Source: Gnetum montanum (taxonomy: Eukaryota; Plantae; Gnetophyta). From it: a stretch of DNA of 64,000 nt. The stretch spans positions 214,831 through 278,830 of the forward strand of contig MNCI01002538.1 in the NCBI GenBank assembly GCA_015680685.1, written 5' to 3'. The notes under the pieces were generated by a model. That model was not told where the DNA came from. It saw only the letters and a program-made list of their open reading frames with translations, and did not search any database. Position numbers and translations under genes: made by a program. Shown in pieces: positions 1-64,000 of this stretch; positions within the stretch are counted from its first letter, which is position 1; the number at the start of each line of letters is the position of its first letter.

Positions 1-3000
1 AGGAAGAGGAGATCAAGGTAATAGATATGACAATTAACATTTCAAAGGGGATGGTGATATGCTTCAAGGCAAAGGCAAAGGACAAGTTGAAAAACCTAAG
101 GTGGAATGATTTAGATGTTATAAATATAGACATTATCATTCCAAATGCTACACTAAACTACCTAATGACAAAGTAGAGAAATAAAATTTTGTAGAAGAGA
201 AAGAGTTTGAGATTTTGTTGATGGCTGTTCAAGCCAACTGAGAGTCTTAGTCAGATGTATGGTATGTGGATATTGGCTGTAGCAACCATATGTGTGGATA
301 TAAGTCTTCTTCTTTCTTACATAGATGAAATTTTTCATTCTACAGTAAGTTTTGATGATTGTTTTATTGTAAATGTAATGGGAAAGGGGGATATTAACAT
401 TAGAACTAAGAATGGTTTTGTAGAAACAATTTCCAAGGTTTTTTGTGTTCTTGATTTGAAAAGAAATTTGTTAAGTGTTGGTCAATTGCAAGAGAAGGGT
501 TATGTAATAACCATTCAGAAGGGTGCTTGTGAAATTTATGATCCTTCAAGAGGAGCTACTGTAGTTCTTCAAATAAGCTCCAATAGATTATTTCAACTAA
601 GGATTAAAAGTTGCCAATCTTGCCTAAAGATTGAAGTAAAAGATCCAACATGGCTTTAGCATTTTTGCTATGGCCACTTGAATTTTGAAGGATTAAAGAG
701 TCTACAATAGAAAAATATTGTGATTGGTATTCCTCAAATTACAATTCCTTCCAGTGTCTATGAAGAATGTGTTGTTGGTGAATAACATTATTTTCAATTT
801 TTTCAAGGAAAATCATGGAGAGCAAAGAATATCCTTGAGCTGGTTCACTGTGACATTTGTGGGCGAATTAAACCATCTTCAAATGAAGGTAAGAGGTACT
901 TGATCACCTTAATCGATGATTATAGTTGAAAAAGTTGTATTTATTTTTGTAGAAGAAGTCTAAAACTTTTAATTCATTTAAAAGCTTTAAGGCGTTTGTT
1001 GAGAACGAGTTTGGTAAGATCATTAAGACTCTTTATATGGATCATGGAGGAGAATATTATTCAAAAGAGTTTGATGTTTTTTGTGAGAATCATGGCATTT
1101 GGATTAAGCTCATAGCCCCATATACACAACAACAAAATGGTATATTAGAAAGGAAAAATAGAACCATTCTCAATATGGTGAGAAGCCTCTTGGCAAGAGG
1201 AAGTATTCCAAAGAGTTACTTGCTAGAGGCTATGAATTGAAGCATCCATGTTTTGAACAAAAGTCCCACCTTTGCTATTTTAAACATGACACCGAAAGAG
1301 GCTTGGAGTGGAAGGAAACTAATAGTGGATCACTTCAAAATATTTGGTTGCATTGCCTACGCATATATCCTGATTAGAAGAGGAAGAAGTTGGAGGATAA
1401 GAGTGAAAAATGTATCTTTCTTAGTGCAAGTGAAGCATCCAAAGCATATAACTTGTAGAATCCTCTAGCAAAGAAGATTATGACTAGTAGAGATGTCATC
1501 TTTGATGACGAGAGCACTTGGAATTGGAATGGGCAGTAGCCTACTTCAATTATTTTTGATAATGAAACTGTAGACACCGTAACACCTAAAACTATAGAAC
1601 CTAGAACTATAGACTTTGAAACACTAAGAATTGTGGAGGTTGAAATCACAAAAGCCATGGAGGCTGAAACACTAAAAACTATGGAGGTTGAGAATTCACT
1701 AATAGTGGCAATAGCTGAATCTTGCTATATTTAAAAAATATCCTTATGGATGATGCATCATGAGGTAACTAGGATTGACCAATATGATGATCCAATCACC
1801 CACTTTGCTTTGTTTGTAGATTATGATCCCACAACTTTTGAAAGTGCTATAAAAGAATCAAAATGGAGAAAGGCAATGGAGGATAAAATTGAAGCCATTA
1901 AGAGAAATGGTACTTGGGAGCTAGTTGATCTTCCAAAAGGGCATAAAACCATTGGTTTGAAGTGGATTCTTCAAAACAAAACTAAAGGATACTGGTGAAG
2001 TTAACAAGTATAAGGCACAATTGGTGGCTAACGGAGACAAGCAAGAATATGGAATTGACTATAAGAAGTCCTTGCTCCTATTGCAAGGCATGATACAATT
2101 AGAATGGTGATTGCATTGGCAACATAAAATTCATGGTTTATCTTCCAAATGGATGTCAAGTCTGCATTCTTGCATGGAGACTTGGAGGAACAAGTATTTA
2201 TTGATTAGCCCCTTAAATATTGGACTAAAATAAGCTGCAAGAGCTTGGTATAGTCATATAAATACCTATTTTTCTAAGGAGGGATGTAAAAAATGTCTAT
2301 ACGAGCATACACTTTTTACAAAGATTCATGAAGGAAAAGTGCTCATTGTATGTTTATATGCTAATGATCTTATTTTCACTAGGAATGATAGTGATTCATT
2401 TGAAAAATTTTAAAAGTTAATGATGGATGAGTTTGAAATGACTAATCTTGGAAAAATGCATTACTCTCTTGACATGGAAGTAGTGCAGTCCCTCGTTGGA
2501 ATCTTTATTTCTCAAAGCAAGTATGTCAGAGAAATTTTGGAGAGGTTTAAGATGAAGGATTACAATCCTATAAACACTCCAATTGAGATTGGTTTGAGGC
2601 TAAACAAAGATCCTAAAGGAATCAAGGTGGAGGCTACACTTTACAAGTAAATTGTTTGGAGTCTAATATATTTGACTGCAACTAGACCTAATATAATGCG
2701 TGCTATGAGTCTTATTAGTAGATACATGGAGTCTCCAAAGAAGATGCATTTATTGGCTGCTAAAAGAATATTTTGTTACTTGAGAGGGACTAAAGATGTT
2801 GGGCTATTTTACAAAAAAGTTGAGAAATATGATTTTGTGGGATTTATTGATAGTGATTATGTAGGAGATCAAGATGATATGTTTTTATGATGGGCACAAG
2901 GGCTATTTCATGATAATCTAAGAAGCAAGAAATTGTCACATTGTCAACCACAGAGGCTAAATTTGTTGCTACAACATCTTTTTCTTACTAAGTTATTTGG

Positions 3001-3290
3001 CTATGAAAAACTATTAATGAGCTATATTTCAAGTAAGAGGGGGCTACTACAATTTTTCTATGACAGTAATCCTAGCATAAATTTATCCAAAAATCTTGTG
3101 CTACATGGAAAATGCAAGCATATTTATGTGAGATTTCACTTCTTGCATGATCTATGTAATGATGGTATTATTGATTTGTTGTTTTGTAAGAGTAAAGATC
3201 AACTGACTGATATTCTAACCAAACCCCTTAAGTTATTAACATTATAAAGGTTGAGAAAGTAGCTTGGAGTTTGCATGTTGAATGATTCTT
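1..3290 (+). pseudogene. pol: Copia gag-pol polyprotein remnant
   Basis: WYVDIGCSNHMCG protease site near 258-296; LKRNLLSVGQLQEKG; integrase DHGGEY...QQNGILERKNRT (1037-1240); RT N-terminus WELVDLPKGHKTIGLKW (1750-1998) and QMDVKSAFLHG near 2147-2179; RNase H KHIYVRFHF...DQLTDILTKPL (2933-3247). Confidence 0.93.
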
Positions 3291-3330
3291 GTTAAACTAA
3301 TAGTTTGAAAACATTTAGTTTACGGAAGGG

Positions 3331-3881
3331 TGTTAAATGTGTTTAATTATTAAACATGCTTTTTGTTATCTTAGTCTCTAGGAACTATCCTTAGGAATTC
3401 GGTTGCTATTTTCATTCTTTAGAAGTTGAATGATTAGTTATTATAGAAGTTGAAGGGTCGACTATTACAAAAGTTGAATGGTTAATTGTTATAAAAATTG
3501 AATGGTCAATCATTACAAAAGTTGAAGGGTTAATTGTTATAGAAGTTGAAGGGTTGGTTGTTACAGAAGTTGAAGGGTTGGTTGTTACAGAAGTTACAGA
3601 AGTTGAAGGGTTGGTTATTATAGAAGTTACAGAAGTTGAAGGGTTGGTCATTACAGAAGTTGAAGGGTGAACCATAACAAAAGTTAAAGGTTAACCATTA
3701 TAGAAGTAGCTTCATATTATGATTTAGTTGCTATTTTCTGTTGATGTATTTGCCTATTTAAAGGCCATTATCAGTTGAATAGAAAAGTGAAAATTTAGTT
3801 GCCTCTATTTGCCCTTGTTTTGTTCTATTTTTGTTGTGTTTTTTATCTGAGGTTAGTAGTGCACAACCTCAGAGGTTGACA
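3331..3881 (+). repeat. Copia 3' LTR
   Basis: Starts TGTTAA directly after PPT GGAAGGG, ends TTGACA (imperfect terminal inverted repeat); TATA-like CTATTTAAA near 3754. Right end inferred because the partner LTR is not in the window. Confidence 0.75.
3415..3710. repeat. About 24-bp tandem array (AGAAGTTGAAGGGTTGGTTGTTAC) inside the copia LTR
   Basis: Roughly a dozen imperfect units, two with an extra 9-bp AGAAGTTAC duplication. Confidence 0.9.
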
Positions 3882-6569
3882 ATAGCTACCATCATGACAT
3901 CAATCCTACTTTTAAAATCACCACCAACTTTAGAACAAATATTTCATGAAGCCCATTTTCAATTAGTATCTGTCAATGCTTATAACTCTTAGATTTCATG
4001 ATGAAAAAAAATTTCCTTACAACTTAATTTGCATTAAATAGTTATCTTCCTACATTAGTTCTACCCTAAAGTAATGAAATAAAGTCAAGCATGCTTGGTG
4101 TGTCTCTATAAAAGCAAGTTCCCATGGACCACTTGCATGTTTGATAAAACTTATTAGGCTTGCCCCAATGCCTCTATCATGCCCAAATATCCATATCATA
4201 GTGAATAAGTCTATTATTGAATCAATGGTTTCAAATAAAACATTCTTATGTGACTACAATTCTTCAAAGTTGAAAGAAATAAGTGCAACATCACAAATTC
4301 AGAGTCTAAAACTTGAAGAACAAAAAATTGAATAAAAATAGGAAACTTTACCTTAAAAAAGGTAATGTGAATATCAATTTATTAACATATTAACATTTAA
4401 AATAGGAAAATTAATTGAAGTAATAATGTATTTACCAGGAAATTTTGAATGAGTAAATTAAGTTTCTCACATAATGCACACTACCTAAATGAAAGAAAAT
4501 ATCAAGATACCAAATGTAATTATTTAATAAATTATATTGGCTGCATAAATTTATAAACTTTCTTAAATTTACTTGCAGCTAACTTTACTCAAATTCTATT
4601 CCTGGTCGACAATGTTAATTTAGCTCTAAGGGAGGTGGCATTACAATAAAAAATATGGAGCTCAAAACACATAAAAGATAAGATGCCAAAATTAAACGAA
4701 ATTGACATCATAGATTTTGTTTACAACTCTTAAATGTTGTTGAAACCTCATAATATAATGTTACATGAAACATCTTACCAGTGATTTAAAGTTCAACAAA
4801 ACAATTTTTTTAGCTTCTTGAAAAAGTTAGAAAATTTAAAAAGTTTGCAACTGTTTGGGAAAAAGTCTGCATGTTTAAAAAGAGCAATGCTTTGGAGGCT
4901 TCATATTGCACATCATATAAATAAACATAATAAATACATCCAACACATAATTAAAGACAAATTAAAAAAACATTTTAACAAAGGACATAATCAATATATA
5001 AAGTTACAAACTATATTGTCATAAACTTAAATATAAAGAACCTCAATTAGATGTTCCCTTGGTCTGTTTGGTGTAGCTTTATCTTTTTATTCTTTCAAAT
5101 TTCCTCACTAAAATTAAGCTTGTTGAATTGTTTCTTCAATATCCACTCTAGTAGCTCCAAATGCCTTTAAATATTCATTTATGATTATCAAAAGTTCGTT
5201 TTCTAAATTTGCCTCAAAGATAAATTAGTGCATTTGGCAATGTCATCTACATCCTTATTAGGAATGTAATCATCATCACTTTCACTATCAATAATCAGAG
5301 TTATCATCCTCTACAAGATTAACTAAAAAATCTTGCTCATCATTAATTTGTACATTATTAGTTCTTTGAGGCTTAAGAATAGAAGAGAAAGCTTCATAAT
5401 TAATTTTTATTAAATTTTTTAATTTTAATTAATATAGAAGAATTATGAATTCTAATATTTTAATTCAAAATTTTTTTAAAAAAAAATTTATTTGAAAGAC
5501 TTTTTTGAAAAAGACATTATTTTTTTTGCTACTTTGGTGTTATGATAAAAAAATTATTTACTGTAACCAAGAAGCTCTCCCTTTGGAATTATGACTAAAA
5601 AAAATTTACCAAGACTCAGAAGGGCCAACTAGTAGTTGGGAAAAACTCTCAGCCAAATTGATGATGATGATCATTGTGATGTATAACCCCTTAATTTCAT
5701 AAACAAAAACTTCCACATCATTAATTAATAGATAAAGAATAATAACATGAAGAATTGAGGTGCCAAATATAATCTTGGATGAGCCTTACTACTATTTTGG
5801 TTAGGATGGACCTTTGCAAGTTATTATAAGTTCATAGTCTTATGCACAATAAAATATGATGAGGCTATTATTCAACTATGTAGTGGTAGATTAGACACTA
5901 CCACAAACTAAATGTGAAGTTTTAGTAGCATGTTTGAATGGTATCATGTGATTAGTATCTCACCTGTACTATGTCAACATTGTCTTTTGCAACTCCAAAT
6001 GCCATAGTTCTAGTTCTAGCTTCTACAACAAGTTTTACAAATATTTTGGCTTCACGACTAACCTACAAAACCATTTTCAAAAGAAGAGAATGCATTTTTT
6101 TATTATGATGTGGGGGATGTAATATTAAAGGCACTTCTAGTTTTGAGCTACATACTCTTACTATGTCAACCTTGACTTTCTTTGTAGGCAATTGACCCCC
6201 TTCTCCTAGCTTTGCATCTTGTGCAATTTTGATTTTTTGTTGATCTGCATTAGCCAAATAATGTTGGTGTAACACAAAAAAGTCCATAAGCAACCTGATA
6301 ACAAACAATATACACTATAGGCCTAGAAAAAAAAATCATTGGGCTATGTAAGATTTGTTTGGCATATAAGTTTTTCCTTGTATCAAATTGGCATACTACT
6401 AATAATATGAAAACTACATAACCTTTATAGTTAATCAATTGAAGTTTGATGAATATGTAATAGTCATAAAAATTCATATATAGGAAAAAACTAACATTGC
6501 TCATTTTGACTCTATGACAGGCATATAGGAAAAGAAATAGCTATGAAGTTTTAAGCATGATATCAACCT

Positions 6570-6613
6570 ACCTGCTAGATTGCACAATTTGCTGTATCAT
6601 TATTTTGAAGGCC
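6570..6613 (-). pseudogene. Ulp1/C48 peptidase-like pseudogene, Cys-motif fragment (left of the gypsy insertion)
   Basis: Minus strand reads YFRGLQNNDTANCAI across the reconstructed empty site, resembling the Ulp1 Q..N..DCG motif; followed by a CAG/GTAGG splice donor. Confidence 0.4.
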
Positions 6614-9378
6614 TATTCAATCCCTTCTAGACACATTAGGTATAGCCATATGATTATGATTTATGTATTACATGTGTTTCCTTGGTGGATTATTAAAGCC
6701 AACCTATCTTATTGTAATTACACTTTACCTATTATGATTATGATGTCATTACAAGCTTAACTAATGTAATTATGTACATTATCCCTATGGGATGTGTTAG
6801 ATAGGTGATGTTGTAGGTCAAGATGTTTGATTGGGGTACAAGGGAACTTATGCAGTATGCAATTATGCTTTATATAAACTTCTAGTGTTCATGCATTTGA
6901 ACTCTAGGACTATGTTGTATGATGCTTGGGTGTGATTTTAGCATGTGAAGGTATAGAGCATTTTATAAGGATCTCGTAAGTTTAAACAAATTTTAATTTG
7001 AAGTCCCAGTGTGGTTGTTATGTATGTTTGAAATGTAGGGCATTAGTTGTAGAGGCGAAAAATAAGATTAATTTATAAAAAAATAATTAAAAGAAAAACA
7101 AACATAGAACATAAAGTTAGGTTGCACATGTGACGTGCACTAAGGAAAAACAAAACAAAAAGAAGTTGCTTGTATATTTTTTACTATAAACATATGCTTA
7201 AAAGCATAGGTTTTCTTTTATTATTGTTTTTCCCCCCTGCCCTTTTGCATCACCAACTCATAAAAATTGGGTTTTGTCTATTTTATTTTGTTTTGGAGAA
7301 TAGAAATGCATAGGATTTTGTTTTCTTGAGTTTTTTTCTTCTCTTTTCTTTTATTCCACATTTTTCTGAATTCTAAGCTTTGTGGACAGTTTTTGCTTAC
7401 TCTGAACTTGGATTTGGGGTTGTTGTGGTCATATCTACATGGGTGTGGAACTTGTTTCAAGAAAAATAGTTTTCTATCAAGTTTTCAAGGTTTTTTTTAC
7501 TTCTTTTGGACTATTTACCATAACAATTTTAATTTGTAAGTTGTCTTTATTATTTCCCTATATTTTTGTGCTGGATTAGTGTATATGATCATGTGACATG
7601 CGCATGTCTAGTAGATAGTTAAACGATTGATCTTGGACATGTTATTTTGCATATTTCCTGAAATTGTATGGTTTTGGTTATGAATTGTTTACTAATATAT
7701 ATGTGATGTATGGTATGATGTAGACTTGGGAAATATGATATGTGATGTTGATGAGACTAGTTGGGTTGAAATATTATATTTTAGGAACCTATTGTAGTGT
7801 AGGAATTTATAGGAGTTTTAGTCATTACTAGTTGTAATTAAATATTATTTTATTAATCAAAACTAGAAATGTACATAACTTTTTTTTAGGAGTTTGAATT
7901 AGGAAAACTTATTATCATTGGATCATCTTGGGAAGTACTTTTTAATTGTGGAATTCATTTTTTTGGGCATATATTAGTTTGGAGGTTAGTATAGTGGGCA
8001 TTTTGTGGTATTACATGTATTTCAAGAAATAATGTTATGATGCAAAATTTTTTTTTGTCAAGTCATGGTATTGTTTTCATGGAATGAATGCGACTATTAG
8101 GTGTGGATATATGTGGTCATGTTATGTTGGTTTTGGATGTGTTGTGCTTGTGGAATGTGTTGGCTTAAGCTAGTTGAGCTTTGTACATGTCTTTGCAATA
8201 ATGTTTGTGACGACCATTGGTGGGTGGTGTTAGCATAACAGTTTGGATTTTTTGATGATGAGGCACCTTGGAGGTTCTATGGATTGACCCCCATTGTGAT
8301 GCATTGGTTAGGCTCCTGTCTTAGGCCTCATCCTAAGAGTGGGAGAGTGAAGGTGTATTTGTCCCTATGATTGGTACATGGCATAGGTGTGTTTGTTCTT
8401 ATAGCCAGTCTACCAGAAGCCTAGTGGTTGCAAGTCATAGGTTGATAGACCCTAGCACCAGTTGGAAAATAAAAGACTAATAAAAGACCTATAGGCAATG
8501 ATTATTTATGAGTACTCATGGAAACATTTTACACACTACATTAAGTATGGATATGCTAGTAACCACATGGGCTATGTATATGATAGTATTGGCTGTGTAT
8601 ATGATAGTATTGATTTGTGAGTCATAGTTTTGATATATATCTATATATACTATTTGGATTATGATTGTGTGAGACATATGTTGTTTCATAGTGTGGAGTA
8701 GGTATGATGGCATGGGCATGATAGTGGAAATGCATGTGATGTGGTGTAATAGATATATGATAGATTATGTTAGATATTAGATTTATTTGCGATTGTATGA
8801 CAACCATATTTTCTTTATGATAATGATTCTACTAGTGATATGTCCTATGGTATGTGTGTGGGTGTTGTTTTAAGCATGCACAAGATTAATAGTTGTTACA
8901 GATTGCATTGTATCCCACTCCTCTACTCTTATGCAGTACTTGTTGACCATCTAGCATTGAAAGTATAAAGGCTTCCCACTCAGTTTTACACTAACTTTAT
9001 TTAGTTACAGGTGTAATTTTTAGGAGCATAGATGAGCATGGAGAGAGAGAGTAGAGGAGGGGAGAATCTTCAAGGGTTGGTTAATGTATTATTATGAAAC
9101 TCTCTATACTCCTCCATATATATGTTGATGTTTATGTATGTTTTTATCATATGAGAGTAGTGTAGATTGTTGGATTATGTAGAGACATACAGTTTTATAA
9201 ATCAACATGTATGTTTAGTTTTCAGGTTGGCATGGATTGTTGTGTAGTTTGACCTTCCTTAATATAATGTATTTCTACACATCATTAGTTTTTAGTTCAT
9301 CATGCTTTTATTGTAATATTACTAGTAATCCTAGGCATTACCCTACCCTAACTACATGTAGTAGGATGGGGTGTTACA
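6614..9378 (+). repeat. 5' LTR of the chromovirus element (about 2.8 kb)
   Basis: TATTCAATCCCTTCTAGACACATTAG...GGGGTGTTACA; collinear with 13910-17312. Confidence 0.92.
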
Positions 9379-9381
9379 TTA

Positions 9382-9393
9382 TGGTATCAGAGC
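9382..9393 (+). other. Primer binding site, initiator Met tRNA
   Basis: TGGTATCAGAGC, 3 bp after the LTR end. Confidence 0.95.
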
Positions 9394-9479
9394 TAGTTTA
9401 CTCTACTGTTGTATGATGGTTGGGATACTCATCCATTTTTTATTTTAGGTTATAAAGATCTATAGTAGATGTGGTCATG

Positions 9480-12400
9480 AAGTTGGTAGGACTTGCATGT
9501 TAGAAGGGCCTAATGATGGGCCAGAGTAGCCTCCTCAAACATCTTGTGGTGGTCCTACAATTAGGTAACTAGATCTTATACATTGGCTATTACAAATCTT
9601 GCAACAACATGTTCTAGCTAGTGATTATCCTATTCCCATAGTTAGGGAAGTGAGAAGTCATAATGGTAGTGGAGGCTTAGGAGAATTAAATAAGTATCTT
9701 ATCAATAAGAAATTGGTAGAGTAGCTTTGGATGCTAGGACCTCCTAAATTTGATGGCATCAAGGTTCCTACTATAGCTATAGAATGATTGCAGGAATTGC
9801 AAAATACTTTTGATTTGATGGACTATTCATTGGTTCAGTAGACTCAATTGGTAGTTTATCAGTTGTTTGGTATGACCCAGTGTTGGTGGACAAATGAAGA
9901 GCAAGCCAAAGGATGGAATGATCAATAGGTAGCATGGGGTGATTTTCCAATATCTTTAAAAGACTATAATGTGTTTACCCAATATGCTTAGGCCAAGGAG
10001 GATGAGTTCTATTGTTTGTATCAGGGTAGTTGATCTATGGTAGATTATGATGCTCATTTCTCTAAGCTTAGTAGTTATGTATCATAGATGCATACAAATG
10101 CTCAGGAATAGGTAAATAGATTTGTTAATGGCTTGAGGCCATCTTTAAAGGATCACATCTTACCCCTCATATTAACATCCTACAATGAGGCTAGAGAAAT
10201 AGCCATGGATTTAGAGAAGAGTTAGCGTGAAGATGTAGCTCTTAGAGAGAGGTGGTAGGGGTAGAAGAGAGGACTAACATCTAGAGAGAGACTTGGCCCT
10301 TCCAAGAAAGCTCATGGACATGGAGGTGAGTGCCCAATACCATATGATGGTTCTACTATTGCGGCTGGTCATAGATCTATTATTTGTTATTGATGTGGGT
10401 ATCTTGGCCATTTGCAGAGGGAGTGCCAGAATTATTTTGCATGTGGAAAGCTAGGGCATCGAGCTTAGGAGTGCTTGAAGTAGGTAGGTAGTAGTGGAAG
10501 AGGTAGAAACTAAGGACAATGACCTCTAGTTTAGGGTGAACATGGAACACTTGTTACTCCATTAGGACGAGTATACTAGAGAACCTAAGGATGAGTGTAT
10601 GTCCTAACGGACCAACTATTGGATGTGTAGCCAAGCATAGTGATGGAGATGGGAGGTATGATTCTAGACTTTGATGTGTTGATTCTATTTGATCCAGGTG
10701 CTAGCCATTCTTTTGTAGATCCTTTGGTTTCACATCATGTAGCTCTTGTATTTCATTCTCTCTCTTCTATGTTGATAGTATCTTCTACTAGGGATCATGA
10801 AACTCAAGTTGATCAGATGTGTATATGCGTGCCTATATAATTAAAAGGTGTGCAATAAATTAGTGATTTAAATGTTATGAATCTTGGGGTATAAGATGTA
10901 ATTTTGGGATGGATTAGCTATTGCAATTTAATGCTAGTTTGGATTGTTGACAAAATCTCATAAGATTATAATTAATGTATGGTGCTCTAATTGAGATACA
11001 AAACTCATTTGAGGACTATGCATCTAGATTTGATCTCCTCCTGGATGTACCATAGGATGCTTCAAAAATGGCATGAATTCTTTGTAGCTATAATATATAA
11101 AACATATATGATGGAGATAGATCAAATTTTTGTGGTTCAATAATTTTCTAATGTGTTCTAGTCAGAATTACCAAGTTTGCCATTGAGGTGAGTGATTGAG
11201 TTTGAAATTAAACTTAAACTTAGCATTGAACCTATTTCAAAGGCTCCACATAGGATGTCTTCTGTAGAGCTAGCAAACCTAAAGATCTAGCTATAGGAAT
11301 TTTTGGACAAAGGCCTCATTTGCCCTAGTGCATTACCATGGGATGCACCAGTGCTATTGGTTGAAAAGAAGGATGGAAGTTTGTGACTATGCATAGACTA
11401 AGTGATGGTGAAAAATAAATATATTTTGCCATGCATTGATGACTTATTTGATCAACTTTGGGAAGCTCATGCATTCTTCGAGATTGATCTCAAGTTTGGG
11501 TATTATTAGATGCAAGTTCATGAGTAGGATGTATCAAAGACATCATTTAGAACATGATATGGTCATTATGAGTTTCTAGTGCTTCCATTTGTGCTGACAA
11601 ATACATTGGCAGTTTTCATGCACCTCATGAATAGTGTGATGCAACCATTCCTAGATTGATTTGTGATAGTGTTCATAGATGATATCTTAGTATATTCTCC
11701 TAATGAGTAGTTGCATGTAGAGCACTTGTAGATGGTCTTACAGACTTTGAGGGAGTACTAACTATATGCTTAGCCATCCAAGTGTTCATTTTGGTAGTCA
11801 AAGATTTAGTTCTTGGGACATGTGGTATTAAGAGTTAGTATCTCTATGGATCCTACAAAGTTTATGATAGTTTGTGGTTGGCCTATTCCATGATTAGTAG
11901 TGGAGATGCAAAGCTTCTTGGGATTAGCAAGATATTACTGNTTCTTGCATAGCCTTTCCTTTGAATCAATTGTTAAGGAAGGATACTAACTTTACTTGAA
12001 TCCTAGATTATCAAAATGCATTTTAAGAGTTGAAGCATAGATTGATGATTGCTCTAGTACTAATATATTCTACATGAGGACATTGATATGATGTTAGTAC
12101 TAATGCTTCAGGGGATGGATTTTCTTGTGTGTTAATGTAGGATGGATAGGTTGTGGCATATGCATCCCATCAATTAAGGCCACATGAAATTAGAGATCTC
12201 ATACATGATCTAGAGTTGGGTGTTGTGATCTTCGCTTTGAAGATTTGGTGGCATTATCTATATGGGGTGTAGGTTACTATTTGCACTAACAATAAGAGCC
12301 TCTAATATCTTATCGATATGCTATAGTTAAACCTATGAAAATGTAGATGGATGGAGCTATTTACTAACTTTGAGTTTACTATTAAATACAGGCCTGGCAA

Positions 12401-13880
12401 GACTAGTAAAGTAGTTGATGCATTGAGTAGGATGGTAAGTAAGCTTAATAGCTTGATAGTCCACTCAAATTTGTAGGAGTGGATACAAGAGCAACAATGA
12501 CATGATCCATGGTGTCAAGAATTGAGATAAAAAATCACCTTTGATGGATTGTTCTTTTTGGATAGTGATGGAGTATTATAGAGAAATGGTCAAGTATGTG
12601 TTCCAGAAGCTCTACGAATTTAATTAATGAATGAGGCCCACATGACTAGATACTAAATGCATATAGGTAGTTAGAAGATGTACCAAATTTTATATAAGAT
12701 GTATTGGTGGCATGGTATGAAGAGAAATGTAGGAGATTATGTGTCTCAATGTTTAATTTACTAGCAAGTGAAGATAGAGCATCAAAGGTCTAGGGAATAT
12801 TTACATTCCCATGATATTCCTCAATGGAAATTAGATACCATTGGTATGGATTTCATTGTTGGTCTTCTATAGGATTGTAGTGGTCATGATGCTATATTAG
12901 TAGTTGTTAATTTGTTAACAAATTCTACCCATTTCCTCACTACACGAGCATCAATGAATGTAGTAGAAATTGCAGATCTCTTTCTTGTAGAGATAGTTTA
13001 GTTGCATGGTGTTCCACAATGGATTATTAGTGATAGAGATGCTCGATTCATGTCATATTTTTGGCAGGAATTTTAGAAGGAGATGGATACAAAGATAAAT
13101 ATGAGTTTGACATATCATCCACAAACTAATGGTTATACTAAGCAAGTGAATCAGATTCTTAAGAACATGTTGAGAGCCTATGCTTTGTAGTATAGAGATG
13201 GTTGGGATCAAATGCTACCATTAGTTGAATTTGCATACAATAGTAGTAATAAAGAGAGTTTTTAGGCAGTACCATATGAGATTTTATATGGTAGATCATG
13301 TAGAACACCTTTATGTTGGGATACCATAGAAGATCGTTAGTAAGTGAGCATAGATTTGGTGAGATAGACTACATAGTAGGTTCATGAGATTTGAGATAGA
13401 TTAAGAGCTGCATAGGATAGGTAGGTGGCATATGCTACTTGATATCAAATTCCATTGGAGTTTGTGCTCAAAGATCACGTATTTTTGTAGGTTTCTCCAT
13501 TGAAAGGCCTTACCTAATTATGTTGAAAAGGGAAATTAGCTCCTAGATACATTAGTCCTTTATAGGTGTTACACAAGATTAGGAGAGTGACCTATTAGAT
13601 AACATTACCTTCTCATTTAGCACATGTACATGATGTGTTTCATGTATCTATGGTACAAAATTATGTACCTAATGAAAACCATGTGCTTGATCATTCAGGG
13701 ATATAACTATAGTTTAATATTAGTTATGTTGAGAAACCAGTAAAGATTGTTGATTGTATATTGCAACAGCTATGCAATGAAGTTGTGCCCATGGTCAAGA
13801 TTTTATTGAGTAGACATGGAGCTTCAAAGGCTACCTAGAAGGTTTAGATGGATATGGATGTAGATCATCCTGAGATCATC
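9480..13880 (+). pseudogene. pol: Chromovirus gag-pol remnant
   Basis: Two CCHC knuckles near 10380-10476; PR ILFDPGASHSF (10640-10840); RT VFIDDIL near 11670; [15 protein letters not shown]...HDLELG; INT IGMDFIVGL, IISDRDARF, HPQTNG; chromodomain-like EKPVKIVD near 13730. Confidence 0.92.
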
Positions 13881-13909
13881 TAGGAGGAAGATTCTCAAGG
13901 AGGGGAGAG

Positions 13910-16900
13910 TATTACATCCCTTCCAGACACATTAGCTATGGTCATACGATGATGATTTATACATTATGTGTCATCTCAGTTGGTTATTGCGGATGACTTA
14001 GCTTATTGTAATTGCACTTTATCTATTATGATTATGATGTTGTTACATGATTAACCAACATGATTATGTACGCTAGCCCTATGGGATGTGTTAGATATGT
14101 GATGTTTCTTATTAGGATGTTGACTTGGGGTACAAGAGCACCTATGCAGTATGCAATTATGCTTTATATGAACATTCAATAGTCATGCATTTGAACTCTA
14201 ACACTATGTTGTATGATGCTTTGGTGTGATTTTGACATGTGAAGGTGTAGAGCATTTGATAAGGATCTTGTAGGTTCAAATGGATTTTATTTTGAAGTCC
14301 TGGTATGGTTGTTATGTACGTTTGAAATGCATGGCATTAGTTGTAGAGGTGAAAAGAAAAATAATATTAGCTTATAAAAATAAAATAGTTAAGAAAAAAA
14401 CAAATAAAAATTATAAAGTTAGGTTGTGCACATGATGTGCACCAAGGAAAAAAAAGAAAAATAAATTGCTTCTATCTTTCTTTTATAAACATATGCTTAA
14501 AAGCATAGTTTTTCTTTTATCATTGTTTTTTTCTTGCTGCCCTTTTACATCACCCATCCATAAAAATTGGGTTTTGTCTAATTTATTTTATTTTGTGCTA
14601 GATTAGTATATATGATCATGAGATGTGGGCATGTGGGGTGGATAGTTAAAATATTGAGCTTGGACATGTTATTTTGCTTATTTCATGAAATTGTACAGTT
14701 TTGGTTAGGAATTGTTTACTAATATATAGGAAATGTATGGTATGATGTAGACTTGGGGAATATGATATGTGATGTTGATGAGACCAATTGGGTTGAAATA
14801 TTATATTTTAGGCACCTATTATGGTGCAAGAGTTTCCAAGTGTCTTAGTCATCACTAGTTGTAATTAAATATTATTAAATATTATTTTATTAATCAAACT
14901 TTAAACATGCATAACTTTGTTTACAAGAGTTTTATTTAGGTGAAATTAGTATCATCAAGATTTTCTTGGAAATTATTTTCTAATCATGGAATTGTTATTT
15001 TGGACATATATGATTTTGGAGGTTAGTATAGTGGTCATTTTGTGGTATTACATGTAGTTTAAGAAATATGATTGTGGTGAAAAATTTTGTTTTGTTGAAT
15101 TGTGGTATTATTTTCATGGAATGAAAGTGATTGTTAGGTGTGGATATATGTGGTTATGTTATGTTGGTTTTGGATGTGTTGTTCTTGTGACATGTGTTAG
15201 CTTAAGCTAGCCAAGCTTTGTACTTGTCTTCATGATGATGCTTGTGATGGTCATTGGCAGGTGGTGCTAGCATGGGGGTGTGAATCAATTGGTGATGAGG
15301 CACATTGGTGGTATTATGGATTGATCCCCGCTATGATGCATTAGTGAGGATCTTGTCTTAGGCCTCATCTTGAGAGTGGGAGAGAATACGTGTGTCCCTT
15401 TCTATGGCTAGTACGTTGCATAAGTGTGTTCATTCCTATAGCTAGTACTTCAAAATGCTAGTGTTTGTAGGTCATATGTTGACAGATCCTAGCACCAGTT
15501 AGAAAATAATAGACTAATAAAAGGCCTATAAGAAATGACTATTTATGAGTATTCATGGAAATGTTTCACATACTACACTAAGTCTTGATATGCTAGTGAC
15601 CACATGGGCTATGTATATGATAGTATTGACTATGTATATGATAGTCTTGTTTTATGAGTCATAGCACTAATATATATCTATATATACTATTTAGATGATG
15701 ATTATGTGAGACATACATTGTTTCATGGTATGAAGTAGGTATGATGGCATGGGAAAGATAGTGGAAATGCATGTGATGTGGTGTAATAGATATGTGATAG
15801 ATTATGTTAGATAGTGATTTTATCTACAATTGTATGATAGCCATCTATTATCTATGATAATGATTCTACCAATGATATGGTATGTGTGTGGGTGTTTGAT
15901 GAGTTGCAATTGGCTTCGTCGACTAGGCCTTGTCAACCTGGCCTGTTGACTAGGAGCCATTGACGAGGCCTTGTCAATGCATCATTTCATGCATCGACTA
16001 GGTCCCATCGATGTAGGGTATACTTTTGCCTATAAATATGAGCTCATTAGCTACATTTATGGCACATCTTGTTGTAGTAGTGGTGGAGCTCTTATAGTTT
16101 TCCCATTTGAGAGTTAGGATTTTTTTTGAGTGCCTATAGCAAGACTCATTGAGTATATGGATTTTTATTCAAGCATTGTTGTACCTAAGCATGATAGTGT
16201 GTGTGGGAATAAAGATGAGATTTCTAATAAATCTTATAGCATTTTGTGATAGATTATATATTTTATTTATACATTCAATTTTTTCAATTAGTTATTCAAT
16301 ATTTTTTAGTAATTAAGCTAATTAAGATAATTAAGTGAGATAAGCTAGATAGATTAAATACATATGTATGACCACTTTGAGCATAACATGTATTCACTTA
16401 GTAATCCTAGCAGTGTTAGTGCTTGGTGCACCTAGTAGCGTAGTGTTTGGTAACCTAGCAATGGATACGTGGGTTCAGGACGTGTGCAAAAACTAGGAAT
16501 GGATGCTTATGTTAGGATTAGTTAGTTAATTTAGATTAGTCATTAAAGTACACACACTCTCTCTCTTCAAGTACCAAAAAACAAAAAACATAAAATGATA
16601 TGCTTCTATTACTCTTAACCATATCATTATTCTTTACAAGTGTAATTGGGAAGACAAAAAATGATCTTAGGGTAAGGTTTAGTTCCTAGAAGACTAGTGT
16701 ACTGGAAACTATAAAGTCCATAGAATTCGACCAACTCATGTGTGAATAATTTGTGATTCATATGGTTGGAAATAGGGGTACCTCACTGTTCATTAGTGTT
16801 ATTTTAAGCATGCACAAGATTAACAGTTGTTGTAGGTTACCTTATATCCCACTCCTCCCCTCCTATGAAGTACTTGTCGACAGTCTAGCAAGGGAAGTGC

Positions 16901-17312
16901 AAAGGCTTCCCTCTTTATTTTATACTGAATTTATTTAATTATAGGTGAAAGTCATAGAAACATAGATGAGCATGGAAAGAGAGAGTAGAGGATGGAAGAA
17001 TCTTCAAGGGTTGGTTAATGTATCTGTATGAAGCTCTCTATACTCTTCTATATATATGATGATGTTTATGTATTTTTGTATCCTATGAGAGTAGTGTAGA
17101 TTGTTGGATTGTGTAGAGACATGTAATTTTATAAATTGACATGTATGTTTATTTTTTGGGTTGGCATGGATTGTTGTGTAGTTTGACCTTCCTTAATATA
17201 ATGTATTTCTACATATCATTAACTTTTAGTTTATCATGCTTCCATTGTAATATTACTAGTGATCCTAGGCATCACCTTGCCCTTACTAGGTGTGGTAGGG
17301 TAGGGTGTTACA
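13910..17312 (+). repeat. 3' LTR of the chromovirus element, interrupted by a solo LTR
   Basis: TATTACATCCCTTCCAGACACATTAG...GGGTGTTACA; lacks about 270 bp present in the 5' LTR (near 7290-7560). Confidence 0.92.
15897..16795 (+). mobile_element. Solo LTR of the Athila-like family inserted into the chromovirus 3' LTR
   Basis: TGATGAG...GGGGTACCTCACTGTTCATTA ends; perfect GTGTT duplication (15892-15896, 16796-16800); absent from the 5' LTR at the same site (about 8865). Confidence 0.92.
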
Positions 17313-17700
17313 AGGTCTCTAAAATATTGAAGAGTTGATGAGTATCTATCAACTACATCTATCAAAGGTTTTCATTGGATAAAATCCTTGAGAAACATGT
17401 CTTAAAATTTATAAAATGAAACTAATTATTTATTATGTTCACAAGAGTCACAAGAGCACTATGGATCCATTGGGTAGAAATTTATTTAACAGTTTTACTT
17501 GGTGTTTTCTTTATATCACAGAATCCAAACATAATTATCAAAATCTTACATTTATAAACATCCTAACTTAATAATAACAGAATTTAGTAAACCACAACAA
17601 ATTTTTGAATGAATAAAAACTTACATCCAATGGTTATCTATGTTTATAAACAATAAGTATTAGCCACATTTCTACATTACATTTTCAATTTTGGATAGTA
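17313..17700 (-). pseudogene. Ulp1/C48 peptidase-like pseudogene, His and Asp motif fragments
   Basis: YLLFINIDNHW (INIDNHW at 17647-17627) followed by a GTAAG donor; LDS at 17528-17520; order matches the His-Asp-Cys triad together with the fragment at 6578-6607. Confidence 0.45.
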
Positions 17701-20229
17701 GGAATGAGAAAATCTGGCAAAATACATGATGATGTAACATTTGACAATTGTCTTGGAAAACTCAAAGACCATTACAAAGGCCTAGCATATACAAATTGTG
17801 TAGAGAAAGGTACCAAAGGCTGATGAGCATAAAAATAATTGCATTTCTACAACTTATCACTAAAAAATTATCATCACTTAAAAGGCTTATCCCTATGGCC
17901 TATCACTACTGGCCTGAAATACTAGGAAACATGTGCCCTTGCTTTCACATGTAGCATAAAACACTCACTATATTAAGATGAGAAATTGGAAATAACATGC
18001 TCCAATACTAGTTCAAATTTGTGAAGGCCTATCATGGAAGAGATTTATTTAAACCATATTATTCTACCACTCATGAAGTAAATTAAGCCCTATCACAAAA
18101 ATTCATGACCATTAGTAAAAGAAGAGAGGAAGGAAAATTGAGAGAATATAATAGATAACATGATAGAATTAGTTATGGAGGAATAAGAGAGAGAATATTT
18201 GAAATTAGAGCTATGAGAATATACCAAAAGAATGGAAATCACTCCCAAAGAAATGTGTAAAAATCAACTAGTGATTTAATAGCGTATAAAACCATCGCAA
18301 AGATTCAAATTGGTGAATAGAATTTAATAAACAATGGTTAAGCAAGAATAGAAGATTTGAACTCAAACAAGTTCATGTAAGAAACCTTTGCAAGATCACC
18401 AAAGCTAGTGAACTAAATTCACAAAAAATCATGGAACGAGTAAATTAACTTGTAATTGTAACAAGTGTAGCCAATGAGGGATAGCTAAACTAGCTAGCTC
18501 ATTGTTTGACAAAGATGTGCAGGTAAGATATTGTCAATTTGAATCACCCTTAAAACACTATTATGTTCTTCTAAAGTTCTTATAAAGTACCATATTTTCT
18601 ATATGTATTGGGTGTAGCTATGGGAAACTTGAGGCACTGCTATAAGGATCATCATCTAGAGGCTCAATTCTCATACTAACAAGGGAAGATCCTAGGAGGA
18701 TTGGTGAATGACCAAAATTCTAAGCTCTTTCAAGTGGTTATGCCCAACTTCAAATCCAAGTCTTATGACATGAGAAACAAACACCTTACCATCACTTCAA
18801 CCTGAGGCATCACTATGTTCTTTTGAAATTCTTCTAAAGTACATATTTGCTATATGCATTTGGGGGTATCTATGGTCAAATTGTTTTAGTTCTAAATAAT
18901 TGCTTATATTGCAATAGACAATACTATTGTATTAGTAATTTATAATTTTGATTTACATTTAATTTTTTAAAACATATTATTCGTAGTAGACCAAAACTCA
19001 AACATGCAAAAATCATTTTAACAACAATTGTATATTAACAACAATCTAGAAGTACTATATATATTCCCTTATCAAAACTCAAACCACCAATTTTAGAAAC
19101 ACTACCATAGAATGCTAGATTGACAACCTCTTCACTTTATCCATATATTTCAAATATTTATGCACCATAATAGCTATGATAAATAAACATAGAAAATACT
19201 TGAAATGCAAACCATCAATTTCTAATTCATTCACAATGTATAGAGAATCATAAAAACTATTAACAATAAATTGAATTTAGTCAAAAGATGAATTGAAGAA
19301 TAGTGTAGCTAGAAAGCAAAGAAATGCTTATTTTTGAAAGTATATTTAGTAGTCCTAACTTCAATTCCTACAAGACAATAAAATAGGAGATGATTTCACT
19401 AACTTTATGAAGCATTTTTATACAAAAACTAAAAAAAATTCTTCTTCAAAAACAAATATTAAACAAAATGAAAATGTAGAAACAAAAAAATGTTCCATTG
19501 ATGATAAGTGGTACACATAATTTCAAATAACAATAATATATAAAAGACAATGTTTGACTTGTTTTGATTTTGATTATAAATGACTAGGACACATGTCTTT
19601 ATGTGTGACATCAAATATTGTATAGGAAACAAACTACTTGTAGATCATTGGACCATGCTGATGACAATAAGCTTGCTCTTGAGTTTTTTTATCATGTAAT
19701 ATATTTGCAAATCTTTTTCATGGGCTATGAAATTTTATAAGAATTGCAAGAAAGCCCCTTCAAGGAACATCTCTTTATTGTGAACCAATTAGTTTTTAAT
19801 TTCTCATAAATAAACATGCTAACACTGAATTTGAAGTATCTAATTATATCCATGTGGACACCACAAGATGTTTATGTTATACTGGATAACATTTAATTTC
19901 AACATTTTCTTTTATATGAGTTTTCTATATAATGATATACCACATTGGAATTGAACATATAACCTATATGATGCAAATAACTAATCTTATGAGTAATCTA
20001 TATGTCACTACTAAGGAAATAGAGCTTAATACTTGCTTAGAACACTCACAATATCTAATACCCTAATTTGAACATTATCCATATTTGGGTTATCCATGTA
20101 GAAACATATATTTTTGTTATACACATTTTATGGGACATCCATATTTCAATTTAGCTCCAATACTTTCAATATTCTGCCTTTTTTATTTTTTTAATCGTTA
20201 CATGATATTAATTTGAAATTTTGAGGATA

Positions 20230-23200
20230 GAAGAACAAAGGATGGAAAGAAGAGGTAATGAGTAGCATAGAGGTAAGGAGTGTCACAGAGGTTGAGGAAT
20301 TGAGCTCAATAGAGGTAATGACAATGGGCTAAGCACTAGTGAGAAGGCCTTGTTGGGGGCAATCGAGCCATGATGCCTAGATTCCTAGGAAGGAGTGTAT
20401 TGATGCTAGAGCCTTAATGCCTAGTGTCCTAGGAAGTGGGGCATTGATACAGTCTCAAAATCCTATGGGTCAATGTGATTATAGATGCAAAATCCTATGC
20501 ATGAGGGTTTGAGAATAATGAAGGTCAATCTTATTGAGAAGTTTATTTTGGCTAGTGGTTGGCCATGACTAGATCATACCCAGCATTGGGTTGTTGCTTC
20601 TTGGGATATAGCAATGTGAAGATTTACTCACTCTCAAGGAAGATTTTTTGTTAATTTTCTAGAATATGGATGATTGGAATTATATCTTACTAGGTGGTCC
20701 ATGGTTCTTTGACACCATGGGAATTATCCTCACCCACTCAATACTAAGAGTACATTGAGATCTTGACCTATTCACATGGGATCTTGTGTGGGTGAGGGTT
20801 TGAAAAGTTTACAATAACAAAAGAATGAAATGGATATGCTAGGTTTTGTATGTGGAAACCTCTATCTTCAGATAACCTCCTCCATGAGATCCATATTGAC
20901 ATTCCTTATAGTGAAGAAATGATAGTTGTTATGTATGAGAATGTTACAAATTTACAAGCTCACTCTCGAGCTTAATCCCCTAGGTTGTTTGGCACCTATG
21001 GCAAAGGGAGTCATATTACCAAGGACTACTACACATGTCCCAAGAAGGAAAAAAAAAATTAATGGTGTCTAGGGATGGATGGATGGTTGTAAGAAAGAAG
21101 AGAATAGCTTTTCCAATCATCCCCCATATCCTCTCCCCACTCTCAATAGCAAAAGTGCCTAATATTATGAAGCTGACTCTTTCTACACCAATGTCATGGA
21201 GCCAGTGCTCCTTACTCCTGAACTAATCATATGAAGGAAAATTACTTAAGTGTACCCCTTCCTACCTATTGGTGGAACTCATACCATTGGGAGATTGGAT
21301 CTTGATGAGTTATGGCTCCTCTATACCAACTCTGGAGCTAGTTTTTTGTTAGCTACTGAAATGTGATGACTAGGGTTTCTCAGTGAAGATTGAGACAAAG
21401 AAGGACAAAAGAACAAATGGGTAGGATATGTAGTTAAAGAAGACCTAGTAGTAGATTGATTTTGAGACTTAAGAAACCATCAAAGGGGTCTACAAGGAAA
21501 CAACTACTAGTAGACCATGAAGATCCTCTCAAGGGATTTCAAGAAATAAGGTATCCCCTACAAAAGATGTACCTTAAAGGAATTAGTGCATGCAAGCAAT
21601 TGCAACACTGTGTGTCTTTAAGAGAATAAACTCCAATCTATAAAATGCACTGTATTATGTTGGAAAGGATGGAATTCATGTTTTAGTAGACTATCACAAA
21701 AGGTCAGGGGACCTATGACTCTATCCAATTTGTTGATGGACTTGGTTGATACTTCCACATGAAGTACCATAATATTCATGCCCTTGCAAAGGATATGGAT
21801 AATGAAATTCTATGAATCATAGGACTATGATGACTAACTACAATAGTTGCATAGGGTTATTGGATAAATCTTGGATCAAAAAGCTTAGGTCCTAATAGGA
21901 TATTTTAAGTAGTGGTTACATACATGGGAAAAGACTAGGAAACTTAAACACACATCTAGGAAGTCAAGATTCTTTGTGATACATCCAAACCTTCAACATG
22001 ATGTATGTTGATATCAAAGGTTGTCACTTGGAGTAATAAAAGGAAAGAGACAGATTAGAGCTTTTCTAGGATTGATAGAGTTTGGGTTAGTATCAATATC
22101 TTCCTTAATTCTAGGATCTCTATTAGTGGGCATGTTTAAAGAGCATCAAATTATCAGGTCCTTCTTTGCTTTGTATGTGATACTAAAAAGCCGAGACCTA
22201 CCCACTTCAAACTTGAATGATCATGTTTGATGAAATCTTGGTTTGGCCAATTGATCTTAGATGCCTATAAGAGGTATCCATCATAGGAAGACCCCTAGGA
22301 TTTCCCTAAATAAGGGCTTGCCTTGCTTAAATAGGGGATCTTGAAAATGTAGGCCAAGTTCATCATGCCAACTTGCAAAAATGACTACTTTATATACAAA
22401 CCAATCAAGAACATGGGAACTCTCCAAATGAGGAGGATTGTGACCTTCTCCTCCAACTACAACAACTATCAAAAGAAGTAGGAAAATATTGAAAAGAAAG
22501 ATCACATACAAGATGGCTAAGGAATGATGATTGAAACCCAAAATTCTTTTTTATCATGACAAAGCCTAACAAAGAGGCTAAACTGATGAATGTTATTTTG
22601 TAAGGGAGAAACTTGGTTCATAATACACATAATACTGCTCAAGTAATATAATAGTAATGGTGTGGAATCTAGAATGGGGGAGATCCCTTTCCAATCTCCA
22701 TTCCAATCTAGAGGATTATTTAGAATTAGAATAATAAAAGACTAATCACTCCTATTACTATGAAGAAAATCTTAGAAGTCATGAGATCCTTGAAAACTAC
22801 TTAGGCCTTAGGACTAGATGGATGGTCAATTAAGTTCTTCAGAGAATTTTTTGAGCTCTTAGAGGATAACATCATTGATGTCTTCAACCTTATGCTTCAA
22901 TGGAAATATGTCAAACATAAGATTAACTACTCAAGGATTATGCTGATACCAAAAATCTACAACCCTACAGACCCAACACACTTTAGATCAATAAGAGCAT
23001 GCAATACACTCCTCAAACTATTCAAAAAGATCTTGGTCATGTTGCTTCAACTACTAATGTCATCCCTCATGGACATCTAGAAAAAAAATTTGTTAAGGAA
23101 ATGTTTTTTCAAGACTAGATGTTGATGTTACATGAAGTCACACATTTAATTTAGAAAGTCAGATTTCAAGGCAGGTGTATTAAATTAGATATTGCTAAGA

Positions 23201-24160
23201 CATATGATACCATGTACTGGGACTCCCTCAAAGACATCATGCTTTGAACGAGGATTCACCCAAATTTTGTTAATTTGTGTATAAACCTCAAGGCCATCGA
23301 AGCCTATTCGTTGAATATTAATGAATGTTTATTGGTGTTTTTCTCCCCCCACTAGGGACTACACCAAGGTGATCCCCTTCCATGTTACATGTTCATTATT
23401 ACAATGAACACAATGAATGCATACTATAAGTTAGAAAGGATCAAAGGACTAAACATTGTGGGAGTTACATGTATTTTTGAATACTATGTAGATGACATGA
23501 TATTGTTTACCAAGGTGATTGTATCATAGGTGTAGGCCATGGCTAGAGCCCTCACAAGAGTGTCCTATGAAATTTATGTTACTACTAATTGGGATAAGTT
23601 TGCTACTCATTTCTTCTTTATAGAAATAAATGTTAAAGAAATATGTTGAATCTTGGAAATCCTACTAAGATATTCTTGATACTTCTACTTAGGAGTGCTC
23701 ATGTTTTCATGGAATAGGAATATCAACTAGAACTATCTAAGTCAAAAGATCTAGGCAAGGGTACAACATTTGACCTCCTACTTCCATACAAGGAATAGGT
23801 GGATGCTACTAGCCTTGTTGGTACTTTCCATCATGCTAAATTTTATTGCTTTAGTGGAAACACCTTTAAAAGGGGTTATCACCAAATTAGAAAAAATCAT
23901 CTGAAACTTAATCTAGTTAGGAGGAAGGGAAGGTTATTGGACGAAAATTATATGTTGGGAAAAGGTGGCATGGTTGAAGAACTCAAGGGGTTAAGGTGAT
24001 GGGTTTTGAGGATGTTAACTTGATGGGTTTTCAAGGTCTTATTAATTGATTCATATGGGAGGATAGAGGGTAGACACACTAGGCGATTATCTTCAAAGGA
24101 AATATCAACCATGGAATAGGGACATGTGAGGCTCTCACCCATGGAAAAACGTTTGCATGT
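20230..24160 (+). mobile_element. L1-type LINE, degenerate, 5' portion (ORF1, endonuclease, RT)
   Basis: DUF4283-like WNYILLGGPWFFD near 20675-20713; RT motifs LGLDGW..KFFREF, IMLIPKIYNPTDPTHFRSIRACN (22892-23080), RGLHQGDP near 23353, YVDD near 23485. Left boundary approximate. Confidence 0.85.
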
Positions 24161-24180
24161 TGATGAGACGTGACATGCAT

Positions 24181-24262
24181 AGTGCCATGATATCGCTTAC
24201 GCGATATCGTGGCCGCCGCGATATCCCGTCTCTCCATGCAATATCACGTACGCGATATCGTG
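24181..24262. repeat. Clustered palindromic GCGATATCGC-type repeats in U3
   Basis: Five imperfect copies upstream of the TATA box; also at 30411-30495. Confidence 0.85.
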
Positions 24263-24277
24263 GTCCGCCACCATATC

Positions 24278-24285
24278 TATAAATA
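24278..24285 (+). promoter_or_regulatory. LTR TATA box
   Basis: CTATAAATAAGAGG, conserved in family LTRs (30511, 61726; CTATAAATA at 16030); AATAAA at 24454-24459 followed by a T-rich tract. Confidence 0.75.
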
Positions 24286-24533
24286 AGAGGTGGCACTCCC
24301 TTCATTTCCCAATCTTGGCTAGAAGTAGCAAAGCTCTGACAGTTTGAACACTCCAGAGTTAGATTAATTTCCCATGTGCCCGCAGTAGGAGTCCTAGAGT
24401 GAACGGCTCTTTATTCAAGCAACTTTGTAACCTGAACAAAAGTTGTGTACGAAAATAAAGATGAACTTGATTGGATAAACCTTGCAGTACATGGTTTTAT
24501 TTTGTTGTTATTTATTGCTTTCCTAGTGCGCAT

Positions 24534-24952
24534 GAGTACTACTTGATTACGAGCATCTACGGATGTGTACGACTAATCAAGGAATCAGCTGCTCGTCGCA
24601 ACGCGTGAGTACGACTTGATTACGAGCATTGGATTACTTGGTAACCCAATAGCGTATTCCAGGATCTGCGCTTGGTAATCCCAGTGGTAGTCCAATGTGT
24701 ACGACTAGTCAAGGAATCAGCTACTCATTGCTAGGCTAGAATGTGTGATAAGTACGACTTGGCTACGAGTGCCCACGGGTGTGTACAGCTAGCCAAGGAA
24801 TCGACTGCTTATCACACTTAGGCTAAATAGGTGCCTTAGTACGACCACTTCGAGCACGTGCGTTACGTGTGGTGATCCCAGTAACGATTAGCGTTTGGTA
24901 AGCCACAGATGCACAGTTCAGGGTGTGTACGGTAAGTGGGAACGGATGCTGA
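24534..24952 (+). ncRNA. Candidate structured cis-RNA element, four tandem covarying stem-loop modules in LTR U5
   Basis: Fixed loops AGTACGA / CGAG / TGTACGG / GAA(T)CGG separated by stems whose sequence changes while pairing is kept; function unknown. Confidence 0.6.
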
Positions 24953-25653
24953 TGCTAGTTAATTTAGACTTAGGTCCTTAGTTAGAGTTAGCTTAGTTTA
25001 TCAACCCTTTCCCTCATAGCTTAGGAGATAAACTTAAAAATACCAAAAAAATCATATACCTCAGACTTGCTTAACCATACACCGTGACACATACAAGCAA
25101 GCCTGGGAAGACAACGAACGATTAACCNNNNNNNNNNNNNNNNNNNNNNNNNNNNNNNNNNNNNNNNNNNNNNNNNNNNNNNNNNNNNNNNNNNNNNNNN
25201 NNNNNNNNNNNNNNNNNNNNNNNNNNNNNNNNNNNNNNNNNNNNNNNNNNNNNNNNNNNNNNNNNNNNNNNNNNNNNNNNNNNNNNNNNNNNNNNNNNNN
25301 NNNNNNNNNNNNNNNNNNNNNNNNNNTAAGGTTACATATACTCATCCTGATGAGTATGTCCCTGACTTTACTTTTATTCTCCATCAAGATGAACAACTGT
25401 GATGGAGAGATCTACAAGGTAACATTGTGTTAGCCCCAGAAGGAGCAGCCCCTAACATGCTTTTCCGTGCCTTAGCACATATTGGCATGCAAGAACTGTT
25501 TGCAGAATACATTCTGGATGACCATGACACAAGGGATTATCATCCCACAAATGTCCAACATATTCAGGATGCAAGGCAGGAGAGCCAACATTCATTGTTG
25601 AAGGGAAGGTCCCCCATGTCCTTAGTGAAATAGGAGACGAGGAACCCCTCACA

Positions 25654-28144
25654 ATGGGTTTCTTAGAAAATGATTTTCCTCCTCCTCACTCTGGTGAAGA
25701 GGATAGGCATCAGGGCCTTAGATCAACGATACATATTCCAGGCTCTGATCCCCATGAGCACCAACTGTTCACGGCAGTAACAAGCACTCACACTAAGGAC
25801 AAACACTTGGATCATTACAATGATCGGGGCCGAAGTAGCCGAAGAGAAGGTAAGAAACATCACCATGGTGATGGATCCCCTTCTTCTCCTCCTTCATCTC
25901 ACCATTCACACTCTCCTTCCACATTTGGGCGCAACCATCGTGAGCATAACGTAGAGAGTAAAAGTAAAAGGGAAGATGAAATACCTCGACAAGAAGGTCG
26001 AGAGGAGTTAGGACAAGGGCAAGGACGTAGGGAGAGTAGGGAACCACCACGAAGACATCATAGATGTCATGATAGAGATGATCATGAAAAACCCCTTCTC
26101 GCAACCTGAAGCATGCTCGATATAACAGAGGCAGTTAGGATTCCCACAAGGAATTTTAAGGACAGTCAGATCAAGTGTTTGGACATAAATAATATCCCAC
26201 GTTTTGAAGGGGGATACAACACTGATCCTCAACATCATTTACAGGCATTCCATGATTCCTGTGCCTTGCAGAATATAGATAATGAGTGGTAGAAACTCAA
26301 GTTGTTCCCAAGGACACTCACCAAAGAAGCAGGAAGCTGGTACCGGTCCTTAGAACTAGAAACCATCAGGAGGTGGAGTACGATGCTTGAACTGTTCAAC
26401 AACAAATATCAAACATACTCCAGAGTGTCCAACTTGCGTAAGCAGATCCAAGGCTGGAAACAAAGAGCTTATGAACCCTTGGATGCTGCCATGGCTCGTT
26501 ACTATACACTGCTACATCGTTGCCTGGGCCATGGGTACGCTAAGCGGGATCAACTTCGCCACATCGTGGATGGGCTAAGAAATGAAATGAGAAGAACTCT
26601 TGGGACTTACGCCCAACGGAGACTTTCTCAACTGAGAGCCCATGAAGTTGAAAGCTTGTTGGAGCAAGTAGCGCAAGAAGAGGGTGAGCTAAGAAAGAGA
26701 GAAAGTGTGGAAGAATACAACCGCGATCTCTCCCTTCACAAGAAGGGAGTGAAATTCTGTGATGAGGAGGATGAGTCACCACTCGAGGAGTTGGTGAACC
26801 GGAAAACTATGCTGATCCAAAAGTTAACAACCGAGGTAGAAAAAATGTGGGATTCCTTAGACTCATGAATTGAAATAGTCCTAAAAATTGTAGAAGAGTC
26901 TAAGGTAGAACAAGGTAGTGACAAAGGCAAAACCAAGCGGAGAAACTTAAGCCCTGCACATAACAAGGGTAAGGGGAAAATTCCTATCTCCGATGAGGCT
27001 GAAAATTATTATTCAGACAATGATAGTGGATGTGAGGTCTACTACTATGACCATCCTAAGGGATGTTGCCCAATTATCTCACATCTGCAGGAGTCTGGGG
27101 TGTATGCATTAAATCCAAGACTTAATCAACGGCAAACACCCTGAAGGTTACCTTACCCACAAGGTAACCCAAGGCAGTTCCACCAACCCTTGACATATTA
27201 TCCAAGTGGAATGCCTCCATAGCCCATTGGACAATATCAGCAGTGGCAATACCCACAGTCATGGGGGATGCCACCGCCAACACATCAATACCCTTATCGG
27301 CAGCCTGATCCTTATGGTTATTATGTGCAGCAGCTAGTTTCTCTAGGTGACTCTATGGGTCACACTACCCCCCAACTTCACTACCAAGCTCGGGAGTACT
27401 TCAGAAGGACTTCTTCTTCTCCAGGAGACAATCCATACCCACACCATCCTCCTAATCCAACCGCATCTCTTCCGCCTCAAGTAGTTCCCATAACACCTCC
27501 TGCTCCAACAATGCAAAGGGAATTGCCTACCCAACCGCAGCAACGTAACGCCACGAGAGCTGTAAGTATTCAGAGTGTAAATATCCAACCAGGTACTAGT
27601 TCTAGCGATAACTGTACAAAGAAGAGACCTTTTTCCAGAAGTAGGAGCCCAGACAAACTCTCGCAACAACAAGTGGATGGGTACATGTATAGGCCTCTAA
27701 CCACTAATGCTTCAGAGAACCCTTCAGTCCAAGGGAGCATAACGCATACGGTTATGTTAACACATACCGTAATTGACTGGATCAAGGTAGGCCACCTTCC
27801 CAGGAAACTAACTGACCCTGGGAGTCCCTTTATTTATTTGCAGATCGCTAGAAATGCACCACATCGAGCTCTTCTTGACTTGGGTTCCGGAGTCAACTTA
27901 ATTTTGCAATAGATGTATCACACTTGGAACCTGCCCCAACTTAAGAAGAGCAACATCCAACTAGAACTGGTGGACCAGTCCATCACCATTCCCTTAGGAT
28001 TGGTGGAGGATGTTATTACCACTGTGTGTGGTTGGTTCTACCCAGCGGACTTTCTGGTGATCGAAGTGAACAACAACGAAGGGGACTTCCCAATTATAAT
28101 GGGAAGGGCATGGCTAAGCACAATAGACGCATGCCTTAGGATCC
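25654..28144 (+). pseudogene. gag: Gag plus aspartic protease reading frame with a few in-frame stops
   Basis: Retrotrans_gag-like LFPRTLTKEAGSWYRSL...W..M.ELFNNKY (26302-26868); Athila/Tat-type PR DPGSPF...ALLDLGSGVNLI...YPADFLVI...PIIMGRAWL (27268-28144). Confidence 0.9.
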
Positions 28145-30394
28145 NNNNNNNNNNNNNNNNNNNNNNNNNNNNNNNNNNNNNNNNNNNNNNNNNNNNNNNN
28201 NNNNNNNNNNNNNNNNNNNNNNNNNNNNNNNNNNNNNNNNNNNNNNNNNNNNNNNNNNNNNNNNNNNNNNNNNNNNNNNNNNNNNNNNNNNNNNNNNNNN
28301 NNNNNNNNNNNNNNNNNNNNNNNNNNNNNNNNNNNNNNNNNNNNNNNNNNNNNNNNNNNNNNNNNNNNNNNNNNNNNNNNNNNNNNNNNNNNNNNNNNNN
28401 NNNNNNNNNNNNNNNNNNNNNNNNNNNNNNNNNNNNNNNNNNNNNNNNNNNNNNNNNNNNNNNNNNNNNNNNNNNNNNNNNNNNNNNNNNNNNNNNNNNN
28501 NNNNNNNNNNNNNNNNNNNNNNNNNNNNNNNNNNNNNNNNNNNNNNNNNNNNNNNNNNNNNNNNNNNNNNNNNNNNNNNNNNNNNNNNNNNNNNNNNNNN
28601 NNNNNNNNNNNNNNNNNNNNNNNNNNNNNNNNNNNNNNNNNNNNNNNNNNNNNNNNNNACAAACGCTCATTACTTCGGATCTCTCCCTTACAACTCAGTC
28701 ATGGGGGAGATGTCCACCTATGCTAACCATATGGAGCCCTCAGTTCTTTTTCGGTTTTTGTTTTACAACATTTTTGTTTTAAAACGTTTCTGTTTTACAC
28801 ATTTTTGTTTTACAAATTTCTTTAACTTTTCCAATTTTTGTTTTACAACTTTCTTTAACTGTTCTTGTTTTTATTTTACACCATCGTTATACTTTTCTAT
28901 TTTGTGTGTGTGTGTGTGTCATCCACCATGTAAGTTCGTCACCCAATAAGTGTTCAGGCCGATGGGATGAACTGTTTTTCATTAATTGCTAATGTTTGGT
29001 TTNTGTTACCCATTCTTCGGAAGCTGAGACAATAAAAATAAAGAAGTCTTTGCATGGTGTGGTCCCCACGCATAAAAACATAAAACAAAAGAAAAACCAA
29101 AAGTGAAGATTCAAAGCATACCCCTTAGATGGAATAAACTGTGGACTGCAAGCATTGGTTATGGAACCAAAGTGTTCCCTCTAACTAAGGCCCTTCTCGC
29201 TTCCCATTCTCTCCTTTGTTTCGTCGGAATGGTGGTGGCTCTTTGAAGATACATCCTTGTTATCCAAGTGGATGATTTAGCCAAATGCATTAATGCAAAG
29301 TCACTGGAAGTGGTTGGTTTGAGCCCGAAGTTGGAATGAGATTCACCAAGTCACATTAATCATACAACACACAAGGGGCTATACACCACCTTGTTCTTTG
29401 GATTCCATTCCACGTCCCTTCTCTTCACCCTTCTCTCCACTATTCACCTCATTTTCGGTTGTATCATTAGTGTATATATTTTGGTTGATGCATTGTTTTC
29501 TTTTTGGTAAATTCTTACGGTAAAGACTTTAACTCTTATTCCAAAGGACGTTCCCAGAGCCTACGGACTCTTTGAATGTGAGATTGTCAGGGCATTAAGG
29601 GCATGAGCCTGCTTTGGGGAGGACCCACTAACATTCCTATTTGGACCATTAGTTAACTTCTTTTCCTTAACATTTTGCAATTAATTTTCAGTTTTGTTCA
29701 TTTCCATCTTGACATCCACTTCACTGATGCCATAGTTGTCCCTTTTTACCTATCTTTCTTACTCCTTTTCTTTCTCCATTCTAACACTACCGGAGGTTCG
29801 CGATTAGTAATGGGGGTATGGGACCTGCTTTTTCAATTTTTCTCCTAAGCCCTGGATTTTTTTGTTTTTCTCCTTAACCCCTACACCTTCGGTAGTCATC
29901 AGCTACATTTTCCCCGATCCATATTAGCCATACCACAACCTAGCCAATGAACCTAAACCAAAGCAAGTTATTATTTACTTAATGATTCAATTACCCTTGC
30001 TAATGTATGATTGTGTTGTGTGTGCAGATGGAAATCATACAACAATGGAATGGATCTGGCACAAACACTTGAAATGGAGCAGCGCTAATGCAGCTACGCA
30101 AGGAGTGGAATGGATAATGCACTTACGGATGGACAGCAGAAGGCGCAATCTTGGTGTTGGCAACAACAACAATTCTTTCTATATCTCTCTTTCTCTAAAG
30201 TTGCCAACAAGGGCTTGATGTCATTGTAATAAGGTGTTCACCCTTGTTATCATGAACACTAGTTTTTGTCAAGTCTTGTAATAAAGACCCATTCACATGC
30301 CATCCCATTAGTTCCATTTCCCTCAATAATCCCATACCTACCTGATATCATTGTAAGGAACTCAAGGACGAGTTTTCATTCAGTCATGGGGGTA

Positions 30395-31470
30395 TGATGA
30401 GACGCGACATGCATAGTGCTGCGATATCGCATCCCTTGCGATATCGCATACGCGATATCGAGTCTCTCCATGTGATATCGCGTACGCGATATCACGGTCC
30501 GCCGCCATATCTATAAATAAGAGGCGACACTCCCTTCATTTCCCAATCCTGGTTAGAAGTAGCGAAGCTTTGACAATTTGAACACTCCAGTGTTAGATTA
30601 ATTTCCCATGTGCCCGTAGTAGGTGTCCTAGAGTGAATGGCTCTTTATTCGAGCAACTTTGTAACTTGAACAGAAGTTGTGTATGGAAATAAAGACGAAC
30701 TTGATTGGATAAACCTTGCAGTACATGGTTTTATTTTGTTGTTATTTATTGCTTTCCTAATGCACACGAGTACGACTTGATTACGAGCATATACGGATGT
30801 GTATGGCTAATCAAGGAATCGACTGCTCGTCGCAACACGTGAGTACAACTTGATTACGAGCATTGGATTTCTTGGTAACCTAGTAGCATATTCCAGGATC
30901 TACGCTTGGTAATCACAGTGGTAGTCCAATGTGTACGGCTAGTCAAGGAATCGGCTACTCATCACTAGGCTAGAACGTGTGATAAGTACGACTTGGCTAC
31001 GAGCGCCCATGGGTGTGTACGGCTAGCCAAGGAATTGGCTGCTTATCACACTTAGGCTAAATAGGTGCCTCAGTATGACCACTTCGAGCACGTGCATTAC
31101 GTGTGGTGATCCCAGTAACGATTAGCGTTTGGTAAGCCACAGTTGCACAGTTCAGGGTGTGTACGGTAAGTGGGAACGGATGTTGACGCTAGTTAATTTA
31201 GACTTAGGTCCTTAGTTAGAGTTAGCTTAGTTTATCAACCCTTTCCCTCATAGATTAGGAGATAAGCTTGAAAATACCAAAAAAATCATATACCTCAGAC
31301 TTGCTTAACCATACACCGTGACACATACAAGCAAGCCTGGGAAGACAACGAATGATTAACCCCAAGCATTTCTTGTGGCGTTAAGGCATTTAGTCTGCGG
31401 AGTTCGACCAGATCGTGCGTACACGCTTGTATTCATATGGTTCAGTGTAGGGGTACCTCGCCACTCATCA
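30395..31470 (+). repeat. 3' LTR (1076 bp)
   Basis: TGATGAGACG...CCACTCATCA after the PPT at 30381-30392. Confidence 0.95.
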
Positions 31471-32450
31471 CATGTAATCATAGATGAGGCTTTTAGGGAT
31501 AGCATTGTGTAAAGCAATGAAACAAAAGTACCCCATTGCTCAAGGTTGGAAAAAAAGTTGAAGGGGTTGTTTGCCAAAAACAATTAAGTGCTTCTTGTGG
31601 CTCATACTCTAAGATGTCATCCTAGTTCAAGCCTTACTCTAGGAACATGATCTCCTAATAAATAACAATTTTCCCCTTTGCCACTTTGTATAGAATTTCA
31701 TCCACCTATGCTTCTTTACCAGAGTAATCTAGAGAGTGTTGGGCATTATGCCTTCACAATGACTTAGTAGCAACTCCTCGATAAGTGCAATACTTTAGGC
31801 CCTTTGGTAGACAAGCAAAGAGCTAATATTTTAGGCCTCCTCACTCAGGGCATCATCACAAATTATTCTACATGAAAACCAATGATGGAAGGAAGCTATA
31901 GTGGTAATGGAGGTGATTCCTAAATTTGAATTGGACTACAAGGGTTTTAAGAGCAATTAATTGCTATGGGACATGGTGGTATAGATTAGGTATGATGATC
32001 TTCTTCCCCTCCACATTGATGATCTTGACCTCTCCTATGCTCGATTTTATAGGTGATGGAGAGGTGGTTTTACCATATTTCATGGTGTCCATATGCATCA
32101 CATGGAAATGACTCTCATGAAGTATTCAGGGCTACCTGTGGCATGTAAGATTATGCTACCTATTGGATAAGGGCTATAGGATGTAGAAAATGTTTTCAAT
32201 GGGCTACTCTCAGAAATAAGGAGTGGCTAGATCCCCAAGTTATCCCTCTTGTAGTTATGGAAAGAGGTGGTGAAGCTATTAGAATAATTTATCATTTGAT
32301 CTAGCAACATCTAGAAACTACAGTGTGCATACTTTTCCTTTCTTAGGTGCATGTAACTAGGGTAGCTAACGAAGTTACTTAGACTCTTCCTAGACTTCCT
32401 CAACCGAGGGAGATAGGTTCATTACTCATGTCTCATTCTCACTCTTTGGC
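31471..32450 (+). mobile_element. L1 LINE 3' portion (continuation after the LTR insertion)
   Basis: Resumes after the CATGT duplication; RNase H-like C-terminal motif VHVTRVANEV near 32347-32376. Right boundary approximate. Confidence 0.6.
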
Positions 32451-33105
32451 AAGCTATGTAAATGCTACAACCACTATGATGGTGCTACCTTTGGAAAACA
32501 TTATTGAATGTCACCTAAGAGCCCTAGTAGTAACAATATGAGAGGGTAGACTCAAGGTGGACTACACCTTAATTCTTAACACCTTGTGTCACAACATAGC
32601 ATACAATTCATTAACTAATGATTAGATGAGTTATTAAAATCATAAGCATTAATTATGCAATCAAACCAACCTAGTTTATGCATACATACACATACATAAT
32701 AGGAACAAAATAGATAAAATTTCTTAGAAGGACTATGATACATTCCTATAGTAATGCATCTAGTCTTAAGCCTAACCTCAAAAAGAGGTTGGTGGCTCAA
32801 GCATTGAAGACAAAGCTCGTTTTCAAGCCCACATATCTAGCCATCTAATAGAGGCTTATACCTAGTTTTAGAAAGAAGTGGTTTATTTTTTTTCATTTAA
32901 ACTGTACTAGCCGTTCTACCTAGAGTGAAATCTACTTGATTGTCATGTAATATGGTCCTTTATCTCTGGTTATGAAATGAGAGAGCAGAGCTAATTCTTC
33001 TGCAACCAAAGAGAGGCTATTTATACCTTGGAGAAACCACTTCCAATGTCTAGTGATAGCCTTTCACTAGCATGTGCAGGGATCTTGGGGTTTAGTCTCA
33101 CTGTG

Positions 33106-33959
33106 TGATACGCAACAAGTATCCCCTACACCCAACCATACAAATCACTAGGGTGTATGTTTAATTTGGTCAAATTTTGTGGACTTTATTTATCTAAATG
33201 ATCAATATTCTTACATAGTAAAATATATAGCCATTAATTGTTGTCTTCCAAATCAACACTTATGTTAATCCATGCATATTTATACTTTTTATTTCTTTCT
33301 CTGCTTCTTAAATGATTAAGTGAATAAAGATTTAATATTTAAATTAAATAACTACTTGACTACTTAATTAACTAACTAGCCTAAATGTGAAGTATTCATT
33401 TCCACTTTCTATACACATCCTAAACATATACTAATGTTGGTGGATTACCAAGTGTTTACTATTGGATGTACCAAGTATCCACTATTGGGATTACCAAGTG
33501 TTAATATATTATGCTTGAAGTGGTCATACTCATGTTGCTTAAAAATGATAATTTTAATTGATTAATATTAAGAATGTAAATTTCATAAAAAGTAAATTAT
33601 TGAAAAGTAAAGTTATGCTAATCCAAGTGCTATAATGGATTGAACAAATCTTGATTTTATTTCTGCTCATACGATTGTGTCCAGGTACATGTGCACTTGA
33701 ATAAAATCACATAAATCTACATTTTGGGCACTCAGTGGTAAAAATATTCTAACTTCTATGGGATGAAACTACAAGATTTTTGCTAAGGGAATGGCTAAAA
33801 TATGCCATAAATTTGATGGGTGTGTACATTTATATAGGCAATGATTACATCACTGATGATGGACCTACATCAACACATCCTTAGATTCATCAATGGGGCT
33901 ACATCAATGAGCATGCATCAATGTAGTCACCTTATTGATAATTTATTATACGTTCATGA
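33106..33959 (-). mobile_element. Old LTR (probably solo) of the Athila-like family
   Basis: Reverse complement ends GTATGGTTGGGTGTAGGGGATACTTGTTGCGTATCA and contains the U5 motif (33388-33534); the end near 33959 is approximate. Confidence 0.75.
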
Positions 33960-35402
33960 CTAATTGAAAACTCATCCTTGAGTGAAGAAAAATGAGATTG
34001 AGTTTCTTACAAAATTTGGGGAAGTATGGAACTTTATTGATTGAATGATTTACTTTGAGTGCTATATTGTACAATTTACAAAATTAATGCAAATTAAAAA
34101 AAAATTGAACACTTTGAAAAAAATAGTAAGATCTTGCTAAATAGATGCAAGAGGAATAATTTTATTCATACAATGCCTAAAGGTGGTGGCTCCTATGACT
34201 CTAAGGATCCTTCATCACACCCTAATGCTGGAGGTTAAAGTTATACTATTTCTACTGTTGGAAATTAGAAGGCATCTAGGAGTGACTTCATTTTCTCCTC
34301 TTTGCTCTATGGATTGTAGATGGTCACAGTTACTTCACATACATTAGCTAATGGTGGGATATCCCATGGGCATGGTAACTAAGGAAACATTTTCTTCATG
34401 TTGATGAACCAATTTGTGAATGTTTTACATTCAACATCGAATATTCTGACAAGATTCTACAACTGCTAGTAGTCATTCATCTTCTTAGCCATGTTCTCAG
34501 CAACATATTGTTGATTCATGAATATGATTATGAGAACTACAAGCTTTGTGTTAGCTATTTTAAACTTTTATTTTGCATCCTTATGGAGATTTCACTCCAC
34601 CTCATAAAGGAGCTACCACTTTGTAAGTACATCATCATTTAACTACCTATGGTGTCTACTAGGTTGATTGCATACTTACGCATTAGTTCTCATTTAATGT
34701 TTTAGATGTTCTCGATACTCATGGATCAAACATGTTATATAGCTTGTTCTATGTGGTTTACTTAGTATTCATATAACCTCATAATTAATGAATACCATGT
34801 GTTACATTATGCATGCAGGACTAGTGATTGCTAAGGCATAGTTCATCTTGAGCTCGTTTTGAATTGTTTATTTGAATTGAGACTCATGGGTGGTGTTGAA
34901 TGGTGCTTTCCCAAAGAAGGATTGTTACACTTGGAATCAATCCACAAGTTGTGTGTTATGTGTTTGATTTGTGATTCATTACTTAACCTTTTATGAGACA
35001 TGACACCCAAAAAGAAGGGAAAGGAAGGCTTCAATCTTAGTGGGGCTCCTACTAGCTTTGATGCTTGTGATGATATGAATGAACATGTGCATGATCAAAT
35101 ACATGTGGTGACATCTAAATCTAAAAAATCAATGATGAAGAAAAAAATATCTAGAAGCTTAAATCTCTTGATAAGGTATAAAAGTTGTGGGGACAACTCT
35201 TTGAAATTGATAATATGATCCTTAGTCACCTACCAATGGCTAACAAGGTTAGGATGGTCCATCATCTTGTTTTCAAGTTAGACGTTTTGTATCTTCAGAA
35301 GCTTAATTTTGATATAAAGCACAAACTTTATTTTCCCAAAATTTTGTGCTTTAAAATTGAGTTGAAAAGATGGTAAATGTTATTAACAATGTTTAAGTCT
35401 CA

Positions 35403-36030
35403 ATGAGTGACATCCTAAAAAGGATGCTTATCGTAGGGAGACAAGTGGAAAAGCTTGAGCTAAAGAATGAGAAACTTGAAGATCAAGTAGTAGTTCAAGC
35501 TAAGGCTATGACATCTAGTTCTGGGTGGTCTAGCCAAAATTTCCAAGCTAAAGAATCCAATATTTATAAGGGCAATCAAGATGACAAAATCTTTGATACC
35601 TTCATCTTTGAGATGGAGTTCTTTCCTGAAATGAATGATTACCCTAAGGAAATAAGAATCAACATCACAACTCAATTTTTGGGAGGTGTTGCTTAGCCTT
35701 GGTGGCTTGGTATTTTGCATGAAATGAAGTTGGGGTCAATTCATTGGGTAATGAATACTTGGAAGGATATTAAGTTTACTCTTACTGAAAACATTCACTT
35801 GGGCACTTCAATTGATCAAGCATGGGTGAAGTTGAAAGAATTCCAACAAACTGGTAAGTTTGAGGATTGCCTACAAGAATAGTAAGAAAGTTGTGGATGA
35901 GGAAAAAAAGTTTTGTCTCTTTCTAAATGGCCTAAAACCATGGGTCCAACAAGAGATTAAGTTTCATAAGATTACTAAGTATAGAGAAGCACTAGAGTTG
36001 GCAACTAGTTTAGTAATTAATATGAAGTCC
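35403..36030 (+). pseudogene. gag: Ty3/gypsy gag fragment of a different lineage
   Basis: YKGNQDDKIFDTFIFEMEFF...FLGGVA*PWW...KLKEFQQTG...FLNGLKPWVQQEI. Confidence 0.75.
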
Positions 36031-36399
36031 TAGAAATAGGAGAAAAATGAAGTTGATGTAGCTCCTTATGGAAATAGGTCAAGTTGTGAAATTAGTGGAT
36101 TAGGAGATAAAAACGTTTGGGGTGGGTTTTAGGGAACTTGTCCTATCATTACCTCTAGTCCTTAGGCATCATACCAAGGATTTGGGAAGTGACAGGCTTC
36201 TAAGGATCATGAGCAATTTGGAGATAAGCGATCATGGGATGTTTTATTTCTATGTGCTAAATTTCTAGCATCCTTATTTTCTTCTCTTCCATTCCTAGAA
36301 AGCTCTACATCTTCATCTTCTTTTAATGAGCCTCCATGTTTATGTCTCACATGAAATGGTAGTAGCACCTTGATTGTGGGCTTCCTCCTCTTAAGCATA

Positions 36400-36694
36400 C
36401 TAATATTTAGTTGGAGTTAGTAAAATAATCATACACATACCCCATGAAATAGGTATGTACTATAATCACTTATATTGCAAAATGGTCATATCCCATTGAT
36501 TTTATAGTTCTTAGATCAGAATATAAGATGGAAGAGGATCTTCCTATTATCATGGAAAGAGCTTGCTTAAGCACTACAAATCCTAACTTGGCTTTCTAAG
36601 AAATCTACCTCAAGCTTGGTAGAAGGCATGAGACTAAGGATAAATTACAAGAGAATAACCTATGATCCTTATTAGTGTTGTTGCATTATGCACT
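36400..36694 (+). pseudogene. Athila-like protease C-terminal remnant (host of the Tat insertion)
   Basis: WSYPIDFIVL...DLPIIMERACLSTT, homologous to 28030-28140. Confidence 0.7.
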
Positions 36695-37816
36695 TGTTGA
36701 TGCATAAATTTTGGTCACATCAACACTAGGAAAGAAAACTCGTTTTAGGAGACTATTGCCTAGGGCGCCTCCCATATGGGTATGGAGACCCAAGAATAGT
36801 CTTAGCTAGATAGGGCTACATGGCCTTTTGCAAATAATAAACAAGAAAGAAATCTAGAATTATATAATTGTCTTCAATATAAATAGGTAATTAAAAGAAT
36901 TGAATTTTCCTTGGTCCCACTAACATTGCTGATCCGTGACTGTTGATGGTATCCATTGCTGGGCAAGAAGACTGTGATCACCATGAGAGAGGGAGAGAGA
37001 GAGAAAGAGATTATCCACTGTAGTCCACATAGGGTAGCAACTGTAGTTCTTAAAGCGTGCTACCGTATGCCACCTTTTGTGCACTTCCGTAGAGAGGAAG
37101 ATTGTTCACCCATGTCTACACCACCATGACAAGATCCTGTCATCATTGAGAAGACTTGCAAGGATCCAATTTTGAGCTACTAGCTCCTACCTTAGACCCT
37201 TCTCAAAGATCAACTAGAAGCCTCTAAAGAAAAGAAAAGAAAAGAAGAAACTGCTGCTTAGTGGAGAGGAAGCTGCCCCTTTAGATTGATAGCCAGAGCC
37301 TATTTGGGACTCCATCACCCCCAATTCCTCTCTAAAAGTCCCCCCTCTAGATTGATTTTATAGCCACTGCGGCCATCCATAATGATGTCTACATTCTCTA
37401 ATTTAAGTGCCCACTATGTCCATAACTTCCAAAACATCTGCCATTAATGTTTGAAACCACCACCACTAATGATCATAACTGCCACCATTAATGATTGTAA
37501 CTATCATCATTAATGATTGTAACTATCGTCATTAATGATTGTAACTATTGTCATTAATGATTGTAACTATTACCATTAATGCTTATAACTATTGCCATTA
37601 ATGATTGTAACTGTTACCATTAATGATTACAACTATTGCTATTAATGATTGTAACTATTGCCATTAATGATTGTAACTGTTACAATTATTAATGACCACC
37701 ACCTAATAGTTTAAACGCCAACTACTCGCATGATTTTTATTGTGGTTATTAAGAGAGAGAGATAGAGACGTTGATAATCATGGCCCCATGAGAGCATGGG
37801 AGTGTTGACATCAACA
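36695..37816 (-). repeat. 3' LTR of the Tat-type element
   Basis: Homologous to 45588-46739; preceded on the minus strand by GTTTGGAGGCTAAG (37830-37817), a decayed PPT. Confidence 0.92.
37440..37700. repeat. 22-bp tandem array (CATTAATGATTGTAACTATTGC) in the LTR
   Basis: About 10 units; equivalent array at 46340-46620. Confidence 0.93.
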
Positions 37817-39009
37817 CTTAGCCTCCAAACTTTTAATTACATGCTAGTGAAAGGAACAAGACCATAGAATCTTTAAAATGATGCAAAAGGTAGGGATTCA
37901 CAAACATCACAAAACAAGCAAATGGAAACTTGAAAGTAAACTAAACATGATTAAAATAACCATATAATCAAAGGAGAACTAAGCATGGGCCACCCAAACC
38001 ACACCATCTTATTTAATTAAAATCAAAATATATAATTTTATAATTTTATAATTTTAACTACATATATCTATATATAATTAAAATATAATTATGATTTCTT
38101 TCCCAATCTTCTTACAAAGTAAAAGCCAACAGCATGAAGACTACTTTGAGCAGATGACCCATACTAAACTTAATGAGAAGGACAGGCTCATATTAGATTG
38201 TGGCTAGTCACAAATTTCAGATTTTTCCTTGGAAATTTTTTTTTAGGAAAATTTGCCCATGGTGTACTTCATTCTTAAGGTAGGAATTCTAGCATGAGTC
38301 TGGCCAATTAGCTACACTACCAGTGAACATGGTCCTCATTCCTTTTTTTTTTGAGAAAACTTTGCCCATGGTGTAGTTCAACCCTCATGTATGTACCTTT
38401 AATTACAATTTGATAGCATCATAGTAGGTCTCCTGGGTGGCTAAGGGTTCTCAAGTGAAGATAAATACACTTCTCCCCATTATTCATAGGGTAACCATGG
38501 ATCATCACTCTTGAGGGCTAGGGCTTATGAGAGGGAAAATGGGATTTTCCAAGGTCACCTAGTGATTATGGCAAACCATTTTCCAATATCACCTATCCTA
38601 CACTCACATGATCATGATGATTACATGATAAGTTAGCAAAAATCTAATGCTCCATAATCCAACATAACTATAGAAACTAAAACCTTGAGAAAGACTAGGA
38701 AGAATCAAAGCATTATTAAAATATATAGTATAAAAGAGATTTTATGTAATAGTAATAAGAAATATTATATAAAGCATTATACTCACATTATTTTTAGATG
38801 GTTTTTTGATGACCCAACACCTAGTAACTCAAAAGACCATAATGATTATTAAAATCATATGCAAAGAAAAAATCAAAACAATATGCCAAGAAAGAAATGA
38901 CAGAAGTGTAAAGAAAATATGCAAATGCAACTATATACAAATGAAATGCATCGTGAAGAGGAAGAAAATATGCAACTAAGAATCTACTATTTGTACACGT
39001 GGGGCACCT

Positions 39010-41700
39010 GAGTAGAAATGCTTCAAATGAAATGCATTAAAATTTCTATGTAACCTACATCCTTGCAAATCAACAATATTATATACATTGGGGCCAACAA
39101 CCTCTGCAATTCGGAATGGACCAGATCACATAGGAGAAAACTTAGTCTTAGGGCCGATCTAACCAAATGCTCTATCTCTCTTAAGAACCAAGTTACCTAT
39201 TTGAAATATTTTTGCTGCATATTTCTTATCAATTCATTTCTTGACAATTTGTTGATGACTACATAGATTCTCGATCTCTTTAACCCTTTTATGTTCTAGA
39301 TTACAAATGTCACATGCATGTGATATTAGATGCTCATCAGTTGGCAAATAGTCCAAGAAGAATTAATATGTTGTAATTTGCAAATTAATTGGCAATATTG
39401 GTTCTTGTTCGTACACTAAGTCGTATGGTGTAGTTTTGATTGACTCTTTATAATGGACCCTATCTGCCCAAATTGCCCATTTTAGCTATTCATGCCAAGT
39501 TCATGGGTTTTGGGCTATCATTTTCTTAATTCCATCTAATATGATTTTTTTGGACTACTCAGCCAACCATTACCCTATGGATAATATTTGATTACCACCT
39601 TGATAATGATGTTCTGTTCTCTAGCCTAATTTATAAACTCTATGGAGATGAAGGCATGCCTGTTGTCAACTACTAAAGTGTAAGGATACCCATACCTCAA
39701 GATTATATCATTTTCTAGGAAGCGAATGACCTCATGAGATGATGTAGTTTTAGTTGCATTTTCTTGTAACCAACATGTGCAATAATCCATGGCTATTAAG
39801 ATAAACTTGTGTAGAGTAGTAGACAAAGGATTAATCACTTCAATAAAATCTAAAGCCCACTATGCAAATGGTCTAGCTTCTATGATTGGCTATAAAGAAG
39901 CTGAAGTCTTGGGGTCTTTACCCTTAAATATTTGACATTACACACAAGTTCTAACCAAGTTATGAGCATCATTTATCATAGTAGGCCAGTAATAACTAGC
40001 CCTCATAATTTTATGAACTAATGAGTAGTATCCTATATGTCCTTCCTCGTGAAGCTATTCCAGAGCATTGTTAGCATGTTCTTGGTCTAAGCATTTAAGG
40101 TATATCTCTTGGAAGTTCTTTCTAAATAGTTCACAACTTATTAAAGTGAATTTCAAAAATTTTGATATTAAACGTTTTCTCTTATAGCTAGGTAAATCCG
40201 AGGGACAATGATGGAAGGTTAAATAAAATTTAATATCACCATACTAGGAATCATACAATCGATTGGGAGCAAATGGGATATCAATTTCCTCATCAATGAA
40301 TAACATGTGAAAAGGAATTGATGCTTTATCTTTGGATGCATCATAACGTTCTGAAGTTGAGGCTTTGGAAATTAGCTCGACAAGGCCAATCCCTCTAACT
40401 AGCTTGGCCACCTTCCATTGAATATCATATTCTTGCAAATTCATAATTCATTTAGCATGTTTTTCACTAGGATCTTATAATTTAGCTAAAGCAATGGTAG
40501 TTGGGTCAGGGACAATGACAAAGACTTTTGCATTTAACAAGTAGTAGCGTAATTTATTTAAGGTTTTTATTACAGCATACAATTGCTTCTCTACAAGTGA
40601 GTATCTTAATTCTACATCCTTTAAAGGTGTAGACATGAAATCTATGGGTCTCTCACCTTGGTCATTTATGTCTTGGGTTAAGATAGTAGTAGCAATAACG
40701 TTAATAGAAAAAGCATATAAGTGAAAGTCATTTTCATACCAAGGAGAGGCCAGGATAGGGGCATCTATAATAGATTATTTGATATCAAGGAAAGCATTCT
40801 TTCTTTCTTTTGTCTAGTGCATATTACTATATTTTTTAAGCATCTCATTCAATGGTCTAACTAATTCAACATAGATGGGGATAAATCGTCTAACAAAGTT
40901 GATTTTCCCAAAGAATGCCCTTAGATCAGTTTTGGATAGTGGGTAAGGTACTTCTAAAATTGCATTCACCCACTCAAGGTCAATCACAATCCCCTCCTTA
41001 GTCACTATATGACCCAAGAATTTACCACTTTGAACACTGAAGGTATATTTATTTGCATTCAGGGTAATATCAAATCGTCTACATCTAATTAAAATGTTTC
41101 TTAGGTCTCTAAGGTGCGTACCTCAATCTTTGGAGAAAAAGGTTAAGTCATCTAAGTAGATAATAATGAACTTTTTAATTAGCCCTTCAAAAGTATTATC
41201 CATAGCTCTTTGAAAGGTAGCACAAGCATTTACAAGGCCAAAGGGCATTTTAGTGAACTGAAAAGTTCCCCATTTTGTTGTTAAAGCTGTTTTGTACTGG
41301 TCTTTCTTATTTACTAAAATTTGGTTATATCCTAAATACCCATCTAAAAAGGAATACATTTGAGCCCCATTCACAATTTGCAAAAGCTTCTCCATAAGGG
41401 GAAGTGAATAATTATCCTTAATGCAAGAAGTATTAAGGTTGTAGAAATCAATACATAACCTTAATTCACCAGTACATTTTCTAAGAGGTACTAAGTTTGA
41501 TATCCAACTAGAGTGTCTCACTGGGTAAATAATTTTGGATTCTAGGAGCTTGTCGATTTTAGCTTTCATGAGGGCTTCAATCTTTTAATTTACAAGTCTA
41601 ATTTTTTGCCTGAATGGTTTTGTTTTTGGCCTAAGGGGAATTGTATGTGTCATTAATAATGGATTGAAATTTTTAAGGTCTTCGTAAGTCCAAGCCAAAA
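39010..41700 (-). pseudogene. pol: RT - RNase H - integrase remnant of the Tat-type element
   Basis: RT LRLCIDF...FLDGYLGYNQI...MPFGLVNA...IYLDD (41123-41569); RH RYSLVEKQLYA near 40575-40610; INT FILIAMDYCTCW...LVVDN (39626-39838). Confidence 0.92.
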
Positions 41701-42055
41701 CATCATTAAACTCATGTAATAATTCAACTAGGCTTTGTCTTTCATCTGAATGTAAAAAAACTCCTATTTTAATAGGATATTGTTTTCCTTTCTTTTGAAT
41801 CTAGATTATTTCATTCTTAGCTAACATTTGTCAATTAGTATTTTTGGACAAGTCTCTGGTCTTGGTGTGCAAGTTGTCAAATAATGCTTCCCTAACAGCT
41901 ACTTCAGGAGATACTTTGTTTAAAAACACAACATCCTTTGATATATCCCCTTGATTACTAAATTATCCTTTAGAAAATAGAAATTTACAAATGTGGTCAT
42001 CATTGTCAAATAGTTGAAAAGAAAACACATTATTAGGGATAGAATAGGATTTCAC

Positions 42056-42808
42056 CTATTCAATAATAATTTCTAAATCCCAAGCATTGTGTTTGAATGG
42101 GACATCCAAAGTGGTGGCCATTTGGGCTAGCGCATCAAGAATGTAATTTTCTTCTCTAGGTACGTGTTCAATGGTTACATATTCAAACTCTTTAAACAAT
42201 TCAAGAATGTAAGCTTTATATGCTTTCATGGTGACATCTTTATTGTCAAAGGTTCCATTGACTTGGTTTACTATTAGTTGGGAATCACTATAGATTTTAA
42301 TCTTGGACAAGTTGTAATATTGAGCTAACTTGATCCCATGTACAAGTGCTTCGTATTCGACCATGTTGTTAGTCATAGGTTGTGAAAAATTGATGGCTTT
42401 AAGGATAGGAGCTTCACCAAGAGGTATAAGCATTATTCCTACTCCACATCCTTTCTTGGAAGAGACACCATCCACTCTTAGTATCCAAGTGTTTAAATTC
42501 ATGAAATTAGAAAAATTGATCCTTTGGTCAAGGTAACAATGATCATCATCAAAATTTGGTCCATTCTCTAATATTTCATTGGTTAGAACCTCACTTACAT
42601 CGTTATCATTTCCTAGTGGTAGTGGGTCACCGAAAAGAAAAGTTCTTACATCATGTTGGTGGTATGGCAAAGTATCTTCATACACCCTCTCACATTCCCT
42701 AAAAGCTTGATAATATTGGGTAGAATACGTGTACATAAGAGGGTTTATGCCTAAGGTTTCACCCACATCGTCATTCATAAAATATTCTCCAAGCCCTAGC
42801 TCAATCAC
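42056..42808 (-). CDS. Archaeal-type RNase H (aRH, RVT_3-like) domain of the polyprotein, still an open frame
   Basis: WILRVDG..SKKGCGVG, TNNMVEYEALVHG, IYSDSQLIVNQVNG, HVPREEN..LDALA; all D-E-D-D positions present. Confidence 0.9.
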   Translation of the reverse strand: MIELGLGEYFMNDDVGETLGINPLMYTYSTQYYQAFRECERVYEDTLPYHQHDVRTFLFGDPLPLGNDNDVSEVLTNEILENGPNFDDDHCYLDQRINFSNFMNLNTWILRVDGVSSKKGCGVGIMLIPLGEAPILKAINFSQPMTNNMVEYEALVHGIKLAQYYNLSKIKIYSDSQLIVNQVNGTFDNKDVTMKAYKAYILELFKEFEYVTIEHVPREENYILDALAQMATTLDVPFKHNAWDLEIIIE

Positions 42809-42850
42809 TCCAACAAAGGGGTTGGTATTTTCATTTCCTAGAGGTTTACT

Positions 42851-44960
42851 CTATTGATTGAAAGTTGTTACCACTTGTTTGTAGAAAGGTTCTCTTGGTA
42901 TGATCATGTATTCATATGTTCCTTTGATTAGAATTAATAGTTCTAAGAAATAAAACCTAAAGAAGCCCCCAAACTTGGCTCCAAAAGTCCTAGATAGGAG
43001 CACACCATAGGTAGGTGACATGTCAACTACCAAGATATCTGTGTAACATGTGAATGTAGGGCATTGTTTAAGTTGCACTTTCCCTACTTTTAAAGACCCT
43101 ACTACAGGCACATTGGACCCATAGAGTTGAATCACATTTTTCATTTGTGGTATCATTTTGTGCTCCTAAAGTCTTACATACCACAAGTGGCATGACACTG
43201 ACAGTTGCTCCAGAATCCATCAAACAATTGTGAATATTCTTTTCTAAAATAATTAGATTTCTTAGGAAAGGAGGTTGCTCTTTCTTGCTCATCATGGAAC
43301 TATTTACATTTTGTTCTGATAATGTGTTAGGACTTTCTATGAAGTGAACTTGCCTTTCAAGGGTTGGGGTTTTTCCTTTTCTAGTTTTAGGTGTATGAAC
43401 TATCTCTTGAACTGCCTCTTTCATTTCATTAAATTGTAAACAGTCATACATTGAGATGTTATCTTTGGTTTTCTTCAAATAATCAACTAGATTGTAAGTC
43501 TTGTGTTTATCTTTAGCTTCTTGTTGAGGTGGAGTTCTTCTAAGTATAGAAGGTGGGTTTGATTATTGTGGAGCATTTGTTTGGGATGACTCAGTTTGAG
43601 TATTTGTGTTACTTTAACTAGAAGCTCTTCTGTTTGGAGGAGTGTAAGGGTCATTCCTAGTTTGTTGTTGTGTGTTGTTCATGATGTATTTAAATATACT
43701 TTATCAAGCATTAGGTGGGTTGGGATTATTTACCATAACTTTCTCCAATGAGGAAACCTCTTCATTTTCTATTTGATGAGGTACATTAAGGGCCATAATA
43801 GGAGATTTCTCATTTTGTTGACCTTGGGTGTTGTCGTCAAATAATGTTAAAAATTGGGGACAAGTCTTTTCAGAATGTTGCCTAGTGTTATGGAGGTGGC
43901 AATAATCATCATTGGTTGATGAACTTGACTTTTTTGGTTGTATAGGACCCTTGTTGTTGTTTCAATTTAGTTCAACTACTTCATTGGAAATTTTTTGAAA
44001 TGAAGTTAATATTTGGGTCATTTGATCTTGAGTTTGAGTTGGGGGTTCAGTAGGATTAGGTACCTCATTTGGGTTTATGATGGATTGAACTAAGGCCTTT
44101 GATTGATCCTCATTCAAAGCAGTGTTAGACGGTAGGAATGGAGAATATGTGGGACCTTAAAAATAGCTATATGTAGGTTGAGTCATTTGAAGGGGAATAG
44201 GAGTTTGGAACATAGTGTTGGCCATTGGGAAAGCTGGCAGAGGTAGAGGACTATGTTGTATAGGATTGCTAATGCTCATCATTCCAAACTATGTTTGAAT
44301 GCTGTTCATAAGGGTAATTTGTTCTAGCTCCATAGCTTTAGCTATTGCTCCATGTATTTCTCTTATGTTAGGGTCTAATTTGATGGCATAGGCAAAGAAT
44401 GGGTCAATGGTAGAGAGGTAAAAGTTAAGGATGCCATCGGGTTGTGGACGCATCTCGTTTGGAACATAGGCCAATTGGTGAAGGAATCTTAGGTTGTAAT
44501 CCTTAACATTTTCCCTAGGTAGCTTTCTTAAGTTGGTGAAATTACTAGATGCTATGGTAGGGCTTGTGAATTTGTCAAACTAAGTCAAAAACTTATTTTT
44601 GAACTCCTGCCATGAGTTAATGGAGGCATTGGGGAGCATTAGAAACCATTCAGTTGCTTTGGTTTTGAATGTTGTCACAAACACCCTACATGCCACATCA
44701 TTTTCGACAATGTTGTGGATGCCTAGTAAGGTTTCAAAACATTGTATATGTTGGTAGGGATCACTAGAAGGGTTTGTGGGGTCGTAGAAAAAATTTATGT
44801 TCTAGAGTAACTTTGGGATGTCATGGTAGTTAGTAAAGTTAAAGTGGTTACTAACCAAGGGAGCCGAGGGTTGATTGGCTACTATCCTAGTCCGAGCTCT
44901 CCTAGGAATAAAACTTGGAAAACGTGAGGCTTGTTTTCTCCTTAATGAGAAGAGACGACT
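42851..44960 (-). pseudogene. gag: Gag and protease remnant of the Tat-type element
   Basis: PR NCLMDSGATVSVMP...YGVLLSR; gag VACRVFVTTFKTKATEWFLMLPNASINSWQEFK near 44600-44700. Confidence 0.88.
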
Positions 44961-45563
44961 GATTGGTCAGTTAGAAGCAGAGGAGAGTTCACGCATAAAC
45001 AAAACTATAAAATATAATTTTTAGAATGAAACTATGAAATTTCATAAAAATAAAATAAAATATTGAAATAAAATATATGTTTTTGAAAAGAAAAATAAAT
45101 GTATAAAATTGCAATACTTATACAATTAAAAAGGAAAATAGTAAAATGCAAGATTTTACAAAAATAAACTTAAAATTGCATAATCAAATAAAACCACCTT
45201 ATCTAACCCAGGACAGAGGTAAGGATAGCCAAAACACAAATTCAAAAATGGGATTGGAAACAAGGATTTAAAAAAAAACAAGGAAAAAGATTAAAGAAAA
45301 ATGGGTGATGAGACCCAAACGTTTTCAAGAAACAAACTTCTAAGAATAAGAAATAAAGGGCTTGAAAATTGTTTAAAATCTTTTTCAGGACAATAGTTGA
45401 AAACAAAAATTTTAAATAAAACAAGTTTGAAATAAAGAAAATGAAATTTTCAAAAAATAAAAATAGGGACTGGAAAAGGATAGAAAATAAATATTTCAGA
45501 AAATGGGATAATAAAGGTTAAAGAAATGGCAAGAAAAGATAATAAACAAAAGGTTGGGGAAAG

Positions 45564-45581
45564 ACCCTCTTTCTAGCACCA
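45564..45581 (-). other. Primer binding site, probably tRNA-Asn
   Basis: Minus strand TGGTGCTAGAAAGAGGGT, 6 bp after the 5' LTR; resembles TGGCGCTAGAAGGAGGG, the complement of the plant tRNA-Asn 3' end as recalled, not searched. Confidence 0.65.
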
Positions 45582-45587
45582 AAAAGG

Positions 45588-46739
45588 TGTTGATGCATAA
45601 ATTTTGGTCACACCAACAGTAGGAAAGAAAATGCGTTTTAGGAGACTATTGCCTAGGGTGCCTCCCATATGGGTACGGAAACTCGGAAATAGTCTTAGCT
45701 GGAGAGGGCTACGTGGCCTTTTGCAAATAAAAAGCTAGAAAGAAAATTGGAATTTAAATTAAATAATTATCTTCAATACAATAAGTAATTAAAAAAACTA
45801 TATTTTCCCTGGTCCCGTTGACGCTGCTGGTCCATGACTACCGATGGTATCCACTACTAGGCAGGAAGATTGTGATCGCCACAAGAGAGTTAGAGAGAAA
45901 AAGAGAGAGAGAGAGAGACTACCCACTGCATTCCAGACAGAGTAGTAACTATAGTTCTCAAAGCCTATCGTCATTTTCCATCTTTTGTGCACTACCATAG
46001 AGAGGAAGATCATTCACCCACCTCTGCACCACTGAGACAAGCTCTTGTCGTTGCTGAGAAGACTTGCAAGGATCTGATTTTGAGCTGCTGGCTCCTGCCT
46101 TGGACCCTCCTCAAAGATCAACTAGAAGCCTGTAAAAAAAAGAAAAGAAAATAAGAAACTGCTGCTTAATGGAGAGGAAGTTGTCCCTCCAAACTGATAG
46201 TCAGAGCTTGTTTGGGACTCCCCGATTCCTCTCCAAAAGCCCCCCCTCTAGACTAATTTTATAGCCACTACAGCCATCCATAATGATGTCTATGTTCTCT
46301 AATTTAAATGCCCACTATGTCCATAACTTCCAAAATGTCTGCCATTAATGTCCAAAATTGCCACCACTACTGATCGTAACTGCCACCATTAATGATTGTA
46401 ACTATCACCATTAATGATTGTAACTATTGCCATTAATGATTATAACTATCGCCATTAATGATTGTAACCACTACCATTAATGATTATAACTATCTCCATT
46501 AATGATTGTAACCGTTACCATTAATGATTATAACTATTGACATTAATGATTGTAATCGTTACCATTAATGATTGTAACTATTGCCATTAATAATTGTAAT
46601 TGTTACTATTATTAATGACCACCACTTGATAGTTTAGATGCCAACTACTCGCATGATTTTTATTGTGGTTATTAAGAGAGAGAGATAGACACATTGATAA
46701 TCATGGCCCCATGAGAGCATGGGAGTGTTGACATCAACA
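45588..46739 (-). repeat. 5' LTR of the Tat-type element
   Basis: Homologous to 36695-37816; includes the 22-bp array at 46340-46620. Confidence 0.92.
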
Positions 46740-49700
46740 ACACCTATGTCATTGAAGCTAGCTAGATAGAATACTTGATGAAAAACACCTAGTATACCAT
46801 AATAAACATCTTTCACCTATGAGCATGATTAAAGCTCAATGTACCATTCAAAGGCTTCCTAGGTAACAGACATGTATCAATCATAAGAGAAAAATCCTTC
46901 ACACCATGTAAAAATTATATATATTTTTTTACCATTTCCATTTGTGAAATTAATAAAGATTAGTATGTTTAGCTATAAATTTTTACTTTTTGAGCTTAAT
47001 AGATAATCAATCATGATATTTTCTTTGCTTTTGAAGTTTTTTTAGTTGTATGTGTGGGAAAACCAACTAATGTGCTTTATGAACGCTCATCCAAGAAGTC
47101 AATAATGGTTGGATGAGTTACAAATGTGGTGATGATGCAACAGTGCTAAACGGGTCCAACATGGAGCTTTAATAAATGAAATTCCCACATAACAATATTG
47201 ATCCACTCACTTTTCTTCTATCCATCATCGATGAAGTAGGATTAGATTTAGTAGGGAGTTAGGACATACACTGTGAGCTATTGGAGCTAATGATATTGGA
47301 ACTGTGGGTAGTTTGTGGGTCCATACTTTAGGGTGCAAGCTTTAAAATCCTACAAGAGCTATTTGTTATTAACATATAAAGGGTATGTCATTAAGGATCC
47401 TTATGACCATTGAATGGTTTGAATTGATATGATTGAACTAAGGTGCACGCGGTATCTTGCCTATCCACCCTTGTCAAAAGAGGGTTATGATTCCACGAAC
47501 CTATGTGTTCCATTTGGTGGGGGATGAATTCTTATATTCATGCAAGTTGAAAAATCTAGATGATGATTTTTCACTCCAACCATTCCCTTGATTCTCATGA
47601 TTCATCAAAATCCTCTTCCTATGAAAGAAATGAAAAAATAAAAGGAAAATTATGAAAAATAAGAAAAATGATGTTATAAAAAGAAAAGAAAATTTAAAAA
47701 AAAAATGAAAAGAAAGAGAAAAGAGAGAAGAGATGATGGAAAGAGTAATGTACTTTCAAGCTTATTAGTTGTAAAAATTGGTATGTTTATAATCCAAATC
47801 GATCTCATAGTTGATCACATCAAGATCAAACTAGTGGTTGAACCTATGCTTATGTAGAATTTTCTCATTTTTAACCAATTTTCTAGATTCCTTAACTTCT
47901 CATAATGTTGCATCCAAGATAATCTCTTGCTTATCCCTACCCATGGCCATGAAATTCAAGAAGTTTATTTTTTCATGAATGTTGGTAATGTTAATTGTTG
48001 CTTCCATCTAAGTCCTTAATCATGTGTTCTACAAGTCAAAAACCTTAATTCTTGATCTAAGTAATAACCATATTCAAACCTAGAAAGTTTCATCTTCATG
48101 GTCTTGGTATTATGCTTTTCATTTGGATGTAAGACTCATTAGCATAGCCAAAGGGAGCCATGAGTGATTTCTAGTAAAGAAAAATTTAGGAAGTCTATAA
48201 TGCATACATCAATGGATAGAGGAAAACTAAACCATGGAACAATCAAGACTAGATGGTACTAGATGTAGTTGGTATGATATTGTGCTTGGAAAGGAGACTT
48301 GGAGGTTGATACCTGTTGTATGGATGAGTAGCAATGAAAGGATATGTTAGTAGATCTCTTGTAATGTTTAGGACATGCTCACATGCTTCATGAGCTAATT
48401 GCATGATTGGCTAGAAATCTAGTGATATTGCACATCATCCCTTTCTCTCTCTCAGCCATTATTCATTCTTATATATTCTATTCTATTCTTTTTCATGGTT
48501 ATGTAAGGTAGGAGGTTAGTCAAGCAAAGAGAAGGATGAGATTTAGCAATCCAAGAGGATAGACTTATGTTTTTTGCTACTATTTTACCAGTTGTTGAGA
48601 ATCCATGGATGTCTCATTAATAGATTTTACAAGGGTAATGAAGGAAAGTGCCTACTCTGGGAAGGATCCACATGTGAGTCCTTAGTGCTTGGCATCATAA
48701 GAGAGTAAGATAAAACTTATCTCTTAGTGATGATGAGGATTACATTCCATATGACACTTAATTGGTCTTTCCCTTGTGTGAGTCTTGACTCTTCATGCTC
48801 CAAGATTTGACCTTAACAAACCCTATTAATTCACCTCAATTATGCATGTATTTAATTATTTTTGATGCTCTAATCATTTTCCTATTATTCTAACCCATTT
48901 CTTCCTGATAAATTAATTAATCAACTCATTTCTCATGGTTCATGATGTCATAAGAGGTAAGTTTATAATTATCTTGTTGTCTTCCTCTTTTATGCCTTGT
49001 CAGGCCAATGCATGATTATTTTGGTACATGGTAGACCCTGTGCGGTGCTTTGGTGGTGGCAAAAGATAAGTTAGAGGTATAAAGGAAGAAGTGTGGAGTT
49101 TTTTTCATGTTTTGGAAGGGTGCACTAATGCACCCCTTATGTCAATGTAGGGGTATTAATGTCTCTGTGCTAGAGCACCCCCCTATGTTGACGACCCACT
49201 ATATATAGTGGGGGGCTCCCAAACTTATCTTTTATGTAATTTATATTTTTTCTTACTATCCTTACCTTGGTTTTCCCAAATAAGTAAAAATATATTGCTT
49301 TTTCACTCTAATAGATGGATTGATATTATACTTTTAAGCATTCTTCCTTCCTTCTCTGATCCTTACTATTCTAGCTATGGTTTAATCTTGGTGTCTTATA
49401 AGTTAGTTGTGTGTAAGAAACACCAAGTTGTGTATGCATTTAATGTATTTGGTAATTATTTAAGTATTTCTACCTTATTCATACTTTCCAATGCATGTCA
49501 TGATTTAATGATTATGATGATGTTTTCAAGCATTTTTGAAGGGTTGCATTTATCATTATTTTCATGCATAATTTTGTAATGGTAGTATGATCCCTAAGAG
49601 AACTAATTTTATTCTTAGTAGATTTCATAGGTTATCATGTTGGGATAACTACAATCCAAGCTCTGTAGACCAAGGATGGTTAAGTTTGAACAATCTTACT

Positions 49701-51200
49701 CTATTTACAGATCCTTATGTGAACCATGGGTTCTTAAGGAGGAGGAGAGGAAAGAATTTAGATCTGAAATCGATACATCTTGCTCCAAAAAGTTCTCCAC
49801 CCAAAAGTAGTTCAGGAGATAGTTAGTTACATTCTCAATCTTTGGGTAGAACACATGTGTAGAAGTAGCTAATTGAACAACTACTAGAGGAGGTAGTAGA
49901 AGTTGAATCTGAGGATGGTAATGACATCCAAGAGGGAGTGGGTGCTCACAATGTCTAGTAGGAATACATCCATGAAGAGAAAAACTATTGTTAGTTCCTT
50001 GAGCTTAGTTCTTCCAAGCTCAAGAAGTCACTATAATGGATGTGATTCTACAACTATATCACCCAACCCTTTACATGCTATAACTACGAGGTAGAGAAAT
50101 TCTACTAGAACCTTGTAGATAATGGTGCCATGAATTTTGTTGGTGGAGTTTCTATGGCTATTTTCACATGGACAATCTCATAGGATATAAGATATCTAAA
50201 ATAATTAACAAATAATTAGTAGCCATAGACCCAAATGTCCATGTCCAATCTTAGCTTGAAGATCACATTGGATGCCTTTGATGTAGACAAAGTTGAGGTA
50301 AAGATATTTAAACTTCTCCTAGTCTAAAATGCCATGTATAAGATCATCACCCAAAGCTTTATGCCTACTAAACAACCATCATGTATCTCTTCTTGAGGGG
50401 CTCAAGCTATGGTCATGATGAGGGGGAAGTCTACCATCAATATCTTATATTTTCTCTATAAGACCATGATCTAGAAAATTAAGAGGGAGTTCTATGATTT
50501 TCTAGAGTTAATTCAAAAAATTTGTAAATTGGTGGGCAAAGTGAACCATATGGGAAGAAATCTTACAATAGTGATTACTCTAAGATGATGCCCTCAGGTC
50601 ATTGTAGTAGCACCTGATTCAAAGGATGAGATACAATCCATAGAGATATCTCATATTTGACCTTCATACCAGCTCCACCAGTTCCAAACAAGATAATCAA
50701 CCATGCCTCAAGCATCTCAATGAACATAGGTATAATAGCTTAGCAGATTTATTTCTTAACCTCTCAGTTTTAGCATTAAGAAAAGCTAAAAACCTCTTTG
50801 TGGTAGTGGCTCTTAGCCTATAATGCACATAGAAGGTGAGGGGTAGGTTGCCACAATTCATATTAAAGGTTCATAAGACCTTGGTAGCAATGTTTTGTAG
50901 GTGATGGAAGCCATTATGTATGGTGAAGCAATAAGGGAGGACCTATTATATTTTCCTCTCCTATTATTGGAAGATCCACCCATGGCTCGTTATGATGTAC
51001 CTACTCAATCTCAAACTCATGTGCATTCATGGAGTATTTTCTTATTAGATTAATGAATAAATAGTATACATAATATCTAGCCTGTGGCTAAATTCCTTCA
51101 GGTATTCATTTATTAGCCTAGGACTAATGGCTAGGTAGAGGAGCAAAGAATTGATCCATGATAAGGACATCATGTAGCCCTTTTGTAATTACCAAAGTAT
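46740..51200 (+). mobile_element. 3' internal region of an old Athila-like element with a decayed extra ORF
   Basis: Continues from the PR remnant at 36400-36694; T-rich and A-rich tracts, then MIPKR... (49587) and VEKFY*NLV...FVGGVSMAIF near 50091-50165, resembling the Athila env-like / Transposase_32-type extra ORF. Confidence 0.5.
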
Positions 51201-51250
51201 TTTAGATATGTGTATGTGCTATTTGTGTGTGTCTTCTTGTGTTGAACTTT

Positions 51251-52168
51251 TGATGATGATTCTAGGATGTTTAAGAATGTTTATAGGTTTTTTGATCTTA
51301 TTTTGATGAGTTTAGAAGGTTCAGGGATCTATGAAGACTTTTGTGAAGGCATTTGAAGGTTTGAAACCTCAAAATTCCTTGGTAGGAAAGATGTCTCCCT
51401 GGTAGCCAAGAAGTCTTTTACAAGATGTCTCCCCAACAACCAAGGTGTCTCATCCAATTCCAAGACATATTCTTTGACATCTTTGCACTTGGGAAAGATG
51501 TCTTCTATTTATTCAAGACATCTTACATTGATTTTAATAGACATTAAATTGAATGGAAATTTATGAGAAGATGAAAGGACACACCATGAAGCTATAAAAA
51601 GTCTTTAAAAGCCTAAGGCTAATGAGGCTAATTAGAGGAAGTAAGTTAGTCTTAGGAAGAAGGCTAGTCTAAGAGCACTTGAGTGAGATTCAAGGGAGAG
51701 CACTTGCTAGAGATTGAGAGAATCTCTTATAAGTGTATTTTCTTAAGCTTTAGCTTTATTGTGATCAATTGAGGATCAAGAGGGAACTTGTGTGGCCTCT
51801 AAGATCCCTAGGAGAGTTGTGAGTTGAGCATGGCTCCTCATCTTTGATGTAATTCTCTACATTTTGGGAGTTTTCTTATAAAAAGGAAAATTTTCTCCAA
51901 TTTGTTAGCTTGTTCTTGATTCTAAGTTGAAATTGCGTAGGAAGCATGTGGAATGGATATTTTTGGGGTCTATTGAGGTGGGATCTATATAAGTCCCAAT
52001 GCTGAGTCATTATTGAGAAACATCAATAGTATAGTGGAGACTAAACTTGTTAAGGTATGGGCCAAGTTAGAAACTACTAATTCTAATAGAACATTCTATT
52101 TGCAAGAGTTGTGAAGAAGTGAAGCCAAGGTATAAATATTGCATGAATAATTAGAACATCTTACATCA
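51251..52168 (+). repeat. Probable LTR of another retrotransposon family
   Basis: TGATG...CATCA termini, AAGATGTCT repeats, TATAAAAA near 51593, followed by TGGTACCTAAACTT (decayed Met PBS-like); no partner LTR seen. Confidence 0.4.
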
Positions 52169-53699
52169 TTGGTACCTAAACTTCCATAATCACTCTGGAG
52201 GTGCAGATTGAATGCTTGTAGGTTGAACTACTCTAGGCATGCCATGTTAGTAAAGAAGCTATGCTCATGAAAGATAGCTTGGAATGATAAATTAGAATGT
52301 TGAATCATTAGTTCCAATAATGAACAAGAATGAGTCAAAAAGAAAAAGGAGAAACAAGTACTCTCATTTTTTCAACAAGTATGAAGGTTTGAGGATGAAA
52401 GTCAAACCATGGCTCAATTCTTGGATAAGTACCTTTATATGAAGAAAGAACATTCAAATTTGCAATATAATCTAGCATATAAGAGTATAATGGAAATGAA
52501 TGAGTTCCAAAAAATTCATCTAATTAAGTAGGAAACCTAGGATATTGAGGTGCATAGAGTATAGAAACGAGTAGCTTTGCTAAATGAATGTGTAATCAGG
52601 GAGAGGCATGAGGTGAAGCAAAAATTTGATACCTTGCAAGCCAAACTATGATAAATGGTTGTGAGTAAACCAACACTATATGAGAAGATAGACCTTTTGG
52701 AAAACATGTATATTCTCTACCATGAACTAGCTATCACCATCCTTGAGAGAAGACTCAAGGAGGCTAAAGAGGATATGTAGGTAGAATACAGGAGGTATCT
52801 TTCCATTGTCTAAACATCTGCAAGTTAACTACACATTGGGCTAGAAGAAAGCCTTCATCAAGCATAGGTAAAATTGGACATAGCCCAACATGAGCTCTTA
52901 TAGGGAAAACAAAGTTATGAGTAGTTCTAGGCTAATAATAAGGAATGGTGACAATCATGCCTATGAGAGTAAATACTGATGCATAAATAGAACTCATAGC
53001 TTTGAGTGAGGGTGGTAGACCTAGAAGTACAACTTTAGAGATTTCATATGTCTACACCTAGATCCTTAAGCTTCTTCCTATACTATGTAGGCACATTAGG
53101 GGGATTCTTCTCTCAACCACCATCCTATGGCACTTCTTAATGAGAGAGTTTGTATTTTCTTATAACTTAGTCATGATATGTACATTTATCTAGTTTTATT
53201 TCTTCACATAAATCATGCCATGTGTCTAGTTTTAATATTATGTTTTAGGTGCTTAAGTTATGAGACTAGCTTAACTTACTCATGATGGAATGATAAGACA
53301 TCATGTGACACTTTGTAAGTTAATTAGAGCCATAGATTGAAGATGTGTATCATGTAACTTATGTTTATAGTTTTTGCACACATGGTTAAGGTTTCTACCT
53401 TTCATGTTTGCATCCTAGCCTTCTAGTTCATATTTGGAGGTTTGCTAAATGTTTTGGCCTTCTCAGGATTTTTTTTTTTTTGGCTTTGTTTGGCGATCCT
53501 TGAAAGGTTTCAGCATGTTCCTTGGCATTTTGACTTCATCTTGGAAAAGTTGGTAAAGTGTGTGGGGGTAGGGATGGATTGACTTACCTATGCTAGTGCA
53601 CCTTTTGTATTAGTTTAGGGGAACTAATGCAACTCCTTGGTATACTATTTTTACCATCACTTCCTCTTCACCATCTTAGGTATGTTATGGGATGTGTCA

Positions 53700-56612
53700 A
53701 TTGCACTAACAAGCCTTGCTTGATACCTAGACGTTAGTGAATCCCTACCATTGTGTTGAAAAAATTATAAATACCTAGGATGAGCTTCATATGAGACAAA
53801 CTTGACTCCAAGGATTTCCAAATTAGCATCAATTATGCTTATCCAAGCTTTTCCCATTATGATAGGGAAGTCTTCCTTATAATTATCCATATGGATTACT
53901 AAGAAGTCAGCAAAATAGGACCAACTATTAATGATCACCACAACATATTATACACTTTCTTAGGAAATAATGATGGATTGGTCTATAAGCTTTGACCTAA
54001 TGTTTCATTTCTTCATTGGCAGTAGGTTCTAGGCTTTATACATCTTTTGAGAAATCAAATTGACTCTAGAACTTAAGTCTAGTAAAGCCTTGAAAGACAT
54101 ATTTTCCATAATCTTTTAGTAGGTCAAGGGGCTTCTTGGATCAAGTCCCTTTCTAGGAAGCTTTCATGCCTTAATGTAGTCTATTACTGCATAAGTGAGC
54201 ATGATAGTTTGTACATTAGAGACATTTTTATTTGAAGGTTACTTAGTTAATATTCTAGGAATAATTTTCATGGAGCCCATAACCATGGATGTCTATGATG
54301 ATTTTAGGATTGATTAGCCTAAAGAATGATCTCTTTTTAAGGCTTACGCTTGAATATGCTAGAGTTGTCATATACATGTAAGTTTACAACCTTGGTGGCA
54401 TTCCATTATCAAGGTTGTAGAGGAATTTTACCCTACATAGGTGGATTGGATTGTAAAGGACTTAGGGCATGGTTTTCAGAGTGTTGTAGTAGACGAGGAG
54501 GATAAGTGAAAGAAGATTCAACATGTGGAGTAACATCTTTGTAATACTCTAGAGGATAATAGTGGTAAGTAAAAAGATAAGTGGTAGAGTCATTGGGTGA
54601 TACAATTTGTTGCACATAATATCCATAAGGATTAGGTCACCTCTAATGATACTTTTGCCTTAGCAATGGTATCCTCCATGACTATAGGTTTTGCCACTAT
54701 TAGTAGTACTTTTAAGGTTTAGGTGAAGCCCCACTTGGGTAATATTATTGATGGTGGTAAGGCTACTTGTAAATGCCTTGAGGATAAGGTAACCTCCTTT
54801 GGGCTTGATTTTTGATGAACTTTAGATTTAATACATAAGACCCAGAGTCCTGGAAGTATGACATTATTTAAAAACAACCATTTAGATATTCATATTGACA
54901 AATGTTATAACCATCATCACCTAACTTAGAATTACAACTTCACTACTATAGTTGCTTTTTGATCATGTTGGTAATATTTCTTCCTTATATCTCTTTTCTT
55001 GCTTTTCTCTCTCCTTGCCTCTTTCTTGTTATACTGTTTTCTCCATAATCTTAAATATTGTTTAAAATTTTTCAAAAAATGGATTTCTACATTTTATCAA
55101 TCTTCATTGATATTTTAGGAATTTATTTTTAAATGGGAAAGGTATTTATCTCTATTATGTCCTCCAATGATGCTCCTTCATTAGGATTAGAGAGATGTAG
55201 TTCCTTTTTGTGGATTGAGAAATCTCTATTATACATCTTTATAATTTCTATTTTTCTTAATTCACCTTCTTTCTTTACCACTTTATCGATCAACCCTTGA
55301 ATCAAATGGGATTTTATTTTAGATGGTCTCCCTTAGGCATACATCCTAAAAGTCTCTCTTATCTTATTGTGGAGTCCATCTATGATGTGGCACAACTACT
55401 ACCTTTGAGAAAAGCCATAGCCTAGGTATATGTGAAGGAGAGAATAACATCTACCCAAGGTTATATTAAGGGACTCATGGTTACCTTATTTTCACTCTTG
55501 AATTTTCTTTCACAAATTAGACATCCTTTAGTATGTTTGATATTTATCATTTAACAATTTCAATATTATTCTCCATCTTTTCGTAGATTCGAGTTCCATG
55601 AATGAACACCAGCATTTAGCTTCTTTACTAAAAATCCTTGAAAATAAATTTTAGCTTTTTCTTGTTATTTTCAATATTCTACCAAGTGCAAGCATCATGG
55701 AAGGCTTGTAGATGAAGTTGCAAATTTGTATTATAGCCTCCCTCAAACTTAGGGATATTTCTTGTATCTAATCTTTTGATCATACTATCCCTTTGATGCC
55801 ATGTAAGGATGTAAATTACCTCCTAGATATTGATCATGCTTCTTATGGTAATCCACATTTCATCATAATTATCCCAATTCCCATAATCCCTACCATGACC
55901 ATGCATTCATTACCATTGCCTACTTTACCATCTTTTATGATGATCTCAATCTCCATATTCATATCTATGTTTACTTCTATCATTCCTCTAATGGTCTCAT
56001 CTATCATCTTCATCTTACCTATGATCATTTCACCTTCTATCATGGCCACATTTACCCTTGTCAAATCTTGACGATGCGGATGACAAGGATGAGGGTAAAG
56101 AAGTAGGAGAGTTGTGTTAGCTTGCTTTTTTCCTATGATCCCTATAGTGTTCTCTTACCTATCAACTTGGAGATCTAGGCCTTGAGGTTTTCCTTATTCT
56201 GAGTCTTATCCTTACCTTGCCTTGGTTGTTTTCCAAGACTAAACTTAATTACGTATGGTTCAAGTCATCTCTATTAAGGGTTGGAGAACACTAGTGTTGA
56301 GATCTATTTAATTGGTAGCTAGTATTCTCATTCTTGGATTGTGATGTTAGATTGATGAGAGTGCCCTTTCTTTTGGAAGTCACATAGGAAGCCTCCATGA
56401 ATTAGTCCTTGCACAATTAGGACTTCATGGGTTTGTAATCCTTGAAGATCTCTTCAACTACTTCATATTTCAAGGCTACTAATTTAAGGCCTAGTCTCAT
56501 CAATGCTATGTTGAGCATTGATGAAACTGATTAATTGGATGACAATATAATGTTTCCCTCTAGGTCTCTCCATCGTATTTGTTCATCTTGGTAAAGTATG
56601 AAGGTAAATTTT
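53700..56612 (-). pseudogene. gag: Decayed gag-PR of an older Athila-like element (host of the 56613 insertion)
   Basis: Minus strand IPKFEGGYNTNLQLHLQAFHDACTW near 55685-55760 and KALLDLSSRVNLI...FADFLVI...FPIIMGKAW at 53840-54095; collinear with 25654-28144. Confidence 0.85.
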
Positions 56613-57523
56613 TTATGAAGTGCTATATAGTCAATGCGTCGACTAGACCGCGTATATGGGGCCCCATATACGCAGTCGCGTTGACATGGCCCCATCAACG
56701 TAGCCTTCCTACCTCAACGTGGCCCCGTCGACGTAGCCTTCCTGCATCGACGTGGCCTTGTTTACGCAGCCGCCTATCTTAGCCTACAAATAAGAGGGCC
56801 TTCCACCTCATTTAGGCACCTTTCTAGTTAGTTGTAGCAAAGCTGTTGCATTTTGTTTCCGTAGAAGTTAGATTATTTTCCCAGTGCATGCCTATAGTGT
56901 GATGCTCATAATTGTATGGAACGTTTATTCAAGTGTGACGTACTTGGATGCCCACATGACCAGAAATAAAGATAGAGATTACTTCATCATTGCAGCATTC
57001 AATTAGATTTAATTGTTTAATTGTTATTGTTATTTATTTTTTTCTTAGTTAATATTTATTTATCATCATTTACTATTCCTATTGTTAAATGTGGAATGAG
57101 TACGACTTAATCACGAGCATTTAAGTACGACTATTTGGTAACCCAGTAGCATACCTAGGATCTACGCTTGGTAATCCCAGTAGTAGTCATGCACGAGGTC
57201 CAAGATGTGTACGGATGATTAATGAATGGATTCTCATTGCACTTAGGCTAGCTTAGACTCATTTCCTATTACTCATTAGTTTAATCAAGATTATTTTCCA
57301 TTGTCTCTAGGAGTAACACTAATTTATGATCACATCATACGCCTCACTCTGGACTAAACCATATGTGACAAAGCAAATACTAGTCCATGTGGGAAGACAG
57401 CGAACTACGATCAACGTGTAAATATCTAGATACCACAACTAGCCTCTCCACAGAGTTCGACCGGATCGTACGTGAATGCTCGTATTTGTATGGTTGAGTG
57501 TAGGGGTACCTCGCTGCTCATCA
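56613..57523 (+). repeat. 5' LTR
   Basis: TTATGAAG (TG changed to TT)...GCTCATCA; more U3 TCGACG-type repeats than the 3' LTR. Confidence 0.92.
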
Positions 57524-57542
57524 TTGCTGTTGTTGTCGGGGA
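57524..57542 (+). other. Degenerate primer binding site, Athila-type (tRNA-Asp)
   Basis: TTGCTGTTGTTGTCGGGGA resembles TGGCGCCGTTGCCGGGGA after C-to-T decay. Confidence 0.6.
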
Positions 57543-57924
57543 TGGTGCTAGTTCTTTAGATTAGTTATATCATACAAGATCTCTATAATAAGTATTAACG
57601 ATATATCCTTTAGAAAATAAATTTAATTGAATTTAATTAAGTCACACACAGTTCACAACCATGTCTCTCTCACAAGACTATAATAATGCCACATCCAGTG
57701 AGGTAATTCATTGGAGAACTAATGAATATTATAGCAATGAAGATTGGAGTACGCAAACCGAGGTGGGAGTTTCTTATAATCATAAACAAAGACAACATCG
57801 TCCTAATGCATGAAAGCATAACTTACGCGATGACGATGAACCCCTACTGACCACTACAAGCTTAACGGAAATACAAGAGGCTATTCAAATAGTCCACAGG
57901 CATCGTAAGGAAAGTTGTCTACCC

Positions 57925-58473
57925 ATGCTTGATTTAAACAACTTTTCGAAGTTTTTAGGAGGCTATGATTTAGATCCTCAACAACATTTACAAGCCTTCT
58001 ATGATGCCTGTACATGGAACAATATTGATAATGGGTGGAAAAAAATTAAGCTCTTTCCTTTGACACTCATTGGCCAAGCAAAAGTATGGTATAGGTCATT
58101 AAAACTAAACTTAATTCAACATTGGCCAACAATGGTAGAAATTTTCAATGAAAGATATCAAACCTATGTGAGAGTGTCAGCCTTGAGGAGAAAAATCCAA
58201 GAATGGAAACAAGTGCAACATGAACCCTTGGACATGGCCTTAGAATTATATTATGCACTATTAAACAATTGCCTAGGCCATGGGTTCTTCGAGGAGAGGC
58301 TAATGTACCATATCATAGATGGGCTCCGTAATGAAACAAGGGAGACCCTAGGGATATATGCCCAAGGTCAACTATATGAGCTACGAACCCATCAACTCCA
58401 AGAGCTTATTAAGTGGATAGAAAAAGAAGAAGGAGAAATAACTAAATGGGAGAATGTTGAAGGTTCTCAATAG
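57925..58473 (+). CDS. gag: Retrotransposon Gag capsid domain
   Basis: DPQQHLQAFYDAC...LFPLTLIGQAKVWYRSL...EIFNERY; clearly homologous to 26302-26868. Confidence 0.88.
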   Translation: MLDLNNFSKFLGGYDLDPQQHLQAFYDACTWNNIDNGWKKIKLFPLTLIGQAKVWYRSLKLNLIQHWPTMVEIFNERYQTYVRVSALRRKIQEWKQVQHEPLDMALELYYALLNNCLGHGFFEERLMYHIIDGLRNETRETLGIYAQGQLYELRTHQLQELIKWIEKEEGEITKWENVEGSQ

Positions 58474-61400
58474 GGTGAAAATATCAACTTAACAAGGGTC
58501 CATGACCATGAAGAGGAGAAATCAACTCACTTCAAGAAGGTGGAATCATCTTTGCCAATCCTACAATCACTAGATGAAATTGAGGAAAAGATCAATAAGA
58601 TGATGGATAGGGTACATGAAAGATGTGGAGAATATGCCAACATTATTAGAGAAAAAACTATGCCAAATCTAGAAACAGGATAAGACACCACACGACAATC
58701 AAAACACAAGCTAGAAGAGAATAGGGATAAGAACTCAATTACCAATCATACGTATCAATGTAACGTCTATCTGTACAATCACCCCAAGGGTCAATGCCTA
58801 GTTTTGTCATATTTACATGGGCATTGGGGAGGAATGTTACATCTAGAGTTTGTACAAACATACTGTGTCCAACCATAGTGGCAAAAACCTCAGTCATGGG
58901 GGAGGCCACCGCCAATTCGACCATACCCTTCATATGTCCGAGTGCCAAATGCTTATTATGTTCAACACCCTATTTCTCCAAGAAGATCAGCATCCTCTAT
59001 CTCACCTCATCATTATCATTCTCTCGAGTACTATCCACCAATGTTCTCTCCAACAAGATCACCACCTCATGTGCCTTACACTTCTCCTCAACCTCAATAT
59101 TCTCATGCTTCACCCCCTTCGACATCACCGCCAGCTATGCTAGAAGATTTTGCACCACAACACCAACCTACAAACATTACTTGTGCTGCTACTATCAACA
59201 GTAGTGAAGGTCCTTCACAACGTCGAAGGTGTCCCTTCTTTAGACCTGACCATCGAAAGGGACACCACAATTCAGAAACCACTACATCCACCAACTTAGC
59301 ACAAATCCAACACTGTGGTGCATTTTCCTCTTTGAACCCGATGCCTCATGTTACTCTATCTAGGCCACCAATCAACACTCCAACCACCATGGGGCCCAAT
59401 GAATATTGCCACATGGGGAGACATGTTGATCCTTGCATACCATCTTACGGTCACAAGTACCATAGTGGGTCAAATCCTTATAAATTAACCACATCTTATA
59501 ACTTGTCCCACTATGTCAACCCTAATCAAGTGCGTGAACCCCAATGGGGAAAGTATGACTGGGTCCCAATACTTCCAACATGCAAGGATCCCAACCTTCC
59601 ATTTATTAATTCTAGCCATGCTCAACCGTTTAGTTATGGGGGGCACCCTCCATTCTAACAACACAGAGTTAATAAATGTTTTTTTGTTTCTTTAATTTTT
59701 CAACTTTTTGTTTTCTAGTTTTTCACCTTTTAATTTATTGTTTTATCCTTTTATCTTTTTATCTTTTTGCAAGTAATCTCATTTACAAATAAAACACTCA
59801 TGTGGATCGTTGGTTGAGGTGTGTTCTATGTTATCGAGTCTTGATGATCAATTATTTGGATAGTGAGCCCATTGCACCCACTCATCCATTCTACAAATAA
59901 GAGGTTCTATTCGAGGGTACAGTGATATTCTTGACATTCTTGAAACTTAAAATTAATTTTGTGTTCATTGTGCCCAGAGTGAAAAATGATAAATCAAGAG
60001 GGAATGATTAGGGTGTGACATCAAGGAGACTTGCAGATTCTCTTTGGTGACGTTAGTGGGAGTTATCATGCAAAGTCATTTTACTAAGATCCTTGTAGAT
60101 CTAATGAAAAATGGGAGTAAGAGTAATCAAAAGGGCACTCAAAAATAAAATACTATTCTAGGGGGTCCCACTAGAAAGACATGCACCCATGCCTAAAGGT
60201 TGGCAATTTCTCTGGATTCAATGAAGTGAAAAAAAAGAAAGAAAGAGAAAAAGCAAAAGAAAAAGGAAGTGCCACAAAAAAAAATTAACTCCTCCCTTGA
60301 ACAAAACACCAAGTGATCGTACACCTTGTTGTTATGGTGTTCTCATAGTTGTTCATCATGGGATGAAACAATGCGATGTCACTGATTAGAGGAATGGACT
60401 TGGTCCTGATATTGGAAAAATAGGTTAATGACACGTTCATCATGCTTTACATGCAGGATTCATTGTGCCTTGAGTCAGTACCTCACGTCCCAATCTCTGC
60501 AATCCTTTCTCCGATTCATTCCATCTTGCTGTTCATGTATTTGTGACTCGTGTCTTGTATAACATTAAAATTCCTACCTCATCATCAGTGGTATTAACAT
60601 ATGTGTGTTTTGTTGCATTGGCATAGATTACATTTAACCCTTCTAATGCCTACGAACATCTTAAGTTGTGGTTACGCAAGGGCATATAGGTTGGAACCTG
60701 TTTTGGGGAGGACCCACTTGCGTAACTTTTGTAATTTGTACTTGTTGCACACCACCACATCATCTTATACCATCTGATTATTTCATTGCCAAATCTATTC
60801 TTATCTTTGTCATCATTTGATCAAATGTTCCTCAAAACCAAGTTTGACATTAAACTTTTAGGGCAACTTCCTTGCAAAATTTCTAACTCTAAAATCACAC
60901 TAAGTAAAGAATTCAACATTTATTAAAGGTAATGAGTAAGGTATGAAATCATTGAAATTTTTTTTCAATAACCTTACTAACAATTGATCTTTGTGTGATT
61001 ATAAATGGCCCCTAAAAGAAGACAACAAGGAGGACCTTCTCAAGATGCAACTGCATAACTTGGGAGAGGAAGAGGCCAAGGACCTCATGTAGAACATGCA
61101 GAGCAGAAGGAAATCATTTAGCATCCATCATGAAACTCCTGTTACTGCATAATCTATCCAAGCAAAGGGAGGAGAGGTCAGGGCCTGAGCCTATGAAGAG
61201 GAATGACAACTATTTGCGACATGGCATGTCAAGGCCAATCAAGTGTTCCCGTAGCTGCCATGTCCATGAAAAGTGCTAACTCCATCAAACATTGGAACAT
61301 TAGCATGGATGACTCATAATCCTCAAATAGAAGAGAAGAAACATTAGGTGCTTCTTCAATGGTATCAATCTTAGAAGCCTGATGCATAGGACAAAGGAAA

Positions 61401-61615
61401 GGCACCCAATAGGGGAGCCACCACTACTGGGAACCCCATGCATTCCACAAGTTTTATCTTTTGTGTCTGTGTCCAAATTTTGTTAAATTCTCCACTGAAG
61501 CATGAATAAATTTCTAGTCAGTCAATAATCCCATACCTATCCACTGTGTATTCAATTGAGCTTGTTCCTCACTTTGTATGACTTGAGGACGACTTTTTAA
61601 TCAGTCGTGGGGGCA

Positions 61616-62465
61616 TGATGAAGCGCTATATAGTCGATGCATCGACTAGGCCACGTAGACGTGGGCCCGTCTACGTAGCCTTCCTACATCGATGTGGCCC
61701 TGTTTACGTAGCTGCCTATCCCAGCCTATAAATAAGAGGGCCTTCCGCCTCATTTAGGCACCTTTCTAGTTAGTTGTAGCGAAGCGCTTGCATTTTGTTT
61801 CTGTAGACGTGAGATTATTTTCCCAGTGCATGCCCGTAGTGTGATGCTTGTAATTGTATGGCACCTTTATTCCAGTGTGACGTACTTGGACGTGCACATG
61901 ACCAAAAATAAAGATTGAGATTACTTCATCATTGCAGCATTCACTTAGATTTAATTGTTTAATTGTTATTGTTATTTATTGTTTTGTTAGTTAATATTTC
62001 TTTATCATAATTTACTATTCATGTTGTTAAATGTGGAATGAGTACGACTTAATCACGAGCATTTAAGTGTGACTACTTGGTAACTCAGTAGTGTACCTAG
62101 GATCTATGCTTGGTAACCCCAGTAGTAGTTGTGCACGAGGTCCAAGATGTGTATGGATTATTAATGAATGCATTCTCATCGCACTTAGGCTAGCTTAGAC
62201 TCATTTCCTATTACTCATTAGTTTAATCAAGATTATTTTCCATTGTCTCTAGGAGTAGCACTAATTTAGGATCACATCATATGCCTCACTTTGGACTAAA
62301 CCATACGTGACAAAGCAAATACTAGTCGAGGTGGGAAGATAGCGAATTCTGATCAACGTGTAACTATCTAGATACCACAACTAGCTTGTCCATGGAGTTC
62401 GACCGAATCGTGCGTGAATGCTCATATTCGTATGGTTGAGTGTAGGGGTACCTCGCCGCTCATCA
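61616..62465 (+). repeat. 3' LTR
   Basis: TGATGAAG...GCTCATCA; TATA at 61727-61734. Confidence 0.95.
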
Positions 62466-62735
62466 ATTTTGGATGGTAAGAATTTAGATGTTTTTAGACT
62501 ACCTTAACTTGTGACATGTCATCCTTACTCCTTGTGTTTCTATTATGCTCCTCACTTACATCATCTAGGTAATTAGCCATGTGAGAAAAGATATTGTTAA
62601 TTTACAAGTGTTCCTTTAAATAAAATGTTATTATTTTTGGGTAATAGATAAATTGTAATGAGCTCTAATAGTGATCCTTAAGTGATCTTAGTTATCTAAA
62701 ACACTAGCACTAAAGTTCCCTAGTAATGAAACCAA

Positions 62736-63420
62736 TAATGAGAGGCAAAGTAACCCTATGCCCAACCATATGAATCACAAGCATTCATGCACAATCTAGT
62801 TGAATTTCATAGACTTAGGAGTAGATTGATGCCTTAGATAACTAAGAAATGGAAAGCTAATTATTTTCTTCCTAATTAAGGCTATGTTAGTTCGCTTAGT
62901 ATGGTTAAATGTGATCAAAGCATATGATGGCTATTTATTATTATTATAATATTTAAAATATTAAAATAATAAAATAATCTAAAATATCATCAACATAGAG
63001 CATTTATTCTCTACTTTTTGTAGATATCCTAAACATGTACTAATATTTTAGAGTTGTCAGCTATTCACTACTGGGCGTACCAAGTGTTCACCACTAGGAT
63101 TACCAAATGCTACTATATTATGCTTGAAGCAGTTGTGCTCATGTGCATATGTTTAAGTGTAGAATAATGAAACACTTAGCTTATAAAATAGAAAAGTAAA
63201 TAAACATTAAGAGTAAAGTGCAAGAAAATGAATCATAGTACTATTTCAACTGCTACAATGAAGGAAACACATATTGATTCTATTTCCATCATGCACATGT
63301 GTCTAGGTACATAGTGCACTTGAATAAAATTCTATACAACTTGCTTAATACATTCTATGAGCCTTTCAAGGGAAAAATATTCCAAATTTAATAGAAGAAA
63401 ACTTCAAGAATCCTTGTGTT
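62736..63420 (-). repeat. 5' LTR (partial or decayed) of the minus-strand Athila-like host element
   Basis: Reverse complement ends ATATGGTTGGGCATAGGGTTACTTTGCCTCTCATTA, followed by a decayed Asp-PBS-like TGGTTTCATTACTAGGGA; carries the U5 motif near 63000-63145. Confidence 0.7.
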
Positions 63421-64000
63421 CTATCTAAGTGGATAAAATTTGTTTTTGGACTTTCATTGTATCCTTATATTCTTTTAGTTTTACATTGTTTTCTTTTTTT
63501 TCCCTTTAACTTTTCTACTTCCACTTTATATACAATAAATTTTACTTTTCTTTGTCATATAATGTTGATATCCTTTAAACAATAGGTTTTATGAAGTAAT
63601 GATATCCTCCAAGCTTAATATAGCATACTTAACAAACTTAGAGTTGATTTTGGTTTACTAAATCTCATCTAAAACTTGTATAAAGAAATAATTTTTGAAT
63701 TAAAAGATGAAGAATCTACACAATCATGTCCCTTTTTACTAACATTTTTTGACATTTTTATTGATGAAATAAAAGAGTAGATTAAAGTACGTGCAAATCA
63801 TGTCATTAAAGTCAGTTAATCATGGATATAACTTTCAATATTTGTATACAATATAGCACTAATTACATCTTCAATTATAGTCATTACCAAAGAGCAAAAG
63901 AATATAATAAAATCATAAACATAATAAAATAAATAGTTTACTTACCCTCTAACATATAAAAAATCTTACATATTATAGTATATTTTTCTCTTTTATAATA

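Follow-up and report, generated by a model that had tools for sequence, protein, structure and literature searches.

The U5 regions of an Athila-like LTR retrotransposon, hereafter element A, each carry four tandem copies of a predicted RNA module, a rod interrupted by two asymmetric internal loops of the same motif, whose stems change in sequence while keeping their pairing. Comparison of the copies makes it very probable that this fold is under selection as sense RNA. Within the databases and literature surveyed, the putative structured leader element is new, combining an uncatalogued loop motif with modular dosage. The window (the whole 64,000-nucleotide stretch of Gnetum montanum DNA analyzed here) holds 13 modules in five LTR families: eight in element A (four per LTR), two in family B and one each in families C, D and E, the last four families having a single module per LTR.

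Architecture and coding content of element A

Element A spans 7.3 kb (24161-31470), has the ends TGATGAG and CTCATCA and is flanked by a 5-bp target-site duplication, CATGT. Its 5' LTR (24161..25127, + strand) starts with TGATGAG directly after CATGT at 24156-24160, and its 1076-bp 3' LTR (30395..31470, +) ends with CTCATCA, followed by the second copy of CATGT. The LTRs are 92% identical over 970 columns (886 identical, 62 transitions, 19 transversions, 3 gaps), which marks the insertion as old. The 3' end of the 5' LTR, as well as the primer binding site, is hidden by an N gap at 25128-25326. The U3 is short, about 120-150 nt. A TATA box, TATAAATA (24278..24285, +), and an AATAAA (24454..24459, +) were read from the sequence at the places given by the first-pass annotation.

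Directly before the TATA box, the U3 (24195-24275, 30415-30510) contains a palindromic repeat array of the CGCGATATCG type, over which reads display strand-switch joints and numerous variants in length; at the equivalent place, other palindrome arrays occur in families B and C. Possibly, this is a hypervariable promoter or a methylation-related array. Motif-bearing families have in common a conserved block, ~72 nt long, at the 3' end of their LTRs (31399-31470, 57452-57523, 62394-62465 and 16716-16796, +; 62738-62815, -), and short boxes related to it are present in Athila-type U5 ends of other plants.

The interior contains a stop-interrupted gag fragment (26293..26868, +; PF03732, E 8.3e-10) and an interrupted aspartic-protease-like region (27733..28143, +) with a protease-like motif at 27868; this region has no Pfam match and is directly followed by a 514-N gap. 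A zinc-knuckle-like stretch of Gag keeps three of four ligands, at 27031 in element A and at 58759 in family B. Since the same knuckle place deviates in both, an atypical nucleocapsid of the clade, and not simple decay, may apply. Reverse transcriptase (RT), RNase H (RH) and integrase (INT) were not found in the assembled interiors of A (25327-30394) and B (57524-61616) by tblastn with the window's own RT, RH and INT pieces, a search whose RT probe recovered a different RT at 28% identity. The 3' polypurine tract was read at 30385..30394 (+), and an internal polypurine-tract-like sequence (28695..28709, +) contains a 13-mer identical to one before the 3' LTR.

The PF03732 gag, the 5-bp duplication and an Athila-type primer site mark element A as Athila-like, which bears out the original classification. 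The primer site is documented by reads of other copies, being decayed in family B and masked by the N gap in element A; we take it to be of the Athila-linked tRNA-Asp type. In published work, tRNA-Asp is listed among the primers of non-chromovirus elements (PMC6317226).

Two further repeats of the window were recorded. A neighboring LTR element (36000-46600, -) has coding pieces at 39626-44801 in the order gag, aRH, RT, RH, INT, and its LTRs hold 22-bp tandem arrays; an aRH placed before RT is described as a mark of TatI/TatII elements of club-mosses and gymnosperms (PMC6317226), from which a gymnosperm host would be likely. At 3399-3709 lies a 24-bp tandem repeat array with nine copies listed.

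The modules lie in the 5' leader

Three RNA runs (X21, X22, X24) of one species label were mapped. In X22, 134 reads carry an A-run after 30713, about 20 nt past the AATAAA of the 3' LTR, and 240, 119 and 287 reads in the individual runs pass the LTR end at 31470 and enter primer-binding-site-like sequence. Poly(A) addition upstream, together with reads crossing the LTR end into the primer site, places the modules in U5 and thus in the 5' leader, as initially claimed. Under the usual library convention, RNA over modules 3 and 4 is sense-biased in X21 and X22, with first mates on the minus versus the plus strand numbering 182-257 versus 23-64 in X21 and 33-70 versus 5-17 in X22; X24 has an unstranded pattern there. 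Most RNA reads are 90-95% alike to element A and hence derive from other copies, so that they report on the family and not on this copy. Read ends form three small piles of 5-7 molecules, in libraries not built for cleavage ends.

Anatomy of the module

Anchored parsing of the 13 modules yielded a common layout: P1, CGA, P2, CGA, P3, insert, P3', GUACGGN, P2', GAA(U)CGGN, P1'. The first-pass annotation had drawn two nearly fixed asymmetric loops, and these are confirmed; it had also left the last G of CGAG outside the helices and likened the AGUA and GAA strands to loop E, but both the G and the AGUA turned out to be paired. AGUA falls within P1, and the G after the second CGA forms a G-U pair in all eight rows of alignment A2 and all five of alignment A4 (both described below). 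With that G paired, both loops reduce to one motif, CGA opposite G-W-A-(U)-C-G-G-N, i.e., 3 nt facing 7-8 nt. CG/CG is invariant in each loop; if these bases paired, each loop would become two pairs set between a 2-nt bulge and a small loop rich in purines.

P2 is 6 or 8 bp long, so the spacing of the loops is not fixed. Pairing of P2 is complete (8/8) in six A modules and in both copies of A module 4 (6/6), reaches 7/8 and 6/8 in family B and 4/6 in C, and is again 6/6 in D and E. The 6-bp and 8-bp stems have unrelated sequences, and both are paired. In the 5' LTR, the short modules are capped by C(UACG)G (module 1) and C(CACG)G (module 3). Both caps belong to the YNMG/UNCG tetraloop class (PMC5633025), and in both the tetraloop is closed by a C-G pair.

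In long modules, the rod is extended by two or three UGG-UAA(U)C-CCA units. This second repeated motif, after which come an RU bulge of 2 nt and a stem of 4 bp, was located at 24630-24690, 24866-24910, 57130-57190 and 16385-16470 (+) and at 33410-33500 (-), and in family C its units show a paired change of their own, UAG/CUA. Its likeness to the SRP Alu domain was considered and set aside, there being no Rfam SRP match.

Module inventory and number

Element A carries its four modules at the places first noted, repeated in the 3' LTR at an offset of +6234. All are on the + strand. Module 1 (24528..24597) is a twin-loop rod with an 8-bp P2 and the C(UACG)G cap. Module 2 (24601..24729) bears a 73-nt extension with two UGG-UAA(U)C-CCA units, predicted to form a symmetric internal loop. 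Module 3 (24743..24817) has a P1 of ~12 bp, a compensated P2 and the C(CACG)G cap, and module 4 (24831..24954) has a 6-bp P2 and two UGG-URA(U)S-CCA units. Their 3'-LTR counterparts occupy 30762-30831, 30835-30963, 30978-31047 and 31065-31188.

Family B, whose gag is 55% identical to that of A, has its single module at 57092..57238 (+) in the 5' LTR and at 62034..62180 (+) in the 3' LTR; a nested second module suspected there was ruled out, a plain inner stem being found instead. LTR C (15897-16796) is solo-LTR-like, with GTGTT on both flanks, and contains a decayed module with three inner units (16357..16512, +) placed by eye and anchors. Another decayed module with three inner units lies in LTR D (33384..33537, -; E 0.043 with the covariance model R1 described below). 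The strongly decayed module of LTR E (62990..63145, -) still pairs P2 at 6/6, with one double change and one wobble change. The module 4 type, shared with C, D and E, is likely the ancestral one.

Relatives point to variation in module number. Depth over module 4 is about 4-7 times that over module 3, although depth does not equal copy number, and loose ends occur just before 31065 and at 30965-30970, i.e., before module 4 or module 3. Both observations are consistent with subfamilies having one, two or four modules, which we regard as likely.

Covariation, natural variants and folding

The claim of a sense-strand fold with covarying stems and fixed loops, made in the first-pass annotation, was assessed with two alignments. 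In A2, which comprises eight modules from families A and B, pairing extends to 97.5% of 158 cells, compared with 24-46% in slid controls, and 8 of 20 pairs are changed on both sides, a count reached by 0 of 500 shuffles; further pair types do not exceed the shuffles (385/500). In A4 (five modules with a 6-bp P2), 93.3% of 75 cells are paired, and both the percentage and the score are reached by 0 of 500 shuffles; both sides are changed in 3 of 15 pairs, a count not above shuffles (104/500). These figures are to be read with the sampling in mind: A2 comprises four module types and A4 four families, LTR pairs enter twice, relatedness is left out of account by the shuffles, and the independent module types number only about eight. 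The double-sided changes of A2 and the G-U pairs that favor the sense strand uphold the claim.

The loops deviate from their pattern at 39 of 234 positions, 32 of these being C-to-T or G-to-A changes of the deamination type; the gag sequences of A and B, for comparison, share only 55% identity. A loop-plus-stem descriptor, written from these same sequences, matched the 3' LTR 11 times in sense and never in antisense (500 dinucleotide shuffles: mean 0.002, maximum 1). Over the whole window, it gave 24 sense matches, among them cross-module pairings and one off-target, and 0 antisense matches, with 0-1 in 10 shuffles. The full twin-loop descriptor recovers 8 of the 13 modules and misses decayed copies. 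Covariance model R1, built from A2 and thus without module 4, found both module-4 copies (E 2e-4 and 0.034) and the D module unaided; it did not detect C or E, and two other matches, both weak, were off target.

Modules 3 and 4 were further compared with contig pieces of three other species labels (17,645, 22,093 and 16,306) and with one RNA run (22 reads). This yielded 35 variant rows, 10 of them within core stems. At eight stem sites that are Watson-Crick in this copy, seven variants give G-U and one gives A-C on the sense strand; the other two core-stem variants turn G-U into Watson-Crick pairs. Wobble keeping at seven of eight sites has a binomial probability of about 0.035 against an even split, in species that share ancestry and with some rows possibly due to cross-mapping. 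Variant rows touch 5 of 41 loop places, and only one departs from the pattern, by a CpG-type loss. At two others, this copy departs while most others match, and the remaining two are an N site and the W site, which varies between U and A. Together, the G-U pairs, the wobble-keeping variants and the UACG and CACG caps point to the sense RNA as the folded strand.

Thermodynamic folding, for which the copies at hand are decayed ones, gave a mixed picture. Isolated modules 1-3 of A have z scores of -2.1 to -4.4, and A module 4, B and C lie near 0. Short 3' modules score better in sense than in antisense RNA (-4.1 versus -3.1; -3.6 versus -1.6), whereas 5' module 3 scores better in antisense (-5.4 versus -3.7), and module 3 folded as DNA is stable whichever strand is taken (sense z -2.8, antisense z -3.2). 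When the whole leader was folded, P2 of module 3 was recovered well (0.99, 0.66) and that of module 4 not at all (0.0, 0.0); for modules 1 and 2 the values were 0.62 and 0.60 in the 5' LTR and 0.22 and 0.0 in the 3' LTR.

Distribution of the motif

Rfam 15, whose families include hammerhead, hairpin, twister, pistol, HDV-like, 5S and SRP RNAs, gave no match at the gathering score over the whole window and none at E up to 10 over 24500-24980, in line with the initial failure to match the modules to hammerhead, hairpin, twister, pistol or 5S rRNA. Over 30300-31550 there were nine weak matches, one of them (E 9.1, 30726-30771) barely touching module 1. A prior description of the motif was not found in the openly accessible literature surveyed.

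The full-motif pattern had no match in metagenome contigs. In viral contigs, its sole match (L001, by our reading a GC-rich phage tail region) was rejected as chance, P2 being unpaired in register and P1 absent. A looser pattern had at least 119 matches in viral contigs, where the primer-site and LTR-end patterns had none and gag had no relative; a right-arm pattern had 41 in prokaryotic genomes. The full twin-loop descriptor matched none of the 120 viral loci listed, the 112 primer-site loci listed or the 41 prokaryotic loci.

The primer site is common to the element A family and at least 112 loci of other plants, many with a related gag downstream. R1 at E up to 10 found nothing in the 80 of the 112 listed Athila-type primer-site loci that have long flanks; 64 of the 112 have at least 450 nt upstream, and absence elsewhere is a weak result. 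Protein searches returned four gag relatives, which come without context. The motif thus looks confined to this lineage, given thin sampling and a descriptor that misses decayed copies.

Five of the listed loci of other plants (L131, L135, L174, L183, L200) have three to four similar small hairpins with purine-rich loops in the last 600 nt before the primer site, and two (L172, L122) have other family-specific repeats in the U5 region. In a crude test on 38 Athila-type representatives, purine-loop hairpins numbered 58 in sense, 50 in antisense and 26 in shuffled sequence. U5 hairpin arrays may be an Athila-wide design.

Comparison with known systems

Relative to the Athila clade, element A shares the 5-bp duplication, the PF03732 gag, an internal second polypurine tract and the primer site. 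It differs in that its family's gag is only 24-41% identical to those of the Athila-type loci listed, none of which holds the motif.

The Psi-type signals of retroviruses and Ty1/Ty3 resemble the array in being structured 5'-leader RNA near the primer binding site with purine-rich loops as candidate Gag sites, and the predicted fold and the reads likewise put a structure within the genomic RNA's 5' leader. The array differs in that a single loop motif recurs 2-8 times, on rods that are separate from one another and confined to U5, with a module number that likely varies. Packaging signals of Ty1 map to the 5' 580 nt, Ty3 relies on UTRs or POL for its packaging, and the account cited describes Ty packaging sequences as not precisely defined (PMC4974528). 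A purine stretch in a loop is bound by the Gag of MMTV (PMC8096270), and no significant structure is reported for the leader of plant TR-GAG1 (PMC4350172).

Retrozymes also carry a conserved structured RNA in both LTRs of a non-autonomous plant element. They are described as non-autonomous plant Ty3/gypsy elements with hammerheads in the LTRs, a non-coding interior and a tRNA-Met primer site (PMC4918200). The core of their RNA is a hammerhead, and the Rfam scan found no hammerhead ribozyme in the LTRs of element A. Element A, unlike retrozymes, encodes gag and a protease-like region, has its modules in a row with poly(A) addition upstream of the motif, and, according to the reads, does not use a tRNA-Met type primer site.

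Among loop motifs, loop E had been suggested initially. Loop E (sarcin-ricin) has an unpaired AGUA directly opposite GAA and a bulged-G core, GUA/GA. The suggestion falls at the AGUA, which is paired in P1, three bases out of register with GAA and separated from it by CGA. GUA faces GA in the inner loop, as in such a core; GAA takes the place of GUA in the outer loop and in some inner loops, a minority, and four extra conserved long-strand bases follow.

With the kink-turn several features are shared: the loop is asymmetric and lies between helices, with a 5' bulge on the long strand, a GA on the short strand by the canonical stem and a G opposite the A of that GA. From the sequence, a G at 1b would face an A at 1n, with a bulge of 4-5 nt. 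Kink-turns conserve an adenine at 2b (PMC5061560), whereas the least decayed module loops have G there: over all modules, long strands read GG in 13 of 26 cases, GA in 5, AG in 4 and otherwise in 4, and no variant row of modules 3-4 falls at 2b.

Proposed function and alternatives

We hypothesize that the modules form a multivalent protein-binding array in the 5' leader, a model that we consider probable. Rods would form in vivo, each displaying two identical asymmetric loops on the sense transcript, and the loop sequence would be fixed because a protein reads it, with Gag as the favored candidate. Additive protein binding would account for a constant loop borne on stems that are free to vary, in tandem copies of variable spacing and number, whereas a catalytic core or a precise tertiary dock would not. 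Modules 1-3 may have arisen by duplication of an ancestral module 4 in some subfamilies and then been re-capped and compensated, which would mean that each copy stayed under selection.

That this platform serves Gag-mediated selection or packaging of the genomic RNA is proposed tentatively, with a confidence slightly below the midpoint. It is the preferred role since the modules lie between R and the primer site, where the packaging determinants of Ty1, Ty3 and retroviruses sit. Extra sites would aid a gag-protease-only element in competing for helper proteins. Two observations temper the proposal: the three of four zinc ligands in the Gag knuckle-like stretch of A and B make the usual nucleocapsid recognition uncertain, and family B lacks pol yet has a single module, which weakens the competition argument.

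As the main alternative, the same fold could be a landing pad for a host protein acting in leader translation (by internal entry or shunting), export or localization, a doubtful though conceivable role. R and U5 of the 3' LTR contain 13 ATGs, and with four rods and a gag more than 1 kb further on, plain scanning seems implausible. The retroviral constitutive transport element similarly has twin loops on a rod. U5, however, is in every LTR-initiated RNA and cannot mark unspliced RNA for export, and a variable number of modules is easier to reconcile with additive binding than with an entry site of exact position. The loop does have kink-turn polarity, with the bulge 5' on the long strand and GA on the short strand (PMC5061560), but in the least decayed loops the 2b adenine is replaced by G. 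One speculative version of this idea, which we judge unlikely, is that the loop would be an undescribed kink-turn-like elbow (G for A), arrayed 2-8 times per leader in a gymnosperm Athila-like lineage, that loads a host L7Ae-family or translation protein and was multiplied by gag-only parasites to outcompete helpers.

It is quite unlikely that the rods organize the leader for dimerization or reverse transcription by RNA-RNA contacts, for instance through strand exchange of the repeated inner units or the GUAC palindromes between two genomes. The inner units occur two to three times, adjoin the primer binding site and can adopt a hairpin form or a strand-swapped one, the symmetric internal loop; the swapped form has minimum energy in A5_2, A5_4 and A3_4 and results are mixed in B, C, D and E. 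However, modules 1 and 3 have no inner units and yet keep the twin loops, the hairpin-constrained form outscores the fully swapped one in B5 and D, the units are only partly detected in A3_2, B3 and E, and strand swapping is possible for any repeated hairpin.

A neutral or DNA-level origin, in which an ancestral inverted repeat was duplicated with the LTR or the array binds protein as double-stranded DNA, is very unlikely. The modules are clearly duplicated, independent changes are few, and module 3 folds stably in antisense and as DNA; but neither version would lead one to expect stems that change on both sides, P2 stems of two unrelated sequences, closing G-U pairs that never vary, seven of eight variants keeping a wobble, or two different YNMG caps.

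The self-cleaving ribozyme among the roles first envisaged, which would cut the transcript in both LTRs as the retrozyme hammerheads do, now appears highly unlikely. Fixed loop bases on free stems and the lack of pol in at least family A would suit it, and plant LTR ribozymes exist (PMC4918200). Still, Rfam yields no ribozyme at E up to 10, the family's transcripts receive their poly(A) tail upstream of the 3' modules, nothing would be gained from four successive cutters, and the two loops share one helix at a variable spacing of 6 or 8 bp. If the transcript were cut in its 5' U5, R would be lost, the template of first-strand DNA severed and first-strand transfer blocked. Equally remote is a role at the 3' LTR as a downstream signal in 3'-end processing or in termination by the polymerase: module 1 starts ~50 nt past the poly(A) site at 30713, but the same sequence trails the 5' LTR signal, which needs read-through, and no plant downstream element is known to require a fold of this kind.

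Significance

The cis signals for packaging and translation of plant LTR retrotransposons are largely undefined. The multivalent array proposed here offers a compact covarying unit of 60-75 nt with a fixed loop, natural variants and a dosage series of likely one, two or four modules, in a very abundant family, so that probing and pull-down can address the question directly. Should the loop prove to have a fold of its own, it would be a new RNA motif and found a new Rfam family. The array may also have implications for how very large plant genomes become filled with non-coding and gag-only elements.
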